DNA of 64,000 nucleotides from contig QAKH01000071.1 of the NCBI GenBank assembly GCA_003343885.1, positions 7,357 through 71,356 of the forward strand. The letters run 5' to 3'. A program made the translations under genes and the position numbers. The stretch comes from Clostridiales bacterium. Its GTDB lineage: Bacteria; Bacillota; Clostridia; Oscillospirales; CAG-382. How positions within the stretch are numbered: the first letter of the stretch is position 1; the number at the start of each line of letters is the position of its first letter. The notes below the pieces were generated by a model. The model was not told the origin of the DNA. It was given only the letters and a program-made list of their open reading frames with translations, and ran no database searches. Positions 1 to 64,000 of this stretch are shown one piece after another.

Positions 1-40
1 AAATATCCATACTCGCTCTCCATTTTATAATTTTATTTAG

Positions 41-100
41 ATTTTACATTTAACATGATATTTTAATTATGTAAAATTCAAAATACAATTTATGTAAAAT
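41..100. promoter_or_regulatory. Three copies of ATGTAAAAT: an inverted copy at 41-49 and direct 11-bp copies TTATGTAAAAT at 67-77 and 90-100. Candidate operator in the gap downstream of uxuA.
   Basis: Read directly from the sequence. The two direct copies are 23 bp apart, and a partial fourth copy AGTAAAAT lies at 104-111. Confidence 0.3.
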
Positions 101-148
101 CCAAGTAAAATCAAATCGAGAGATGTCGGATTTTGTGATAATAACAGG

Positions 149-1096
149 CTAATTTAATAATCCGTCAAGTATACCTTTTAAGTATCCTATTGCAAAAAGC
201 CTGCCGATTGCGTCGTAACCGGGATTGTTAACATCTTCGCCTGCCATGGTAGGCACATGGTCGACTCTAATAGGAACATCTATTCCGTTTTCCATATAGA
301 CACGCATGATGTGCGCCATATTTATATCTCCGTTGTCGTGGAAGGTTTCACGGAAGTGTTCAGGACGACCTGTTGTATTTCTGAAGTGGACAAAGTATAT
401 TTTATCCGCAAAGTCTGTGATCACCTTTTCAAGGTCCTCCCCCATGATATGGTATGTCGCCTGGCACATGGTGACGCCGAGACTCGGACTTTTAACAATG
501 TCGTAAACTGCCTTGCGAATATTTTCTTTACAAATAAATATTCTTTGTGTTTTTGAGAGAGAGGGAACGGGCGGATCGTCCGGATGCAGAGCTAATTTGA
601 TCCCGTACTTTTCCGCCTCGGGAATTACAGCTTTGATAAAGTATGTATAGTTATCCCACAGCCGGTCGGAAGTAATTACATTAGTTTCTTCCTTAAATTC
701 AGACATGTTAAATTCTGTTACAAAAGCGCCGCCTCGCTCTGGGTAATGAGAGTTCGTACGCAGCCACCCTATGTTTGCCATAAAGTTGAAGCAAATAGTG
801 CTGATATTTAACTTTTGCATTATAGGGAACATGCCAATTACTTTTTCAATGCAGCTGTCCCTGTCAGGAGCAGCGGTTTTTATGGAGTTATGAAGTTCGT
901 TCGGCATCGGTTCAATGACGCATGGCGTAATCCCGAAGTCTGTAAATCTCTTATGAACCGTTAACCAGTGACTTTCATCGGTTATATCAAATTGTTCGTC
1001 TTCCGGCAACCTGATTACTCCGTGCGTGACTCCGCATTGAACAGCGTAGTCCCAGGTTATGTCTTTCTTGCTTCTGAAATAATCCGTAAGCAGCAT
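149..1096 (-). CDS. uxuA: mannonate dehydratase
   Basis: The 315-aa ORF is colinear with E. coli UxuA blocks (CFNFM..W.RT, HPDDPP, NPGY.AIGRL). A GGAGG RBS lies just upstream of ATG 1096. Confidence 0.85.
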   Translation of the reverse strand: MLLTDYFRSKKDITWDYAVQCGVTHGVIRLPEDEQFDITDESHWLTVHKRFTDFGITPCVIEPMPNELHNSIKTAAPDRDSCIEKVIGMFPIMQKLNISTICFNFMANIGWLRTNSHYPERGGAFVTEFNMSEFKEETNVITSDRLWDNYTYFIKAVIPEAEKYGIKLALHPDDPPVPSLSKTQRIFICKENIRKAVYDIVKSPSLGVTMCQATYHIMGEDLEKVITDFADKIYFVHFRNTTGRPEHFRETFHDNGDINMAHIMRVYMENGIDVPIRVDHVPTMAGEDVNNPGYDAIGRLFAIGYLKGILDGLLN

Positions 1097-1138
1097 ATGA
1101 ACCTCCGTAAAACAAATTTATGTATAACATTTATGTTT

Positions 1139-1166
1139 CATGACTTATGCTACATGACTTATGTTA
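1139..1166. repeat. 14-bp tandem duplication CATGACTTATG(C/T)TA x2 in the uxuA 5' region
   Basis: The units are 1139-1152 and 1153-1166 with 1 mismatch. They form part of four TTATG(T/C) hexamers spaced 13-14 bp apart (starting at 1118, 1131, 1145, 1159). Confidence 0.6.
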
Positions 1167-1233
1167 CACGAGATATTTTGTTTTTGTGAATTTTTATGCA
1201 AATTCTTCGATAATAAATGCGATAAAGAAGAAT

Positions 1234-1267
1234 TATAAAAAAATAAAGCGGAAACAAGCTCCGCTTT
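1234..1267 (-). terminator. intrinsic terminator downstream of fba
   Basis: Stem AAAGCGGA/TCCGCTTT (1245-1252 / 1260-1267), followed on the minus strand by a T-run. Confidence 0.7.
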
Positions 1268-1280
1268 ATATATCAAAAAA

Positions 1281-2213
1281 TCAGTCAGCCATACCAGAAG
1301 AACCGAGAACGTTCTTAATCTTGTGTTTTACAAGGTTCTTAACATTTTCTCTAGCCGGGCCAAGGTAGCTTCTCGGGTCGAAAATCTCAGGTGATTTAAA
1401 GAACACTTCACGAATAGCTGCAGTGCATGCAAGTCTTATGTCAGAGTCGATGTTGATCTTACATACAGCCATCGTAGCAGCCTTTCTGAGCAGCTCTTCC
1501 GGTACGCCCTTAGCGTCAGCAAGGTTACCGCCGTTTTCGTTTATTACTTTTACATATTCCTGATTTACAGAAGAAGCTCCGTGGAGAACGATGGGGAATT
1601 CGGGAAGTCTGCGGGAAATTTCTTCAAGTATGTCAAAGCGAAGCTTGGGTTCGCCTTTGAACTTGAAAGCGCCGTGGCTTGTACCGATAGCGATAGCAAG
1701 GCTGTCGACGCCGGTCTTGGAAACAAATTCCTCAACCTCGTTGGGATTTGTATACATAGCATCCTCAGCGGATACATTTACGTCATCCTCAATACCGGCG
1801 AGCTTACCGAGTTCTCCCTCAACAACAATTCCTCTTGAATGTGCGTAGTCAACTACCTTCTTTGTAAGTTCGATATTTTCCTCAAAGCTGTACTTTGAAC
1901 CGTCAATCATGACAGAAGAGAAGCCCTGGTCAATGCAGGCTTTGCATATTTCAAAACTGTCTCCGTGGTCGAGATGGAGAGCGAAATCGATACCGGAGTC
2001 CTCGCAAGCTGCCTTAGCGAGTGCGAGCAGATACGCAGGTTTTGCGTACTTTCTTGCGCCAGCTGAAACCTGAAGAATAACAGGTGATTTTTCTTCGGCG
2101 GCAGCTTCGGTTACAGCCTGAATGATTTCCATGTTGTTAATGTTGAAAGCACCTACCGCATAGTGGTTTGCATATGCTTTTTTGAACATTTCCTTTGTTG
2201 AGATGATTGCCAT
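1281..2213 (-). CDS. fba: class II fructose-1,6-bisphosphate aldolase
   Basis: 310 aa. Typical class II FBA blocks are present: AVGAFN, LHLDHG, SVMIDGS, EGELG, AIGTSHGAFK, LHGASS. Confidence 0.95.
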   Translation of the reverse strand: MAIISTKEMFKKAYANHYAVGAFNINNMEIIQAVTEAAAEEKSPVILQVSAGARKYAKPAYLLALAKAACEDSGIDFALHLDHGDSFEICKACIDQGFSSVMIDGSKYSFEENIELTKKVVDYAHSRGIVVEGELGKLAGIEDDVNVSAEDAMYTNPNEVEEFVSKTGVDSLAIAIGTSHGAFKFKGEPKLRFDILEEISRRLPEFPIVLHGASSVNQEYVKVINENGGNLADAKGVPEELLRKAATMAVCKINIDSDIRLACTAAIREVFFKSPEIFDPRSYLGPARENVKNLVKHKIKNVLGSSGMAD

Positions 2214-2260
2214 GTTTTTTGCACCTTTCTTTATCTTATAATATTTTTTTACTTATCTGC

Positions 2261-2893
2261 TTATTTTGTACCGAATATACGGTCGCCCGCATCGCCAAGC
2301 CCAGGAACTATATAACCGTTTTCATTAAGCTTTTCGTCTACGCAGCCACAGTAAAAGTGTACGTCAGGGTGATCCTTTGATATGCGGGAAATTCCTTCAG
2401 GAGCTGCGATTATTGACATAAACTTGATGTTTTTGCAGCCCTTGTTCTTAATAAAATCAATTGCAGCCGAACCTGATCCGCCTGTAGCAAGCATCGGGTC
2501 AAGTATAATTACCAAGCGATTTGCAATATCCTCCGGAAGTTTGCAATAATATTCGTGAGGCTCGAGAGTAACCTCATCTCTGTACAAGCCTATATGGCCG
2601 ACCTTAGCGGACGGAACAAGCGACAAAATACCGCTTACCATTCCGAGTCCGGCGCGAAGGATAGGTACAATTGCCAGTTTTTTTCCGGCAATCATTTTAG
2701 CTCTTGTGGTAGTTATGGGAGTTTTTATTTCGACATATTCCGTGGGAAGATCTCTGAGAGCTTCGTATCCCATGAGCATAGCAATTTCTTCGATGAGTTC
2801 TCTGAATTGCTTGCTTCCGGTCTTCTCATCTCTTAAAATGGATATTTTGTGAGTTATAAGCGGATGGTCAAAAATCGTAACTTGATTTTCCAT
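2261..2893 (-). CDS. upp: uracil phosphoribosyltransferase
   Basis: Contains [23 protein letters not shown] and the C-terminal [13 protein letters not shown]. The ORF track starts at TTG 2905, but ATG 2893 gives the usual ~210 aa and better RBS spacing. Confidence 0.93.
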
Positions 2894-2954
2894 AGTGTCT
2901 TTCAACTTCCTTACTTATTATTGTGTTATTTATCGTGTCTTTCTATTCTAAAAC

Positions 2955-2983
2955 ATTTTACTAAATTTTTCGACTTTTTGCAA
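2955..2983 (-). promoter_or_regulatory. sigma-A-type promoter candidate for upp
   Basis: On the minus strand: TTGCAA (2978-2983), a 17-nt spacer, then TAAAAT (2955-2960). Confidence 0.45.
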
Positions 2984-3030
2984 TAGATAAACGGGATTGT
3001 TAATAATATAACCAAAGAAAATTAATATTG

Positions 3031-3075
3031 AAAAAAGATAACAAAAGTCAGCCGCCGGAAAAGAGCGGCGGCTGA
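3031..3075 (-). terminator. intrinsic terminator downstream of the 1019-aa gene
   Basis: Stem TCAGCCGCCG/CGGCGGCTGA (3048-3057 / 3066-3075) with a T-rich tail on the minus strand. Confidence 0.75.
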
Positions 3076-3192
3076 GAGCTTATTATTCAAAATGCTTGTT
3101 GAGATTGCCAATGTTGGAGCGTATTTGAAATTTGATGTATCTGCTGTTCCTTAAACTTAAAATATCGACTTATGCGGTAAGCGTTTTATTCG

Positions 3193-6100
3193 TTAATTTG
3201 TTGTGACAAATATATCGCCGTTATCAAACGAGTATTTGTAGCCGCAGATATTGCATACGGTATCAAGAGGAACGGCAGGTACTCCGTCGACGAGAGGAAC
3301 TTCGCCCGGAAGTTTGATGTTTGTTTCAGCGTCTAAAACGCATATATCACTGCCGGCGGTGAATTTCATCTGCGTTTGACCAATTATCAGAACAAAAACT
3401 TTATTTGTTCTATTCCAGCTGTATGTCGCAGTTAATTTGTTCATGATTTCATTTTTTGGAAACAGAGGAATAAACGGTACTCCGTTTATTATCGGAACCG
3501 GAAGTCCCGGAGATACGTTTTGCCCGTCAATGAACAAACAAGTTTTGGGTTTGGAGGACTTGATAAGTGCGACGGATTCTATTTCCCAAGAACCGGCACC
3601 GGACAGCGGATCAATTCTCATAATAGTAATATTTCCGCGCCAAAAGCCCTGATCTGCGCATGAAAAATACATGTCGTACAGACCGTCAGAGCGCTCTTGC
3701 TCATAAGACTCGGAAAGCATCTTGTTTCCGGAAAGATTAGGAGAGTCTTCTGTCGCGTAGAAAATCTGAAATCCTCGGCGCATAACCTTGCCTTCTCCAT
3801 TCTTGGCGAGCGCCGACACACGGATATAATCGACGTCGTCTGCCGAAAAGTCTGCGTTTCCGTCAAGTATTATCTGCGGATCTATTCCGTCAGACGTTCC
3901 GTAAAGCCTGCCGTTTGAATGCTTCTTGTCATGAGCGTTGGTATAGTAGTTCCACTTGTCGTAGGTGGATGCGTCTGAAAAATCCCAAACCTTAACTGTT
4001 TTTGCATCCTTGTCTGCTTTTGGCACCTCAAGACGTCTTTCGGGCCTTAGCCATGAATGACCTTGCGGGAATAAGATGTCTATACGTTTTTTCTGATTCT
4101 CCGTCGGTTTTTCATCAATGTGCTCGCCGCCGTCTGTGAATAATTTCCTTATGGTATCGATAAATCCAAAACCGTGAAGATTCGACGGGTTTATGTAGTG
4201 CCCTTCGTCGAACTCGTTCCAGCAGGAAAGCAGCAGCATTTTGCTCTGCCATGAGCTTTGATCTGGGAAATTTCGCTTGTCGGTAAGATAAACCGATTTT
4301 GTCCAGTTAAGTATTTTTTCGTATTCGTCTATACTTATTGACGGATAACGCTTGTCATGCCTTGCCACGCAGTTGAATCCAACGCCGACTGTCGGAACGT
4401 GTACAACGGATTTCGCGTATTTCGCAAATCTTTCCGCCGCCCCGGAGAGCATTTCTTCCTGATATTCTGAAGTGTATGAGCTTGTGCCCCAGTTGTAGGC
4501 ATATGTTCCGTCAACGCCGAGTGCCTCTCTTAACTCAATTTCTTCTTTTGAGGAGCCGCCTCCGGCGCACAGCAGAATAATATCTGAAAAGCCTTCCTTT
4601 TTCACTGCTTCCCTTAAGAAATCAAGCTCTTTTCTTGCCTGTTCGACGCTTCCGAAGTATCCGGGGCTTACAAGCGTTCTGATATTGTATATTGAAAATA
4701 CCGGCTTGCCGTCAATACAGTAGTAGCACGGATCTTTGAAATAATACTCCATAAAGAACGGAACAAGGTATTTTTCAAAGGCTTCGGGCGATATTTGCCT
4801 TGTGAAATTGTTTTCCCACATAATGGCGAATTTTGAATATTTTTTGTATACGGAATTGAAGTATCCGTCATGAAGCGCGAATGAGAATCCCGGGAATTTT
4901 ATCGGTTCCGTTATGTTTTCCGGACCGTACCAGCATTGAAGCTGAAAATCTATGCCGTGCTCGCAGAACCATTTTGTTTCCCAGTCGGCAACTTCAGGAA
5001 TCCCTTCGTCATAGTACCCCATATACGGAGTTATTTCGTCGTACGGCGTGCATACGTCCCATGTAGCGTCATGAGTGCCGCGCCAGAAACCGTAACGCCA
5101 CAGGGAACATACATGAAGTCCCACGTGGTATCCGGTGCCGCAAACCGGCTCAGGCTTCGGAACATAGTCAGAGGGAAGGGGATCAAGAGCGAATAACAAT
5201 ATGTCGTCAAGTCCTAATATACTGTTTCCCTTAACAGATATTTGCACTTTCTCAGGACTTATTTTTTCACTCGTATCAAGTTCAAAAATCCCCCTGTCCT
5301 TGCCGTTGAGACGGACAAGCATCTTTCCGCCGGCAAATTCCATTCTTAATGTGTTCCAAAGGTTTTTGGGATATTTGCATGCAATCCTGCCGTCGGTTAG
5401 GTATAAAATGCCGTTTGAGGCGCGTATGCCCATGCTGTTGAGTTTGAATGAGGCGTCAAGTTCATCCGATTTGTCAATGAATTTTAATTCAAAGCAGTAT
5501 TCGCCGGGCAGATCGCTTACGCTTCTCTCAAGAACAGCATAGCCTCCCGAACTGTTAATAGTATAATAATACGTATCTTCCTTTGAAAAAGTGTGATCTG
5601 CGGAGTATGTAATCTTACCTGAACCTTTGTCGGACTCAAAAATCCAGTCGCAGGGCGTGTCGCCTTCAAACGGAGCAAGAAAGCGCTCGTTGCAAAGGTA
5701 ATCGGCATAAAGCTTTACGCCTCTTGCGCTCAGAGAACCAACGTAACCTTTTTCAATTCCTATGGTTATGTACTCGAGATTTGAAGTATATACGTTTAGA
5801 CTGTGAGTTCCGGCATCCTTATTGTTGATAATAACCGAGTAAGTGCCTTTTTTTAAATCAATAACTGCCTTAAAGCTGTTTTTGGCAGGCTGAGCGACAA
5901 TATCTATCCCTGTTTTTGTGCCGTCGCAAAGAGCAAATGAGCCTCCGCAAGTTACAATACCGACAGCGGTTCTTCCGTCACTGTCATACAGCTTTACGGA
6001 AAAACCGTCCGGGCAGTCAATAACAAAGTTTGTTTCAAGCGTTACAACACTGTCACTTTGAACTCTGAATTTGCGCTTCAGAAGCGTGTCAAATTCCGGG

Positions 6101-6234
6101 TGTACCTTTTCGAAATTAAACTGGGCGTAGCTGCCGCGCTTCGAAATATCAAGTCCGCGGTTGTCAAACTCCCAGCCGGAAAACGGGTGTTCGTTGTCAT
6201 CAATGAGATAAACAGCGTGAGATATTCTGTCCAT
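3193..6234 (-). CDS. large WbsX/GH-like TIM-barrel domain protein with an N-terminal beta-sandwich region and a C-terminal copper-amine-oxidase-N-like (stalk) domain
   Basis: The central region has the pattern Y.GYYDEG..V..WE..W..EHGIDF...CWY and CWNEFDEGHYINP, typical of the WbsX-like family. The last ~110 aa follow the ING.PFIPL ... VDGVPAVPL pattern of the stalk domain. Start M7 (6234) has the RBS AAAGGAAGGG; ATG 6252 is the alternative. Confidence 0.6.
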   Translation of the reverse strand: MDRISHAVYLIDDNEHPFSGWEFDNRGLDISKRGSYAQFNFEKVHPEFDTLLKRKFRVQSDSVVTLETNFVIDCPDGFSVKLYDSDGRTAVGIVTCGGSFALCDGTKTGIDIVAQPAKNSFKAVIDLKKGTYSVIINNKDAGTHSLNVYTSNLEYITIGIEKGYVGSLSARGVKLYADYLCNERFLAPFEGDTPCDWIFESDKGSGKITYSADHTFSKEDTYYYTINSSGGYAVLERSVSDLPGEYCFELKFIDKSDELDASFKLNSMGIRASNGILYLTDGRIACKYPKNLWNTLRMEFAGGKMLVRLNGKDRGIFELDTSEKISPEKVQISVKGNSILGLDDILLFALDPLPSDYVPKPEPVCGTGYHVGLHVCSLWRYGFWRGTHDATWDVCTPYDEITPYMGYYDEGIPEVADWETKWFCEHGIDFQLQCWYGPENITEPIKFPGFSFALHDGYFNSVYKKYSKFAIMWENNFTRQISPEAFEKYLVPFFMEYYFKDPCYYCIDGKPVFSIYNIRTLVSPGYFGSVEQARKELDFLREAVKKEGFSDIILLCAGGGSSKEEIELREALGVDGTYAYNWGTSSYTSEYQEEMLSGAAERFAKYAKSVVHVPTVGVGFNCVARHDKRYPSISIDEYEKILNWTKSVYLTDKRNFPDQSSWQSKMLLLSCWNEFDEGHYINPSNLHGFGFIDTIRKLFTDGGEHIDEKPTENQKKRIDILFPQGHSWLRPERRLEVPKADKDAKTVKVWDFSDASTYDKWNYYTNAHDKKHSNGRLYGTSDGIDPQIILDGNADFSADDVDYIRVSALAKNGEGKVMRRGFQIFYATEDSPNLSGNKMLSESYEQERSDGLYDMYFSCADQGFWRGNITIMRIDPLSGAGSWEIESVALIKSSKPKTCLFIDGQNVSPGLPVPIINGVPFIPLFPKNEIMNKLTATYSWNRTNKVFVLIIGQTQMKFTAGSDICVLDAETNIKLPGEVPLVDGVPAVPLDTVCNICGYKYSFDNGDIFVTTN

Positions 6235-6421
6235 GTCAACCCTTCCTTTCATCCAGTAATACCTTGCATTAAGGTATTAAGTTGGGTATTTATTGTTTTT
6301 TTGCACTCTCGTGCTACGTCGATTGTAAACCGAAAATGAACACTTGTCAACACTTTTAGGAAAAATATTGAACAATTAAGCAAAAGTCTAAACTCTTTTA
6401 TTATATTTTTTTCAAAATCGG

Positions 6422-6450
6422 TTGAAACAAACAATCTTTTGTGGTATCAT
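6422..6450 (+). promoter_or_regulatory. sigma-A-type promoter candidate for ybaB
   Basis: TTGAAA (6422-6427), a 17-nt spacer ending in TGTGG, then TATCAT (6445-6450). Confidence 0.5.
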
Positions 6451-6486
6451 ATATGCTGAAAAATTATGAAAGGTATGGTATAACAA

Positions 6487-6834
6487 ATGAAGGCAAGATT
6501 ACCCAAGGGAATCGGCGGAGGTCCGCAGAATATGCAGGCAATGATAAAGCAGGCTCAGAAAATGCAGGAGGATATGGAAAAACTGCAGTCGGAGCTTGAT
6601 GTTAAGGAGCATGAAATAACAGCCGGCGGGGGAGCAGTAAAAGTTAAAATAAAGGGAAACAGGGAAATTGTTTCGTTAGAGCTCTCCGAGGAGATTGTTG
6701 ATCCGGAGGATATCGAAACACTTCAGGACCTTGTTATAGCAGCAGTAAATGAAGCGCTGAAAACAGTTGAGAAATATAACTCTGAGGCTATGAACAAAGT
6801 CACAGCAGGACTTAATGTGCCGGGACTTATTTAA
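6487..6834 (+). CDS. ybaB: YbaB/EbfC family nucleoid-associated protein
   Basis: 115 aa. The N-terminal NMQAMIKQAQKMQEDMEKLQ and the GGGAVKV core are typical of YbaB. Confidence 0.93.
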   Translation: MKARLPKGIGGGPQNMQAMIKQAQKMQEDMEKLQSELDVKEHEITAGGGAVKVKIKGNREIVSLELSEEIVDPEDIETLQDLVIAAVNEALKTVEKYNSEAMNKVTAGLNVPGLI

Positions 6835-6938
6835 ATTTTTTTGAATTTTTTCAATTATTTATGTGTTTCTGTACCGATTTTACAATATCCATCGGTATAG
6901 AGCTTTAATTGACAGTTTACAAGGAAGGACGAGCTTAT

Positions 6939-7697
6939 ATGACGGTAAAACTTCTCGAACACACTCCAAATCCCGAACAGGTGATAGCTGCGGCGGCAAA
7001 GCTGTGTTATTCGAGCGTCGGAGTTGATGACATACTTGAAAAAATGACTCCGGAAAAAACTGAGAATTTTATAAAAATGCTTATGGATCTCGGTCATGAA
7101 AGCCCGGTCGAGCATGTCAGCTTTACTTTCGCAATTGAGGGCGTATCAAGGTCGCTTTTAGCCCAGCTTACCCGTCATCGTATAGCATCATACAGCGTTC
7201 AAAGCCAGCGTTACGTGGGTAAAGAAAATTTCGAATATATTATTCCTCCGGCGATTGAGGCAATTCCCGAAGCTAAGGAACTTTTTGTCAGGGCAATGGA
7301 AAATGACCGAGAAGTTTATAAAAAGCTTAACGCTGTTTTGAGCGAAGCTCATGCAAAGCGACTTGTCCAAGCGGGAGAAGATGAGGCGTCAGCCGTTAAA
7401 AAAGCACAGAAATTGGCAAATGAGGATTCAAGATACGTGCTTTCAAATGCGTGTGATACTAAAATCGTCATGACAATGAACGTGCGTTCTCTGTATAACT
7501 TTTTCTCTTTGCGCTGCTGCGAGCGTGCACAGTGGGAAATACGTGCTCTTGCAGTGGAAATGTTAAGACTCGTGAAGAACGTTGCTCCCGTACTTTTTAA
7601 GAACGCCGGACCTGGATGTGTCCGCGGAGCATGTTCTGAAGGAAATATGAGCTGCGGAAAAGCCGCGGAGAAACGCAATTATTTTCGTGAAATGTGA
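6939..7697 (+). CDS. thyX: FAD-dependent thymidylate synthase
   Basis: Carries the ThyX signature [17 protein letters not shown] 6939 follows the RBS AAGGAAGGA. The track ORF begins at an upstream TTG (6909). Confidence 0.95.
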
Positions 7698-7766
7698 GAA
7701 AAATGTTGCGATAAAAAGCAAATCAAATTATTAGTGTGTCGGTATATGATAAGGTGAGTTATAATA

Positions 7767-8441
7767 ATGGGGCATCTTTTGACTGTTGAAGCGCCGGACG
7801 CTTCCGGAAAATCTACACAAGTAAATCTTTTGGCAGAGAGATTAAAAAAAACAGGGAAGAACGTGAGGCTTATACGCTTTCCTAATTATGGTTCCGATGC
7901 ATGTAAACCGGCGGAATTATATCTATCCGGAGTGCTCGGAAAAAATCCGCAGGATACTAATCCTTATGCGGCGTCTGTATTTTTTGCCGTTGACAGGTAT
8001 TTTTCATACAGAACAGATTGGAAACAAACTCTTGCCGAAAAAGACAGCGTAATAATTCTTGACAGGTATACGACCTCAAACGCTGTCCACCAGCTTGCAA
8101 AAATAAAAGATGCCAAGGAAAGAGAAAGCTTTTTGGATTGGCTTTACGATTTTGAATTTACAAAGCTTGAGCTTCCGGTACCTGACGTGACTTTCTTTCT
8201 AGACGTGCCGCCGAAGGTGTCGGCTATGCTGTTAAAAAAACGCTCAGAATATGACTCGTCTCATTTTACTGATATTCACGAAGCAAATTTATCGTATTTG
8301 GAAGATTGTTACAGCGCAGCCGTTTTTGCCTCGGATAAAAAGGGTTGGATCCGCATAAACTGCACATACGGAGAAAAAATGCGTTCTATCGACGAAATCA
8401 GCGATGAAATATTTGACTTTGTAGTTAAGAATATTTTTTAA
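7767..8441 (+). CDS. tmk: thymidylate (dTMP) kinase-like protein
   Basis: The P-loop is EAPDASGKST and a LDRYTTSNAVHQ block is present. It lies adjacent to thyX. Confidence 0.75.
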   Translation: MGHLLTVEAPDASGKSTQVNLLAERLKKTGKNVRLIRFPNYGSDACKPAELYLSGVLGKNPQDTNPYAASVFFAVDRYFSYRTDWKQTLAEKDSVIILDRYTTSNAVHQLAKIKDAKERESFLDWLYDFEFTKLELPVPDVTFFLDVPPKVSAMLLKKRSEYDSSHFTDIHEANLSYLEDCYSAAVFASDKKGWIRINCTYGEKMRSIDEISDEIFDFVVKNIF

Positions 8442-8525
8442 ATGTGCTTACGCACCGCCACTTTGCGACTTTTTGTTTTTATCTGAAAATGACGGCTTTC
8501 CGCCTGAAAGGACACCACCTTTTTT

Positions 8526-9437
8526 ATGTTATCTTTTGCACCAATAGAAAGTTTAAACAAAGAATATTACCGTGATATTTTGAAGAGAAAAGAGTTTTTT
8601 ACCCAAAGCTGCGAATACGCATACGCTAACTTGTTTTCCTGGAGCGGAATGTACGGGACAACCTTTGCCGAGGATGATTACGGCCTTTATATTTCTATGA
8701 GACATGAGGGCGCTGACTATTATTTGTGTCCGATAGCAGGAACCGATAATATTCAGGACGCTTTTATCTCCCTTTTTAATCATGTAAGGCTTAGCTGTGC
8801 TTCTGAGGTAAACTTTGTTTGTCTGCCGGAGAATTATGCAAAACTTCTCCAAACATCATTTGAGAAAGTGACACTTGACTCTGACAGAGGAAATTTCGAT
8901 TATATATACTATACGGAAAGTCTTTCGAGTTTTTCAGGAAAAGCGCTCCACGCCAAAAAAAATCACCTCAATAAATTTTTATCATTGTACGCAAACAATT
9001 ATGAATATCGCAGTATGACATCTATGGACGTGCCGTTTTGCCTGGAGTTTAACAAAAAGTGGTACGGAATAAATGAAGAGTACGTTGACTATGAGTTTTC
9101 TAACGAGCACATTGCAACAACCAAACTGCTTAAAAATTTTGATAAACTCGGTCTTGTAGGCGGAGTGTTGTTTGCGCAAGGCTCTCTGTGTGCATATACA
9201 CTTGCTTCGGATAACTACGACGGCAGTGATACTTTGATAGTTCACACTGAAAAAGGTCTTTATGACGTGCCGGGAGCATATCCTGCAATATGTTCGCTGT
9301 TTTTAAAGGATAAAACGGAAAAGTATAAGTACGTCAACAGAGAGGACGATTTGAACGACGAGGGATTAAGGCGTTCGAAAATGTCGTATAATCCATGTTT
9401 GTTCGAGCAGAAATTTTCTGCTTGTGTTAAATTTTAA
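8526..9437 (+). CDS. DUF2156 (lysyl-PG synthase C-terminal-like) domain protein
   Basis: 303 aa. The pattern YANLFSW...KALHAKKNHLNKF...EGLRRSKMSYNP is typical of the family as I recall it. Confidence 0.65.
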   Translation: MLSFAPIESLNKEYYRDILKRKEFFTQSCEYAYANLFSWSGMYGTTFAEDDYGLYISMRHEGADYYLCPIAGTDNIQDAFISLFNHVRLSCASEVNFVCLPENYAKLLQTSFEKVTLDSDRGNFDYIYYTESLSSFSGKALHAKKNHLNKFLSLYANNYEYRSMTSMDVPFCLEFNKKWYGINEEYVDYEFSNEHIATTKLLKNFDKLGLVGGVLFAQGSLCAYTLASDNYDGSDTLIVHTEKGLYDVPGAYPAICSLFLKDKTEKYKYVNREDDLNDEGLRRSKMSYNPCLFEQKFSACVKF

Positions 9438-9502
9438 GCTTATATTTTAGCAGTGTCAGCTGTGCCGCTTTGGTACGGCTGAGATATAAAGGAGTTGTTT
9501 TT

Positions 9503-10054
9503 ATGGTTTACCTGTTTTTAGCAGACGGTTTTGAGGAAATTGAAGCATTGACTCAGGTCGATTACCTTAGAAGAGCCGGAATTGAGATTAAAACCTGTTC
9601 GGTAAGCGGAGAAATGTATGTTACCGGTTCAAAAGGTATTGTCGTTAAGGCCGATATGCCTTTGAGCGAGGCGTCCGTGTCTGAAGCTGATATGATTATT
9701 CTTCCGGGCGGCCTTGGAGGTGTTGACGGTATAAAATCAAGCGAGACCGCCATATCTATGATAAAAGAGGCTTCGGAGAAAGGAATACGCATAAGCGCAA
9801 TATGCGCAGCGCCTACCATTCTTGCGGGACTTGGAATTTTAAAGGGAAGAAAATGCGTATGTTATCCTTCTATGCTTGATATGCTTCATGAGGGCGGCGG
9901 AGTAGTATGCGAAGATAAATCGGTCGTCTGCGACGGAAATATTATAACTGCAAAAGCCGCCGGTGCATCGGAACAGTTCTCGTTTGCTATTATCTCTGCG
10001 CTTAAAGGAGATAATGCTGCAAATGCCGTTCGGGAGTCTATCTGTGCAAGGTAA
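9503..10054 (+). CDS. DJ-1/PfpI family protein
   Basis: Contains ADGFEEIE and LPGG..G, plus a nucleophile elbow AICAAP. ATG 9503 follows the RBS AAGGAG. Confidence 0.9.
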   Translation: MVYLFLADGFEEIEALTQVDYLRRAGIEIKTCSVSGEMYVTGSKGIVVKADMPLSEASVSEADMIILPGGLGGVDGIKSSETAISMIKEASEKGIRISAICAAPTILAGLGILKGRKCVCYPSMLDMLHEGGGVVCEDKSVVCDGNIITAKAAGASEQFSFAIISALKGDNAANAVRESICAR

Positions 10055-10667
10055 GGCTGTCGGCATACGCTCTGTTCAGGATATACGTGCTGAGAAGCAT
10101 GAGCTCAGGACTCTTAATTTACGTAAGCGCGCTGAAATTGATGCGTGTTTCAGATTGGAATGTGACAAAAAAATCGAAGAGTTGCTGTTAAAATCAGCTT
10201 CTTACCGGTATACAAAAAAAATCCTGCTTTACGCTTCTGCAAAAGGGGAGCCGGACACGATGAATTTTGCGTCCAAAGCTATTTTGGACGGTCGTGAGTT
10301 GTACTTCCCGAAGTCATACGCAAAAGGCATAATGCGTTTCTTCAAGGTGTCTGACCTTGGTAAGTTAACTGCCGGTAAATTCGGGATACTTGAGCCTTCA
10401 GAGGATAGCGAGGAATACTCGGAAAGCATTAGCGGCACAGATTTGTGCATTGTTCCCGGACTTTGCTTTGACCTTTGCGGTTACCGGATAGGGTACGGTA
10501 AAGGATATTATGATCGGTTTTTGTCCGGCTTTTCCGGTGTGACTGTCGGATTGACGTATTCGTTACTTCTCTCGGATAATCCGCTCCCACGGGAAAAAAG
10601 GTACGACAAATCAGTCGATGTGATAATAACTGAAAGGGGTATAATCACGGTTGAAGGAAGAAAATAA
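10014..10667 (+). CDS. 5-formyltetrahydrofolate cyclo-ligase
   Basis: Contains the blocks IR.EK...R, P..D and VPGLCFD..G.RIGYGKGYYDRFL. The start is uncertain (ATG 10014 or 10023) and the gene overlaps the DJ-1 3' end. Confidence 0.85.
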   Translation: MLQMPFGSLSVQGKAVGIRSVQDIRAEKHELRTLNLRKRAEIDACFRLECDKKIEELLLKSASYRYTKKILLYASAKGEPDTMNFASKAILDGRELYFPKSYAKGIMRFFKVSDLGKLTAGKFGILEPSEDSEEYSESISGTDLCIVPGLCFDLCGYRIGYGKGYYDRFLSGFSGVTVGLTYSLLLSDNPLPREKRYDKSVDVIITERGIITVEGRK

Positions 10668-11865
10668 GCATTTATTTACACAAGAACCGGATGCGCCTGA
10701 TAACGACAGCTCATCCGACAGCGCTGTAAATAATACCCCAAAAAAGCCGACGCCAAATACATATAAGTTCAGGCCTACTGCCGCCCGTGCAGTACCTCAG
10801 GCAAAGGTGTATAAGGTCGGTTTTATATCCGTATATGTTGTTTTTGCCATTTCTTTCGCTCTTGCTCTCTGTAATTATCTGTTGCTTTCAAAAACTAATT
10901 TTTATGATGGCTTTGATGGGCTGCGCTCTGATATTTTACAGGCAATAGCCTTGGTTATTGTGTACGTAATTCCGTCAGTAATATATTCTGCGGCAGTAAA
11001 AAAAGAAAAAACAACTTTGCTCGGCATCCGGCGTTTTTCGTCATCATATTCGGGCTTTATAATAGCCGGAGTGTTTTTTGCCATAATTCTCTCGGCAACT
11101 GCAAAGTTTTCACTTGCGCATTTTTTCTCTGTAATACCGCCTGTGTCAAATGTGCGGCTTACAGATAGCCAAAATCCATTGCTAACCATACTGTTTTATG
11201 CCGTCATTCCGGCACTGTGTGAGGAAATTTTCTTCCGTGGAGTTCTTCAGACAGAGATTACTAAGAAAGCCGGAGGCTTTGCAGGCATTATTGTGTCTGC
11301 ACTTTCTTACGCACTCGTTCAATTTGATTTTGAATATTTTCCGATTTACTTCCTTTCAGGCGCAGTTCTTGCGCTTACAATGCATGTAACAGGTTCCGTA
11401 ATACCCTGTGTTGTAATAAGTATTTCAACGGAGATTGCGTCAATGCTGTTTTCCGTACAGCTTGGTTTTATTGCATCGGAGCGTACAGGCAACACGCTTG
11501 TAATAGTCGTTCTTGTTTTGCTGCTGCTGTTGATATTTATTTTTTACTTGAAGAGCCTTGAAATTGTTTGTATAAAAAAAGCAGTTTCGGCAGAGATAGC
11601 TATAAAAGAATCAGTCCGAGAAAATGTAAACATATCTCCGGCAGAAACAGACGAAAACTCGTCGGGTGAAACGAGGGCGCATAGTGTTAATCAAAGCCGG
11701 AAGGCGGTAAGCGATAGGGATAAATATTTGAGCGTGCATTTTTACTCTACGCCTTTTCGGATGTTTTCTGACAGCGGATATACTTTTCACAAGTTTTTGC
11801 GAGTGCTTTTCTCACCGGCTATCATTGCTGCGGCAATAGTATTTTGTTTGGCAACTTTGCTCTAA
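10651..11865 (+). CDS. CPBP (CAAX) family intramembrane metalloprotease
   Basis: A polytopic membrane protein with the EEIFFRG motif. It has a TTG start. Confidence 0.8.
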   Translation: MKEENKHLFTQEPDAPDNDSSSDSAVNNTPKKPTPNTYKFRPTAARAVPQAKVYKVGFISVYVVFAISFALALCNYLLLSKTNFYDGFDGLRSDILQAIALVIVYVIPSVIYSAAVKKEKTTLLGIRRFSSSYSGFIIAGVFFAIILSATAKFSLAHFFSVIPPVSNVRLTDSQNPLLTILFYAVIPALCEEIFFRGVLQTEITKKAGGFAGIIVSALSYALVQFDFEYFPIYFLSGAVLALTMHVTGSVIPCVVISISTEIASMLFSVQLGFIASERTGNTLVIVVLVLLLLLIFIFYLKSLEIVCIKKAVSAEIAIKESVRENVNISPAETDENSSGETRAHSVNQSRKAVSDRDKYLSVHFYSTPFRMFSDSGYTFHKFLRVLFSPAIIAAAIVFCLATLL

Positions 11866-11904
11866 TGGCTAATTCATTCTAACAATTTTACTGTTAAAGT
11901 TTTA

Positions 11905-11937
11905 ACCCGGAATTTCATCTGAAATTCCGGGTTTTTG
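11905..11937 (+). terminator. intrinsic terminator after the CPBP gene
   Basis: Stem ACCCGGAATTTC/GAAATTCCGGGT followed by TTTTT. Confidence 0.85.
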
Positions 11938-11987
11938 CAATAATTGAAGAACATATGATGAGTGTTATATATGAGCACGCTGCATGC

Positions 11988-12016
11988 TTGACAAAGAAAT
12001 GCGGTGATGGTATAAA
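11988..12016 (+). promoter_or_regulatory. strong sigma-A-type promoter candidate at the edge of the AT-rich islet
   Basis: TTGACA (11988-11993), a 17-nt spacer ending in TGG, then TATAAA (12011-12016). Confidence 0.45.
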
Positions 12017-12203
12017 TAATATGTATACATATACAAATTTAGAAAGTATATCTGCGGAAATGGATATCATGAGTAACTAGATAACCTTTGAGTATGATGA
12101 CTTGAAGCGAGTTATGCAACAACAGGCTCCGGGGGGTGAAAGATAAAACGAAACTATCCTTTATTCTACTGTAAATTTTTCCCTGTGAAGTAGGCGGTGC
12201 AAT

Positions 12204-12560
12204 TTGAGTGATTACTATTCCACGAGTTTCCGTAGAAAAATTAGAACAATTAGTTCAAAAATATGGGTATTTAAAAATGCAAACGTAGAGTTTTTTGGAA
12301 AGGAATATAATGCTAAAATATTAAATGAGGACTTCATGATTATCATTCCTAAGAAAAATTTTAGTTTATATGTTAACTCGTTTTTACCTGACATAATTAT
12401 TTCTGACATTTGTGATGATACTTGTACAAAGTTTGAGTTTGTTTTACCCAAAGTTGTCAGATTTATTTTAATGATATTTACCTTATCATTGCTGTTATTG
12501 CAATTGAGAACAAAAGTGATCAACACACTAATCATTATATATTGTGGAAAGGAATTTTGA
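12204..12560 (+). CDS. hypothetical protein (C-terminal hydrophobic segment)
   Basis: 118-aa ORF with a TTG start and a weak RBS. It ends 3 nt before the next gene and is very AT-rich. Confidence 0.3.
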   Translation: MSDYYSTSFRRKIRTISSKIWVFKNANVEFFGKEYNAKILNEDFMIIIPKKNFSLYVNSFLPDIIISDICDDTCTKFEFVLPKVVRFILMIFTLSLLLLQLRTKVINTLIIIYCGKEF

Positions 12561-12563
12561 ATT

Positions 12564-13124
12564 ATGCAAATACACAGAAAGACAAGAGTTCTGTATACCT
12601 TATTACTCATTATAATTATGCTGTTTTCGCTTTGTGCTTGTATGCACAAAAATCCAACATTAAAGATATTAAGCGTTTCGGATAAATATTCTATCAAAGA
12701 AATGTATAATCTGGCTGAGGATTACGTTACTACTTATATTGGTGACAATTACGAATTATTTAAATTGAGTATGACGTTAGATAAAACGACAGGAGAAGAA
12801 AAGGCTGAATTTATATATACAAAAAGAACTAAAATATTCAGAGATGTCTGTTTCGTCAGATTTAACATATCAGAAGGTGAAATAAGCAGTTCTATGCAAT
12901 CAGAAGCACAGCGCCTTTATGGAAGAGATATTATTGTAGATGTTCCTAATTGGACTGTTGATACATCTGAATTGCTGCAAACTACTGATTTGTTATGGAA
13001 TCGAGCAGAAATTGAAACGTTCTATAACGATGTTAGAATAACGTTTTACAAGGATGATTATAAGTTCTATGTATGTCAGTTAAACCCTGCAACAAAAGAA
13101 GTAGTCGGTGAAATTTTCGGATGA
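12564..13124 (+). CDS. hypothetical lipoprotein
   Basis: RBS GGAAAGGAA. The signal peptide has a lipobox-like LFSLCAC. Confidence 0.55.
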   Translation: MQIHRKTRVLYTLLLIIIMLFSLCACMHKNPTLKILSVSDKYSIKEMYNLAEDYVTTYIGDNYELFKLSMTLDKTTGEEKAEFIYTKRTKIFRDVCFVRFNISEGEISSSMQSEAQRLYGRDIIVDVPNWTVDTSELLQTTDLLWNRAEIETFYNDVRITFYKDDYKFYVCQLNPATKEVVGEIFG

Positions 13125-13509
13125 TGCATGCTTGACTGGCTATAAAGCTAAGTTGTGTATTAACCTCAAGATAAGAAGTAAATAATTCGAAGTTTACCAG
13201 AGTAATATCTGAAGACATGTCAGACTTTATTATTTGGAATGAAACAGCACTTTAAAATTTAGCCGGGTATTTAAAAGAAAACGATTATATAATATAATTT
13301 GGTTCGCATTCTTTATTGCATATTACAATTGCAAACAGCTCCTGCCCAAAACAATGTAACTTATCATGAAACATACTATTGAAATATATCATGCGTTTTT
13401 TAATAAAATTTATTTTAAATTTTGTTAATATTTTTTCGATAGATAAAAAGACGAGAATGTTATAAAATTGACAAGGATAGATAGTTTTGGAGAAATGTGA
13501 TGTGGTTAA

Positions 13510-14664
13510 ATGAACAAACAATATAGACTGTTGATTTTGCTTGTGACGGTTGTTGTTTTTGTCACAGGCTGCGGTGAATTTGATAGGAGTGCCGAAGAAA
13601 AAAAGATCAAAATTGTTGTCTTGGGGGATAAAGAAAATTTTTATCCCGACTTTGAATTGGCGGTAAATGACGCAGTTGGTGATTTGCAAAACGAATACGG
13701 CGATTTGAAGTATGATTTCGAAGTCGTTTTCTATGACGATGACGATGATTACAATAAGGGAATGCAGTACGTTGACACAGCCGTAAAAGACAGCGAAGTA
13801 ACAGCGGTAATCGGTTCGGTTAATAGGGAAATAAACAAAACCGCAGCAAAAATGTGTGAGGAAAACGGTAAAATATTTGTAACTCCGTATTTTTTGTACG
13901 ACAGTGTTTTTCAGGATAACCAATACAGCATGGCATTTTCTATGTGCATATCTGCAAGAAATGTCGGAAGACTGCTGAGAAATGCCGCCGTAAAAACTAC
14001 TGCTGAAAAATGGGCTGTTTGTACGTCGGACACAACTTTTGAGATGGAGGAAACAAGGGGATTCGTCTTTGATGAACAGGACGGAGTTACAGTAATAGAC
14101 TGCGTTGATATAGATGATTTAATAAATAATTTTGATAATGTTTTGAACCGCTGGAAATTACTTGGTATAGAAGGACTGGTAATGTTTCCGGAGGATGATG
14201 AGGGCTTTGATATACTGAAAAAAATAAAAGCGGTAATTCCGGATTTGACAGCCGCCGGCGATACGGCGTTTGATAATTCAGCTCTTTTGGATAACGACGA
14301 GGAGTTGCGCAGTATAATGAGCGGCTTTATAATGGCTGATGAATTTTATTTTCCGGAGCGTATGACGCCGGACCGGGAGAGAGAATATATTGCCTTGAGC
14401 GATCGATATTCGCTTAACCATGAAGGTTACATAGACATTTGGTATTTTCAGGGGTATAACGCCGTCAGAATGATAGGAGATACGGCTGTTAAAGCAGAAA
14501 CGGATGATCCGGAAACAATCGCAAAAACATTGCATGAGGAAGGGTATGACGGATACGTGCAAAGTTTTAAGTTTCAGAAAAATGGATTGTCGGAATCCGA
14601 GCTAGATTACTATGGGATTATGAATGATGACGGATACTTTGAAATAAAGTATCTCGATGAGTAG
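13510..14664 (+). CDS. type-1 periplasmic-binding-protein-like (Leu/Ile/Val-binding family-like) lipoprotein
   Basis: The signal peptide carries the lipobox VTGC. The blocks KIVVLGD, VTAVIGS and KIFVTP follow the Peripla_BP_6 layout as I recall it. Confidence 0.7.
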   Translation: MNKQYRLLILLVTVVVFVTGCGEFDRSAEEKKIKIVVLGDKENFYPDFELAVNDAVGDLQNEYGDLKYDFEVVFYDDDDDYNKGMQYVDTAVKDSEVTAVIGSVNREINKTAAKMCEENGKIFVTPYFLYDSVFQDNQYSMAFSMCISARNVGRLLRNAAVKTTAEKWAVCTSDTTFEMEETRGFVFDEQDGVTVIDCVDIDDLINNFDNVLNRWKLLGIEGLVMFPEDDEGFDILKKIKAVIPDLTAAGDTAFDNSALLDNDEELRSIMSGFIMADEFYFPERMTPDREREYIALSDRYSLNHEGYIDIWYFQGYNAVRMIGDTAVKAETDDPETIAKTLHEEGYDGYVQSFKFQKNGLSESELDYYGIMNDDGYFEIKYLDE

Positions 14665-14668
14665 GTAA

Positions 14669-15556
14669 ATGATTATGAGCTTTTTCAGAAAAGAAGCGTT
14701 GGATAACTTCGAAACGGATGCAAATCAGTTTAAAAGCGTAAAATCCATTCACTTGCATGTATGGCTGTTGATACTTTTGTTAACTGTATGCTGTGCTTTT
14801 TTTGTTTATTGGCTGGTGTTTGGCACAATTAATGAAACTTTGTCGGTACAGTGTGTCGTGTGGCCGTATGAAAAGGTGAATAATGTTTATTCTTCAGTAA
14901 ACGGAGAAATATCAAAAGTCCTTGTGCAAGAGGGTACATTTGTTGAGACGGGAGATATCTTGGCAGTGCTCCCCCAGAATGAACTTTTAGCGAGTATATC
15001 TCAGCAGAAATCTATTGCGCCGGAAGATCAGGAGCAAATATCTGCCCTCCGGCGCCAGTATATAGCTGTTTCACTGGTCCGTGCGAAAACAACAGGAATT
15101 GTCACATATGTCGCCGACGAGCATAGCTATGCCGAAAAGGGAACTAAAATTGCCGAAATTGCGCCATTTGATAAGAACGGCAATGACCGCACTCTTGTAG
15201 CTTACCTGCCGGCAGATAAGATGGGACTTTTGTCGCTTGGTATGGAAGTACAGGTAACGCCGGAATATCTCTCAAGAGCAGGCAGTGGGTTTGCAGTCGG
15301 GTACTTGTCTGAAATATCCGATGTATCGGTAAAAGGCGAAGAAATAAAGTCGGACGACACAATTATGTTTACGTCAAACATGACTGAGAGCGAAAGCTAT
15401 GTAAAAGTAGAAATCACACTTCTGCCGGATAGTACAAATCCGGGAAATCTGAAGTGGTCGAGAGCAGAAAGCCGGAATATAGATTTTGAGATAGGCACTG
15501 TTTGCAGCGGAAATATTGTTATTCATCAATCGAATCCGCTTAATTGGCTGTTTTAG
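14669..15556 (+). CDS. short HlyD-family bacteriocin-secretion accessory protein
   Basis: The N-terminal FRKEALD is followed by a single TM and a barrel-sandwich block G.I..V.V.EG..V..GD.L. It starts 4 nt after the SBP gene. Confidence 0.75.
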   Translation: MIMSFFRKEALDNFETDANQFKSVKSIHLHVWLLILLLTVCCAFFVYWLVFGTINETLSVQCVVWPYEKVNNVYSSVNGEISKVLVQEGTFVETGDILAVLPQNELLASISQQKSIAPEDQEQISALRRQYIAVSLVRAKTTGIVTYVADEHSYAEKGTKIAEIAPFDKNGNDRTLVAYLPADKMGLLSLGMEVQVTPEYLSRAGSGFAVGYLSEISDVSVKGEEIKSDDTIMFTSNMTESESYVKVEITLLPDSTNPGNLKWSRAESRNIDFEIGTVCSGNIVIHQSNPLNWLF

Positions 15557-15565
15557 GAGAAACGT

Positions 15566-17707
15566 ATGAAAAAAGGCAAAAAAATCAGACCGATACTCCA
15601 AATGGAAAATATGGAGTGCGCAGCAGCTTGTCTCGGAATGATTTTGGATTATTACGGAAAGAAAGTGCCAATTGAAGAATTGAGACAGGAATGCGGCGTC
15701 ACCAAAAATGGGGTAAATGCCGCATATTTGGCTAAAGCTGCCATGCACCACGGCTTGGAGGTCAAAGCTTTCAGAGTCGAGCCCCGGCAGTTAAAAACGG
15801 CAAATCTCCCGGCAATTATCCATTGGAATATGGATCACTTCATAGTTTTGTGCTCCTTTTCCAAAAAAGGCGCGTTAGTCGCAGATCCGGCAGTAGGGTT
15901 GAGAACAGTTTCATATGAGGAGTTAAACATCTATTTTACCGGTATTGTACTGGAATTTTCTCCCGGAGAATCTTTTGAAAAGGGAATAAATACAAAAAAA
16001 TCCGATTATATAAGACGCTGTGTAAATAAGGTTGTTAAATATTACGGCGTGTTTCTGTTAATAGAATTATGCACAGTTATTGCCGGAATATCAGTTATGT
16101 TTATAAATTCCGCATATATTGATAACGTGCTTGAAAGCAGAAATACGGAAAATTTAAAAATAATACTTTTTGTTCTGTTTTTTGCCGGCGGCATTTCGCT
16201 GTTTGCATCAATTCTTGCGGCAGGAATAAGAATTAGACTCGGCAAAAAACTTAATATGTATATTAACTCCGGATTTATAACAAAAATGTTAAAGCTGCCC
16301 ATGGCGTTTTACGAGCAAAGAAACGGCGGCGAGCTTGCGGGAAGACAAAGCGACGCCATGTCAATGGGCCGGAATATATCGGATACCCTTTTTGTGGTTT
16401 GTATTTCGATAATACGTATTTTGGTTTATGCCGGATTGCTTTGTGTGCTTAATGTAAAAATAGCCGTAATAGGTATTTTAGCTTCACTCGTCAATGCTTT
16501 TGTTCTTTTAAAAAGTACAAAAACAAGACAGCATGTCACAAATCAGTATTTGAGAGATATGGGCGCCTTAGAGGACGACGTTTCTAAGACTATCGGCATG
16601 ATTGAAACAATAAAGTCGTCGGGAGCGGAAGACGCGGCATTCGCACGGCTGCTTGCAAAAGGCAATCGGATAATGAATAATAATGTTAACCTTGAGAAGC
16701 TGACAGTTGTGTCGGATAACCTGTTTACATACCTTAATTATATCGGTTCTGCCGCAGTTTTAATGACAGGTGTTTGGGAAATCCTGTCCGGAAGGATTAC
16801 CGTGGGATTGTTGGTGTCTTTGGGCGCACTGACTGACGCTTTGCTCTCTCCGTTGGAGATGTTGGCAGGTATTGGCAGAAATGCGGAAGAGATAAAATCG
16901 CAGTCTGACAGAATAGACGATATTATGAATTATCAAAGTGAAAAAGGTTTTCTGCCGGAAACGGAAGACGGAGCAAGCGTTATTGAAAAGGGAGAGGTTA
17001 CTCTAAAAGATATCTGCTTTGCTTATAATCCCATAGATAAAAATTTCATAGATAATTTCAATATGACAATATCTCCGGGAGAAAGCTTGGCAATTACCGG
17101 CAGAAGCGGAAGCGGCAAGTCAACAGTCGCAAGAATTATAGCCGGAATTTTGTCTGAAAATGCCGGAAAACTTATTTTTGACTCACACGATAAAAGTGAT
17201 TTTCATAAGTATTACTTTTATACAAAAGTCGCCTCAGTCAGTCAGAATATAAAACTGTTCGAGGGAAGCGTGTTTGATAATATCACAATGTGGGACGAAA
17301 CCATTGCGTATGATAAAGTCGTCGAAGCTGCGAAAACCGCTTGTATTCACGATGATATCATAGATAGAAAAAACGGATATTATGAACATGTCGCCGAAGG
17401 AGGAAAGAATTTTTCGGGGGGACAACGACAGAGAATCGAAATAGCCCGAGCTCTTGTAAAAGAACCTAAAGTCCTGATATTAGACGAAGCAACCTCGGCT
17501 ATTGACGCTGATACTGAAAATAAGATAATACAAAATATCAAAAATTCAGGTATCACAGTGATTATTATCGCACACCGACTTTCAACAATACGTGATTGCT
17601 CGTGTATTGTTGTTATGAAAAGCGGCAGGATTTCCGAGTTGGGAACGCATCAGGAACTGCTTGAGAAAAAGGGCGAGTATTATGATTTGGTCAGGAGTGA
17701 GAGATAA
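15566..17707 (+). CDS. peptidase C39 domain-containing ABC exporter (PCAT; NHLM-type ABC1-like)
   Basis: The N-terminal QMENMECAAACLGMILDYYG supplies the oxyanion Gln and catalytic Cys, and HWNMDHFIVL supplies the His. This is followed by 6 TMs and an NBD with GRSGSGKST, LSGGQRQR and ILDEATS. Confidence 0.9.
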   Translation: MKKGKKIRPILQMENMECAAACLGMILDYYGKKVPIEELRQECGVTKNGVNAAYLAKAAMHHGLEVKAFRVEPRQLKTANLPAIIHWNMDHFIVLCSFSKKGALVADPAVGLRTVSYEELNIYFTGIVLEFSPGESFEKGINTKKSDYIRRCVNKVVKYYGVFLLIELCTVIAGISVMFINSAYIDNVLESRNTENLKIILFVLFFAGGISLFASILAAGIRIRLGKKLNMYINSGFITKMLKLPMAFYEQRNGGELAGRQSDAMSMGRNISDTLFVVCISIIRILVYAGLLCVLNVKIAVIGILASLVNAFVLLKSTKTRQHVTNQYLRDMGALEDDVSKTIGMIETIKSSGAEDAAFARLLAKGNRIMNNNVNLEKLTVVSDNLFTYLNYIGSAAVLMTGVWEILSGRITVGLLVSLGALTDALLSPLEMLAGIGRNAEEIKSQSDRIDDIMNYQSEKGFLPETEDGASVIEKGEVTLKDICFAYNPIDKNFIDNFNMTISPGESLAITGRSGSGKSTVARIIAGILSENAGKLIFDSHDKSDFHKYYFYTKVASVSQNIKLFEGSVFDNITMWDETIAYDKVVEAAKTACIHDDIIDRKNGYYEHVAEGGKNFSGGQRQRIEIARALVKEPKVLILDEATSAIDADTENKIIQNIKNSGITVIIIAHRLSTIRDCSCIVVMKSGRISELGTHQELLEKKGEYYDLVRSER

Positions 17708-17709
17708 CA

Positions 17710-19824
17710 GTGGAGCTGATGAATGAGAACGAAAAAATCAGTATGAAAAACAGAGCCGCCGTTTCTTTCGCTTATAAAAACGTCTACGAATCGATGGAAG
17801 GGCATACAGTCGGCGGCAGTATAAACGCAATACTTGCGTTTTTGAACGAAAAAGAGAGAGTTGACGCCGAGTTATCATTAAACGAACAGCTCCGGTTTAT
17901 TGATGAACACCTGCATATAAAGAATTTTTACGTGGAGCTGGATAAGGATTGGAATAAAAACGTATCGCTACCTATGCTCGCCCTGAAGACAAACGGCGAA
18001 TATGCCGTGGTTTTGCCCGGCTGTGACGGCTCCGCAATACTTGCCGATACAAAAAAGAAAATAAATGACAGAGATAAGTTGCAGTATGAGGATAGAGCTC
18101 TGTGTTTTTATAAGGTTTTTCATAAGCAGAAAATTTCAAAAAGAGATTTAATAGGGTTTATTTTTAAATCTTTGTCGGCAAAAGAGCTTGTTATTATTCT
18201 TGCTGTAAGCGTTTTCACCATATTGTCCGGCTTGGTCGTGCCGTGGGCGAATCGATTTATTTATGATAAGGTTGTGCCTACCGGAAATACTTCTCAGGTG
18301 TTTCCTGCGGCAGCATTAATGTTTTCAACAATTTCAGTTGCCGCAATTTTTAGGATTCTTCAGTCTTTCATTATTACCAACTGTACTCTCAGAATGAACG
18401 CTTATGTGCAAAGCGGAATATACGACAGATTGTTGAGTATGAAACCGGGCTTTTTCAAAAATACAAAATCCGGTGAAATATCAAAAACAGTTATGGAATT
18501 TTCAAATCTGTCAAAAGTTTTTTCAGTGCGAAGCATAACTGCCGTAATAAGCATGGTGCTGTCCGCAGCCTACCTTTTTCAGATAAATTATTACGCACCC
18601 AACCTGTTGGGATTTGTAATACTTCTTGCGGCAGTCATATTGGTATTGGTGGTTGCGGAAGGATATTGCAGTATTCGTTGGCAGAATGATTACGTTGTCT
18701 CTATGTCGTCAATGTCAGGATTTTGCTTTGAGATGTTTTCCGGTATGGAGCAAATAAAGCTCAACGGTGCGGAAGCAAGATTTTTCAGACGTTGGAGCGA
18801 ACACTATGCGCAAGTGTCGCAAAAAGAAAATATGCCGTTTTTGCTTAAATATGCAAGCGTGCTGTGCAGATTTATATTGGTGTTGGCAACGGCAGTCATT
18901 TTCCTTATGGGAAAAGATTTGACTCTTTCGGAATACATAGCTTTTTCCGCCGCATACGGAGCATTTATCGCTGCATTTATGAAAGGCGGGGAAGCGGTAG
19001 AGATAATTACTGCTTTCCGGAGCGCATATAAAATAGCAAAACCGATTTTTGACGGAGAGTGCGAAGACAGTGAATCGGAAAAGCTCAAGCCGTCGGAGTT
19101 TAAAGGTAATATAACGGTTTCAAAATTGACTTTCTCTTATGACGATAATCAAAGAAACGTAATAAACGACTTGTCGCTTGAAATAAAAAAAGGTCAAAGT
19201 ATCGGAATTGCCGGAACGTCAGGCTGCGGAAAGTCAACATTTTTAAGACTTCTGCTCGGATTTGAAAGACCGGATTCCGGAAGCATTTATATAGATGATT
19301 TTGATTTGCGTGAACTTGATTTGAAAAATTACAGAAAACACCTTGGCGTAGTTCTTCAAAATTCAAGTTTAATTTCAGGCGATATATATGCAAACGTAGC
19401 AATGATGAAGCCGGACGCAGGTGCGGAAGAAGTGTGGAGGGCTTTGGAAACAGCCGGATTAAAGGAAGAGGTCATGAACCTTCCGCTCGGACTCAGAACG
19501 CCTTTGAGCGAAGACAATTGTATTTTGTCCGGTGGTCAGAAACAAAGAGTTTTAATTGCGCGCGCGGTATTGAACAAACCGGATATTTTAGTGCTTGACG
19601 AAGCTACTTCCGCTCTCGATAACATAACGCAGGAAGCCGTAATGGAAAACTTAAATAAGATAAACTGTACCAAAATATTTGTTGCTCACAGGCTGTCTAC
19701 ACTGCAAAACTGTGACTGTATTTATGTCTTTGATAAAGGTACTATTGCAGAATACGGAAACTACGATACCCTGATGCAAAAGAAGAATGTGTTCTACTCA
19801 TTGGTTGCTAATCAGATGATTTAA
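17710..19824 (+). CDS. ABC exporter with a non-catalytic N-terminal domain (NHLM-type ABC2-like)
   Basis: No Cys/His C39 motifs are present in the first ~150 aa. The rest is a TMD plus an NBD with GTSGCGKST, LSGGQKQR and VLDEATS. It starts 2 nt after the PCAT gene. Confidence 0.85.
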   Translation: MELMNENEKISMKNRAAVSFAYKNVYESMEGHTVGGSINAILAFLNEKERVDAELSLNEQLRFIDEHLHIKNFYVELDKDWNKNVSLPMLALKTNGEYAVVLPGCDGSAILADTKKKINDRDKLQYEDRALCFYKVFHKQKISKRDLIGFIFKSLSAKELVIILAVSVFTILSGLVVPWANRFIYDKVVPTGNTSQVFPAAALMFSTISVAAIFRILQSFIITNCTLRMNAYVQSGIYDRLLSMKPGFFKNTKSGEISKTVMEFSNLSKVFSVRSITAVISMVLSAAYLFQINYYAPNLLGFVILLAAVILVLVVAEGYCSIRWQNDYVVSMSSMSGFCFEMFSGMEQIKLNGAEARFFRRWSEHYAQVSQKENMPFLLKYASVLCRFILVLATAVIFLMGKDLTLSEYIAFSAAYGAFIAAFMKGGEAVEIITAFRSAYKIAKPIFDGECEDSESEKLKPSEFKGNITVSKLTFSYDDNQRNVINDLSLEIKKGQSIGIAGTSGCGKSTFLRLLLGFERPDSGSIYIDDFDLRELDLKNYRKHLGVVLQNSSLISGDIYANVAMMKPDAGAEEVWRALETAGLKEEVMNLPLGLRTPLSEDNCILSGGQKQRVLIARAVLNKPDILVLDEATSALDNITQEAVMENLNKINCTKIFVAHRLSTLQNCDCIYVFDKGTIAEYGNYDTLMQKKNVFYSLVANQMI

Positions 19825-20064
19825 CAAGGATTAAACGAAATACAACGACAAACGTCAGCTTCTGAAAAAAGGAAAATCGCCGAGATATGCATTGATGAAA
19901 CAGAAACGCAGGAAAACATAATAGGAATACCGGAATATGACTCGACTTCAAACTGCTTAAAAATTAACATAACAGACGGCCTGCATAACGAAAACGGTAT
20001 AACATTTATAAGTATTGAGGATATCGTAAAGTTAAGCGTCGACGCACAGGAAAACAGAATTTAA
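19825..20064 (+). other. 79-codon open frame with no ATG/GTG/TTG, continuing in frame directly after the ABC2 TAA stop
   Basis: I read this codon by codon. QGLNEIQRQTSASEKRKIAEICIDETETQENIIGIPEYDSTSNCLKINITDGLHNENGITFISIEDIVKLSVDAQENRI is followed by TAA at 20062-20064. Confidence 0.25.
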
Positions 20065-20156
20065 AAGCAAAATAAATATAAATTACTTGATATGTTTGTA
20101 TTGTGAAAACTTAACATAGAGAAAATCCAAAACATTAAATAGAAAGGATAAATTTT

Positions 20157-23100
20157 ATTAAATTTTTAGCCAAACGTTTGACCGGTATCGTCCTGATACT
20201 CAGTATGCTGCTGCCGGAGTTCGCAACAATGGCCGTAGTCCAGGACTCGCCTCAGTCTAATGAGTCGTCCCAGATTTCTTTTTCCGCCTCAAAGTATACG
20301 GCGATGGAAAATGAAGGCGAGTTTGAAATTACCGTTGTAAGAGAGGGCAATACAGACAAGAGTATAAGCGTGGCCTTTAAGGCGGCGGATTTTCTCGCGG
20401 AGTACGGCGTTGACTACTTGGTTTACGATTCCGACGGCGTACAATTGCCTCTTACTGAGGGAATAGCACCGGACGCGGAAGATTTTAAGCCGGTTGGCAG
20501 CGGCGAAACAGACAATGTCGAACTAAGCGGAAATTCCGGTTCTGCCTTTGAACTTGATGGTGTCGAAACAACTGAGGAATTTGCCGCAGGCTCGTCATAC
20601 GCAGGACCTGATAATTGGTTGGCAGATAATACAGAGGATCAAATTGAAACAGAAAATAATTCCACACCTGCCGAAGTTGATAAAAACAATACATCGCAGA
20701 CTACAAGGAAAGATTCCGGTTCTTCTCTAATGAATGCACAGGCGGAATATTTGGATTTGCCGGACGAAAATTTAAATGAAATTTCTTCCATCGAGAATGC
20801 GCTTGAAGACGTTCACGAATACTTTGAAAGCGCGCGCGGTGCAATGGGTATTATTACATTCGAGCCCGGAGAAACCGAGAAAACCTTTACTGTGGAACTT
20901 ATCGACAACAGTAAAGCTCAGGCGGATAAAGTGGTTCTCTTTGCTCTTATGGGCGTAAACGGTGACGAAAACACACTTATCGAAGCAAACCCGACGGCGT
21001 ACCTTACAATTATTGATGATGAAAAATACGAAACGCCTGTCATTTACCCGGAATTTAACGAGATTACTTTAACAGAAGATGAAAGTGCGTATTCATTAAA
21101 GCTCTTGAGGGAAGAGGGCGTTGATTATTACACTTCGGTTACCGTCTATACCGTTAAGGAAACCGCTGCTGAAGGCGTGGATTATGACAGAATAGATAAT
21201 GTAAAAATATCTTTTGTTCCCGGAGAAACCGAGAAAACGGTAAATGTAACTGCTAAAGCTTTTGATAAAGATTCGTCGTTCGGAATAAGAATTGAGGGCG
21301 ACGAAACGTGCCGTGTTGATAATGAGTACGTTAGAGTTTATATACAAGCCTCCGAAGAAACCGTATCGGAATCCGGAGAAGTAACCGAAGTAGAACTTAT
21401 GGGCGAAAGAGCCGTTAAGTATGCCGGAAGCGCAACTACTACCACGACGCTGAATGAACTTGGACTTGTTACGGGACCGACAACAGGAAGCCAGGACGGC
21501 TGGTCAAGAAAATCATATAACTCGTCGAGTAAATGGTATGACTACGGTCTTTACGAAACATATAAAAACAGCGGCAGAACATGGATTTCGAGTCAACCGA
21601 CCGATTTGACCGGCGTAAACTATGTCAATTTTCCTCATCAGAATATCGGTGAACACAGCTTCGGCTGGGGAAATTACCACCTGTTTATAGAGGCTCTTTC
21701 CGACGGTTATCAGTTGAGATCATATTATTCTAATCCGCAGGCTGCAATCCCCACCGTCTACGATAACCATGGCTGGACATATACAGATATGGACGTGAGA
21801 AACCTTAACGGAGTGCATTACTTCAGATTCGGCGGCAGAAATGACGGAACTGCAGCGGATAACTTTGAGGTGTGGTTCGGAAACCCCGTTACATTCAAAT
21901 GGCGCCTGATAACTTTTGACACTGCGCATTCTCCGCAGTATTTTGAGCGCTTTTCCTATGATTATGACACCAAGACCGGACAGAAAACAAAAATACCGTT
22001 TACTGACGGAGGAAATGATTACGTTTATTATCCGGGCGAAATATACTTGGCAGATAACAGCGGAAACCGGATAACAGGTTTTTACGGAAACGCAAATACA
22101 TTTATTAAACCGGTTGCAAAAAATGCTGCGGCTAATGAGAAATTAGGAATTGAACTTGAAGGCGTTTACCTGTACGTAAAAAACGATTCCGAGCTTTACA
22201 ATAAGAATTTAAAGGCACCGTTTGACGATATATGGACTACCGACAAAACTGTGTGGATTCCGTCGTCCGGAGTAACTCTCAATCAAGAGTTCCAAAGGCA
22301 GCTTTTCAGCGTGTTTGGAAATAACCTGACATCTGTTAAGGTTATGCCGAAATATAAGCAGAGAGAAGTAAAATTAAACCTGTATAAGGCAGATAATGAC
22401 GAAACATATATCGCTAATATGGATGATAATACAGACGGAGCGGATATTGCCGACGGAGCGTATTATTACATAAAGAGTTTAAACAGTAACTGGTATCTGG
22501 CTGATTACAGTGAAGGAATTTATTTGTCAAGTCTGCAGAACAGAATACCGATTAGTGTGATTCAGAGCTATAAGATTGACAAATACACGAAGTGGAAACT
22601 TGTTTCGACCGGCGACGGTTACTACAATATTGTCCATGTAAACGGATACTATCTTGACGTCAGAGGTGCCGCGACTGCAAACGGCACGAGAATACAAACG
22701 TATGAGAGCAACGGAACCGACGCTCAAAAGTTTAAACTTCAAAAGCTAAGCGACGGCTCATATGTTATTTATACTAAAGTGTCCGGCAATAAATCGTGCG
22801 TAGACGTGTCCGATTACAGCACAAAAGCCGGTGCGAATGTTCATGAGTGGCAGTATAACGGAACAAGCAACCAGAAATGGATTCTTGAAAATGTGGAAAA
22901 TTTTGTGCAGTATTCTTTCCCTATAAATTCAGTAATAAAAATGAGGGCAGAGGCTGCGCCTAAAAAGACTATCACAGGATTTACCCTTGTCGGCGCAAGC
23001 GGAACACGTCCGTATACCGACGATAATGCCCCGGAAAAGATTTCTTTAACCATCACCGAGAATACGAATCTCTATCCTAAAACTGAAGCTCAGGGAATGA

Positions 23101-26100
23101 ATGTCGCGTATATGCCGGGCGCGCTTAATAAGCCTTCCGACCTTACAAATGTGGTTTACCGCATGCCGTCCGTCGTTGACGCGGAAACTACAACAGAAAC
23201 TACGGACAAAAACGGAGATTTGAATATTGAAACCGTTTATTCCGGCATGCAGTGGATAATGGCAGTAAATGCTCCTGAAGGAAAAATTGTCAAGTGGACA
23301 AACGGAACCGGCGACATAAAGAACGTAAACGGCGCAATAGACGTAAGCCCGGATCCTACCATCAATGAAAAGAACGAAAATACCGATTTCGGTTTAAACA
23401 GAGGCCTTTATTCACCGGTATACGGAAATGTTATGGCAGGCACTATCCTTCAGAACAATACAAAGTATTACTATGAGTTCGAGGATATCAACAGTGAGCA
23501 AGAAAAGAGGATAAGGGGGCAGATATACCGTGAAAACGGAACTTTCCGCGACATTGTGCTCGGAAATGAACTCGGCATGGAGCCGCTGTCCAATTCCATA
23601 ATAAATGTTGCGGGAACTGCCGGAAATACCGATTCAAACGGATATTTTGACATGACTGTTACCGGTATTCCGATAAGCGGATACGTAAGCCTTGTAATAA
23701 CCGATCCCGAAAGCGGCACGACGTATACGACAACTGCGCTTGCGAACTATATGTACGCAGTGCTCCCGGCATATGAGTGTTTCAAGCCGGCGGCACTCAG
23801 CGTTGTGTACGGCGAAAAAACACATACCATATCAGGTACGGCGGCTAATATCTATGACGATACGCTGACAGTCATCGCTTCGGTAGACAACTGCGGACAG
23901 CTTGTCGCAAGAGAAGTAAAGTTTTATATTGTCAAAAATAACGGTATAACTATCGATTGCGCATTAGACTCACGTTTTAAAATCAGTTTTGCCAACGGAA
24001 CCGCATCTCTTGAATTTAATCCCATGTCTGTAATGGATACCGGAGATAAAATATACGTGTCGTTTGTCGATCAGAACGGCAAGGAATATAAGAAGATGGA
24101 TATTGGCTACGACTTTGTCAAACCGCTGTCGCTTAAGGAATTTTTATTCCCGCTTATAGGCAGCTCGCTGATAGAAGATATATATGAGTCAGATATTGTC
24201 ACGGAACTTATAGGCGATCCGCTCGGCGATATTTCACTTGGCAAAATCGGCTTTGACGATCCGGTAACGAGTACCATTCTTCCTCCCGGCATTGACGACA
24301 CGCAGTATGAGTATATACGCTCAATCTATAAGTACGGCGATTTCAATCAGGCGCTGAAAACCTTTAAGTCAAAGGAAACTGAGGACAAAGATCAAGCGAC
24401 CGAGGGCAATAAGAGCGAAACGACTGCCGATAATCTGAAGGACGCCGCTAATGAGGCAGGAAAAGACACGCAGGACGCTGCGTATAAAACTCAAAATTCG
24501 TTTACTTGGGAATTTTCAGTAAAGGCGGCTTTCGGATTCTGTATAACAACAAGACAGGACGAGGATGGCGAGTACAGATATTACTTTGAGGAACTCGATT
24601 TCCTTGTCGGAGCTGATTATGACGTTGACGGCGAGGTGACAATAACGCTGCCGATAGGTATGAATGTTATTGTAAGCGGTAAGCTTTCCGGAGATGTAAC
24701 CGGTATCTATCAGCTTAAAACGGACTATACCGGAGATCCGACCTGGTCGAACAATAAAGTAGAGTACAGCACAGAGTCTTTCGGACTGTTTAAGGAAATT
24801 GACAACGTAAACCGCTACGTGTACTTAATGTTGAATCCGAATATCAGAATAGGACTTGACCTTAATTATTCGATAGTTACCGTCGGCGGCGGAGCAAACT
24901 TCAGCTTTGACATGGACTTCCGCTTTGGTCTCAATAAAAACAAGATGACGACCAAGATGTACGGAGACATGACATACTGGTTCGACTATCATGTAAAGGT
25001 TCTCAGCTTTAATGTGTATGAGGGAAAGACGGAGGAAAGTACAGTAAAGCTCTTCAGTCAGAACGCAAACGGTCACTTTGACCCGGATATAATGGAGGGA
25101 CTTTTAAATCCTGACGGCGGCGAAGCCGAACTCTCTTCAACCCTTATGTCACGTGACTACCTTGAAAATTCAACGGAGTTCTCGGGAGATAGTTTTGTTG
25201 ACCTGTATGATATAGACGCGGCTGACGGAACTGTCGAGCAGGTACTTCAGAACGGAGTTTATCCGGACGCAAAGTATAAGGCAGTTGTAACCGGAGAAGA
25301 TACAGCATTACTAGTGTTTATAGGCGACGTGCCCGACAGAAGCGCGGCAAACAGAACAGGACTTTATTATTCTGTCTATGACGGCGCAAAATGGTCGACA
25401 CCGGTCCTTGTAGACGACGACGGAACACTCGATGATTATCCCGAAGCGTTTGACCTTGGCGACAAGGTACTGATTGCCTGGTCATCCGCAGACCGTGTGC
25501 TTGATGACGGCGTAACCGTACAGGAGGCACTTACTTCACTTGATATCAAGACAGTGTTCTATGATAAAGAAACCGGCGAGTTTGACGATGTCGTAAGACT
25601 TACGCATACTACAGAGCAGGACTATACAGCAGATGTTATGCCGAAAGCGGCGTATGATGAAAGTACCGGAAAAATAATTTTGTATTATACCAAAACTGAG
25701 TATAATGAAGCTGTTACAACAGAAGATTTACTTGGAAATCCGGCGTGGGAGTCAGAAGAATCGTCAGGAAGCCCGTCGGTAATAGCGTACAGATTTTATG
25801 AGAACGGAACTTGGAACGGCGCTGAGGACTATACGGATGAGGAACTCGAAGGAGTAGCCGACAAGGAGGCGTATAAGGAAAACTGGTATGGCCAGCGCTT
25901 CCTTGACACAAGACTTAATAAAGACAGCGGCGAAATGCTGAGAATTGTTGATACCGACGCTATCTCCTATAACGGCTTGTCGATTTACGCTTGGACTGTC
26001 GACTACGATAAGGACCTGAATACTACCAATGACCGGGATGTTTTCATGCAGATATATAACTTTGATGAAAACAGCTTTACACACGTTATCCGCGTCACGG

Positions 26101-28640
26101 CAGAAGCAGGCGCATACGCAGCTCCGCATTTCGGAAGATATAATGATAATACATATCTGTTCTTCTCGGCAATTGGCGACCTTGGTAACGGAGAAGACGC
26201 CGGAAGCAGCGGTATAGCTTATATAAATATTACCGAACCAATTAAGAACGGCAGATTTACTCTTGTAAGCGAAAATAATACCGAGTACTATAAGCTGCAA
26301 TATACCAGTATAACCGCTCCTACAGTTTCCGCAGACGGTACCGAGATACCGTCAACTGAAGAAACAATACTCATAAAACCGCAGTACGCAGTTACCTTTA
26401 ACGGATATGTTAATAATTACAGCGTTGACATTGACGAAAATGAGCGTATGTATTTAACTTGGTCCGATATTCCGGAAGGCAAAGAAAACCAGCGCCAGCT
26501 CTTTACCTCAGTGTATGATGTAATGAGTGACGGCAGTGAGGAAAAGGTATATTCCGACTCTGTTTGGAGCGAGCCTTTTGTGCTGACGGGTGCAGAAAAT
26601 ACCGGTTACACAGATGTCGACACATTTGTGCTTAACGGAAAGCTTTATGCGGTTGCTAATAAAGCGCCATACACTGAGGGCGAATCAGGAAGTATGGTTT
26701 TGGACGAAAACTCGTCAAGCATGGTGATTGTCGAACATACTCCTTACTCAAAACTTGTTTCTGATGAGGAAAACGCACTTTCCGCAGATACCGGATATAT
26801 CTATGAAGGAAAAGAATTCGTGCTTACTTCATCTGTAAAGAATGAAGGCGTTAAGCTCGTAAAAGGACCTGTCACATTTAAATTTACCATGACAGCCGGT
26901 GGAGAAACAACAGATCTTGGCACCGTTGTTCGTGAAGAACCGGTCGGCGGCGGAAAAACCTCTTCCGCAAGCATTACAGTTCCTGCTCTTGATGAATTGC
27001 CGGACGATTTGACATTTAATGTCGCTGTAAGTGCCGACGGAAGTGAATTTTCACAGGAAATGAAGCTTGTTAAAGAATATTCGATCGTTTCTGACGGCGT
27101 TGTCACCATAGACAGACTGCAGGGCGGAATAAGAAAGTTCAGCCTGAATGTGGAAAATATCGGAAATATTTCTTCGGACGACGTGAGAGTTGTCGCGTAC
27201 ACCCTTAACGACGGCGAAAGAACCGATACGGTAGCTGATTTTGACGTTGGAGCAATTGAAGCTGACAGTATGGCATATGTAAGCGGTGTTTTGGATATCC
27301 AGGACAGCATGTATACGATCGATGAGAACGGACTCGGTACGGTTGACCTTGCGGTTTGCGTAACTGTCGCCGGAAAAGAAATATACAGCTTTACAACTCA
27401 GGACGGAAAGAGCTTTGATAAGCTTGCCATAGATACTCTTTCTAAGGTTGAAAGCTTTGACGTACAGAAAAACATCATTGCAGCAAAACCGGGCGAGCAA
27501 ATTGAAATTGTTCCAAACATAGCAGGAGATCTCCAAAACGACGACGTAAAGGTTATATGGAAGTCGGATAATACCGATGCGGTAATGGTAAACGACTTCG
27601 GCGAAATATTTGCCATAGACAATGGAAGCGCGACACTAACAGGATACCTTGTTCCGGCAGTCGAAATGATTGTTTTCGACGCTAATGCAAATACAGAAAG
27701 AAATACCATACCGGACAATATCCCCGATAACCTGATAAAAACGGCGCAGGTAAAGGTCAACGTAAATAATAAAACTACCATAATTACTTCCGGCGGAGAC
27801 AGCAAGCCTGTCACTGTTACATACCAGGTAACCTTTGAAACTAACGGCGCTGGTGAGATAGGAAGTGTTGAAGTCGTCGAAAACGGCGTTGTTTCAGATC
27901 TTCCGACACCTGTAAAAGAAGGCTTTACCTTTGACGGTTGGTTTACGGACACTGCCCTTACCGTGCCTTTTGACTCACAAACGAAAATAACTTCCGATAT
28001 CACGCTTTACGCAAAATGGACAGAAATTTCAGAGAATCCTGACATTTCTGACAGTTGGGAAAATCCGTTTAAAGATGTTTCGACTGACGACTGGTTCTAT
28101 GAAAACGTAAAGTATGCATATGAGAACAAGATTTTCAACGGCGTGACGGATACCGAGTTTGCACCGAACAGCCCGCTTACAAGAGCAATGCTTGTAACTG
28201 TTCTTTACAGAGTTGAGGGCGAGCCGGATACCCAAAAAGACAGCGGATTTGATGACGTTTCAAAAGACAGTTATTACAGTAAAGCGGTCGCATGGGCAAA
28301 GGAAAACGGAATAGTAAACGGTATTACTGAAACAGAATTCGCACCTGACGCTAACATTTCAAGAGAACAAATAGCGGCTATTATATACAGATATGCAAAA
28401 TTCAAAAATCAGTCACCTACCGGGGCATGGGCAATAAAGCTTGACTATGCAGACTTTGCTGATATTTCGGATTGGGCGGCAGAAGCAGTGATGTACTGTA
28501 AACTTGAAGGCATAATGCAGGGCGATGAAAATAATGAATTTAAGCCGAAAGATGACGCTACAAGAGCTCAGGCGGCTGCTATTATTCAAAGGTTTCTGGA
28601 ATGTATTGAAGCCGAGAAACAAGCGACAGTGAATGACTAA
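20157..28640 (+). CDS. giant S-layer-homology-anchored multidomain surface protein (Calx-beta repeats, ricin-type lectin, CARDB-like, Big_2, Listeria-Bacteroides repeat, 3x SLH)
   Basis: The 2820-aa ORF has these elements in order: N-terminal Calx-beta-like repeats (e.g. ISFSASKYTAMENEGEFEITVVREG); a ricin B QxW-type trefoil (AQKFKLQK, NQKWILEN); two CARDB-like modules; Big_2 (VKVIWKSDNTDAVMV); the repeat YQVTFETNG...FTFDGWFTD...LYAKWTE; and three C-terminal SLH motifs. The start is probably ATT 20157 (see findings); the track uses TTG 20178. Confidence 0.9.
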   Translation: MKFLAKRLTGIVLILSMLLPEFATMAVVQDSPQSNESSQISFSASKYTAMENEGEFEITVVREGNTDKSISVAFKAADFLAEYGVDYLVYDSDGVQLPLTEGIAPDAEDFKPVGSGETDNVELSGNSGSAFELDGVETTEEFAAGSSYAGPDNWLADNTEDQIETENNSTPAEVDKNNTSQTTRKDSGSSLMNAQAEYLDLPDENLNEISSIENALEDVHEYFESARGAMGIITFEPGETEKTFTVELIDNSKAQADKVVLFALMGVNGDENTLIEANPTAYLTIIDDEKYETPVIYPEFNEITLTEDESAYSLKLLREEGVDYYTSVTVYTVKETAAEGVDYDRIDNVKISFVPGETEKTVNVTAKAFDKDSSFGIRIEGDETCRVDNEYVRVYIQASEETVSESGEVTEVELMGERAVKYAGSATTTTTLNELGLVTGPTTGSQDGWSRKSYNSSSKWYDYGLYETYKNSGRTWISSQPTDLTGVNYVNFPHQNIGEHSFGWGNYHLFIEALSDGYQLRSYYSNPQAAIPTVYDNHGWTYTDMDVRNLNGVHYFRFGGRNDGTAADNFEVWFGNPVTFKWRLITFDTAHSPQYFERFSYDYDTKTGQKTKIPFTDGGNDYVYYPGEIYLADNSGNRITGFYGNANTFIKPVAKNAAANEKLGIELEGVYLYVKNDSELYNKNLKAPFDDIWTTDKTVWIPSSGVTLNQEFQRQLFSVFGNNLTSVKVMPKYKQREVKLNLYKADNDETYIANMDDNTDGADIADGAYYYIKSLNSNWYLADYSEGIYLSSLQNRIPISVIQSYKIDKYTKWKLVSTGDGYYNIVHVNGYYLDVRGAATANGTRIQTYESNGTDAQKFKLQKLSDGSYVIYTKVSGNKSCVDVSDYSTKAGANVHEWQYNGTSNQKWILENVENFVQYSFPINSVIKMRAEAAPKKTITGFTLVGASGTRPYTDDNAPEKISLTITENTNLYPKTEAQGMNVAYMPGALNKPSDLTNVVYRMPSVVDAETTTETTDKNGDLNIETVYSGMQWIMAVNAPEGKIVKWTNGTGDIKNVNGAIDVSPDPTINEKNENTDFGLNRGLYSPVYGNVMAGTILQNNTKYYYEFEDINSEQEKRIRGQIYRENGTFRDIVLGNELGMEPLSNSIINVAGTAGNTDSNGYFDMTVTGIPISGYVSLVITDPESGTTYTTTALANYMYAVLPAYECFKPAALSVVYGEKTHTISGTAANIYDDTLTVIASVDNCGQLVAREVKFYIVKNNGITIDCALDSRFKISFANGTASLEFNPMSVMDTGDKIYVSFVDQNGKEYKKMDIGYDFVKPLSLKEFLFPLIGSSLIEDIYESDIVTELIGDPLGDISLGKIGFDDPVTSTILPPGIDDTQYEYIRSIYKYGDFNQALKTFKSKETEDKDQATEGNKSETTADNLKDAANEAGKDTQDAAYKTQNSFTWEFSVKAAFGFCITTRQDEDGEYRYYFEELDFLVGADYDVDGEVTITLPIGMNVIVSGKLSGDVTGIYQLKTDYTGDPTWSNNKVEYSTESFGLFKEIDNVNRYVYLMLNPNIRIGLDLNYSIVTVGGGANFSFDMDFRFGLNKNKMTTKMYGDMTYWFDYHVKVLSFNVYEGKTEESTVKLFSQNANGHFDPDIMEGLLNPDGGEAELSSTLMSRDYLENSTEFSGDSFVDLYDIDAADGTVEQVLQNGVYPDAKYKAVVTGEDTALLVFIGDVPDRSAANRTGLYYSVYDGAKWSTPVLVDDDGTLDDYPEAFDLGDKVLIAWSSADRVLDDGVTVQEALTSLDIKTVFYDKETGEFDDVVRLTHTTEQDYTADVMPKAAYDESTGKIILYYTKTEYNEAVTTEDLLGNPAWESEESSGSPSVIAYRFYENGTWNGAEDYTDEELEGVADKEAYKENWYGQRFLDTRLNKDSGEMLRIVDTDAISYNGLSIYAWTVDYDKDLNTTNDRDVFMQIYNFDENSFTHVIRVTAEAGAYAAPHFGRYNDNTYLFFSAIGDLGNGEDAGSSGIAYINITEPIKNGRFTLVSENNTEYYKLQYTSITAPTVSADGTEIPSTEETILIKPQYAVTFNGYVNNYSVDIDENERMYLTWSDIPEGKENQRQLFTSVYDVMSDGSEEKVYSDSVWSEPFVLTGAENTGYTDVDTFVLNGKLYAVANKAPYTEGESGSMVLDENSSSMVIVEHTPYSKLVSDEENALSADTGYIYEGKEFVLTSSVKNEGVKLVKGPVTFKFTMTAGGETTDLGTVVREEPVGGGKTSSASITVPALDELPDDLTFNVAVSADGSEFSQEMKLVKEYSIVSDGVVTIDRLQGGIRKFSLNVENIGNISSDDVRVVAYTLNDGERTDTVADFDVGAIEADSMAYVSGVLDIQDSMYTIDENGLGTVDLAVCVTVAGKEIYSFTTQDGKSFDKLAIDTLSKVESFDVQKNIIAAKPGEQIEIVPNIAGDLQNDDVKVIWKSDNTDAVMVNDFGEIFAIDNGSATLTGYLVPAVEMIVFDANANTERNTIPDNIPDNLIKTAQVKVNVNNKTTIITSGGDSKPVTVTYQVTFETNGAGEIGSVEVVENGVVSDLPTPVKEGFTFDGWFTDTALTVPFDSQTKITSDITLYAKWTEISENPDISDSWENPFKDVSTDDWFYENVKYAYENKIFNGVTDTEFAPNSPLTRAMLVTVLYRVEGEPDTQKDSGFDDVSKDSYYSKAVAWAKENGIVNGITETEFAPDANISREQIAAIIYRYAKFKNQSPTGAWAIKLDYADFADISDWAAEAVMYCKLEGIMQGDENNEFKPKDDATRAQAAAIIQRFLECIEAEKQATVND

Positions 28641-28674
28641 ACTATAAAAATACAATTGAAAGGAGAATAAAAGT

Positions 28675-28827
28675 ATGTCAGAAGAAAAAAACAAGGCAAC
28701 AAGTGCCGAAGAAAAGAAAGAAGAGTTAAATCTTGAAGATTTGGAAAAGGTTCAGGGCGGTTCAATCAGAGACGTAAAATACACCCAAACCAAGCCAATA
28801 AGTAAAGATACTCAGGAAAAAATTTAA
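28675..28827 (+). CDS. double-glycine-leader precursor peptide (50 aa; predicted 29-aa leader and 21-aa core)
   Basis: This ORF is below the ORF-track size cutoff. RBS AAAGGAG (28659-28665) precedes ATG 28675. The product is MSEEKNKATSAEEKKEELNLEDLEKVQGG-SIRDVKYTQTKPISKDTQEKI with TAA at 28825-28827, and a terminator follows immediately. Confidence 0.7.
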   Translation: MSEEKNKATSAEEKKEELNLEDLEKVQGGSIRDVKYTQTKPISKDTQEKI

Positions 28828-28836
28828 TTTAGAGAA

Positions 28837-28881
28837 AGAGCTTCAAGGTAACCGAAAGGATTGCCCTGAAGCTCTTTTTTT
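28837..28881 (+). terminator. intrinsic terminator after the GG-leader peptide gene
   Basis: Stem AGAGCTTCAAGG / CCCTGAAGCTCT (1 mismatch) followed by a 7-T run. Confidence 0.85.
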
Positions 28882-29230
28882 GTCAAAAGCATAATAAAAC
28901 TATAATTTGTATTATAGTCTATGTCGCCTTATCATGGTCTGCTTGATTAACCACTTTTTGTTTTTCCTTTAATTGGCAGACTATTTTCGTTTTATCTATA
29001 TGGACAATTTTCTTGTCATATGGTACAATAAACATGATATATGGCAGCCTTAAAAAAATGGACTGTCGATAAATTCTTAAATAACGGCGCCGCCTATGGC
29101 TGACAAGCTAACGATTTTTTTACAGTTAAAGTTTTATTGACTGTTATAAATTATAAATAATTAATTATAGATGTTAATATAAGTATTATTTACTTAAAAT
29201 AAAGTTAGAAAAGTACAGTGGGAGTATTAA

Positions 29231-29740
29231 ATGAAACTGATATTAAGTGATAAACCGTTAAATATTACCGTAAAAAATGAAGATGTAAAATATATTGACT
29301 TGTCGTCATTAAAAATATCAAATTGCGTCGGCTGCTTTGGATGTTGGACTAAAACTCCGGGTAAGTGCGTAATCAGGGACGACGCTGTAAAGGTGTATCC
29401 GGAAATCGCAAAAAGCGACACGCTTCTTTATGTTAGTCACATAAAATACGGCGGATATGATACTGTAATGAAAACAATGCTCGAACGTGCCATACCTGTT
29501 CAACAAGCGTTCATACGATTGGTAAACGGAGAAACACATCATGTTCAGCGAAAAGTTGTACCTAAGAACGCAACTATTATTGCATATGGAGAGATAGGCG
29601 ATGAAGAAAGGGAAGTCTTTGAAAAACTCGTTTCGAGAAATGCACATAATATGTGCTTTGAGAAATATCGTATCGTTTATACTACCGAGGAAAAATTAGA
29701 GGAAATTGTAATGGGCGAGGTGAAAAAATGGGAAGCGTAA
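29231..29740 (+). CDS. flavodoxin-fold protein with an iron-sulfur-flavoprotein-type CX2CX2CX7C motif
   Basis: 169 aa with CVGCFGCWTKTPGKC. The N-terminus lacks the usual GSPR FMN loop. Confidence 0.6.
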   Translation: MKLILSDKPLNITVKNEDVKYIDLSSLKISNCVGCFGCWTKTPGKCVIRDDAVKVYPEIAKSDTLLYVSHIKYGGYDTVMKTMLERAIPVQQAFIRLVNGETHHVQRKVVPKNATIIAYGEIGDEEREVFEKLVSRNAHNMCFEKYRIVYTTEEKLEEIVMGEVKKWEA

Positions 29741-30336
29741 TAATTCTGAACGGAAGTCCGAGAGCACCTAAATCAAATTCCAAACGTTATGCAGAATTGT
29801 TTGTGAAAAGCTGTGATTGCAAAACGGAGTATTATAATATAACAAAGAACAATCACGAGGAGCTTTGCGGTAAATTGGGGGATTTTTCGGATGTGTTGTT
29901 TGTTTTTCCGCTTTACGCCGACGGTATTCCGGTAACGCTGTTAAATTTCCTGAAAAATCTCGAGAAGAATCCTCCTTTGCAAAAGCCTACAATTTCCGTA
30001 TTGATAAACTGCGGTTTTTTTGAATATCGGCAGAATGATACAGCTGTAAATATGATAGAACTGTTTTGCAAACAAAATGGATACCGTATGGGATCCGTTT
30101 TAAAAATCGGCAGCGGAGAAGCTATACTTGATACTCCGTTTAAAGTTTTTGTTACAAGAAAAATTAAAAAACTCGCAGCCTCTGTATCTAATGAAAAATA
30201 CTGCACACAGCATGCCACAATGCCAATAACCAAAGGTATGTTTCTTAAGGCTTCGACGGCATATTGGACAAAATACGGAAAGAAAAACGGTATTACCAAG
30301 GAAATGATGGAAACAATGAAAATTGAAGATCAGTAA
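29728..30336 (+). CDS. flavodoxin-like / NAD(P)H-dependent FMN reductase family protein
   Basis: The N-terminus is IILNGSPRAPKSNS. It overlaps the upstream gene by 13 nt. Confidence 0.65.
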   Translation: MGSVIILNGSPRAPKSNSKRYAELFVKSCDCKTEYYNITKNNHEELCGKLGDFSDVLFVFPLYADGIPVTLLNFLKNLEKNPPLQKPTISVLINCGFFEYRQNDTAVNMIELFCKQNGYRMGSVLKIGSGEAILDTPFKVFVTRKIKKLAASVSNEKYCTQHATMPITKGMFLKASTAYWTKYGKKNGITKEMMETMKIEDQ

Positions 30337-30391
30337 TAAGAACTCTAATCAACCGGTCAAATAGTTAAATAGCAAAAGACAGTAAAATAAT

Positions 30392-30420
30392 AAGGCGGAG
30401 CGCTCACGCTCCGCCTTTTG
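30392..30420. terminator. bidirectional intrinsic terminator between convergent genes
   Basis: Stem AAGGCGGAGCG / CGCTCCGCCTT followed by TTTT. Confidence 0.8.
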
Positions 30421-30440
30421 TAATATGTAGTTTATATAAA

Positions 30441-31127
30441 TTAAATAAGTTCTGAAATAATCCGTGAACACTCTTTTGCCAAAGCAGTATATCCGTCACC
30501 ATTTAAATGAACACCGTCATTTACGTAATATTCCGGATTATTTTTGATTACCGAGAACAGGTCACATACAGCCGAACCGTATTTGTAGGCGATTTTTAAA
30601 GCTCGTCGATTAAGGTCAAGGATGCGTTCGTAGTTGTTGCCGTACTCATTGAGATTTTGCGCATTTCTTGTAGGAGTTGTTGTAACCATGACGAGTTTTG
30701 AGTAAGTATACTTGTTTTTTAAGTACTCAACTAAACCTGATAAATGCTTTTCATAGTCGTCAACACTTAAATGTGCTCCGTGCAAACCGTTATTTATCAA
30801 AATAACTTTAATGTTTGTTATTTGCGAGGTGAAATATTCAATTAACGGGATAAATGACGGATTATCGACAGCCTTTGACGTGCCTATCCCGTCAACAAAG
30901 TATCTGCCGCCGGCAAGTTCTGTAATAATTCGCCTGTATCCGCAAGAAATGGAGTCGCCTATCACCAAAACCCGGTCAGCGTTTTTCTCAGGCGCATTTT
31001 CAAACCAAAGATTGTCCCATTCAAGGTACTCAAGGGCGTTTGTGCAGTTTTCTTCATAAGTGAAATCGCTCATTTTTAATATCTCCTTGATTTTATATTT
31101 TATTTCATGAGTATTTTCATTATCCAA
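30441..31127 (-). CDS. SGNH/GDSL-type hydrolase
   Basis: Block I is VLVIGDSISCGY, and a distal DGVHLN block supplies the catalytic His. Confidence 0.8.
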   Translation of the reverse strand: MDNENTHEIKYKIKEILKMSDFTYEENCTNALEYLEWDNLWFENAPEKNADRVLVIGDSISCGYRRIITELAGGRYFVDGIGTSKAVDNPSFIPLIEYFTSQITNIKVILINNGLHGAHLSVDDYEKHLSGLVEYLKNKYTYSKLVMVTTTPTRNAQNLNEYGNNYERILDLNRRALKIAYKYGSAVCDLFSVIKNNPEYYVNDGVHLNGDGYTALAKECSRIISELI

Positions 31128-31175
31128 TAAAGATGTCAGAATAAATTAAGCAACTTTATTAGCGTATATTGCGTA

Positions 31176-31562
31176 TTAAAATAAAATTTTCTGCTTTGTT
31201 GAAAGGATAATTTCTTTTGGCAGCTTGTAATATTTTAGCAAAGGGGAGAGGGCGTGCCCGTCAACAGAAACGATTTTCTCCGCGTAACGCTCACCGCCGC
31301 CCGAAATTTCAGCATAGATGATATCTCCGGACATGTATACACCGTTTTCGTTTTTTGAAATGCCTTCAGAATCTTCGCTCCACAGCAAATCTTTGTAATG
31401 ACTTACAAAAGCTAACAGTGCTCTTCCTTCTTTATCACCGTACCAGTCATAGTCGGACGGAGAAAAAATGCCGTCGATTGTATAATAAGAGTCGTTTAAA
31501 AGGCGGTTCCTGTTTAGGTTTATTCTTTCCCGAAGCTCTTTTTCGTCGAGCTCAATTCTCAT
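31176..31562 (-). CDS. hypothetical protein (128 aa)
   Basis: Clean ORF in the same orientation as its neighbours. I recognise no family. Confidence 0.45.
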   Translation of the reverse strand: MRIELDEKELRERINLNRNRLLNDSYYTIDGIFSPSDYDWYGDKEGRALLAFVSHYKDLLWSEDSEGISKNENGVYMSGDIIYAEISGGGERYAEKIVSVDGHALSPLLKYYKLPKEIILSTKQKILF

Positions 31563-31691
31563 GATTCATCACCATTTTCGATTTAGTGTTTTTGATTATG
31601 TCACATATAAAAAAGTTTGTTGATATCATTCAAAACAACGTACAAAGTCTTTTGCTGTAACGCTGTAAATTGTCAATGTGTGAATGTGCGA

Positions 31692-31742
31692 TAAAAATAA
31701 TATAAAACATGGCGGGCAAAGCAAGAATCTGCCTTACCCGCC
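31692..31742 (-). terminator. intrinsic terminator downstream of the ABC exporter gene
   Basis: Imperfect long stem GGCGGGCAAAGCA...TGCCTTACCCGCC (31711-31742), with a T-rich tail on the minus strand. Confidence 0.6.
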
Positions 31743-31776
31743 GGTCGTAAAGTTATATAATTACGTCAACACTGTA

Positions 31777-33642
31777 TTAAACCGTCTGGAGCGTCTGCAT
31801 TTTGTAGAACTCGCCTTTTTTCTCCATAAGCTCTTCAAAAGTACCTATTTCAGCGCATACACCGTTTTTAATAACTGCTATGCGGTCAGCGTCACGTATT
31901 GTTGAAAGACGGTGGGCGACAATAAACGTAGTCCTGTCCTTGGAAAGGTTGTTGATTGCCTTTTGTATTTCCTTTTCCGAAACACTGTCAAGTGCGCTTG
32001 TTGCCTCGTCAAAGATTATTACCTTCGGATCTCTTATCAGCGCACGGGCAATAGACAACCTTTGCCGCTGTCCTCCGGAGAGGTTTGCCCCGTGTTCCTC
32101 AAGCGGGGTATCAATACCCTGCGGCAAGGAGTTTATAAAATCAGTCAAAAGAGCTGCGTCAAGAACGGTTTTGAGCTTTTCTTCGTCTACATTCTGCATT
32201 CCGTATGTAATATTCTCTCTTATCGTACCGGTAAACATTACGCTGTTCTGTGGAACGACAGCAAGACTTTTTCTGTAAGAGTGCAGATTTATCTTTGTTA
32301 TGTCTTCACCGTCAACAAGAACCTCTCCTTTTTTGGGGAGGTTGAACCCGAGAACAAGGTTGAGAATAGTTGATTTACCGGAACCGGACTCACCGACTAT
32401 TGCAAGTGTTTCTCCTTCCTTTACGGAAAGGTTAAGCCCTCTTAAGAGAGGCTGATCATCTTCATATGAGAAGTAAACGTCCTTGAATTCATATTCGCCC
32501 TTGAGATTGGGCATCTCAAGTTTTCCTCTATTATCTTCTATATCACTCGCGCCCAAAATCTCGCCGATAGATGATATAGACTCAAAACCTTTTGTGATAA
32601 TAGGCATAAGTCCTATCAGTGTGGAAACCTGGCTTGTCAAAGTGGAAAAGTATGACTGATACATTGAAATATCACCTATTTCAATCGAGCCCTTTATCGC
32701 AAGGTATACTGAAAATACAAGGCACAGAAGCTGGAACAGCTGGAATATTACCCACGAACATGCTCCAAACAGCGCCTGGATGACGTCAAGGTGAAAACCG
32801 GTGTTGGCGACCTTGTTGAGAAGCGTCGTCATCTTGTGTACTTCTCTGTTCTCAAGTGCGTGAGCACGTGTGATCTGAGTCATCTCAACCATGTCCATAA
32901 GGTTAGCGGATGTCTGCTCCATGCCCTTACGAAATTCTCTGTTATTTTTGCTTATCGGGTTTCGGAAAGCCCTCATTGTGAGAGTAGCCGCCGGAATACA
33001 CATGATAAAGAACGCAAAAATCGTAAGGTTTCTGGTTATTACAACGACAAGGGCAGTAATCATGTTGAGAACTACCTGCGGAATGGTTGTAAACAGCTGG
33101 CTTGAAAGCATCTGTACCGTTTCAACGTCACGCATGAGCTTTGACTGAATACGTCCGGACTGCATTTCCTTATGGAATGAAATCGAGAGCTGCTGAAGCT
33201 TGCGTACAAGAGCGCCTCTCAGTCCGACTTCTACTTTTCTCATTACAACGCTTTGCAGGCTGACTCTTATCATATTCGTCGGTATATTCAGCAGTAAAAG
33301 TACTACAAGGACCGAGATATTGATGATAATGGGTGTCAGATAGTCAAACGTCTTGCCCTCAGCTACATCAACTACAACGTTTATCAGGTTTGCAGTTACT
33401 ATCGGAATTGTAATATGCGGCAAAGTTGCTATCACATAAAAAAGAACCGACAAAAGAAGCTGCAGCGGATAACGCCTGTACATTATGAGAAGTATCTTGA
33501 GTGTGCTTTTTGAATTTCCCGAATATGCCTCTATAAAATCCTTCTCGAGTATTCTTGCTTCTTCATCGGTAAATACCTTGGTGTGCGATGCCGGTATAGG
33601 GTCTTTTCGTCGAGTAAATCGCAGATGATTTTTCTTTTTCAT
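31777..33642 (-). CDS. ABC exporter, fused permease/ATPase (MsbA-like half transporter)
   Basis: 621 aa with a 6-TM domain and an NBD containing GESGSGKST, LSGGQRQR and IFDEATS. Confidence 0.9.
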   Translation of the reverse strand: MKKKNHLRFTRRKDPIPASHTKVFTDEEARILEKDFIEAYSGNSKSTLKILLIMYRRYPLQLLLSVLFYVIATLPHITIPIVTANLINVVVDVAEGKTFDYLTPIIINISVLVVLLLLNIPTNMIRVSLQSVVMRKVEVGLRGALVRKLQQLSISFHKEMQSGRIQSKLMRDVETVQMLSSQLFTTIPQVVLNMITALVVVITRNLTIFAFFIMCIPAATLTMRAFRNPISKNNREFRKGMEQTSANLMDMVEMTQITRAHALENREVHKMTTLLNKVANTGFHLDVIQALFGACSWVIFQLFQLLCLVFSVYLAIKGSIEIGDISMYQSYFSTLTSQVSTLIGLMPIITKGFESISSIGEILGASDIEDNRGKLEMPNLKGEYEFKDVYFSYEDDQPLLRGLNLSVKEGETLAIVGESGSGKSTILNLVLGFNLPKKGEVLVDGEDITKINLHSYRKSLAVVPQNSVMFTGTIRENITYGMQNVDEEKLKTVLDAALLTDFINSLPQGIDTPLEEHGANLSGGQRQRLSIARALIRDPKVIIFDEATSALDSVSEKEIQKAINNLSKDRTTFIVAHRLSTIRDADRIAVIKNGVCAEIGTFEELMEKKGEFYKMQTLQTV

Positions 33643-33987
33643 AGGAAGTCCTCCTATCCAGTCAGACGGTTAGAAACCAATATTTTATCAATATAAATCC
33701 GTGCAAAGCGAACGAAATGAAAAAATAAAAATGTGCAATCGTTCTCTTCGCATGGCTATCATATCATTTAAAAAATGCTGTGTCAATAGATTTTTTCAAA
33801 AACATAAAATAATTTTTACTTTATCTGTTTTGTGTGATGTAACCTTGCTTTTATATAAAAATTTTTTTGTAGAAATAACTCTGGTATACGCAATATTTTT
33901 GATAAATCTACTGTAAATCCTTATATTGAAAAACAAACTAAGTTGTGTTAAAATTACGGTGACAGAGCCGAAAGGATGTTTTAGCCT

Positions 33988-34593
33988 ATGCTTTTCTATT
34001 TTATGCTGTCTGCTCTCACTGATGATGACAGACAGTTTGTTGAAAAAATATACAACGAGTACGGCAATTATATGTATTACACTGCATACAGCATTTTAAA
34101 AAACAAGCACGACGCTGAAGACGCAGTAAACGACGCGATGTGCAAAATTATAAAATATTTATCAAAATTTGAGAAAAGCGCTAACGAAAATGCATGTAAC
34201 ATGGTTACTATATGTATAAGGAGCATTATTAAAAACAAAGCGATTGATAACTACAACAAAAACAAAAAACGCTCAAAAATTTTTGACGATTACTACATAA
34301 AGGACAAAGAGGACGATGAATACGTAGTTCGAGATTTTGAAGACAAGAGTTTTGTTTTGGAAGAAAAAGTGATAAGGCAAGAAGAGTGTGAAATTGTCAG
34401 AAAGGCACTGCTTGAACTGACTCAGGATATGCAGGACGCAGTAAATCTGGTATATATGAGCGGATATTCCTGCGCAGAAGCTGCGGATTTTTTGGGAATA
34501 AGTGACGTGGCACTGCGTGCGAGATTGTTTAAGGCAAGAAAGAGGCTGAAGGAAATTCTTGAAAAGGAGTTGGACGTAGATGTTAAAAAATGA
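33988..34593 (+). CDS. ECF-type sigma-70 family RNA polymerase sigma factor
   Basis: Region 2 reads HDAEDAVNDAM and the region 4 HTH reads YMSGYSCAEAADFLGISDVALRARLFKARKRL. Confidence 0.85.
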   Translation: MLFYFMLSALTDDDRQFVEKIYNEYGNYMYYTAYSILKNKHDAEDAVNDAMCKIIKYLSKFEKSANENACNMVTICIRSIIKNKAIDNYNKNKKRSKIFDDYYIKDKEDDEYVVRDFEDKSFVLEEKVIRQEECEIVRKALLELTQDMQDAVNLVYMSGYSCAEAADFLGISDVALRARLFKARKRLKEILEKELDVDVKK

Positions 34594-35272
34594 TAAATTG
34601 GACGCATTGATAATTATGTCCGGCGATGTTCTAATTAAGAAAAATTATGAGCTGTACCAAAATACGGACGTTTCAGGAGTGATAAAACCAAAATCTCTTG
34701 ACAGAAGAGTTATGAGAAACATAAACAGAGAAAACAGGAAGAAAGAGTACGGAAATTTATACAAATACTTAAGAAGATGCGCGGTGTTAATCCTTGTTGT
34801 ATGTACGGTATCTTTTGCGGTTATGATGAGCGTAGAGGCTGTAAGAAGTGCTGTTTGGAATGCGATTATTGAGTTTTTTGATGACTATTTGTCTATATCG
34901 TATGTTATGGACAGCGAAGTTCCCGATAAAATAGAACAAAAGAGTGAACCTGAAATTGGAAGACCTGAATGGGAAAAACAGATAGTTTTTGATAATGATT
35001 TTATGTTTGGCATTGATTATTGGTATGACGGCAATTTGATGCTGTCTTATAAAAAGATAATTGTGGATGGTTCGGAAAACTGGTTAGATAATGAAAATAC
35101 AAAGTCAGAAAAAATAAACATTGGGGAGAATGTTGGTATGCTATTTTCTTTTGTCGATAAACAAACATACTGTTTGACTTGGCAAAACGATAAATATTGC
35201 TATTACTTGGAGTCATGCTCGCCAGAAATTTCAAAAGAAGAATTAATAGAGTGGGCTAAGCTGATAGAATAG
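34580..35272 (+). CDS. putative anti-sigma factor (single-pass membrane protein, DUF4367-like C-terminal domain)
   Basis: It overlaps the sigma gene by 14 nt and has one TM segment (CAVLILVVCTVSFAVMMSV). The C-terminal L.W....Y.L......S.EELI.WA pattern is DUF4367-like. Confidence 0.55.
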   Translation: MLKNDKLDALIIMSGDVLIKKNYELYQNTDVSGVIKPKSLDRRVMRNINRENRKKEYGNLYKYLRRCAVLILVVCTVSFAVMMSVEAVRSAVWNAIIEFFDDYLSISYVMDSEVPDKIEQKSEPEIGRPEWEKQIVFDNDFMFGIDYWYDGNLMLSYKKIIVDGSENWLDNENTKSEKINIGENVGMLFSFVDKQTYCLTWQNDKYCYYLESCSPEISKEELIEWAKLIE

Positions 35273-35291
35273 ATAAAAATAGTTTTGAATG

Positions 35292-35326
35292 CAGTTGCTG
35301 GGGATTAACCGGCAACTGTTTTTTTA
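35292..35326 (+). terminator. intrinsic terminator after the sigma/anti-sigma pair
   Basis: Stem CAGTTGC(TGG)/(CCG)GCAACTG followed by a 7-T run. Confidence 0.8.
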
Positions 35327-35369
35327 AAAACAAATAATTTTATAAAAAAATAAATTTTTTAAAAAACAT

Positions 35370-35397
35370 GGTAACATTTCTATGAGATTAACGGTAT
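35370..35397 (+). promoter_or_regulatory. ECF-like promoter candidate (GGTAAC-N16-CGGTAT) upstream of the secreted-protein genes
   Basis: It resembles the Bacillus ECF consensus tGaAAC-N16-CGTaT. This is a single occurrence and is untested. Confidence 0.3.
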
Positions 35398-35494
35398 TTA
35401 AAACTAGAAGACTGTTTATTGAGGTGATTCCAATGATATAAAGTAAGTAGTAGAAAAAAGAATTAATTTATTAAAAATGGAAGGTGAAACTGAT

Positions 35495-35908
35495 ATGAAA
35501 AAATTTTTCGCAGTTATTATTATTTTTTCTATGTTATTTGTAGGAACTGGAGCTTTTTCAGTTTCAGCAAATTCCTCAACTGTAATTACTCCTTATTGGC
35601 TAAATGTAACAAGTGTAATAGGAGTTGTTGGTTACAATGATAGTGGAACTGTAGGAACAGTAAGTATAAGCATTAACGGGGTAGCTTCAGTTAGTCGAAT
35701 TACAGCTACAATTATGCTATACTATAAAAACAGTACAGGAAACTGGATAGAAATTCCTGAAGTATTTGACAATTACGATGTAAACTCAAGAACAATTGCT
35801 ATAAACGAAACTTTCGATGCAACTCCCGGGACTGAATATAAGGTTGAACTTGAAGCACATGTTTATGCAAACGGAATAACAGAAATTGTTACGAAAAAAT
35901 TCACCTAA
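35495..35908 (+). CDS. small secreted protein (137 aa)
   Basis: ATG 35495 follows the RBS GGAAGGTGA. The signal peptide is MKKFFAVIIIFSMLFVGTGAFSVSA. Confidence 0.6.
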   Translation: MKKFFAVIIIFSMLFVGTGAFSVSANSSTVITPYWLNVTSVIGVVGYNDSGTVGTVSISINGVASVSRITATIMLYYKNSTGNWIEIPEVFDNYDVNSRTIAINETFDATPGTEYKVELEAHVYANGITEIVTKKFT

Positions 35909-35951
35909 TATTGTACATAAAACAAAACAAATTAAAGAAAGGAAAATTACT

Positions 35952-36632
35952 ATGACTTGCAATTTAAGAAAACTGAGCGTGCTCGCTCTTTCAATTACAG
36001 TTGCTTTTTCAAATTTTTCAATCGCTTTTGCTGAACCAACAGAAAATTCAACGACAGATAATGAATATTTTTTAAACGAAACAACTGATGAGTCTAACCC
36101 TAAGTTCGAAATGTTGGACGAAAATGGAAATGTAGAAGAAGTGTTGGATTTTGAGTTAGCAAATACATATTATATGAGTGCTGAGTCACAATCTCAGATG
36201 AACAGCATATCTCCTCGGGCGATTGTAACACCAGATCCAGATACAAATTTTTATGATTTGAGCGAAGGAACTTACTCTATGTATTTTGGACAATCAAAAA
36301 CCGTATATGAAATGGATAAATGGTTTCATGCAAATAGTGATGGAGAACTATATATCTCAACATCTGTTTATGATGCGGATGGTAAAATAATGTTTTATCG
36401 CTATAGTTTTGATTATGAAACTCACTTTTGGCTGATACACGAATACGAACTACAACTTAATTCTTATAACTACAGAGCCAGATATTTTAACGGAAGAGTG
36501 AGAAATCTTGACTCAGAGGGAGAAAAATACTATACTTATCTGGTCACATCAACCGGTGATGAATTTTTAATAGGTCTGTTAAAAGCCTCTTGGGAAAGCA
36601 TAGATGATCCATATGGTCCGGAAATCGACTAA
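35952..36632 (+). CDS. secreted protein (226 aa), unknown family
   Basis: ATG 35952 follows the RBS AAAGAAAGGAAAA. The signal peptide ends in SIAFA. Confidence 0.6.
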   Translation: MTCNLRKLSVLALSITVAFSNFSIAFAEPTENSTTDNEYFLNETTDESNPKFEMLDENGNVEEVLDFELANTYYMSAESQSQMNSISPRAIVTPDPDTNFYDLSEGTYSMYFGQSKTVYEMDKWFHANSDGELYISTSVYDADGKIMFYRYSFDYETHFWLIHEYELQLNSYNYRARYFNGRVRNLDSEGEKYYTYLVTSTGDEFLIGLLKASWESIDDPYGPEID

Positions 36633-36710
36633 GCTAAAACTTTTATGACTATAACTGCCGCGGTATATTAGTAATACTGCGGCAGTTAACTGGAAAAGGA
36701 GAATAAGAAA

Positions 36711-38450
36711 ATGAGAAAATGTGCAAATATGTTTTCGGTGCTCTTAATATCTGCCGCACTAATCTTTTCGCTCTGCGCTTCTGCTGATGGAATAACTTTT
36801 TTTAACGCAGAATATAACGGTATAACTTTCATGGCGGCTATTGAAGACGACGAACTCGACATTATAGGCTTTGTAGGCGAAGATATGCCTGAAACGGTAG
36901 TTTTTCCTTCAGAAATAGACGGCGTCCCGGTAAGATATATTCAAAATGTTCAGTTAGACGGCAGTTTGACGGAACAATATATTCCGTTTGATTTGCAGGG
37001 AATAAAAGAAATGATTGTTTCGGATGGAATACAGCTGTTCTCAGAATTCACTGGAACTGAGAACCTTGAAACTGTTGTGCTTCCCGAAAGTGTGCAGCAT
37101 ATCCCGAGTTACGGCTTTGCCGGAGCGTCAAATTTGAAAAATATAAACCTTGAGAATGTTAAAAGGGTATTGAGCTATTCATTTTATAAATGCACAAGCC
37201 TTAAAGAAGTCAATCTGTCAAGTGCTGAAAGTATTTCAGATACAGCATTTGAAGAAGTGACTGACCTTATTATTTACGGATATCCCGGTTCGGCCGCTGA
37301 GGATTTTGCCGTAAAACACGGATATGAGTTCAGAAAAGTGCTTACCGAAGAACAGGAACAAAGCATAACCGAAATGGCAAAAAAATTGCAAATTCTCGGT
37401 CTGTTAAAGGGTACTGGAACGGATGATGAAACCGGAGAAACTGTGTTTGAGCTCAATAGAAGCGCAACAAGAGCCGAAGCGCTGGTAATGCTGATAAGAC
37501 TTCTCGGATGTGAGCAGCAGGCATTGTCAAGCGAAAAAACGCATCCGTTTACCGATGTTCCGGAGTGGGCAGACGGTTACGTTTCTTACGCCTACGAAAA
37601 CGGTCTTACAAAAGGCGTGTCCGAGAACGCTTTTGATCCTGACGCCGAAGTGAGCGCCGCTTCATTCCTGACATTTGTGCTCAGGGCTCTGCAATATGAA
37701 GATTGCGCAGAAACTCCGGATTTTGCATGGGACAGCCCGTGGGAACTTGCGCAAGAGTGCGGTATTATAAAATCTGATACAAGACGAGACGTATTACTTC
37801 GCGGGCACATGGTTGAAATATCATATAATGCCCTCTTCGCAAAAATTAAAGGTACAGAAACAAAATTATACGAAAAAATGATTTCTTCCGGAGTGATTTC
37901 AAAAGAACAGTGGAATGAAACGCAAATTAATCCGCAAATCGGCGGCGGCGACTATATTTTTTCCAGAAAATTTAGAGATGAAGTGTATAATATATATCTG
38001 GCGACTCAAATCGTGGGTGAAGAAGCATCCGAGCAGTGGGTTAATGACTATTTAGCGAAACCGCCGGAAGAGCAGGAGGGTTTACCTCCAATTTATCAAA
38101 TAATACGTGACTTAAACATAACAAGAGAACAGTTTGAAGCGGAAAATGAAAAATATATAGGATTTGGCAACTATTTTTCACAGGATATTATCGACGCACT
38201 TTACTGCGGTAACGAAGAAGAAATGAAAATACTTCTGGCAAATCCGTATGCGCTGGTATATGACGGCGAAATATACACATTCAACGAACTTTCAAATACC
38301 CCAGCTACATGTTCCGCTCAGTCGATTCCGGCTGATGTTATGGAAGAATATCTTGACTATATAGAGTCGGTTCTTGAAAACGCAGGGATTTTGAAATATG
38401 AGCAGGAAAGAATTGACAATCTTAGGGAATACTGCGAAACTGGCGAATGA
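36711..38450 (+). CDS. secreted BspA-type leucine-rich-repeat protein with an SLH-like module
   Basis: It has a signal peptide and LRR units (LETVVLPESVQHIPSYGFAGASNLKNINL...). An SLH-like segment follows: FTDVPEWADGYVSYAYENGLTKGVSENAFDPDAEV. Confidence 0.7.
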   Translation: MRKCANMFSVLLISAALIFSLCASADGITFFNAEYNGITFMAAIEDDELDIIGFVGEDMPETVVFPSEIDGVPVRYIQNVQLDGSLTEQYIPFDLQGIKEMIVSDGIQLFSEFTGTENLETVVLPESVQHIPSYGFAGASNLKNINLENVKRVLSYSFYKCTSLKEVNLSSAESISDTAFEEVTDLIIYGYPGSAAEDFAVKHGYEFRKVLTEEQEQSITEMAKKLQILGLLKGTGTDDETGETVFELNRSATRAEALVMLIRLLGCEQQALSSEKTHPFTDVPEWADGYVSYAYENGLTKGVSENAFDPDAEVSAASFLTFVLRALQYEDCAETPDFAWDSPWELAQECGIIKSDTRRDVLLRGHMVEISYNALFAKIKGTETKLYEKMISSGVISKEQWNETQINPQIGGGDYIFSRKFRDEVYNIYLATQIVGEEASEQWVNDYLAKPPEEQEGLPPIYQIIRDLNITREQFEAENEKYIGFGNYFSQDIIDALYCGNEEEMKILLANPYALVYDGEIYTFNELSNTPATCSAQSIPADVMEEYLDYIESVLENAGILKYEQERIDNLREYCETGE

Positions 38451-38520
38451 CCAAGGCTAAAGACCAATAAAAAGATGTCGGATTTAGTAGGGTTGCAACT
38501 GATTTTTGCTTGATTTGTCA

Positions 38521-38559
38521 CAAAAAAATTCACCATAGACTCATTTTGAATCTATGGTG
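38521..38559 (-). terminator. intrinsic terminator downstream of the glycosyltransferase gene (may also serve the convergent + gene)
   Basis: Stem CACCATAGA/TCTATGGTG (38531-38539 / 38551-38559), with a 7-T run on the minus strand. Confidence 0.7.
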
Positions 38560-38734
38560 GATTTCTGTTATCCTATTCGGTTTTCATATTTCTCCGTTAA
38601 GGACATCCCGCTTTATATGTACGGCTTTTTTTATAATTATATATTTTTATATTCCCTTATCGTCACATGGTCGCATTTTTCCGCAAGTATAGTTTAATGA
38701 CAAAAACTCTTACATGTTTATCGAAAACAAATTT

Positions 38735-39964
38735 TCATTTTTTTACTCTGAGTTTTTTTCCATGTTTTAGCAGCCTGTCAAGCTTGCTGCGATCCCCTTT
38801 GTGCTTATTTTTACAAAGTTTCAAGGTGTCCTCGTATAATTTAGCTACGGATTTTGCAAAAACTTCACTTTGAAAACATTCGGGTAAAACAGTATGCGCT
38901 GTTTCACCGGTGTTTTTCTTCAAATCAATTATTCTGTCGAGAGCCGAAGCGAAAGAGTCGGAGTCATCAAAAAACGCTCCGTTTTCACCGTCGGTAATCG
39001 CTTCCTCAAGACATTTTCTGTCTTTTGCAAGAACCGGAACGCCGCAGAATAAGGCTTCGTAAAATGTAAGCCCTTGGGTCTCGCTCATGGAAGCGCTGGC
39101 GAATACGTCGCTCGCATCATAAAAACGGCGTATGTCAGTGTGTTTTACTCCGTCGCCAACCGTTACTTTTTCTTCCAAACCGAGTTTTTTTACTTTCTTT
39201 ATTAAAGAATCCTTGTAGGGACCGTCACCTACCGTAAGCAAATGTACATTGTCGTGAGTCTTGATGTACGAAGCAAAATACTCAAGCAATTCGTCGAGAT
39301 TTTTCTCTGCCGAAATACGGCCTAAAAATAGGATAAGCCGCTGTTTGTCAGAAATACCGAGTTGTTTTCTGGTCTCAGCACCGGCTAAAGGATCTTGCGA
39401 TTTAAGCTCGCTGAAATCTATACCTGTTGGTATAATGCGCATGTTTATGTCTTTGGAAAAATCTTCGGATGAAACATAGTCATACATTTTTTTTGTAGGA
39501 ACTATAAGCGCATCGCATTTTTTGAAACAGTGGTTGAGAAAGCGGGGAACAAGCTTATCACGCACTGCTGAGATTTTTTGGAAAAAACCAATGTAATATT
39601 TATAGTCGGTATGAAAAGTATGTATCCATGCCGGCGTATTTTTGCATTTTGAATGAATATGCCTTGCTGTCATAAACGTTGAAAATTCACAGTTTGTATG
39701 GATAATATCAGGATTCCAGTCTATAATTTCATCGACATATTTGCTTTTTGCCGGAATTCTCATGCGGATTCCCGGATATATAAGAGCAGGAATGCTTGAA
39801 AGACAGTAGCTGTCGCCATCCCTATGCGATTTTGTCCCATCAGCCAAAGTCAGCACTTTCACTTCGTAATTCAATTTTTGCAGTTCTCTTAAAAGTATGC
39901 CCAAGGATACTGAAACGCCGTTTTGTTTATCAGCCTGCACATCGTGAAGCAGTAATATTTTCAT
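38735..39964 (-). CDS. GT4-family glycosyltransferase
   Basis: The N-terminal half contains GVSVS. The C-terminal half carries the EX7E-type motif SETQGLTFYEALFCGVPVLA. Confidence 0.88.
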   Translation of the reverse strand: MKILLLHDVQADKQNGVSVSLGILLRELQKLNYEVKVLTLADGTKSHRDGDSYCLSSIPALIYPGIRMRIPAKSKYVDEIIDWNPDIIHTNCEFSTFMTARHIHSKCKNTPAWIHTFHTDYKYYIGFFQKISAVRDKLVPRFLNHCFKKCDALIVPTKKMYDYVSSEDFSKDINMRIIPTGIDFSELKSQDPLAGAETRKQLGISDKQRLILFLGRISAEKNLDELLEYFASYIKTHDNVHLLTVGDGPYKDSLIKKVKKLGLEEKVTVGDGVKHTDIRRFYDASDVFASASMSETQGLTFYEALFCGVPVLAKDRKCLEEAITDGENGAFFDDSDSFASALDRIIDLKKNTGETAHTVLPECFQSEVFAKSVAKLYEDTLKLCKNKHKGDRSKLDRLLKHGKKLRVKK

Positions 39965-40140
39965 TGCGTCTTAACCTCCGGTCTTTTATATTTGTTCAAA
40001 ATCTTAAAAAAGTTTACATTCTTTGATAACATTATATAATACGCAAAGTTCAAAGTCAACAGTGATTAACAATGTTAAGAATATTTTAATCCGAAACAAT
40101 ACAAGTTTTTAAGTTTTTCAAAAAAAAAGAGATATGCGGC

Positions 40141-40169
40141 TTGCAAAATAATAAAAAAAGTGATATTAT
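40141..40169 (+). promoter_or_regulatory. sigma-A-type promoter candidate for the 1648-aa gene
   Basis: TTGCAA (40141-40146), a 17-nt spacer, then TATTAT (40164-40169). Confidence 0.5.
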
Positions 40170-40217
40170 ATAAAGTGAATATTTGTGTGAAATTTTTGGC
40201 TGAAGGAGAGCTCTGAT

Positions 40218-43200
40218 ATGACAAACGGATACAGTAACCTGAAACCCAGCATTTCTGTCGAGGCAAGTCCCATATATTCGGCTTCAATTGCTTCGTCAGG
40301 CGTATCGCCGGTTATTTCCGTAATCATTTCGGAGCTGCCGGAAAAAGAGTTTGACCTTTCTGTTTCCATAGTCGGAAAAAGCGCCGGTACTGTTTTTATA
40401 CAAACCGGTGAGAGAAACTTTGAACGGACGTGTACCGATACATATGATCGCCAGGGAAAAAACAGGTTGATAATTCGTTTTGAACAAGGCGATTTTGAAA
40501 TAAACCGGGAATATCTTTATAACCTTTATAACATTGAGTCGGCCCAAATTGCATCTTTAACGGCTAAAGTAACGATAGGCATCAAGGAATATCAAGCAGA
40601 AACTGAAATAAAACTTGCTCCGGCATATGAATGGCAGGGAATAGAGTACCACCCTGAATCTCTTGCGAGTTATATATGCAGTACTGAATCAGGAGTGGCA
40701 GAGCTTGCCGCGCCGGCAAGGGAAATACAGGAAAGAGAGCAGAAACTAAGAGCTTTGGTAAAAAATATACGGGCAAAAAATATAATCTGCGCCGCTCGTG
40801 ATTCATATAGCCCCGAAAGACGTCAGTCAATAAAAAGCCACGATGTCCTGTTGGCACGGGGAACGGTTGTTGCTACGCCTATGGAGCTTGCGGTTCTGTT
40901 TTGTGCTTGTGCGGAGTACTTGGATTTGCTGCCGGTACTCGTGTTTTCGACAAATATGACAGGCAATGTAAGCATGTTCTGCGGAGTAAGGTCAAGCCGG
41001 TGTTCTGTGACTTCAGCGGTTTTTGAAAGCCTGTCTGCATTGAGAGGCGCTATTCAAAAGGGAGAGATAGCGTTATTTGATCCGGCGCTTTTAGCTTCGG
41101 CGCAGAATATGGATCCTGTTATGGCGTGTCAGCTTGCAGGCGAGTATTTCAAGAAATTGACGACTCGTCTGGTCTTGGGCATTGATATAGAAAATTCAAG
41201 GCTTAGCGGTGTTTCACCAATGTATGCCGAAAAAAACGGATCGAACAAAACTACGGCGGCGCCGAAGGATACGTTAGCTAAAATATATGCGAATTTATCT
41301 GAAAACCGCATATTGGATATGTTAGCCGGAGTATATACATGCTGGGATATAATACCTTTGCTCGGAAAACTTGAATCTGATTCTCTGTATTGCAACGTTT
41401 CCGATAAAGAAGCCGCTCGTACAATAAAACCGCTTGAAATAAGCGATAAAATATCTGCTTTTGCAGGAATTTCAGATAATTTTGCTTCTTTCGCACTTAG
41501 GGAAGAAAAGTCTTCTTCCTACAACAAGTCGGAAATGGAAGCGGTTAGTTTAAAATATGCAAACTTCAGGGAGAAGATTTCACAGAAGAGCTGTGAGATT
41601 GCCGGATTATACGAAAAAAAATTTCACGAAACAGCGTCGAGAATGTGTTTCGGCAATACCAAAGAAAATCAAAACTACATGATTTGCGGTTTTATGAGAA
41701 TCACTCGGAGGGAAACCGGAAATACGAGATATTTGCCGCTGGCGTTTTATAAAGTGAAGCTTTGGAAGGAGTACGATTATTTTTACTCGTTTGTTTCGGA
41801 TCAGCCGGTAATAAATACCGTGCTTGTGAATTATCTTTCGGGTAGTGCCCTTCATAAGGAGTTTGCCGGCTGTAAGACGCCGTCAGACGTGTTTATGCAG
41901 TTTGAAAATCTTGCTTCTTTTGCACGTAAAAAGCACCAGGCAGAATTTTCTGACGTCTGCGTTATTTACGAAAGAGCGCTTATAAAAGCTGATTTTTCTG
42001 AATATTTTCTGCGTAATGATATAAAAGCCCATGCTTCAAAAATGCTTAAAAACAGCAACTATGAGCTCATACTCGCTAGGGGGGCGAAAAGTAATCCGGC
42101 AAACAGAGAAAATAAGGCAGATGATGTAGATGCCGGGCAGAAGAATAGTTCGGAAAGAGCATATGTACGCTTTGCTCCGAAGCATATAAAAAATATCCTC
42201 CAAAATTCTGATAACTGCGTGATTACCGGAAGCTCCGTCAAGGAAAAAATAGATGTTGCGGTAAATAGGGCGGCGTTGTCTTTTTCAAACGGTGAGACCG
42301 TTTTGGTCGCTTCGGAGAATGATGAGTTTCTCGAATGTGTAAGAAAGGAACTTGAGATATCAGGTCTTTCTGAAGCTGTTATTTGTTTGAATAAGTACGG
42401 AAGTACGGACGAACTTGTAAAGGCTATGCTTGAACGAATAGAGAAGGCGGAGCAGTGGGAGAGGAACGCTTCAGCTCCGGAAGTGCTTTCGAGCGAATTT
42501 AGTGACATAGCAGACAAGCTTAAAAAATATGGCAATGCCCTGACGGCGCCTGATAAAGACGTATGTATTTCTCCGATTGACGCTGCCGCATCTTATTACA
42601 GCGCCGCCGGAAAATGCGGCTGCATGGACTTGCTTGATGTGGAAAAGTCAGCGTTTGAAGAGTTCACCGCCGCAAAACTGAATAAGCTGTTTGAACTTGC
42701 CGAAAAATTAATTAATACTTGCAGCAGCGCTATGATTTCGGCAGGAATGAGCGAAAGTCAGCCGCTCAAAACGCACCCTCTCTTTGCGCTGTCACCGGAA
42801 AAAATGCCGGAACGAGAGGAGCTTTCTCAAGCCTCGGACTTAATATACAGAATATTGCCGGTATTATCCGAATATCGTGAAACATTTTTAGATATAAGCG
42901 ATAAGTTAGGCTTTTCCATAAATGAATTATCAAACGCAGGTAATTTGCTTGCGCTTAATGAGCTGTATCGATTGATTATTTCAGCAAGGGAACTTGACAT
43001 TCCTTCAGATTTTGAAAAATCGGATATACATAGCTTTGCTGACGGAACCGGTGAGCTCCAAAGAAATAAAAACCGCATGGAAGCAATTGAGTACCAGCTG
43101 AAATTTTTCTCACCTGAGATATTTGAGGACGTAGGAGCGATTTTATCCGGCAATGAAGCTCCGGCAAGAGAGCAGTCAGGCTTTTTGAAAAGATTTCTTG

Positions 43201-45164
43201 TGAAAATGAATGGAAAAGATGTGCTTCTCCAGTATATAACACCGGAAAACCGAATGGAATTTGCCAAGCATGATGTTTCTGAAATATACAGGCTTTTGGG
43301 CGAATACCGTGATTTAAAAAATTATATGAATTCCGGTAAAAACAATTCAAATACCGACGAAAACTCAGTGAAGCTTGCCGAGCTTGTGAAGAATATAAGC
43401 AGTACCTTGGCGGAAATTTCTCCGCAAAAGGCTAATAATAAGAATTGGCTGAACAGAGTAATTACCAATGTCTTCAAATTCATTTCCTTTGTGGAATCAG
43501 ATGCGTCTGTTTCGAAAAAATTAACTTATACACGTGCCCGTTTTGCACAGGTCTATTCAGAAAACGAATGTATGCTTGATAAGCTCTCAAATTTGCTTGG
43601 TGCGGATTTTGTTCATATTGAATTTGAAAACGGAGTACTGAATTACGACGGACTTTCAGCCTACTTAAGAAAAGTTGAAGAAAATCTTCCGTCATTGCCC
43701 GAGTGGATGAAATGGCTTGAGGCAAAGAATAAGGCTTATGACTCGCTTTCATCATTTTGTGAATACCTTGAGAATCACGGTGCCGGAGGCGATACTGACA
43801 GAATATTTGCAGCGTCTCTGCTGCTGCCTGCGACGGAATACCTCATACGTAAAAATAAATTTGATGAAAACTATGATTCCGTAAACCGTGCAAAATTCAA
43901 ATACCGTGAGTTAATAACACGTACTGCGGCATTGGCAGCAGTAAATGCAATTGACGCATATAAACAAAGATTAAAACATTATCTTGAAACGGAGAACGTG
44001 TCCTCAGTATCAGACGATGCCGGACTGCCGATAGGTGAGTTTATACTAAAGCACAAGGCAAAACTGTTCCGTTTGTTCCCATGCGTAATTGTCAATTCAC
44101 GGGATACGGGAATTTACTTTGGCGGCGAGTGCGTCGCAGATCATCTGATAGCCTGTGATGAAGGCGAAAGCGGAATGTTAAATACCGGCATAATTTCGTG
44201 TGCGAAAAAAGTGATGATGCTGTCTTTCGGACCGACTCCTGGTTTTGCGGCGCAAATGCTGTTAGACGCCGGTGTTACGAGAGCGGACGTATCTTATCAC
44301 ATATATCCGCTTAACAGAAAGTTGGCGGCATGCTTTGGAGACGGCAAATTTTATAATATGCCGGAGGACGCGTCAACCATTAGTTCAATAACCGTTAACG
44401 GTTACATGAGATGTTCAACTGACCTTGCAAATCCGGCAGAAGCTGAAACTTGCGTATCAAAGGCTGTTGAGCTTGCCGGAAAAAGCGACGGACGTGTGGC
44501 AATATTCTGTTTTACTCATGGACAGTATGCGTATATAAGGCATTTGCTGTGTATCGGAGCGGAAAATGATAAAAAGATAAAAGAACTGCTCGAGCAGCAG
44601 AAAATATGCGTAAGAAGTGTCAACGATATATCTTTCGAGCAGTATGAAAATGTTATCGTTTCTTTTGCGGCGGCACCTGATAAGGAGGGAACTCCGTGCA
44701 GAAGCTCCGGGCTTGGAAACGACAGACAAATCCGAAGCGCAATGTTAAATATTGCGAACGCATGTGCCGGAGGGGATACAATATTTGTCACATCCCTGTC
44801 ATTGAAGGAATGTGCGGATTTTGTGAAAAAGGCGCTTGGAACAGCACAGATGTATATGGCTTTGCTGTTTTCAGCAAGTAAGGTTATACCCATTTCAATT
44901 GCTGACAGCCGGAGTTTTGAAAATCCTCTCTCAAGGCACTTGCTTGGTACATATAAAGACGCTTTTCCCGCTAAAGGAATTTACGATTGCGCGACAGAAG
45001 CTGCAGTGTGTGATGATGGCAGGATAGTAATGTACGATTGCTCCGGTTCTGACGATATACTTGACCGGCTTGCCGTCTGTGAGATGATAGAACGCTCCGG
45101 GACAAAGTGCGAGTGCGTTTCTCCGCTCGAAACCGTATTAAAAGAGGTAAAAGGGAAAAAATAG
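40218..45164 (+). CDS. 1648-aa cytoplasmic DUF4011/Upf1-like (AAA_11/AAA_12) helicase-fold protein with degenerate catalytic motifs
   Basis: RBS GAAGGAGAG. The layout is colinear with DUF4011-type SF1 helicases as I recall them: YLPLAFYKVKL (aa 505-515), VLVASENDEFLECVRKELEISGLSEAVICLNKYG (motif Ia region) and NPAEAE...VAIFCFTHGQ. Walker A reads ITGSSVKEK (42222-42248), and the motif III and HYRS positions are also non-canonical. Confidence 0.7.
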   Translation: MTNGYSNLKPSISVEASPIYSASIASSGVSPVISVIISELPEKEFDLSVSIVGKSAGTVFIQTGERNFERTCTDTYDRQGKNRLIIRFEQGDFEINREYLYNLYNIESAQIASLTAKVTIGIKEYQAETEIKLAPAYEWQGIEYHPESLASYICSTESGVAELAAPAREIQEREQKLRALVKNIRAKNIICAARDSYSPERRQSIKSHDVLLARGTVVATPMELAVLFCACAEYLDLLPVLVFSTNMTGNVSMFCGVRSSRCSVTSAVFESLSALRGAIQKGEIALFDPALLASAQNMDPVMACQLAGEYFKKLTTRLVLGIDIENSRLSGVSPMYAEKNGSNKTTAAPKDTLAKIYANLSENRILDMLAGVYTCWDIIPLLGKLESDSLYCNVSDKEAARTIKPLEISDKISAFAGISDNFASFALREEKSSSYNKSEMEAVSLKYANFREKISQKSCEIAGLYEKKFHETASRMCFGNTKENQNYMICGFMRITRRETGNTRYLPLAFYKVKLWKEYDYFYSFVSDQPVINTVLVNYLSGSALHKEFAGCKTPSDVFMQFENLASFARKKHQAEFSDVCVIYERALIKADFSEYFLRNDIKAHASKMLKNSNYELILARGAKSNPANRENKADDVDAGQKNSSERAYVRFAPKHIKNILQNSDNCVITGSSVKEKIDVAVNRAALSFSNGETVLVASENDEFLECVRKELEISGLSEAVICLNKYGSTDELVKAMLERIEKAEQWERNASAPEVLSSEFSDIADKLKKYGNALTAPDKDVCISPIDAAASYYSAAGKCGCMDLLDVEKSAFEEFTAAKLNKLFELAEKLINTCSSAMISAGMSESQPLKTHPLFALSPEKMPEREELSQASDLIYRILPVLSEYRETFLDISDKLGFSINELSNAGNLLALNELYRLIISARELDIPSDFEKSDIHSFADGTGELQRNKNRMEAIEYQLKFFSPEIFEDVGAILSGNEAPAREQSGFLKRFLVKMNGKDVLLQYITPENRMEFAKHDVSEIYRLLGEYRDLKNYMNSGKNNSNTDENSVKLAELVKNISSTLAEISPQKANNKNWLNRVITNVFKFISFVESDASVSKKLTYTRARFAQVYSENECMLDKLSNLLGADFVHIEFENGVLNYDGLSAYLRKVEENLPSLPEWMKWLEAKNKAYDSLSSFCEYLENHGAGGDTDRIFAASLLLPATEYLIRKNKFDENYDSVNRAKFKYRELITRTAALAAVNAIDAYKQRLKHYLETENVSSVSDDAGLPIGEFILKHKAKLFRLFPCVIVNSRDTGIYFGGECVADHLIACDEGESGMLNTGIISCAKKVMMLSFGPTPGFAAQMLLDAGVTRADVSYHIYPLNRKLAACFGDGKFYNMPEDASTISSITVNGYMRCSTDLANPAEAETCVSKAVELAGKSDGRVAIFCFTHGQYAYIRHLLCIGAENDKKIKELLEQQKICVRSVNDISFEQYENVIVSFAAAPDKEGTPCRSSGLGNDRQIRSAMLNIANACAGGDTIFVTSLSLKECADFVKKALGTAQMYMALLFSASKVIPISIADSRSFENPLSRHLLGTYKDAFPAKGIYDCATEAAVCDDGRIVMYDCSGSDDILDRLAVCEMIERSGTKCECVSPLETVLKEVKGKK

Positions 45165-45179
45165 GAAAGGATGTGCAGC

Positions 45180-46199
45180 ATGCCTGTTATTCGGGGAAGC
45201 CTTGTCGGAATTGATCTCGGCACGGCGAATTGCCTTGTTTGCACTAAGGAAAAAGGAATAGTAATACGAGAACCGTCAGTTGTCAGCTATGATCTCGGTT
45301 CTGACAGAGTGCTTGCCATCGGTACCGAAGCCAAGCGGATGATTGGCAAAACTCCGTACGGCATAACAACGGTCAGACCGTTAAAGGACGGCGTTATTGC
45401 AGATTTTGAGCTCACACTGGTAATGATGAAAATGTTTATAAAAAGAGCTATGCATTCGTCCATTATTTCCCGTCCTCATGTCATAGTATGTATTCCGTAC
45501 GGGATTACCGAGGTCGAGCAGAGAGCTGTTGAGAATGCAGCTGTTGAGGCTGGAGCATCAGGCGTGTCGCTGATTGACGAGCCGGTTGCAGCGGCAATAG
45601 GAGCAGGACTGCCGATAAGACAGTGCAAGGGAAATATGATTGTGGATATCGGAGGTGGAACTACTGAGGTTGCGGTGGTAACGGCAGGAGGCGTTGCGGT
45701 ATCAAAATCCTTGAGAGTTGCCGGCGACAGCTGCGACAAAGCAATAGCAGAGTATATAAGAAAGAAATTCAATGTTCTTATTGGAGAAACTACGGCTGAG
45801 GAAATAAAAACGGAAATAGGTTCTGTGCATCCTTCAACCGACATAGGTATGCTCGAAGTCAGGGGAAGAAATCTTGCAACAGGGCTTCCATCTGTTTTCA
45901 ATATATATTCACGCGAAATCAATGAAGCAATATCGTCGCCGATAAACGCAATAGTGGACGTAATAAAGTCTACGCTCGAAGCAACTCCTCCCGAACTTTG
46001 CTCCGATCTTTACGACAACGGAATGACTATTTCCGGTGGAGGCGCTTTACTTGCAGGTTTTCCGTTACTTCTTCAGGAAAGAACCGGTTTACCGGTGACA
46101 GTAGCCAAACATCCGCTTGACTGTGTTGCAGACGGCATACTCAAGGTTATGAGCTCTTCGGTTTTCAGAGGAGTTCTTAAAGAAGTTAAGAAAATATAA
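45180..46199 (+). CDS. mreB: MreB/Mbl family actin-like protein
   Basis: Contains GIDLGTAN, RPLKDGVIADF, EPVAAAIGAG and DIGGGTTEVAV. ATG 45180 lies 9 nt after the RBS GGAAAGGA, and the track start at 45171 overlaps that RBS. Confidence 0.9.
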   Translation: MPVIRGSLVGIDLGTANCLVCTKEKGIVIREPSVVSYDLGSDRVLAIGTEAKRMIGKTPYGITTVRPLKDGVIADFELTLVMMKMFIKRAMHSSIISRPHVIVCIPYGITEVEQRAVENAAVEAGASGVSLIDEPVAAAIGAGLPIRQCKGNMIVDIGGGTTEVAVVTAGGVAVSKSLRVAGDSCDKAIAEYIRKKFNVLIGETTAEEIKTEIGSVHPSTDIGMLEVRGRNLATGLPSVFNIYSREINEAISSPINAIVDVIKSTLEATPPELCSDLYDNGMTISGGGALLAGFPLLLQERTGLPVTVAKHPLDCVADGILKVMSSSVFRGVLKEVKKI

Positions 46200-46279
46200 T
46201 AATTTTAAGTAATTTAAGAAATTAAACAAAATAAATAATTAAATAATTTTATAATTTTTATAATATAGGAGATAGAAAA

Positions 46280-47941
46280 ATGAACAAACTCAAAAAAATC
46301 CAGTTTAAAAGCAACAACGAATTTCTTTCGGAACGTCCTGTTTTTGTGATCGTAATGGATGGTGTTGGTATTGCTCCTGAATCCGAAGGCAATGCGGTTA
46401 AAAACGCGAAAACACCTACGCTTGATATGCTCATGCAAAAATACCCGATGCTTAAGCTTAAGGCGCACGGCACAGCTGTCGGACTTCCCAGTGACGACGA
46501 CATGGGTAACTCCGAAGTCGGTCACAATGCTCTTGGCGCCGGCCAGGTTTTTGCTCAGGGCGCAAAACTTGTCTCAAATTCAATAGAGAGCGGTAAGATG
46601 TTTGAATCAAAGGCATGGAATGAGGTTGTATCGGTAAAAGATACCGGTAAAACTCTCCATTTTATAGGATTGTTTTCCGACGGTAACGTTCATTCTCATA
46701 TAGATCATCTTAAAGCAATGATTGAAAGAAGCAAAAAGGACGGAGTAAAGACCGTAAGAATCCATATACTTTTAGACGGAAGGGATGTAGGAGAAACATC
46801 AGCACTCGACTATGTAAACCCATTTGAAGAGTTTTTGGCTCAGCTTAATTCTGACGGATTTGACGCGAAAATCGCTTCCGGCGGCGGAAGAATGAATATC
46901 ACCATGGATAGATATGAAGCAAACTGGTCAATGGTTGAAAAGGGATGGAAGACTCATGTCCTCGGAGAGGGAAGACAGTTTGAGAGCGCAGCGGAAGCAA
47001 TAGAAACATACCGTAAGGAGCTTTCCTGCATTGACCAAGACCTTCCTCCTTTTGTCATAGCTAAGGATGGAAAACCGGTAGGCAAAATTACCGACGGCGA
47101 CAGCGTTGTATTTTATAATTTCCGCGGCGACAGAGCCATAGAAATATCAAGAGCTTTCGAGGAAGAGAATTTTGATAAGTTTGACCGTGTTGTGTTCCCG
47201 AAGGTGACATATGCAGGTATGCTCGAATATGACGGAGATCTGCACATCCCGTCCCGCTACCTTGTAAGCCCTCCTGAAATTACAGGCACAATGGGAGAAT
47301 TTCTCGCAAATACGGGAGTTACACAGTACGCACTCTCAGAAACGCAGAAATTCGGCCATGTTACCTATTTCTGGAACGGAAATAAGAGCGGAAAGTTTGA
47401 TGAGCAAACAGAGCTGTATGAAGAAATAAAGTCAGATATTGTTCCGTTTGAGCAAAGACCGTGGATGAAGTGTGCACAGATAACCGACAGACTTATTGAG
47501 GTTGCAAATGAAGGCAAATTTCGCTTTATGAGAGTAAACTTCCCAAATGGAGATATGGTTGGCCATACCGGTAACTATCTTGCAACTGTCGTTTCCATGG
47601 AAGCGCTTGATTTGTGCCTTGCAAGAATAATTGAAGCGATAGACAAAGTCAAAGGCGTTGCAATAATTACGGCTGACCACGGAAACGCTGATGAAATGTA
47701 TGAAATGGATAAGAAAACCGGACTTCCCAAGAAAGACAAGGAAGGACACTATAAGGCTAAAACTAGCCATACTCTTAATCCTGTACCATGCATAATTTAT
47801 GATAACTTTGGTTCTGACAGCTATACTGTTAAGCAGTCTGATAATTACGGACTTTCAAACGTCGCTGCAACAGTTGTAAATCTGATGGGATATGAGGCAC
47901 CTGACTTCTGGGACAGCAGTATGATAGAGATAAACAAGTAA
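46280..47941 (+). CDS. gpmI: 2,3-bisphosphoglycerate-independent phosphoglycerate mutase (long ~550-aa form)
   Basis: Contains [28 protein letters not shown] and ADHGNADEM. Confidence 0.93.
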
Positions 47942-48053
47942 TTTAATAATTTTATTATTGATTAAGCCGTATCGTCTAAAATGGACGGTGCGGCTTGTAA
48001 GTAAATAAGCAAAAACTGATATTGTCTTGAAAAAAATGAGGAAGTGAGTAAAA

Positions 48054-49514
48054 ATGAAAAGAAACGTCTGCTTTGTTTTGTCTGCCTGTGCTTTTATGTT
48101 TTTGCAGTTGTTTGTATTTGCTGAAAATATTAACATAGACTATGCTGTGGAATCATCGCTTGAATACGGTGCCGACGTGCAGGAACCGATTGAAGTACAT
48201 ACGTCAAATGTTCTTGAGGGAGAAGGAACCGAAGAATCGCCGTACATAATATCAAATTTGGCTGATTTCTTGTTTTTTGGTGAAAAGGTGAATTCCGGCG
48301 ATCCAGATTATTTTTCGGCTTGCTATCTTCAAACAGACCATATCAAGGTTCTTGACGCCGGATTAGTACCGATAGGAACTCTTGAATATCCGTTTTGCGG
48401 AGTTTATGACGGAAACGGATATAGTATAAGTTATACTTTGACTGCCGAGACAAGTACTGCAAATTACGGGCTGTTCGGTGTGGCGAAAAATGCGTCTTTT
48501 AAAAATCTTTCTGTTTTTGCCGACGTATATTCTGTATACAGTGATTCCGAAGAAGCGGCGGCAGCCTTGTTGTGCGCAAGATACTTGTCCGACAAGAGTG
48601 CAGAGTTTGCAATAAGTAATTGTTATGCAAAAGGAAATCTTAGACTCGTGTCAGACAGCACCGTTTCGTTTGCAGGAGGTCTTGTAGGCAGAATTAATAT
48701 TGGCAGCGGAAAGCTTGTGATTTCTGACTGTGCATCTGACGTAAGCGTGTTTTCACAAGCTAAAAATATCGGATACGCCGCAGGAATAGCAGGCTGTGTT
48801 TCAGCAAGTTCAAAGGGCGTTGCTCAGATTTTGCAGTGTTTCAGTACAAATAAGGTTGAAGCACACGGAAACAGCGTTTATGCATATGCAGGCGGAATAA
48901 CAGGGTACTTTATGCAGGATCCCAAAGGCTGGACGGATTGGTATACTTTGAGTTCGGCAGAAAGTACGCAATTAAGCATGTCTTGCTGTATTTCCGACTG
49001 CGAACTTGTTTCACAGGGCAAGTTTAAAGGTTATATCGGCGGAATTTCGGCATATATCCACGACGAAATGAAATACGATAAATTGTATTTTACAGGTGTC
49101 CAGATAACTCCTACTTCTATGTCGGTTAACGGAGAAATCAAGAATAAAGGTGAAGTTTTTGAAAATGCTTTTCTGACAACAGATTTGAACTTTGATTTGC
49201 TTAATACGTGGACGCTGGTTCAGGGAGAGAGATTATTTATATCAAATAACTGCCCAGAGCTCTTTTCGTATGTAAATCAAGAAACGGGAGAAATAAGTGT
49301 TTGCCCTGTTAACAGTGAAGCAGGAAAGCTGATAGTTTCATTTTACAGTGCTGACGGACGTTATCTGAGAAGTAAAGTGTTTGATTTTAACGGAACAAAC
49401 GGAAGCGTATTTTCTGCTGCGGCAGCTTCCGGAACAAAATATGTAAAAACTTACCTTCTTGATGCAGTGACTGTAAAACCGCTTTCGGAAAATTCCACAT
49501 TGACTGTCGGTTAA
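48054..49514 (+). CDS. secreted GLUG-motif-like protein, paralog A
   Basis: It has a signal peptide plus G..ESPYII.....F and YPFCGVYDGNGYSI. FAGGLVG and YAGGITG repeats are also present. Confidence 0.6.
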   Translation: MKRNVCFVLSACAFMFLQLFVFAENINIDYAVESSLEYGADVQEPIEVHTSNVLEGEGTEESPYIISNLADFLFFGEKVNSGDPDYFSACYLQTDHIKVLDAGLVPIGTLEYPFCGVYDGNGYSISYTLTAETSTANYGLFGVAKNASFKNLSVFADVYSVYSDSEEAAAALLCARYLSDKSAEFAISNCYAKGNLRLVSDSTVSFAGGLVGRINIGSGKLVISDCASDVSVFSQAKNIGYAAGIAGCVSASSKGVAQILQCFSTNKVEAHGNSVYAYAGGITGYFMQDPKGWTDWYTLSSAESTQLSMSCCISDCELVSQGKFKGYIGGISAYIHDEMKYDKLYFTGVQITPTSMSVNGEIKNKGEVFENAFLTTDLNFDLLNTWTLVQGERLFISNNCPELFSYVNQETGEISVCPVNSEAGKLIVSFYSADGRYLRSKVFDFNGTNGSVFSAAAASGTKYVKTYLLDAVTVKPLSENSTLTVG

Positions 49515-49543
49515 TCGGCACAGTTAATCAGTAGGGTGAAAAA

Positions 49544-51010
49544 ATGACAGTAAAATTAATAGGCACCGTTAAATATTTTGTCCCTTGTATTCTGATTTTT
49601 ATGTTCTTAACAGTTGCGGTTACAGCTTCAGAAACAGCGATTGGCAATGCTCCGATAGCCTTGCAGGGAAACTTTGCGCCGGCGCAAGATCCGGAAGTGC
49701 TTCAAGGAAGCGGCACGAGAGAAGATCCGTTTATAATTTCAGATACTGATGATTTCCTGTACTTTGCTTATCAGGTTAATTCCGTAAGTTCTCTTTACTC
49801 GAACGCATGCTATAAACAAACCGGAGACGTTATTATCTCGGATAGTTTGTATAATCCGGTCGGAACACATCAGTTCCCGTTTTGCGGAGATTATGACGGA
49901 GATGGAAATTATACCGAATTAAATATTTCTGACAGTAATTCGCAAGTTGCCGCATTATTTGGGTACGCTGAAAATGCAAATTTTAAAAATATGCAAATAA
50001 ACGTTTGTATAGACGTGCAAAATTCAACCGGTGAGATTGTTGCCGCCGGATTGTGCGGAGATTACTTGGCGGATGAGCTTGGAAACACGTTTGAAATAAG
50101 TAAAATAAGCGTAACAGGAAATGTAAAGTCTGTAAGCGGAGAATCTATTGCTGTATCAGCAGGAGTTGTCGGAAGAGTACACGTTCAAAAAGGTAAGCTT
50201 CTGTTTTCCGATTGTGTGTCACATTGTTCAGCTTATGCAGAAGCAAAAACCACTGCATATGCGTCAGGAATTGCAAGCCATGTAGCGGCAGAATCGACCG
50301 GAGTTGCTTCTTTCGTAAGATGTGCTGTTACATCGGAGGTTTCCTCAAAATCCGGACAGTATTATCATTCTTTTGCCGGAGGAATTGCCGGTTATTTTAC
50401 TCAGGATCCTGAGGGCTGGTCCGGATGGGTAAGCACAAAGGTCTTTTTGGCGGAATCTTCAAATTACAACTTGGAGAATTGCCTTGCTGAGTGTACCATT
50501 GAGAGCACTGCATCGAATCCGTTGTTTGTACACATTGGTCAAATCGCTGCGTTTGTTTCTGAAGGCGTGCAGATAAACAAAAACAGTTTGTTTTATACTG
50601 CAGGTACGCAGATGCCGGATTGCTCAAATGCTGTTAACGGTACTTTTACTGATAAGAAGCAGCTTTTTGATACAGAGTTTCTCTTCTCGGTTCTCGGCTT
50701 TGATTTTGAAAATGTGTGGATAAATATCAATGGACAAAGACTGGAGCTGATAAGTCAAAATGGCTGGTTATATAAGGAGATTACAGATAATACGGCATTA
50801 ATACAACCCGTTAATTGCGCTGCCGGAAATTTAGTAGTTTCTTTTGTTGACGAAAACGGAAGAATTACGGATATTAAAGTGTTTGACTATGATCCGGCTT
50901 CGAATGTTTTTGTGAAAATTGATTTAACTGAATATGGCTCTGTATCAGACCTAAGGACATTCCTGCTCCAAGACGGTACACTTATGCCGCTTGCCAGAAA
51001 AATCTCTTGA
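49544..51010 (+). CDS. secreted GLUG-motif-like protein, paralog B
   Basis: Colinear with paralog A: GTREDPFII, FPFCGDYDGDGNY, SAGVVG and FAGGIAG. Confidence 0.6.
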   Translation: MTVKLIGTVKYFVPCILIFMFLTVAVTASETAIGNAPIALQGNFAPAQDPEVLQGSGTREDPFIISDTDDFLYFAYQVNSVSSLYSNACYKQTGDVIISDSLYNPVGTHQFPFCGDYDGDGNYTELNISDSNSQVAALFGYAENANFKNMQINVCIDVQNSTGEIVAAGLCGDYLADELGNTFEISKISVTGNVKSVSGESIAVSAGVVGRVHVQKGKLLFSDCVSHCSAYAEAKTTAYASGIASHVAAESTGVASFVRCAVTSEVSSKSGQYYHSFAGGIAGYFTQDPEGWSGWVSTKVFLAESSNYNLENCLAECTIESTASNPLFVHIGQIAAFVSEGVQINKNSLFYTAGTQMPDCSNAVNGTFTDKKQLFDTEFLFSVLGFDFENVWININGQRLELISQNGWLYKEITDNTALIQPVNCAAGNLVVSFVDENGRITDIKVFDYDPASNVFVKIDLTEYGSVSDLRTFLLQDGTLMPLARKIS

Positions 51011-51022
51011 ATTTGCTGTAAA

Positions 51023-51076
51023 AACAGCCCGGGCAGACTGCTTGATAATGCAGTATGTTCGGGCTGTTATTTTTTA
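51023..51076. terminator. bidirectional intrinsic terminator between convergent genes
   Basis: Stem AACAGCCCG / CGGGCTGTT (51023-51031 / 51060-51068) followed by a 6-T run. Confidence 0.75.
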
Positions 51077-51097
51077 TAAATTCATATTTTCGGGTTA

Positions 51098-53425
51098 TCA
51101 GATGTTTTCAATTTCAAACACTGCGTTAACGGCAAGATTAAAGCCGAGCATTTTTACAAAGTATTTCTGATCAGCATCATTGTTAATTGCATACATTCTG
51201 TAAGCAGGCGTACCAAATTTTTCATACAGGTGACAGCCGTTAAGCTTAGAAATTAAGCAGTATCTGTTTTGAACAAAGTGGTCAAGCTTCCAGAGCTGTG
51301 CGTCGGACTCTGTTTTGTCAGCAAACGAAACTACCGTGTCAGGAGTATCGTTAGGAGCTGTGAGATATTTTCCGTCTTCCGTACGTATACGCCAGAAATC
51401 GTTGTCAGCTTTTTCAAATACAAATTTTTGGCGGATGTTTTTATCAATATCTCCTGCCAAATTTCCATTTTCATCGGCAAAGCAATATTTTTTATTATGC
51501 GTATTTCTGCTTATAAGTGAAACGGGTTTTGTAAAATCAACGCTCCAATAATCTTTTTCAGCAAGCCATGCCGTCATCATTGAATCACGTCCCCATGTCT
51601 TTCCGGCGCTTGCGTAATCTACCATCGTTATACATGTGCCGTCACGCATGGGTATCTTATACTCCATGTCAACTTCAAACCTTGCCGAGTCTGAAGGCTT
51701 AACTTCGACAAATCCGTCCTTATCCTCGGCTACATTTACAACAGTATCAACCTGTTCGCCAAGACGCGCGTCTCTTGCAAGCACTACCGGACCTTTAAAG
51801 AGCGCAACGTGGTAAGCTCCGCTTCCGTCTATACCCTTTGTTCTGAAGGTGCGCACACGAACGTCAAGTTCAATGTCTATTACGTCACCGTCTGCCCATT
51901 CTCTGTCAATTACACAGTATCCCGCACCGTCGCACAGAACTTCACTATTATTTACACTGACTTTTGCGGTTTTACTAAATGACGGAATACGCACGCCTAT
52001 CTTAAATTTCTCACTTGCGGCGCCTGTGACAGTCAGTTTTACGCTGCCGCCGTTGGGGTAGGATGTTTCAAGCTTTATTGTAAAGTTCTTTCCTCCGGGA
52101 GTCTGCGGATAATATAGTCCGGGTATATACAGATTTACGTATACTCCGTCCATGGAAAGCATCATGGAGCTTAACGGAATGAGTGCGGTACCTGCTGAGC
52201 CTATGCATGCGCAGCAACCGTAAACGCCCTGCTTCATAACTTTATATCCGCCTGTTGAGCGTGCGCGTGTTCCGTAAAGCAGCGGACTGTAACTGTCAAA
52301 AGGAAAACCTGCGAGCACACCCTTTATTTTCTCGCTGTTCACAGCGCCGAGCATTGCGTTATATGCGGATTGCTCAATACAGTCAGCGAAAATACTGTCT
52401 CCGGTAAGTGACAGGAGCTGATTGCAGAATTTTATCCAGGTAACAGTTACGCAGGTTTCCTGGACAATACCGCCATACTGCAAGTTTAGCTGATTTTCTG
52501 TCGAATTATCAAACAGCTCGTGAGTACATCCGGCACTTCCGATTACCGTAATATCGGTTTTCATAACTCTTTTTGCGTAATTAACGGCTGCAACTTTATA
52601 TTTTTCTATTCCTGTTACACGGTAATATTCAATAAGCCCCTCAAAGCAGCTCATCATTTCGTATGCTTTTACTACCTTATACTCAAACGGATCAAGCTTA
52701 TCTTCGTAAGCTGCTTCAAATATGTTCTCCTCACTTGCTCCGCCGCATTCAACTATGTATGCAGAAAAGTCCAAGTACTTCTTTTCGCCGGTTATGTTAT
52801 AAAGTCTCATAAACGGCTCAAGTATAGAACTTGAATTTACGCCATACCAGTTTCTTGTACACTTTGTAATGAGTTTCTTGCCTTCCGACTCATATCCGAT
52901 ATGATCCATGATATAATCCGCATGAGCGCAGATTGCCTTTATTATTCGCTGTTTAAGGTCGCTGTCCTTACAGATGTCAAGAAAATACTCAAATCCCAAA
53001 AGAATATACTTTCTTCCCCACAGATCCCAGCCGTCAAATTCCTTTTCGACGCTGTAAGTTGAAAATCTGCCGGAGGGCTGTTGGGCTGTAAGCATATCCA
53101 AAACGGTTTCAGTAAGTGCCAAGTACAGCTGTTTGTCCAGGGTGTACTGGTATGTAAAAACGGAGCCTCTCATCATTTTGCCCCAGTATTCGCTTCTCCA
53201 ACCCAAATCGTCGTCATCAACATTGCTTCTGAACTGTTCTACAAACATTCTCCATGTGTCGGCATTTGTAAGATATTCATCCTGAACAAACCTTGCCGCA
53301 CGGTCAAAAGAGCCTTTACAGTCAAAAGCTCCGTCAGGCATTCTGAACAATACGTCCGTTTTAAGGCGCGGTGAATAAGATGTGTTTTCCGCACACATCG
53401 CTCTGATAGCAGTATTTTTCATCAT
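51098..53425 (-). CDS. GH127-like (DUF1680 / beta-L-arabinofuranosidase family) protein with a C-terminal ricin-type trefoil-like tail
   Basis: 775 aa. The size, the ETC.T and GCCAC blocks and an (alpha/alpha)6-like N-half fit my recollection of DUF1680. The tail carries QKFVFEK and AQLWKLD (QxW-like). No signal peptide is present. Confidence 0.6.
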   Translation of the reverse strand: MMKNTAIRAMCAENTSYSPRLKTDVLFRMPDGAFDCKGSFDRAARFVQDEYLTNADTWRMFVEQFRSNVDDDDLGWRSEYWGKMMRGSVFTYQYTLDKQLYLALTETVLDMLTAQQPSGRFSTYSVEKEFDGWDLWGRKYILLGFEYFLDICKDSDLKQRIIKAICAHADYIMDHIGYESEGKKLITKCTRNWYGVNSSSILEPFMRLYNITGEKKYLDFSAYIVECGGASEENIFEAAYEDKLDPFEYKVVKAYEMMSCFEGLIEYYRVTGIEKYKVAAVNYAKRVMKTDITVIGSAGCTHELFDNSTENQLNLQYGGIVQETCVTVTWIKFCNQLLSLTGDSIFADCIEQSAYNAMLGAVNSEKIKGVLAGFPFDSYSPLLYGTRARSTGGYKVMKQGVYGCCACIGSAGTALIPLSSMMLSMDGVYVNLYIPGLYYPQTPGGKNFTIKLETSYPNGGSVKLTVTGAASEKFKIGVRIPSFSKTAKVSVNNSEVLCDGAGYCVIDREWADGDVIDIELDVRVRTFRTKGIDGSGAYHVALFKGPVVLARDARLGEQVDTVVNVAEDKDGFVEVKPSDSARFEVDMEYKIPMRDGTCITMVDYASAGKTWGRDSMMTAWLAEKDYWSVDFTKPVSLISRNTHNKKYCFADENGNLAGDIDKNIRQKFVFEKADNDFWRIRTEDGKYLTAPNDTPDTVVSFADKTESDAQLWKLDHFVQNRYCLISKLNGCHLYEKFGTPAYRMYAINNDADQKYFVKMLGFNLAVNAVFEIENI

Positions 53426-53581
53426 AATCAGTTCCTTTCCATGTCCGTGTCTTTATATCGTACACCTATTAGATACGTTTTAGAATATAACATACAGACA
53501 TAACCGTGTCAATATCAAAATTACAAAAATTATCAATAATATTACTACGGATCTTGCTTTATCTAAAGCGCATAGTATAAC

Positions 53582-55321
53582 TTAAATTTCCAGTATGTTT
53601 TTATCTTTTATAGCAAAGTGCCTGTTGCATATTGCAAGCGCCGCCTTTTTGTGCGTTACTATTATACAGGTTCTGTCTGTCATCTTTTTTAGATTTGCAA
53701 GCAGTTCCGCTTCATTTGCCTCGTCAAGAGCACTTGTCGCTTCGTCTAACAGAAGAATGGGAGCTTCTGAGAGGATTGCTCTCGCAACCGAAATCCTTTG
53801 AATTTGTCCTTCTGACAACCCAACGCCGTTTTCACCTATTACGGAATCAATTCCGTCGGGTAGCTCGTCAATGAAACGGTCCGCACATGCACATTCTATT
53901 GCTTTTCGTATTGCCTCGTCGCTTACCTTCTTTTCGTCAGTCATAAACAACAGATTTTCACGTATTGAGCCCGAGAAAAGCATGTTTCCCTGCGGAACAT
54001 ACGCAAACAGTGTCCTTGTTCTCCCGGAAACAGGTATATTTTCAGTATCTGTTAATATTTCCGCTGTGCCTGAAGAAATAGGGTAAATATCAAGAAGAAT
54101 CTTGAAAAGTGTGCTTTTGCCTATACCGGACATGCCGGTAATTGATACAAAATCACCACGGTTAATAGTACAGGAACAGTTTTTCAAAACAGGATTTTCT
54201 TCATCATACGAAAAATCAACATTTTTAACTTCAATGCTTTTCATGTACCGGTACACATCGTGAGCGTTAACAGGATCTCCGTTAACAGTGTCTGACTCAA
54301 GTTCTTCTATTTCAATAAGTCGAGTGGCAGACGACAGTGCTGAGTAATACCTCGGCATTATACCCGACATATTTGCAAAAGGCTGCTGTACCTGCCCTAC
54401 AAGCTGTGTGAGAGCAGTAAGAGTACCGTAATCCATCGTGCCGGAAAACAGGCAAAATGCACCGTATCCAATTGCAAATATATTTCCTAACCGCACAATA
54501 AAAGCAGTACCGAACATTGAAATGGTTCCAATCATGGATCTTTTCATTCTGAGATTAAAATGTTCGGCCATAAGCTCTTTCGATTTCTCCGATGATTTTT
54601 TTTCGTTAGCAAAAGCCTTAACAACAATGAGATGTTCGAATATTTCCTGCCAGAAAGAGCGGGTGCGGCCGTCAGCCTGCTGCATTACTCTGTGATAGTA
54701 TTGTACTTTTGATTTTAGCAGACGGGACATAGTAAAAATTATTATGCCTCCGATGGCAAACACCAGCGCAAATCTCCAGTCAAAAGCAATAAGCACCGCC
54801 ATTGCGCATATAAGGCGTACTGACATCATCACAACATTCGGTATTATGGTAGTCGCAGCGTCTGAAATTACTGCAACGTCGCCGGTTAACCTGTTTACAA
54901 GGTCACCCGTGTGATGATCCTTAAGAGCCGAATATCTCCTCTTTATCATGCTTTCAAACATTCTTGAGCGGAAAAGAATTTCAAGTTTTGCTTTGCATCT
55001 TTCGGTCACATACCGCATAACCGCGTGTACTCCGATAAGAGAGAGCGCAACAGCGAGATATATGGCGATAAATGTAAACATTCTGCTTTCGTCTTTACCA
55101 TCCGCACTGTTTATGATTTCTCTTGAAAAAAGAGCCGTGGCTGTTCCGAAAACCGCCCACAGTGCTTCACCCAAAATAATAGCTATAATGGTCGGAAGCT
55201 GTGGCTTTGAAACCTCAAAAATCCACTTCAGCGCCCGCCTGTTAGCCTCCTTATCCTGATGTTTGTCATAGTTTCCGTTAAGCTCGGAAGCTTTCATATC
55301 TCTCGGAAAATCGCCTTTCAT
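53582..55321 (-). CDS. ABC exporter, fused permease/ATPase
   Basis: 579 aa with a 6-TM domain and an NBD containing [17 protein letters not shown] and LLDEATS. Confidence 0.9.
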
Positions 55322-55413
55322 TTATATATCACAGCCTTTGTTAAATTATAAGTGTTATAAAATTCTACGGCATATACGGGTATATACGGTATATGTATGT
55401 ATATGACATTTAT

Positions 55414-55542
55414 ATAGTATGAGTCAAAACGGACTCCGTCCTTCGCGACAGCGTCAAAATTCGGTGTGGTCTGGCGGCAGTATCCGTAACAGCTCATGTG
55501 GTCCGGTCTTAGTGTATCGATATCCACAAAGAGAACTCTCAT
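55414..55542 (-). pseudogene. 5' stub of a sulfatase gene (first ~43 codons only)
   Basis: RBS GGGAGGAAAG precedes ATG 55542. [43 protein letters not shown] matches a sulfatase N-terminus but stops before the C/S-x-P-x-R FGly motif. The frame then runs into TA-rich repeats. Confidence 0.6.
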
Positions 55543-55605
55543 AAACTTTCCTCCCTTGACTTTTAGTCCAGAAAATATTATAATTATCCATACAAGGTAT
55601 GTCAA

Positions 55606-56358
55606 GTGTCATATATGGAAGCTGGTGATCGCATGGAAAACGCTGCTGTGCCTGCTCTGTCCCGAGGATTGGAGCTGATTGAATATGTTTCTCATCTCCA
55701 GCCTGTCGGATTTAACCGGCTGCAAAAGGAAACGGGATTAAATACAAGCAGTCTTAACAGAATCATAAAAACGCTTATTCAGTATGATTACGTGGTGAAA
55801 AACGATGAAGGCAAATATGTTCTCGGAATAAAACCGTTTACACTGTCATACGGTAACTCGTCCTGGCAGGCGCTGTCAACAGAAATACGTGAAATGCTTG
55901 AGAGAATATGCAGAGAGTATGATGTAACGTCAATGTTTGTCACGTATTTTACCTCAGGTTGCTACGTGCTTGATAAATGTGTATGTCCAAATAACCTCGC
56001 TATGCGTTCTGTCGGCGATCTTGCCGACGATTATCTGAACACGCCGTGGGGGCTTTTAAAATACTTTGAGATGTCAGATTCAGAAAAAAGAGAGTTTTTG
56101 AAATTAAGCGGCAAGAAGCATAAAAAAGCGTACGATGTTATTTTTGAACTGTTTGAGCAATGTGGTTATGCAGACGACGGATCGTTGCTTCATCAAAGAC
56201 TCAGAAGAATAGCCGCACCTGTGTATGATAAATACGGCCACCTTGCCGCATCGGTTGCAATAGGCTCGTTTTCCCAGCTTATTGATGAAAAAACTGCGGC
56301 TAAACTCGGCTGTGAGCTTTTGAAAAGTTCAAGAACCCTGTCTGATAAATTAAAATGA
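55606..56358 (+). CDS. IclR-family transcriptional regulator
   Basis: It has an N-terminal wHTH ([13 protein letters not shown]...[22 protein letters not shown]) and a C-terminal effector domain. The start is ambiguous (GTG 55606 or ATG 55615/55633). Confidence 0.8.
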
Positions 56359-56419
56359 ACGAAAGTGTTTCATTCAGTTGAAAATCAAAACGATGTACCA
56401 TTAAAAACGGAGTGATATT

Positions 56420-57541
56420 ATGCCGCCAATACATATGCTTATAAAACCGGCGTCAAGCCTGTGCAACATGAGGTGCAAATACTGTTTTTATTCTGATGTA
56501 TCTGAGCACCGGGAAATTAAATCGTACGGTTTGATGGATATTGCACTTCTCGAAAAAATAACCGAAAAAGCGCTTTCGGAAGCGGAAGGGGAGTGCAGCT
56601 TTTCTTTTCAGGGCGGCGAGCCAACATTAGCAGGTCTTGATTTCTATAAAAAGCTTTCTGAATTTCAGAAGAAGTATAATAAAAAGAAATTGAAAATAAA
56701 TAACGCAATTCAGACCAATGGATATTGTATCGATCATGAATGGGCGGAATTTTTTGCAAAAAACAACTATCTTGTAGGACTTTCCGTAGACGGAAGCAAA
56801 GAAATGCATGATTATATGAGAGTTGACGCACAGGGAAAGGGTACTTATTCCAGAATCATGAAAACGTCGGCGATTTTTGATAAATATAACGTGCAGTACA
56901 ATATTCTTTGCGTCGTAAACAATTTTGTGGCAAGACGTCCGACAAAGGTATATAACGACTTAAAAAAGTTTAAATATTTGCAGTTTATTCCGTGCCTTGA
57001 CGGGTTTGACGGCGAAAAACGTGATTTTTCTCTTGATACGGAAAGGTATGCAGAGTTTCTTAAGGTAACTTTTGATTGCTATTATAATGACTTTGTAAGC
57101 GGAAATTACGTCAGTATAAGAAACTTTGACAACTATGTCATGATGCTTTGCGGACGAATACCGGAAGCGTGCGGAATGCTTGGATTTTGTTCCTGCTACT
57201 TTGTAATTGAAGGCGACGGAAGCGTTTTCCCGTGCGACTTTTACGTTGTAGATAAATATAAGCTCGGCAATATAGCGCAAAGTTCATTTTCAGAACTACG
57301 GGCAAGTCCGAACGCTTTGCTTTTTACCGAGCAGTCAAAATATGTAAGCGAAGAGTGCCGCGAGTGCAAGTGAATAAACATCTGCCGGGGCGGCTGCCGT
57401 CGTAACCGGGAACCTTTTGTGGATGGAAAACCTGGATTAAATATTTACTGCAATGCTTATAAGCAGTTTTTTGAATACGCTTACGAAAGAATGTGTCATT
57501 TGGCAAGTATTGCGCGAGGCGGCGGAAATTACGGTGCTTGA
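56420..57541 (+). pseudogene. anaerobic sulfatase-maturating enzyme (radical SAM/SPASM) interrupted by an in-frame TGA at 57371-57373
   Basis: Contains CNMRCKYC (CX3CX2C) and GGEPTL. It is colinear end to end with my recollection of C. perfringens anSME. The 56 codons after the TGA encode the missing INICRGGCRRNRE...YCNAYKQFFEYA tail. Confidence 0.75.
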
Positions 57542-57557
57542 CTAAAACAAAAAATAT

Positions 57558-57601
57558 AAAAGCGGAAGCAGTCATTTGTCGTGACAACTTCCGCTTTTTT
57601 G
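57558..57601. terminator. bidirectional intrinsic terminator between the anSME locus and ptsI
   Basis: Stem AAAGCGGAAG / CTTCCGCTTT, with T-runs on the plus strand and A-runs before it. Confidence 0.8.
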
Positions 57602-57614
57602 CATGCTAAAAATT

Positions 57615-59324
57615 TCATTCTACGCAGTGCTTTTTCAATTCTTCCTTTATTTCTTCTGTCGTTTCAAGCGACATAACTGCTCTCGCGACACTATCTGCCT
57701 GCTCTTTTGTCCAACGTGCAATTTCTTTTCTTGTGGATAAAACAGACGTAGATGATACGCTGAATTCATCAAGCCCAAACGACAAAAGCAGTGGTATGAG
57801 CATGGGATCGGCTGCGGCTTCTCCGCACATTCCTACCGGTATTCCGGCTTTCTTTGCCGATTCGATTACGTACTTTATAAGCCGTAATACCGACGGAGCG
57901 AAAGCCGAATATAGATATGCTACATTTGTGTTTCCTCGGTCAACAGCCAAAGTGTAACCGGTAAGGTCGTTGGTTCCTATGCTGAAAAAGTCTGCTTCTT
58001 TCGCAAGAATATCAGCTGTAACAGCAGCTGCCGGCGTTTCAATCATTACTCCGAGTTTTATGTTTTTATCGTACTCCGTACCGTTCTTGTCAAAATCTTC
58101 CTTGATTTCCTCCAACATCTTTCTTACGGCTCTCAATTCCTCAATTCCAGTAACAAGTGGAATCATAATAGAAAGATTTCCATATGCGCTTGCACGAAGA
58201 AGCGCCCTTAGCTGTGAAATAAAAATCTGATCGTTTTTAAGACAGTATCTGACTGCACGGAATCCCAAAAAAGGATTGTCTTCCTTTTCAAGACCGAGAT
58301 AGGGAATAGCCTTGTCGCCTCCGATATCAAGAGTTCGTATGATTACCGGCTTGTCTTTCATTATGAGCAAAGCCTTCTTATATGCCTCAAACTGCTCATT
58401 TTCATCAGGCGCGGAGTTTCTGTCCATAAATAGGAATTCTGTTCTGAAAAGTCCAACACCCTCCGCGTCCTGCATCTTGACCGACTCAGCGTCTTCCGGA
58501 GTGCCTATGTTCCCGAACAAGTCGACCTTTATACCATCCTTGGTTATTGTTGGTTTACCTATAAAATGTGAAAGCGATTCCCTCTGCTCGGCAAATTTCT
58601 TTTGCTTTTCAAGATAGCTTTCTGTCTCCTCATCGGTAGGATCTGTTAAAACAATACCTTGAGAACCGTCAACCACAACATTTCTGCCGCTTTCCATAAT
58701 GCCTGTCACATTATCAACGCCGAGTACGGCGGGAATCTGCATGGCTCTTGCCAGTATTGCGGCGTGAGAAGTGTCGGAACCGGTTTCCGTTATAAATCCG
58801 ACAACATTTTCTTTGTTTATTTTAGCTGTCATGGAGGGAGTCAGTTCTTTAACAACTAAAACAGTTCCTTTTTCAAGATTTGAAAAATCTGTTTCTGCAG
58901 CGCCGGTAAGAATACTTAACATTTCTTCTTTTATGTCCTTGACGTCGGCGGCTCTCTGGCGTGTAAACTCGTCGTCTACTCCTGAAAACATGGCGATAAA
59001 AGTGTCACAGACTGCCGAAACAGCGCCCTCGGCACTTACACCGTCATTGATGTTTTTCTCTATTTCTGATTTCATGTAAGGATCCTGCATCATAACTATA
59101 TGACCGGTAATTATTTCACTTTCTTTTTCTCCAACCGTTTCAGATAGTTTTTGAGCGAGTTTTGTGTTTTTGTCGAGAAAAACTTCAAGTGCGTCATTGA
59201 AACGATTGAGCTCAGTAGCGGAATCGCATCTTTTATCGGCCGCAAAGCTTATCTCAGATTCCTTAACTACGAACACTTTCCCTATACCATATCCTTTTGA
59301 TACGCCTAAACCTTTGAGAATCAT
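57615..59324 (-). CDS. ptsI: phosphoenolpyruvate-protein phosphotransferase (PTS enzyme I)
   Basis: MILKGLGVSKGYGIGKV is the N-terminus, GSDTSHAAILARA carries the phospho-His, and MCGE is present. ATG 59324 follows the RBS GGAGGAG; the track ORF starts further upstream. Confidence 0.95.
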   Translation of the reverse strand: MILKGLGVSKGYGIGKVFVVKESEISFAADKRCDSATELNRFNDALEVFLDKNTKLAQKLSETVGEKESEIITGHIVMMQDPYMKSEIEKNINDGVSAEGAVSAVCDTFIAMFSGVDDEFTRQRAADVKDIKEEMLSILTGAAETDFSNLEKGTVLVVKELTPSMTAKINKENVVGFITETGSDTSHAAILARAMQIPAVLGVDNVTGIMESGRNVVVDGSQGIVLTDPTDEETESYLEKQKKFAEQRESLSHFIGKPTITKDGIKVDLFGNIGTPEDAESVKMQDAEGVGLFRTEFLFMDRNSAPDENEQFEAYKKALLIMKDKPVIIRTLDIGGDKAIPYLGLEKEDNPFLGFRAVRYCLKNDQIFISQLRALLRASAYGNLSIMIPLVTGIEELRAVRKMLEEIKEDFDKNGTEYDKNIKLGVMIETPAAAVTADILAKEADFFSIGTNDLTGYTLAVDRGNTNVAYLYSAFAPSVLRLIKYVIESAKKAGIPVGMCGEAAADPMLIPLLLSFGLDEFSVSSTSVLSTRKEIARWTKEQADSVARAVMSLETTEEIKEELKKHCVE

Positions 59325-59404
59325 GTGAAACTCCTCCGTAAAAAATGGCGGACGAACCAAGTTTAGTATATAATCCGATCCGACCGCCAAAAAGTTTTTG
59401 ATTA

Positions 59405-59431
59405 TTATTCGTATTATTCGCCTTATTCGCC
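59405..59431. repeat. 9-bp tandem repeat x3 spanning the ptsH stop codon
   Basis: The plus strand reads TTATTCGTA TTATTCGCC TTATTCGCC. On the minus strand this is GGCGAATAA GGCGAATAA TACGAATAA, which gives three in-frame TAA codons. Confidence 0.7.
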
Positions 59432-59686
59432 GAAACCGCTTTCAACCATTTTTACTGCTTCGTCTAACGCTTCTTGTTCGCGTTCTCCGCTGCATTCAAT
59501 TTCAATTTCGGTCCCGCACTTAATGCATGCGGCGATAATATTCATAATGCTTTTTCCGTTGGTTACAGTGCCGTTTGATTTTATAGATACGTCGCAGGGA
59601 TACTTTGCCATTGCATTAGCAAATGTCATTGCAGGACGCATGTGAAAGCCTTGAGAATTTGTAACAGTAAGTTTTTTGGATACCAT
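59423..59686 (-). CDS. ptsH: phosphocarrier protein HPr
   Basis: 87 aa. GFHMRPA carries His15 and GKSIMNI is the Ser46 region. Confidence 0.9.
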   Translation of the reverse strand: MVSKKLTVTNSQGFHMRPAMTFANAMAKYPCDVSIKSNGTVTNGKSIMNIIAACIKCGTEIEIECSGEREQEALDEAVKMVESGFGE

Positions 59687-59699
59687 GTCAATACACCCT

Positions 59700-61613
59700 T
59701 TACTTATTGATATTTTTTTTGAATAGTCCGAGAAGTACCATGGCTACAACCGATCCTACGGCAAGAGACAGCAAATACATTGGCCAGTTGCCTACAACGG
59801 CAAATACGAATATTCCTCCGTGCGGTGCCATAAGCGTGCATTTGAAGAACATTGACATAGCTCCTGCTATACCTGAACCTATCATGCATGCCGGAATTAC
59901 TCTTAGAGGATCGCTTGCTGCATACGGAATGGCTCCCTCTGTTATAAAGCTCAATCCCATAATATAGTTGACCGGACCGCTCTTTCTTTCTTCTTCGGTA
60001 AACTTGTTTTTAAAGAAGGTGGTTGCGAGCGCTATTGCAAGGGGAGGAACCATACCGCCTACCATAACGGCAGCCATAATATCATAGTTGCCGGAGGTTA
60101 TAGCAGCTGTACCGAATACATACGCAGCCTTGTTGAACGGACCGCCCATATCAATAGACATCATTGCTCCGAGAACAAGACCGAGCAATACCTTGCTTGC
60201 GTCTCCCATAGAATTGAGCAGGTTTGTAAGTCCGGAATTTATAAGTCCCATAATCGGGTTGACGGCACACATGATTACCGAAATCATTCCGAGTCCCGCG
60301 AGCGGATAAATCAGAACAGGTTTTATTCCCTCAAGAGATTTCGGAAGCTTGTCGCAAACCTTTCTGAGTCCGAGCATGAGGTAACCGCCTACGAATCCGG
60401 CAAACAATGCGCCGAGGAATCCGGACGGGATGTCGCCGTTTACATTAGTGAAGGTAGCTCCGGTGGTTGCGAGATATCCGCCGACAAAACCGACAAGCAG
60501 ACCGGGACGGTCGGCAATTGACAAACCAATATATCCGGCAAGAATCGGAATCATGAAGTTAAATGCGACGTTGCCCATTGTTTTGAAGAATGCGGCGACA
60601 GGAGTGTTCGTACCGAATCCGGAGTCTTGAGGAGCGCCGAGAATAGTGTCAATCAAAAACGCTAAGGCGATGAAAATACCGCCGCCGACGACAAACGGAA
60701 GCATGTTGGAAACACCGTTCATAAGATGCTTGTATATTTTTCTTCCAAAGCTTTCGTCAGACTCTGAAGAGGACGCATGCTTCTCGCCGCTGTATCTGTA
60801 TACCGGCGCTGTTTCGGATAATACCTGATTTATAAGCTCTGCGGGCTTCTTGATACCGTCGGAAACTTTGACGCTGATAAGCTTTTTACCGTCAAAACGT
60901 TCTGTTTCAACGCTTTTGTCAGCTGCAATAATAATTCCCTCGGCGTTTTCAATTTCTTCCTTTGTGAGTACGTTCTTTGCTCCGCCCGAACCGTTTGTTT
61001 CAACTTTAATGGATATGCCGAGTTCTTTGCCGGCTTTTTCAAGCGCCTCAGCCGCCATATAAGTGTGGGCAATTCCGGTAGGGCAGGCAGTAACAGCCAA
61101 AACTCTGTAAGTACCGGCTTTAGCTGTCGGTGCTTGTTCAGCCGGACTTTCCGGATATTTCGCTTTCTCTGCATTGTCAATTGCTTTTATAAACTCTTCA
61201 GCGTTTTTAGCAGAAAGCAAATTGTTTCGAAAACCTTCATCCATAAGCAGTACCATAAGTCTTGAGAGAACCTCAAGATGGAAGCTTCCGTCATTTGGCG
61301 CAGCAATCATGAAAAGAATGTTTGAAGGTTTGCCGTCAAGAGATTCATAATCTACGCCGCCGGGAACTGTTACAGCGGAAAGACCTGGTTTCTTTACGGC
61401 TTCCGATTTTGCGTGGGGTATTGCAACACCGTCACCGACTGCCGTAGAGCCTTGAGCCTCTCGTGCAAGAATATCGCTTTTATATTTTCCGACATCACTG
61501 AGATTTCCGGCAGCCTGATGAAGATTTATAAGCTTATCAATTGCTTCTGCCTTATTTTTCAGCTCAATTCCCAAAGAAATGCTTTCTTTGCAGAGCAAAT
61601 CTGATATTTTCAT
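59700..61613 (-). CDS. fruA: PTS fructose-specific EIIABC component
   Basis: The N-terminus is EIIA type-2 (GVAIPHAKS), followed by EIIB (ACPTGIAHTYMAAEAL) and a polytopic EIIC. Confidence 0.9.
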   Translation of the reverse strand: MKISDLLCKESISLGIELKNKAEAIDKLINLHQAAGNLSDVGKYKSDILAREAQGSTAVGDGVAIPHAKSEAVKKPGLSAVTVPGGVDYESLDGKPSNILFMIAAPNDGSFHLEVLSRLMVLLMDEGFRNNLLSAKNAEEFIKAIDNAEKAKYPESPAEQAPTAKAGTYRVLAVTACPTGIAHTYMAAEALEKAGKELGISIKVETNGSGGAKNVLTKEEIENAEGIIIAADKSVETERFDGKKLISVKVSDGIKKPAELINQVLSETAPVYRYSGEKHASSSESDESFGRKIYKHLMNGVSNMLPFVVGGGIFIALAFLIDTILGAPQDSGFGTNTPVAAFFKTMGNVAFNFMIPILAGYIGLSIADRPGLLVGFVGGYLATTGATFTNVNGDIPSGFLGALFAGFVGGYLMLGLRKVCDKLPKSLEGIKPVLIYPLAGLGMISVIMCAVNPIMGLINSGLTNLLNSMGDASKVLLGLVLGAMMSIDMGGPFNKAAYVFGTAAITSGNYDIMAAVMVGGMVPPLAIALATTFFKNKFTEEERKSGPVNYIMGLSFITEGAIPYAASDPLRVIPACMIGSGIAGAMSMFFKCTLMAPHGGIFVFAVVGNWPMYLLSLAVGSVVAMVLLGLFKKNINK

Positions 61614-61654
61614 GCGTTTCCCTCCTAATTAGTTATTTGTTTTTATTTATAGTT

Positions 61655-62560
61655 TTATTTTTTCATAAACTGGTTAATCATATCTGCGTCGGCAAGGCCT
61701 TCGCTGCATGCAGTAGCACTTCCTGAAGCCGTTCCAAGCTTTAATGCGTAATCATAATCATGCATTTTTTCGTATCCGGCTATAAAACCTGCTACCATGG
61801 AGTCTCCGGAACCGACAGTGTTGACCACCTTGCCGTCGAGTGCCGGCATATAATGATCTTTTCCGTACTCATCGAGTAATACTGCGCCTTTTGCTCCCAT
61901 AGAAACGAGTACATTTTTTGCTCCCATTTCCTGTAACTTGGCAGCGTATTTTAAAGACTCTTCAACTACGGTTATCTCTTTTGAAAATATTTCGGAAAGT
62001 TCGCTTGTGTTTGGTTTTATAAGAAATGGCTTGTATTTCAGTGAGTTGAGAAGTAATTTTCCTGTTGCATCAACAACAAAGTTGATTTTCTTTCCTTCCT
62101 GGCGTTCCATGATGCGCTCGTATGTGTTTTCGGAAAGGGATGGCGGAATACTTCCCGCAAGGACCAAAGTGTCACCATCGTGAGTCCTTTCTAACTTGTC
62201 AAGCAGTGTTGCCGTTTTCTCAGCGCTTATATCAGGACCGCGCCCGTTTATATCTGTCTCCTCATCTGCACGAATTTTAATGTTTATTCTCGTGAATGAG
62301 TTTTCAAGGTATACAAAGTCTGTTAAGATTCCTTTGCTCTTCATTCCGTCCTCGATTGCCTTGCCGGTAAATCCTGCAAGAAATCCCATAGCAACTGACA
62401 GCACTCCGAGTTCGTGCAAAACAGTTGATACGTTAATACCTTTTCCTCCGAAAAATACGCTTTCGTTTTCACTTCTCATGATGTTTCCGGTTTCAAGCTT
62501 TGAAATATGTGTAACATAATCAACTGCCGGATTGAGAGTAACTGTGTATATCATCTGCAA
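61655..62560 (-). CDS. fruK: 1-phosphofructokinase
   Basis: PfkB family, with the motifs GGKGINV and TVGSGDSMVAGF. It sits between fruR and fruA. Confidence 0.9.
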   Translation of the reverse strand: MQMIYTVTLNPAVDYVTHISKLETGNIMRSENESVFFGGKGINVSTVLHELGVLSVAMGFLAGFTGKAIEDGMKSKGILTDFVYLENSFTRINIKIRADEETDINGRGPDISAEKTATLLDKLERTHDGDTLVLAGSIPPSLSENTYERIMERQEGKKINFVVDATGKLLLNSLKYKPFLIKPNTSELSEIFSKEITVVEESLKYAAKLQEMGAKNVLVSMGAKGAVLLDEYGKDHYMPALDGKVVNTVGSGDSMVAGFIAGYEKMHDYDYALKLGTASGSATACSEGLADADMINQFMKK

Positions 62561-63300
62561 ACCTCCTTTACAACCGTAAGAGCGCGATAGCCGTCATTTT
62601 TTAGGTAATCAGTTATAATGCATGCCTTTGACAGTTCAGAAAAACTTACCGACGCTGTCTTATCAAACTTACTGTGATCAGCGAGTACATAAGCAACGTA
62701 ACTTTTTTGAACGGCTATACGTTTTACACACGCTTCTTCAATGTCGTGAGTTGTAAAGCCGCCTTCGGGGGAAATGCCGTTTGTTCCCATAAAGCTCTTG
62801 GTGAAGTTGTAGTTTTTTAGCATTTCAACACAAGTTACTCCCACAAGAGCCTCGGTTGTCAGCTTGACTTCTCCGCCGGCTAAATATACCTTAAAACCCT
62901 TTTTTGCAAGCAGTCTTGCGTGATTAAGACCGTTAGTGACGAAAGTTGCACTTTTTTCCTCAAGATAGCCTATCATTTTTTCAGTTGTAGTGCCGGCATC
63001 AATGAATACTAAGTCATTGCTTCTTATTGTCTGCGCAGCATACATAGCTATCTTATCTTTTTCGTCTGAAAACAGCTTTTTCTTGTCGCTTACATTAGGT
63101 TCCGTCAATATCATCTGAGTTTCTAATTTCAGTGCGCCCCCGTGAACCTTTTTTAATGATTTGTTTCTGTCGAGAAAGGCTAAATCTCGGCGTATTGTTG
63201 ATTCTGATGTTCCGAGCTTTTCTACAAGCTCAGTAACCGAAACTGCACCTTTTTTCTCAATAGCATCAAGAATCAAAGCGTGTCTTTTTTCTGTTAGCAT
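62551..63300 (-). CDS. fruR: DeoR-family transcriptional repressor of the fructose operon
   Basis: The N-terminal HTH is RHALILDAIEKKGAVSVTELVEKLGTSESTIRRDL, followed by a DeoR C-terminal sensor domain. Confidence 0.9.
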   Translation of the reverse strand: MLTEKRHALILDAIEKKGAVSVTELVEKLGTSESTIRRDLAFLDRNKSLKKVHGGALKLETQMILTEPNVSDKKKLFSDEKDKIAMYAAQTIRSNDLVFIDAGTTTEKMIGYLEEKSATFVTNGLNHARLLAKKGFKVYLAGGEVKLTTEALVGVTCVEMLKNYNFTKSFMGTNGISPEGGFTTHDIEEACVKRIAVQKSYVAYVLADHSKFDKTASVSFSELSKACIITDYLKNDGYRALTVVKEVCR

Positions 63301-63482
63301 CAGCTGACCTCCGGCAACAAAATGACTGGTTTTGCTCTTTCGGTCATATCATACCACATATAAACGCCATTGTCAAGCATTTTCTTTCAAAAAACGTCAT
63401 TTTTTTATTTTTCATCAATTACCAAAGGTAAAACATAACTATTATTCCCAAAAACAATAATATGTTTCACAAAAATACAGAG

Positions 63483-63516
63483 TGATTTTGATGAAATATA
63501 TTGATTTTGACGAAAT
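63483..63516. promoter_or_regulatory. two 15-bp direct repeats TGATTTTGA(T/C)GAAAT in the fruR upstream region, a candidate DeoR/FruR operator
   Basis: The copies are 63483-63497 and 63502-63516, with a 19-bp period and 1 mismatch. Confidence 0.4.
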
Positions 63517-63574
63517 TAAATGTTAAAATTGAATTAAATAAATAAGAAATTGTTAATTATTAGGAGATGGCTTA

Positions 63575-64000
63575 GTGTCAAAGAGTTCGCGTCAAAAAAT
63601 GAAGCTGATATTTTTAAGGGATTATCTGCTTAAAAACACTGATGAAAATCACAGCGTAACAGTTAAGGATATAATTACGTATTTGGAAGAGTGCGGCATA
63701 TCGGCTGAAAGGAAGAGTATTTATGATGATATTGCTGTACTGAAAGACTCGGGTGTGGATATAGTTTCAGAAAAAAGCGAGCGAACGGTTTGGTATAAGA
63801 TTGTATCGAGAGACTTTGAGGTTTCAGAGCTTAAGTTGCTTGTTGATGCAGTACAGAGTTCGAGATTTATAACTGAGAAGAAATCATCTCAGCTAATTAA
63901 AAAAATTGAAAGTCTGTGCAGCAGGTATGAAGCGTATGAGCTTGACAGACAGTTGACTGTTGTGAACAGAATTAAGTCAATGAATGAAAGCATATATTAT
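63575..64000 (+). CDS. WYL-domain-type HTH transcriptional regulator, N-terminal part (runs off the window)
   Basis: RBS AGGAGA precedes GTG 63575 (or in-frame ATG 63599). The frame stays open to the window end. The segment ERKSIYDDIAVLKDSGVDI...ELKLLVDAVQSSRFITEKKSSQLIKKIESL...NRIKSMNESIYY is typical of this regulator family. Confidence 0.75.
   Translation, partial: MSKSSRQKMKLIFLRDYLLKNTDENHSVTVKDIITYLEECGISAERKSIYDDIAVLKDSGVDIVSEKSERTVWYKIVSRDFEVSELKLLVDAVQSSRFITEKKSSQLIKKIESLCSRYEAYELDRQLTVVNRIKSMNESIYY

Follow-up and report, generated by a model that had tools for sequence, protein, structure and literature searches.

A 64,000-nucleotide stretch of contig QAKH01000071.1 from a Clostridiales bacterium, hereafter called the window, carries a 50-codon open reading frame (ORF) directly behind the gene of a giant surface protein. 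The predicted product of this ORF starts with a double-glycine (GG) leader. Peptides with such leaders are commonly classed as bacteriocins or as pheromones of streptococci, and a preliminary description of the window had seen in this one a ComC/BlpC-style exported signal without its usual sensor, or a new kind of PCAT cargo. The question raised by the locus is therefore whether the ORF is a gene and, if so, what its product would do outside the cell.

The 50-codon ORF is a real gene. Its start codon, the Shine-Dalgarno sequence 9 nt ahead of it and its stop codon were all recovered on re-reading the sequence, as was the strong hairpin with T-run that follows (Table 1). The hairpin folds at −29.1 kcal/mol (z = −7.19 versus shuffled sequences, with 0 of 200 shuffles as good). 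The distance of 34 nt between the TAA of the giant gene and the peptide ATG was likewise reproduced. AAGGAGG or a near variant is found at a similar distance in most of the 26 compared copies of the peptide gene and, within the 64-kb window, this ORF is the only one in which a credible GG-leader pattern is combined with a ribosome-binding site. Described as unannotated, the gene is indeed missing from an ORF track that starts at 60 aa; many public assemblies, however, already list it as a protein without a name.

A word-indexed protein search with the peptide alone yielded nothing beyond one 98% variant, and an exhaustive HMMER search was required to define the family, which comprises 86 clusters and 114 unique sequences, all of about 50 aa and aligning end to end. 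Members come from uncultured or barely studied Clostridia of gut and rumen, among them Monoglobus-like bacteria, Oscillospiraceae and Acutalibacteraceae. One further match, P0094 (E = 2.9e-4), adjoins tRNA synthetase genes, an unrelated context, and was set aside as false or very distant. [quoted passage not shown] For the core, the pooled pN/pS of 0.32 (0-0.5 in close pairs) indicates purifying selection. The core is kept across genera, and abundant within-species alleles are monomorphic. A SNP comparison among conspecific contigs was dropped as evidence of conservation, since the conspecific loci had been retrieved by exact protein identity, which makes such a comparison uninformative.

Counting back from the GG, the leader reads L−12, L−10, E−9, D−8, L−7, V−4, G−2 and G−1, and thus has the hydrophobic residues at −4, −7 and −12, the acidic residues near −8/−9 and the GG end of a double-glycine leader. 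The resemblance to the LSxxELxxIxGG type, first noted for L−12, D−8, L−7, V−4, G−2 and G−1, extends to the family: among the 114 sequences, E−13 occurs in 108, L, I or V at −12 in 114, L−10 in 98, L−7 in 109, V−4 in 111, G−2 in 114 and G−1 in 112. The predicted core is 21 aa long in 79 of the 114 members, and the family consensus is [SAG][LI][RK][ND]VxYTxTxxISxDTxxKI. Conserved positions in these 79 cores are V5 (69), T8 (61), T10 (76), I13 (73), S14 (66), T17 (64), K/R20 (72) and I/V21 (75). The core is very hydrophilic, with a net charge of about +1 (family mean +1), and has no hydrophobic, amphipathic or Gly-rich element. Cys occurs in the core of a single member out of 114, in agreement with its initial characterization as atypical, that is, Cys-free, hydrophilic and unlike the precursors of class II bacteriocins, lanthipeptides or sactipeptides.

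No Pfam or NCBIfam model covers the peptide family and none matches the core. Sub-threshold matches are confined to the leader and involve ComC, Bacteriocin_IIc, cerein 7B and lantibiotic leader models. ComC (PF03047) scores 13.5 bits, short of the 20.4 required, in a match limited to leader residues 16-32; the EntF induction factor model (E = 0.056, likewise within the leader) and the VP1 model (E = 0.16) each match one family member, and none of these three matches assigns the peptide to the family concerned. A literature search retrieved no description of the peptide family or of its pairing with a giant protein. Judged by sequence, the peptide belongs to an undescribed family of 21-residue peptides for which export is predicted.

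Table 1. Features of the peptide locus and its surroundings (positions refer to the window).
Feature	Position	Strand	Basis or detail
Peripla_BP_6 lipoprotein, first exporter-operon gene in this clade	13510..14664	+	Pfam
HlyD-family accessory protein	14669..15556	+	HlyD_3, Biotin_lipoyl_2 domains
Peptidase-containing ABC transporter, C39 + TMD + NBD	15566..17707	+	Pfam
Second ABC half-transporter, no recognisable peptidase domain	17710..19824	+	ABC_membrane, ABC_tran
Giant cell-surface protein gene, ~2,827 aa	20157..28640	+	Pfam domains
Shine-Dalgarno AAAGGAG	28659..28665	+	Direct sequence reading; ATG 9 nt downstream
Peptide ORF	28675..28827	+	ATG 28675, TAA 28825-28827, 50 aa
Leader, 29 aa, MSEEKNKATSAEEKKEELNLEDLEKVQGG	28675..28761	+	Double-glycine leader
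Predicted mature core, 21 aa, SIRDVKYTQTKPISKDTQEKI	28762..28824	+	Sequence after GG
Intrinsic terminator, long hairpin	28830..28882	+	T7 run 28875-28881 closes 3' arm

As judged from profile matches, the exporter consists of three parts, an HlyD-like protein, a C39-ABC transporter and a second ABC protein. Their closest NCBIfam models are all of the NHLP type and all scores fall below the cut-offs: 104.6 bits versus 156.2 for the HlyD-family protein (TIGR03794), 704.8 versus 853.3 for the C39-ABC transporter (TIGR03796) and 565.1 versus 709.4 for the second ABC protein (TIGR03797). The C39-ABC transporter is intact, as previously described. Its Peptidase_C39 domain (2e-37) covers positions 4-132 of 133 and is accompanied by ABC_membrane and ABC_tran domains, Q12 and C18 have the expected active-site spacing, and the alignment with the solved structures of PCAT1 (4ry2) and ComA (8hf7) spans the whole protein. 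The N-terminal 160 aa of the second ABC protein match no Pfam family. The Peripla_BP_6 lipoprotein gene is conserved ahead of the HlyD gene in nine loci, the window included, and a second clade has, instead of the HlyD protein, a shorter version of 157 aa that keeps its N-terminal motif. The giant gene is immediately preceded by the genes for the HlyD(-like) protein, the PCAT and the second ABC protein in the 18 syntenic loci, out of the 20 with enough upstream DNA. On both strands of 21 scanned loci, the window included, the peptide is the sole credible GG-leader ORF and therefore the only candidate cargo and pheromone; a second GG-leader ORF is present at L027. Neither the three-part make-up of the exporter nor its NHLP-type matches appeared in the preliminary description.

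According to Pfam, the giant protein contains Calx-beta, a Ricin-B insert, a Flg_new repeat and three SLH repeats. Its central 1,600 aa have no Pfam or NCBIfam match, and a PDB sequence search gave matches limited to the Calx-beta, Ricin and SLH parts. Modelling of the C-terminal half predicts a beta-propeller and Ig-like domains, resembling sialidases and integrin alpha chains. The gene probably starts at ATT 20157, which follows GAAAGGA and gives a Sec signal (MKFLAKRLTGIVLIL...); the start given by the ORF caller is TTG 20178. The protein is orthologous along its length to giants of other species; across gut Clostridia these proteins have about 2,700 residues. The giant protein itself was considered as PCAT cargo and rejected, as its orthologues have ordinary Sec signal peptides without a GG leader. 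To the eye, the peptide looks similar to the last part of the Flg_new repeat and to YYTKTEY, an invariant motif of the propeller. The idea of the peptide as a free-standing copy of one of the giant's strands was discarded as unsupported, since a core-only profile had no significant match in 22 giants (best E = 0.67).

The invariant partner of the peptide is the giant-protein gene, and neither the exporter nor a sensor. In 22 species-representative loci that had been found via the giant protein alone, the peptide gene is located 0-570 nt downstream of a Calx-beta/SLH giant orthologue in every case. The same order is seen at L061 and L047 and, with a degenerate copy of the peptide gene, at L038. 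Of 25 loci, 20 have no more than 34 nt between both genes, and several have just 0-1 nt. As this tight spacing is kept in relatives, co-transcription of the peptide gene with the giant gene, already suspected for the window, is likely. Moreover, a GG peptide also comes after each of four distant giant paralogues (L055, L060, L064 and L077) and after a giant-like fragment (L027); the cores are mostly Pro/Asp-rich and, at L027, Thr/Pro-rich. Compared with the window, values are 62% for the core and about 34% (best segment) for the giant at L039, and 38% and about 36%, respectively, at L036. The giant-gene pairing had not been recorded in the preliminary description.

AgrC, ComD, BlpH, PlnB and FsrC kinases sense exported peptides, and GG-leader pheromones exported by ComA/BlpA-type PCATs are the classic ligands of AgrC/ComD-class kinases. 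Genes of this kind were looked for around the peptide gene. Six genes from related loci were tested against Pfam, revealing Response_reg plus LytTR (L020, L039, L041 and L061) or a kinase of about 450 aa with HATPase_c_5 (L020, L039 and L061); the remaining sensor calls are based on profiles built from these six. An AgrC/ComD-type kinase and/or a LytTR-type or related regulator is found beside the module in 11 related loci, about half of the total, in at least five different arrangements. Kinase and regulator are divergent and upstream at L020, L021, L024 and L039, co-oriented and upstream at L061, and located between the second ABC gene and the giant gene at L041. At L018 a kinase gene lies directly 3' of the peptide gene, a position occupied by a receiver-domain gene at L015, L016 and L019 (the first two were retrieved via the peptide and fall outside the count of 11), and L023, L038 and L044 have a regulator nearby. 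The clade of L028, L031, L032, L034-36 and L043 instead has a SpoIIE-type PP2C phosphatase and an RsbW-like kinase, with an additional ECF-like sigma factor at L028, L034 and L036; this clade retains the same core motif.

In the 64-kb window, profiles from the relatives' genes detected no AgrC/ComD-type kinase or LytTR-type regulator, the search being confined to these two among the two-component types, and the conspecific contigs gave the same result. The earlier statement that no histidine kinase or response regulator lies nearby thus extends, for these profiles, to the whole window, and the qualification 'without its usual sensor' stands in the same sense. A kinase plus LytTR regulator of this kind, absent from the window locus, is wholly or partly present in the 11 related loci. 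A perfect 16-nt direct repeat with 20-nt periodicity is located just upstream of the giant gene at L041, and a 10-nt repeat at 20-nt spacing in the intergenic region between regulator and binding-protein genes at L039; both repeats resemble LytTR boxes and give at most a weak hint of autoinduction. LytTR-box direct repeats were not found in the window, nor was a conserved motif across loci.

As the most likely role of the peptide, to which we give somewhat less than an even chance, we tentatively propose that of a ComC/BlpC-like autoinducer tied into the giant surface-protein operon. The exporter would cleave the leader after Gly29 and release the hydrophilic 21-residue peptide outside the cell. 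Peptide and SLH-anchored giant would be encoded on one message ending at the strong terminator, so that peptide output would track expression of the giant protein. An AgrC/ComD-type membrane histidine kinase would sense the secreted peptide and phosphorylate a LytTR-type regulator, which in turn would activate the exporter-giant-peptide operon. The resulting positive loop would tie display of the giant, adhesin-like protein to cell density or confinement. As the 64-kb window has no sensor pair, the pair would be located elsewhere in this genome or have been lost. The kinase and/or regulator genes of the 11 related loci support the original idea of a ComC/BlpC-style signal.

Several observations count against a signal. 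Known GG pheromones diversify into pherotypes, whereas this core is conserved across genera and monomorphic within species. The gene is fixed to the giant (22/22) and not to a kinase, unlike comCDE, blpRHC and plnABCD. The missing sensor in the window, the share of about half of the loci without one and the lack of a conserved LytTR box likewise argue against it, and a conserved ligand with non-homologous sensors is awkward to reconcile with signalling.

As in ComC/CSP-ComAB-ComDE and BlpC-BlpAB-BlpHR, and as for PlnA, SppIP and EntF, the precursor is short and has a GG leader. Here too, a C39-ABC transporter and its accessory protein are predicted to cleave and export the peptide, 11 related loci have an AgrC/ComD-class (HATPase_c_5) kinase and/or a response regulator of the LytTR or a related type, and the mature peptide is predicted to be, like those of the ComC/BlpC type, about 20 residues long, unmodified and Cys-free. 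On the other hand, the window lacks the sensor pair, the peptide gene is located behind a giant gene and not ahead of a kinase gene, the mature peptide, strongly hydrophilic, is kept across genera without pherotypes, the exporter is a two-gene ABC pair best matching the NHLP type, and what is regulated would be an adhesin-like protein, not competence or bacteriocins.

BriC and VP1 of Streptococcus pneumoniae are PCAT-exported GG peptides that are not bacteriocins. A further example from this species is RtgS, which is exported by RtgAB (PMC7018657, PMC7595303). These three peptides have a role in colonisation, biofilm or fitness rather than in killing, and their receptors are unknown or atypical. 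They have no sequence relationship to the present family (the VP1 match given above included), are regulated by Rgg/SHP or ComE, and lack a coupled giant surface-protein gene. MAM of Faecalibacterium prausnitzii has a GG processing site, with genes for a PCAT, an HlyD-family protein and an Ig-domain protein nearby, and was proposed by its authors to be PCAT cargo and not a classical bacteriocin (PMC8836110). Its gut Oscillospirales origin, conserved GG site and PCAT/HlyD/Ig-protein neighbours are similar to those of this locus; in contrast, MAM is a non-homologous protein of about 15 kDa, not a 21-mer, and has no fixed giant-SLH pairing. The closest solved homologue of the C39-ABC transporter is PCAT1 of Clostridium thermocellum (4ry2, 6v9z; 318 bits, full length), a clostridial PCAT whose small GG-leader cargo, CtA, has an unknown function. 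PCAT1 is homodimeric, whereas here a peptidase-less second ABC half-transporter is co-encoded, and CtA is longer than and unrelated to this peptide.

The invariant association with the giant gene opens a second reading, just as serious and the main rival of the first, though one that we regard as less likely: that the 21-mer is an extracellular ligand, a small subunit or a trans-acting or complementing strand of the giant surface protein. It would be no diffusible signal but a trans-encoded piece of the giant, exported separately via the PCAT, which may dock on a conserved site such as the beta-propeller or the Ig-like stalk and be required for folding, stability, activity or release of the giant. 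A Sec-exported, integrin-like giant and an ABC-exported peptide would thus form a two-gene surface machine, each class of giant paralogue having its own peptide class, and the adjacent regulators would drive the operon in response to other cues. This explanation accounts for the order of both genes in 22 of 22 loci, at the two further loci and in the degenerate L038 copy, and the short gaps would suit co-translation in fixed proportion. It is also consistent with the retention of the core motif across clades with non-homologous regulators, the lack of within-species pherotypes, a core that changes at about the rate of the giant (L039 and L036, see above), peptide classes that follow giant classes (L055, L060, L064 and L077, and the L027 fragment), and the fixed core length of 21 aa with a K-I C-terminus. 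Yet the core has no significant sequence relation to any part of the giant, and the structure model of the giant shows ordinary, complete-looking domains. Moreover, the recurrent kinases of the peptide-sensing type and LytTR-type regulators would be left unexplained, and 6 kb of exporter genes dedicated to a 21-mer cofactor would, to our knowledge, be unprecedented.

We consider it very unlikely that the peptide is a ribosomally synthesized, post-translationally modified peptide (RiPP) whose tailoring enzyme is encoded elsewhere in the genome, with the conserved Thr, Ser, Asp and Lys residues serving as sites of, for example, ester or amide cross-links, glycosylation or epimerisation. The strong conservation of T10, S14, D16, T17 and K20 would fit such a role, as would the three-gene layout that the exporter shares with the NHLM export system (TIGR03794/03796/03797), whose RiPP export models are its closest matches, and single family members weakly match XyeA, CCRG-2 and ATP-grasp target models below threshold. 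These faint matches, however, sit in the shared GG-leader region, like those to bacteriocin models. The exporter scores stay under the curated cut-offs, the peptide matches neither NHLP nor Nif11 leader models and, unlike NHLP/Nif11 precursors, it has a short classical GG leader and no tailoring enzymes. Genes for radical-SAM, ATP-grasp, LanM/LanB, YcaO or glycosyltransferase enzymes are not recurrent in any of about 28 loci, where the recurrent neighbour families are limited to the giant, exporter parts, the binding protein and regulators, and the scanned flanking ORFs of the window contain neither a maturation enzyme nor an immunity gene, as initially reported.

A GG leader with a PCAT and an HlyD-like accessory protein is the standard export kit of class II bacteriocins, and LytTR-type regulators and their kinases often control bacteriocin loci. 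The least probable reading is nevertheless that of an unmodified class II-like bacteriocin or microcin-like toxin functionally unlinked to the adjacent giant gene, for although the export kit is present, LytTR-type regulators and kinases lie beside the module in relatives and the leader has sub-threshold matches to Bacteriocin_IIc and cerein 7B models, the core is not the cationic, hydrophobic or amphiphilic one of class II and has no Cys elements either, no small membrane immunity ORF recurs alongside in 28 loci (nor is one seen in the window between 28827 and 29231), the 22/22 association with giant orthologues would make no sense, and conservation across genera indicates an endogenous, conserved target; a bacteriocin role is thus unlikely.

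The ORF illustrates that small-ORF filters conceal conserved genes. The family to which it belongs is widespread and unnamed, and its constant companion is a wall-anchored giant of about 2,700 residues with an integrin- or sialidase-like propeller. As signal or as partner of the giant, the peptide offers a testable handle: a peptide of 21 residues is accessible to synthesis, and a ready reporter is available in the loci where kinase and regulator lie adjacent. Should it be a partner of the giant, PCAT exporters would have a new job and surface proteins a new way of being built. If it is a signal, Com/Blp-style quorum sensing, of which we know no earlier case in these taxa, would control the display of giant adhesin-like surface proteins in gut and rumen Clostridia, with a bearing on gut colonisation and substrate attachment.

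Re-reading of the sequence bore out exactly the preliminary description of 28675-28827 as a 50-codon gene encoding a double-glycine leader (29 residues) and a 21-residue core. The stop codon is followed by a long hairpin (28830-28882; -29.1 kcal/mol, z = -7.2 relative to dinucleotide shuffles) whose 3' arm ends in a T7 run and which was overlooked by a simple terminator scan because its stem has an internal bulge. A Shine-Dalgarno sequence AAGGAGG, or a close variant, is located 7-10 nt 5' of the ATG in most of the 26 compared copies of the peptide gene. When every small ORF of the window was checked for the pattern, no second credible double-glycine leader ORF with a ribosome-binding site emerged.

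Features of the peptide gene in the window, and kinase or regulator genes beside the module in related or conspecific loci retrieved for comparison (L numbers)
Feature	Position or locus	Strand	Remark
Stop codon (TAA) of the giant ORF	28638-28640	+	read in sequence
AAAGGAG upstream of the peptide ATG	28659-28665	+	read in sequence
Peptide ORF	ATG 28675, TAA 28825-28827	+	product MSEEKNKATSAEEKKEELNLEDLEKVQGG/SIRDVKYTQTKPISKDTQEKI
Kinase/regulator, upstream	L020, L021, L024, L039		divergent
Regulator alone, upstream	L044, L023		L044 divergent
Kinase/regulator, upstream	L061		co-oriented
Kinase/regulator between exporter and giant gene	L041		
Kinase directly 3' of peptide gene	L018		
Receiver-domain gene directly 3' of peptide gene	L019		
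Kinase and/or regulator	L038		

Past the terminator, two overlapping genes (169 and 202 aa; 29231-30336) are kept downstream within the species and are not found in the loci of other species. The first encodes a CxxCxxCxxxxxC motif, and a weak EFR1-ferredoxin match is present in the second only. Further envelope genes at 31777-38450 and 40218-45164, comprising a lone ABC exporter (minus strand), an ECF-type sigma factor accompanied by a DUF4367 protein, an LRR_5/SLH protein and a 1,648-aa ORF, make the region look like a cell-surface island.

Contigs with a call of the identical 50-aa protein occur in 103 blocks of public metagenome assemblies, with constant synteny. A word-indexed search with the peptide returned a 98% variant only; HMMER, run exhaustively against 1.8 billion cluster representatives, yielded 21 proteins of 49-63 aa with 40-62% identity, aligned across most or all of their length in nearly every case. 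A profile built from these relatives retrieved 86 clusters (46-74 aa), annotated as 'hypothetical protein' at most and in several cases derived from Oscillibacter MAGs. Database clusters pooled with the copies from genomic loci make up a family of 114 unique sequences, with the leader pattern E-13, L/I/V-12, L-10, E/D-9, D/E-8, L-7, V-4, G-2, G-1. The core is 21 residues long in 79 of the 114 members, follows the consensus [SAG][LI][RK][ND]-V-x-[YF]-T-x-T-x-x-I-S-x-D-T-x-x-K-I and contains cysteine in a single member; on average, the core carries a net charge of +1 and the leader one of -5. Pooled core pN/pS between orthologues is 0.32, with synonymous sites near saturation, and ranges from 0 to 0.5 in the six closest pairs. 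Within the species, two abundant alleles differ solely at leader residue 8, and the core is invariant except for rare singletons. Pfam and NCBIfam gave only sub-threshold matches, all confined to the leader's GG region and spread over all double-glycine families (ComC, Bacteriocin_IIc, cerein 7B and lantibiotic leaders), so that the leader must be called generic, whereas no described family includes the core. Judged by sequence, 28675-28827 is a real, conserved gene.

The genomic context of distant family members gave the first clue to a pairing with the giant gene, which encodes the Calx-beta/SLH surface protein. In other species, the peptide gene lies directly 3' of a gene for a 2,650-2,720-aa Calx-beta protein that is orthologous to the window giant over most of its length (36-50% identity); the giant of L013 is more distant (25%). 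For an unbiased test, GTDB species representatives were searched with the giant-protein alignment alone, after which the downstream DNA was inspected. All 22 loci having a near-complete giant gene and DNA past its 3' end contained a peptide-family ORF beyond it (HMM E-values 1e-11 to 1e-24), and the gap between both genes measured 0-34 nt in 20 of 25 loci. The peptide gene is present as two tandem copies in L021 and as a degenerate copy in L038. A double-glycine leader ORF also follows each giant paralogue whose similarity covers the C-terminal half only (L055, L060, L064 and L077) and the giant-like fragment of L027. Cores behind these distant paralogues are mostly Pro/Asp-rich, that of L027 being Thr/Pro-rich, and diverged family peptides accompany the fuller giant matches of L047 and L061; peptide class therefore follows giant class. 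In L027 (2134-3414), a 359-aa ORF resembling the C-terminal part of distant giant paralogues and, 48 nt past it, the second double-glycine leader ORF of this locus (core AGKTTRPPTVTIHKYTETVKEKA) are situated just upstream of the exporter operon.

Giant proteins carry ordinary Sec signal peptides and are therefore ruled out as cargo of the exporter. The window giant needs an ATT start at 20157 for such a signal; this codon, 8 nt past GAAAGGA, is probably the start of the gene and would yield a proper Sec signal (MKFLAKRLTGIVLILSMLL...). TTG 20178, the first canonical start (region 20139-20180), would lose the positively charged n-region. Residues 1640-2540 (25095-27797), without Pfam annotation, were modeled by AlphaFold as all-beta (pLDDT 79.8), with bacterial sialidases, integrin alpha ectodomains and PL24 lyases as best PDB matches; the model predicts a beta-propeller followed by Ig-like domains. 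Homologues of this part carry SLH or dockerin anchors. The propeller motif YYTKTEY (residues 1836-1842, ~nt 25683-25703), shared by all giant orthologues with little or no variation, resembles the conserved V-x-Y-T-x-T segment of the peptide, a non-significant similarity (E = 22) that may be due to chance. A Ricin-B lectin domain (residues ~763-885, 22460-22910) is skipped in the alignment with two BLAST-compared orthologues (L011 and L015) and therefore looks like an insertion in the giant of this lineage. Relative to window positions 28379-28506, the conspecific L004 has ~35 substitutions packed in the last SLH repeat between near-identical flanks, a pattern suggestive of a recombination tract.

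Four proteins are encoded 5' of the giant gene in the window: a Peripla_BP_6 lipoprotein, an HlyD-family protein, the C39-ABC protein (PCAT) and a second ABC half-transporter (ABC2) without recognisable peptidase domain. Among NCBIfam models, the latter three match best those of NHLP-type export (TIGR03794, TIGR03796 and TIGR03797), in each case with a score under the curated cut-off. The C39-ABC protein can be aligned from end to end with the solved structures of PCAT1 and ComA. Of 20 related loci with sufficient upstream DNA, 18 have the exporter set directly 5' of the giant gene. One clade has a long HlyD protein and the binding protein, a second a short, 157-aa HlyD-like form. Between the ABC2 and giant genes, one conspecific strain carries two additional ORFs of 180 and 173 aa (L002 182-1410, corresponding to window ~19825-20157), and some distant-clade loci a 65-aa ORF and an ECF-like sigma factor gene (L036 9179-9867).

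Clustering of the neighbouring ORFs of 28 loci revealed recurrent families of ~240 aa (10 loci; by Pfam, Response_reg plus LytTR regulators) and ~450 aa (5 loci; by Pfam, a HATPase_c_5 (GHKL) kinase with a multi-pass N-terminal half). Such kinases form the AgrC/ComD/BlpH class of sensors for exported peptides. In profile searches, 11 loci had a kinase and/or regulator beside the module, and at least five arrangements occurred among them; L015 and L016, where the receiver-domain gene is placed as in L019, were found via the peptide and are outside this count. The window contains no AgrC/ComD-type kinase or LytTR-type regulator by profile search, extending to all 64 kb, for these two types, the earlier remark that no histidine kinase or response regulator is seen near the peptide gene. 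Immediately 5' of the giant gene in L041, which has a LytTR regulator, a 16-nt sequence is directly repeated without mismatch at a period of 20 nt (9727-9764), and L039 has a 10-nt repeat (TTTTTTGTGA) with 20-nt spacing between its regulator and binding-protein genes (2484-2513). Their geometry resembles that of LytTR boxes; the motif is not conserved across loci. Second-clade loci have a SpoIIE-type PP2C phosphatase and an RsbW-like kinase instead, a partner-switching module replacing the LytTR two-component system, and in three of them (L028, L034 and L036) an ECF-like sigma factor is encoded between exporter and giant gene. A MatE/HATPase_c_2 fusion, the 568-aa PP2C and the RsbW-like kinase precede the exporter in L036 (385-4779), with equivalents in L028, L031, L032, L034 and L043. 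By eye, a STAS-like ORF was noted downstream in L061.

Common to all readings, the giant-gene transcript would encode the precursor at its 3' end, the C39 domain would cut off the leader after Gly29, and the 21-mer would be released outside the cell; gene anatomy and well-established PCAT biology point to these steps. A ComC/BlpC-type signal, to which we give slightly less than an even chance, accounts for the repeated presence of a kinase of the peptide-sensor type and a LytTR-type regulator, and for the peptide being the sole double-glycine leader ORF in those loci. It is ranked first because the mechanism is known and its components are actually found beside the module. A role of the 21-mer as extracellular ligand or subunit of the giant protein is more novel and, in our estimation, less likely; it fits better the invariable pairing with the giant gene, the conservation of the core across clades with non-homologous regulators, the absence of pherotypes and the tracking of giant class by peptide class. 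A RiPP precursor is opposed by the lack of any recurrent tailoring enzyme among the clustered neighbours, and a bacteriocin is unlikely given the hydrophilic core and absent immunity gene.

ComC/BlpC-type induction peptides are closest in working to this system; they are defined by a cognate kinase and regulator in the locus, whereas the window locus has neither, and the peptide is not a ComC member by sequence. BriC and VP1 are pneumococcal non-bacteriocin double-glycine peptides. Together with RtgS, another of these (PMC7018657), they are functional analogues of the window peptide, and Faecalibacterium MAM sets a precedent among gut Oscillospirales for a proposed PCAT cargo other than a bacteriocin (PMC8836110). 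Searches of the literature outside subscription journals turned up neither the peptide family nor its coupling to a giant surface protein. The initial interpretation, an exported signal without its usual sensor or a new kind of PCAT cargo, is thus partly supported and extended, the underlying observation standing as made: the feature is a predicted double-glycine PCAT cargo whose conserved core is undescribed and whose gene keeps a fixed and unexplained tie to that of a giant surface protein.

Follow-up and report, generated by a model that had tools for sequence, protein, structure and literature searches.

The window (the whole 64-kb stretch of DNA that was analysed) contains a giant ORF, which is directly followed by an MreB-family gene and then by gpmI. 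The features of this locus are listed below; residue numbers within domains and motifs refer to the giant protein.

40141..40169, plus strand: predicted sigma-A-type promoter with an extended -10 element, TTGCAA-N13-GTG-n-TATTAT (pattern search and promoter scan)
40218..45164, plus strand: giant ORF P0001 (1648 aa), a catalytically degenerate homologue of DUF4011-type SF1B helicase-nucleases
40248..40616, plus strand: beta-rich N-terminal stretch (aa 11-133), a probable beta-sandwich (model with pLDDT ~50-82, all strands; Foldseek)
40473..41270, plus strand: domain resembling the ProA N-terminus (aa 86-351; NF058533 match, hhalign columns)
42222..42248, plus strand: degenerate Walker A position, ITGSSVKEK vs GPPGTGKSQ in active relatives (MAFFT alignment)
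42405..44075, plus strand: all-helical insertion (aa 730-1286) which splits RecA-like domain 1 (secondary structure of the model)
44154..44171, plus strand: degenerate motif II position, CDEGES (MAFFT alignment)
44265..44897, plus strand: RecA-like domain 2, AAA_12-like (~aa 1350-1560), with degenerate motifs IV-VI (alignment; weak AAA_12 match of the relative P0024)
44925..45161, plus strand: REase_MTES_1575-like C-terminal domain (~aa 1570-1648), signature absent (alignment; hhalign; weak MTES_1575 match of P0024)
45165..45171, plus strand: Shine-Dalgarno-like GAAAGGA for mreB, directly 3' of the giant gene stop
45180..46199, plus strand: MreB/Mbl-family actin-like protein, 339 aa from the conserved ATG (Pfam, TIGR00904; the ORF list starts it at 45171)
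46280..47941, plus strand: gpmI, 2,3-bisphosphoglycerate-independent phosphoglycerate mutase (Pfam iPGM_N and Metalloenzyme)

The initial annotation had quoted six peptide blocks of the giant protein, and all of them are present at the residues and nucleotides it gave: ITGSSVKEK (aa 669-677, nt 42222-42248), VLVAS...NKYG (aa 695-728), CDEGES (aa 1313-1318, nt 44154-44171), SFGPTPGF (aa 1336-1343), HIYP (aa 1361-1364) and RSAMLNIANACAG (aa 1506-1518). It had also described the protein as colinear with DUF4011/AAA_11/AAA_12 helicases, which is upheld by partial NCBIfam matches, PADLOC and profile-profile alignment. In NCBIfam, the giant protein partially matches NF058533 ProA (7.9e-39, aa 86-351, profile positions 55-328 of 1903), with 133 bits and hence below the family cut-off of 1500 bits, and NF042953 Hhe (8.4e-7, aa 665-1067; 26.7 bits vs a cut-off of 2000 bits). 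The sole PADLOC match is a partial one to PDC-S37 (2.3e-12, aa 687-1185). Alignment with hhalign of 19 catalytically degenerate ('dead') proteins against five active ones gives a probability of 100% and an E-value of 2.1e-64 over 1509 columns, from 15 to 1621 in the query and from 9 to 1724 in the template. The Atlas clusters nearest to the giant protein are all DUF4011/AAA_11. Based on these matches, the giant protein is a relative of the defence-kind helicase-nucleases Prometheus ProA and Hhe, a point that the initial annotation did not make.

Concerning Pfam, no DUF4011, AAA_11 or AAA_12 match is found in the giant protein at E <= 1, and a VopS_N match was discarded as spurious. DUF4011 is present in all seven active relatives scanned (1e-37 to 1e-48); nothing relevant is found in 11 of the 13 dead proteins scanned, and the intermediate relative P0024 has weak AAA_12 and MTES_1575 matches. 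When the PDB was searched, the profile of the active family matched IGHMBP2, Sen1, Upf1 and DNA2, the profile of the dead family had no match below E 0.2, and phmmer with the giant protein returned 0 matches. A word-indexed search with P0001 yielded five clusters, and the family is visible only with an exhaustive search.

In a MAFFT alignment of 43 proteins, the quoted blocks fall exactly in the columns of Walker A and of motifs II, III, IV and VI, in which active relatives have GPPGTGKSQT, FDEAS, GDPKQLPPT, WHYRSRHESL and RRLNVAITRAR. The Walker A pattern GxxGxGK[ST] is absent from the giant protein (TGSSVKEK in the aligned column), and SFGPTPGF stands in place of the GDxxQLPP of motif III. 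Motifs IV, V and VI read SYHIYPLNRKL, VRSVNDISFEQYEN and RSAMLNIANACAG, vs WHYRSRHESL, VKNLENVQGDERD and RRLNVAITRAR in the active proteins. The DE pair at motif II is found in the window copy only; its Glu is not conserved within the clade, and relatives have CDDSG, CTDGG, CDGSE, AGAFE etc. vs FDEAS in the active proteins. In the aligned C-terminal domain the residues of the nuclease signature (RIDLAV / ECDG / RDRDR / GW..RIWS.DWW) are replaced, and the C-terminal DUF3320 is absent, the giant protein stopping where it would start. Read from these columns, the C-terminal nuclease-like domain is degenerate too, again a point added here.

The initial annotation had raised the possibility of intact Walker A/B motifs shifted from these positions, and none was found. 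The giant protein contains only one string of the form [AG]x4GK[ST], AVELAGKS at aa 1416, which relatives do not conserve and which falls within a helix predicted for the second RecA-like domain. The description of the catalytic motifs as non-canonical holds at the aligned Walker A, II, III, IV and VI columns. Among the 43 full-length proteins, five have a canonical GPPGTGKS, nine have GxxGxGK with K or M as the next residue, and 29 are without a P-loop. According to this alignment, motif loss is a trait of the whole family and not a lesion of the window copy; the first residues to go were the Walker A Ser/Thr and the Walker B Glu, and two sublineages later lost the entire P-loop. The decay is stepwise, yet the 1600-residue architecture has been kept under selection. 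With a loss that is family-wide and a gene under purifying selection, the pseudo-enzyme reading that was first proposed is well supported by the sequences.

Looking at the domains separately, Foldseek with the N-terminal model matched only beta-sandwich domains (125-144 columns, E from 4e-4). The domain at aa 86-351 is the strongest sequence tie to the active relatives. In the giant protein, Pro and Asn take the places of Cys and His in the GTC...GH motif of the active family; as a lead only, the N-terminal domain is possibly transglutaminase-like and degenerate too. The helical insertion is the best-conserved part within the dead family: conservation in 40-aa windows is 0.56-0.67 at aa 881-1040 and 1081-1200, and 0.29-0.62 (mostly 0.35-0.55) elsewhere. 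The partial PDC-S37 and Hhe matches also fall in the region of this insertion. The AlphaFold2 models of both halves are poor (pLDDT 53.6 and 47.9, from 6-sequence alignments). With the poor C-terminal model, Foldseek found nothing at E <= 1e-3, its best results being local matches to Aquarius (~146 residues, E 0.2-0.3).

In the family tree, every dead protein is found on one long branch. Seven loci were compared, namely the window and six MAG loci (L001-L006); all of them belong to one crown clade of the tree, which consists of Clostridia labelled Eubacteriales/Oscillospiraceae. The ~4.9-kb ORF is intact in six of the seven loci, and L006 has a single frameshift. The dN/dS of the giant gene is 0.13, 0.14 and 0.16 in three locus pairs, and that of mreB and gpmI is 0.02-0.04; the giant gene is under purifying selection. 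A pseudogene reading was rejected on the basis of these dN/dS values and the intact ORFs, the one frameshift being found in L006 only. Identity to the window copies is 35-42% for the giant protein and 78-80% for MreB. Such several-fold faster evolution of the giant protein would be uncommon in a tight structural partner of MreB, but is compatible with one. A tblastn search of 72,556 plasmid and 50,697 phage records did not reveal any relative. The literature searched describes no dead branch of DUF4011 or Prometheus-type proteins, and the DUF4011 papers in it are without MreB. The dead form is an unannotated variant of DUF4011-type proteins, and not one of 53 family members read in 10 clusters has a name.

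The promoter pattern has one match in the 64-kb window and none in 100 shuffles. In six loci it has exactly one match per locus, each just upstream of the giant gene start, and the promoter is kept upstream of the giant gene in all seven loci. The giant gene ends with TAG (45162-45164), which is followed by GGAAAGGA and then by an ATG at 45171 and another at 45180. The ATG at 45180 is conserved in all seven loci (the first start is GTG in L006), as is the arrangement GAAAGG(A/G)TGTG-nnnn-ATG. An MreB/Mbl gene close behind the stop, with its ribosome-binding site at the stop, had been reported for this junction and is confirmed, with a gap of 15 nt to the conserved ATG. L005 shares the 15-nt gap, L006 has 42 nt and L001-L004 have 111-142 nt between the two genes. 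The gaps of L001 and L003 contain neither a promoter-like nor a terminator-like site on the plus strand; the 111-142-nt gaps of the four loci may leave room for an unrecognised mreB promoter. Rfam gave 0 matches in the window, L001, L003 and L006. We infer that the giant gene and mreB are co-transcribed, and gpmI possibly belongs to the same transcription unit.

The product of the downstream gene matches Pfam MreB_Mbl (1.1e-128, 429.1 bits vs a cut-off of 27, residues 12-328), TIGR00904 (413.9 bits vs 365.75) and PRK13927 (439.9 bits vs 293). GIDLGTAN, DIGGGTTEVAV and GGGALL, which we take to be the nucleotide-binding loops of the actin fold (phosphate and adenosine), are (nearly) invariant in all seven MreB sequences. 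In the window, the giant protein and MreB each have a VLKEVK peptide at the C-terminus; it involves no DNA repeat, is not kept in relatives and was treated as chance.

The mreB gene is directly downstream of the giant gene in the window and in all six MAG loci; the adjacency, which might have been confined to one genome, is kept in every further locus. Neither mreC nor mreD is found among the scanned ORFs of the 64-kb window and gpmI follows mreB, in agreement with the initial annotation. The orphan paralog that the initial annotation saw in this MreB is putative, as what the 64-kb window shows is the lack of mreC and mreD beside the gene. The gpmI gene is syntenic with the pair (84-86% identity in five of the six loci; the sixth contig ends first), and so are two secreted-protein genes. 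The upstream neighbours of the giant gene differ in four ways, with breakpoints upstream of the promoter and never between the giant gene and mreB. In L001-L004 the giant gene lies behind spoIIGA and a sigE-like gene; a sporulation link was set aside, as the conserved promoter is sigma-A-like and the three other loci have other neighbours. In the window, the giant gene has ordinary chromosomal neighbours, with genes for a glycosyltransferase, iPGM, secreted proteins, ABC transporters and sugar metabolism, and no defence genes flank it there. None of 122 longer MreB proteins (600-2000 aa) is a fusion with a partner of such size, which is weak evidence.

The reading we prefer, with a probability of roughly 0.6, is that the giant protein descends vertically from the DUF4011 SF1B (Upf1-like) enzymes, is catalytically dead and most likely serves as an ATP-independent scaffold or binding protein, encoded in an MreB-linked unit. 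The giant gene would be transcribed from its own conserved sigma-A-type promoter, as the first of a unit which would run into the MreB-family gene and probably also into gpmI. The protein has kept its whole architecture, from the N-terminal domain and the DUF4011-like region through a RecA1 split by a helical insertion of ~560 aa to RecA2 and an end domain resembling Vsr/MTES_1575, and has lost the residues for Mg-ATP binding, hydrolysis coupling and DNA cutting. With the catalytic residues lost, it would therefore have no motor or nuclease action, and a scaffold role is what we infer for it. The helical insertion, on which constraint is strongest within the dead family, would be the best candidate for the working surface.

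That MreB is the partner is proposed tentatively and seems rather unlikely. Somewhat more doubtful is the extended proposal in which a defence enzyme of the Prometheus/Hhe lineage, with its helicase, nuclease and possibly transglutaminase-like sites dead, was domesticated in the ancestor of the Clostridia clade into a non-catalytic housekeeping scaffold that acts physically with the MreB paralogue of its operon via the helical insertion; it might, e.g., anchor MreB filaments on nucleic acid or some other structure of the cell. The adjacency of the two genes could be inherited gene order, because the loci belong to one crown clade and gpmI and the secreted-protein genes are equally syntenic. 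A dead scaffold might also have a job unrelated to MreB, e.g. as a RecC-like non-catalytic subunit or as a nucleic-acid- or protein-binding regulator with partners encoded elsewhere, and its place before mreB-gpmI would then be clade-inherited gene order, with at most co-expression. We give this possibility a minority share: it fits the single crown clade, the equal synteny of gpmI (for which no link to MreB is known), the very different rates at which the giant protein and MreB evolve, the lack of a fusion among the longer MreB proteins and the 111-142-nt spacing in four loci. However, rearrangement breakpoints are upstream of the promoter in four contexts and never within the pair, in two loci the stop directly adjoins the ribosome-binding site of mreB, and the gaps examined (L001 and L003) contain no promoter-like site.

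It is quite improbable that the giant protein is still an immune or conflict protein, acting as an ATP-independent sensor, decoy or regulator, with an arms race behind its fast evolution. Its dN/dS is ~4 to 8 times that of its neighbours, and the named proteins closest to it, ProA, Hhe and the candidate PDC-S37, are anti-phage (profile matches; passages of PMC13700489). Yet 0.13-0.16 indicates purifying and not diversifying selection overall, and an immune role also agrees poorly with the single partial PADLOC match, the lack of flanking defence genes in the window and of relatives in the plasmid and phage collections, the stable synteny with housekeeping genes and the conserved sigma-A-type promoter. 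Least probable is an NTPase with a non-canonical site, in which case 'dead' would be wrong. Nine relatives keep GxxGxGK and may bind nucleotide without hydrolysing it, the window copy has DE at the motif II position, and both structure models are of low confidence; against this, the P-loop glycines and lysine are gone in the clade of the window, the motif II Glu is not conserved, residues of motifs III, V and VI are replaced (including the arginine finger region), and AVELAGKS is helical and not conserved.

The family of dead scaffolds that we favour is a clean case for the study of an immune enzyme turned to other use; only a few helicase folds are known to persist as scaffolds after the loss of catalysis, e.g. 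RecC and AddB. If the MreB link is functional, the giant protein would be a large new accessory factor of the bacterial actin cytoskeleton in gut Clostridia, and a physical partnership would make it a new class of bacterial actin-associated protein. If the link is not functional, the function of the family is still to be found.

Concerning known systems, Prometheus ProA is a single-protein anti-phage DUF4011 helicase-nuclease. The two proteins are colinear almost from end to end, sharing the N-terminal domain, DUF4011, an AAA_11 interrupted by a long insertion, AAA_12 and a terminal domain of MTES_1575 type; however, the giant protein is without the helicase motifs, the nuclease signature and DUF3320, and is not in a defence context. 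Prometheus activity needs all domains, according to a passage of PMC13700489 citing van den Berg et al. 2024. Hhe and PDC-S37 resemble the giant protein in partial profile matches over RecA1 and the insertion region, but for Hhe the protein is far below the cut-off and lacks the catalytic motifs; PDC-S37 is not mentioned in the literature searched. RecC (of RecBCD) and AddB (of AddAB) have an SF1 helicase fold without catalysis, and in the case of RecC also such a nuclease fold, and serve as scaffold or recognition subunits; they are a precedent for the working mode proposed here. Both are SF1A proteins inside complexes with active helicase-nuclease subunits encoded alongside. They are not family-level homologues of the giant protein, which is DUF4011/Upf1-like and whose gene adjoins that of MreB and no active partner. 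The mbl and mreBH genes of Bacillus subtilis stand without mreC and mreD, and the downstream gene, which is likewise without adjacent mreC and mreD, also encodes a full-length MreB-family protein; its MreBH score, however, is below the cut-off (370.5 vs 515 bits). Unlike in the mreBCD rod-shape operon, mreB is followed by gpmI, and not by mreC/mreD, in the window and in five of the six other loci.

The giant protein of the window (P0001) belongs, with a probability of 0.85–0.9, to a family that descends from the DUF4011 SF1B helicase–nucleases, has lost the catalytic residues of both helicase and nuclease, is maintained by selection and lies in a housekeeping chromosomal context. The family is unannotated, and none of the members examined carries a source name. 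The gene and its immediate 3' side are arranged as follows.

40218–45164, + strand: giant ORF, 1648 aa (P0001)
45162–45164, + strand: its TAG stop codon, with GGAAAGGA directly after it, then ATG at 45171 and 45180
46280–47941: gpmI (iPGM), next after the mreB-family ORF

P0001 has no real match in Pfam and none in a phmmer search of the PDB. According to NCBIfam, aa 86–351 match positions 55–328 of 1903 in the ProA profile (7.9e-39) and aa 665–1067 match Hhe, an anti-phage DUF4011 protein (8.4e-7), both scores being far under the family cut-offs; the PADLOC candidate PDC-S37 matches aa 687–1185 (2.3e-12). Relatives were gathered by exhaustive phmmer with P0001 aa 1–1200 as the query; of the 56 proteins with E <= 1e-3, 34 reach <= 1e-10 and 18 reach <= 1e-30. 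The first tier comprises about 17 colinear proteins of 1600–1690 aa (28–47% identity), the second proteins of about 1570–1750 aa (22–28% identity), and the third group a few proteins of 1745–2141 aa. The last are of the active type, with the Pfam layout DUF4011, split AAA_11, AAA_12 and REase_MTES_1575, to which all but one of the five full-length members add DUF3320; DUF4011 is found at 1e-37 to 1e-48 in all seven active-type proteins scanned. Of 13 first- and second-tier proteins, nine contain no Pfam family, two have spurious weak matches and two match DUF4011 weakly, one of them (P0024) also AAA_12 and MTES_1575, again weakly.

The initial annotation described the giant protein as colinear with DUF4011/AAA_11/AAA_12 helicases, which is borne out by the profile–profile alignment of 19 first-tier against five active sequences (probability 100%, E 2.1e-64, 1509 columns; query 15–1621, template 9–1724 of 2002). 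In the PDB, the active profile matches IGHMBP2, Sen1, Upf1 and DNA2 at 1e-12 to 1e-7, and the profile of the degenerate ('dead') family has no match below E 0.2. Also, the clusters nearest to P0001 in a protein-language-model Atlas are DUF4011/AAA_11. Catalytic positions were compared in a MAFFT alignment of the 43 proteins that are 1500 aa or longer, a limit that excluded fragments and the shorter ones among the active proteins.

Catalytic positions in the active relatives and in P0001
Walker A: active GPPGTGKSQT; P0001 TGSSVKEKID
Walker B: active FDEAS; P0001 IACDEG (relatives include CDDSG, CTDGG, CDGSE and AGAFE)
Motif III: active GDPKQLPPT; P0001 SFGPTPGF
Motif IV: active WHYRSRHESL; P0001 SYHIYPLNRKL
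Motif V: active VKNLENVQGDERD; P0001 VRSVNDISFEQYEN
Motif VI: active GGERRLNVAITRAR; P0001 DRQIRSAMLNIANACAG
Nuclease signature: active RIDLAV / ECDG / RDRDR / LGW..RIWS.DWW; P0001 TEAAV / YDCSG / LDRLA / SGTKCECVSP

The non-canonical blocks quoted in the initial annotation thus align opposite the active motifs, and all six peptide blocks that it cited lie at the residues and nucleotides it assigned to them. P0001 ends at the point where DUF3320 would begin. The Walker A column is canonical in five of the 43 proteins, reads GxxGxGK with K or M in place of S/T in nine, and lacks the P-loop in the remaining 29. In a quick FastTree phylogeny, with the root assumed on the active group, one long branch holds all dead proteins, GK-retaining forms are basal or side lineages of it, and the P-loop is wholly lost in two sublineages, including that of the window. 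An intact Walker A shifted elsewhere in P0001 was looked for and is absent, because the only Walker-A-like string, AVELAGKS at aa 1416, falls in a predicted RecA2 helix and is unconserved.

Concerning the N-terminal domain, the active relatives contain a GTC...GH (GTC...GH...D-type) motif where the dead family has ATP...GN, Pro standing for the Cys and Asn for the His. The motif region of the relative P0052 (aa 120–345, corresponding to aa ~130–330 of P0001) retrieved Atlas clusters with minority Transglut_core (12%), DUF553 (10%) and Transglut_core2 (43%) annotations, which is no more than a hint that the dead family may have a third degenerate site, transglutaminase-like in kind. AlphaFold2 models of both parts of P0001, built on 6-sequence alignments, are poor (aa 1–659: pLDDT 47.9, pTM 0.31; aa 640–1648: pLDDT 53.6, pTM 0.36). 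At this low confidence, the model has strand–helix–strand around the former P-loop, about 560 helical residues and then alpha/beta segments, a predicted secondary structure that fits the expected layout. With the C-terminal model, Foldseek found nothing significant, just local matches to Aquarius (~146 residues, probability 0.91–0.98, E 0.2–0.3); with the N-terminal model, all matches were to beta-sandwiches (E from 4e-4).

The genomic context was taken from a genome scan that gave six loci (L001–L006) out of 122 pattern matches; all are MAGs titled Eubacteriales, Clostridia, Clostridiales or Oscillospiraceae, and their giant proteins are 35–42% identical to P0001. Based on Nei–Gojobori estimates on locus pairs, dN/dS of the giant gene is 0.13 (L003/L004), 0.14 (L001/L002) and 0.16 (L001/L003), and in the same pairs 0.02–0.04 for mreB and 0.02–0.03 for gpmI. 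The giant ORF is intact in six of the seven loci; in L006 one frameshift (10990–11010, near aa 1018–1020) breaks it into two ORFs, one of 1016 and the other of 497 aa, each still conserved. Perhaps the assembly is in error here, or the gene was inactivated recently. Judged by its sequence, the giant gene is a maintained gene and not a wreck. The best-kept stretches of the dead family, aa 881–1040 and 1081–1200 (mean column conservation 0.56–0.67), lie inside an all-helical insertion (aa 730–1286) that splits RecA1, and aa 201–240 and 1401–1440 come next in conservation; by eye, the five active proteins have few majority-consensus residues in the corresponding insertion.

The ORF directly after the giant stop codon encodes a full-length protein of the MreB/Mbl family, the family named in the initial annotation (Pfam 1.1e-128; TIGR00904 413.9 bits, cut-off 365.75). 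The sequence GAAAGG(A/G)TGTG-nnnn-ATG is kept in all seven loci; since the first ATG reads GTG in L006, the likely mreB start is the ATG at 45180, which predicts 339 aa in every locus. The giant protein ends in ...VLKEVKGKK (45138–45161) and MreB in ...VLKEVKKI (46172–46196); no repeat exists at the DNA level and the peptide is unconserved among relatives of the giant protein, and the MreB tail VL.EVKK is kept in 7/7 loci. The pairing extends beyond this genome: mreB (78–80% identical to the window copy) lies directly 3' of the giant gene in all six MAG loci, all of one crown clade. The next gene is gpmI in five of them (84–86% identity), the L005 contig ending before it. In the window too, as also claimed, mreB is followed by iPGM, not by mreC or mreD, and neither of these is among the window's ORFs. 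Two paralogous ~490-aa genes follow gpmI in the three loci that reach so far (L001, L003 and L004; 27–30% identity). The window copies (48054–49514 and 49544–51010) begin with stretches resembling signal peptides and match no family in Pfam or NCBIfam. The genes upstream of the giant gene differ as follows.

Window: divergent GT4 glycosyltransferase
L001: spoIIIAA/AB, peptidoglycan-binding protein, spoIIGA, sigE-like sigma factor
L005: flavodoxin, HAD and DHH genes
L006: infB, EPSP-synthase-family gene

The upstream ORFs of L002–L004 match those of L001 by size and strand only. In L001, spoIIGA and the sigE-like gene (6167–7861) are immediately 5' of the giant gene, with spoIIIAA/AB and the peptidoglycan-binding, SpoIID-like gene farther 5'; the usual gene after spoIIGA–sigE is sigG. 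Despite these sporulation-gene neighbours, the promoter before the giant gene is sigma-A-like. Other window ORFs include the following.

3193–6252, − strand: 1019 aa, no NCBIfam match at E <= 1e-6
12204–13124: small ORFs 5' of the export set, no family match
13510–19824: NHLP-type bacteriocin export set (HlyD-like adaptor, two ABC transporter subunits, one with a peptidase domain)
20178–28640: 2820 aa, SLH, ricin-type lectin, Calx-beta and Listeria–Bacteroides repeat domains, presumably a cell-surface protein

Co-transcription of the giant gene with mreB is quite probable. A promoter-like TTGCAA-N13-GTG-n-TA(T/C)nAT lies just 5' of the giant start in all seven loci (40141–40169 in the window), exactly once in each (one match in the window vs none in 100 shuffles). 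The giant gene and the conserved ATG are 15 nt apart in the window and L005; L006 has 42 nt between them, and L001–L004 have 111–142 nt. Neither a promoter-like nor a terminator-like site was found on the plus strand of the L001 and L003 gaps. An Rfam search gave no match. A physical or functional partnership of the two proteins, the initial idea, is rather doubtful: synteny of gpmI equals that of mreB, and the loci with known context (best matches P0001, P0006, P0007, near P0006, near P0014 and P0013) represent only the crown clade of the family tree. Among 122 longer MreB-containing proteins, the partners are MreC, kinases, GGDEF domains and others, and none is giant-sized, which is weak evidence because the length window was 600–2000 aa. 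In the literature searched, neither dead forms nor MreB are a subject of the papers that mention DUF4011, and none names DUF4011 together with MreB. A persisting defence role is very improbable: no relatives of the giant protein were found in plasmid or phage collections, and the remaining window genes are ordinary chromosomal ones.

For the degenerate housekeeping family, P0001 would most likely work as an ATP-independent scaffold or binding protein, with the constrained helical insertion as its most likely functional surface. Such a mode has functional precedents in RecC and AddB. ProA, whose NCBIfam profile P0001 matches in part, forms the one-protein defence system 'Prometheus'. According to passages of PMC13700489, a paper that refers to van den Berg et al. 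2024, the Prometheus protein has four domains, with DUF4011 at the N-terminus, DUF3320 at the C-terminus and a DNA2 nuclease domain that carries an insertion.
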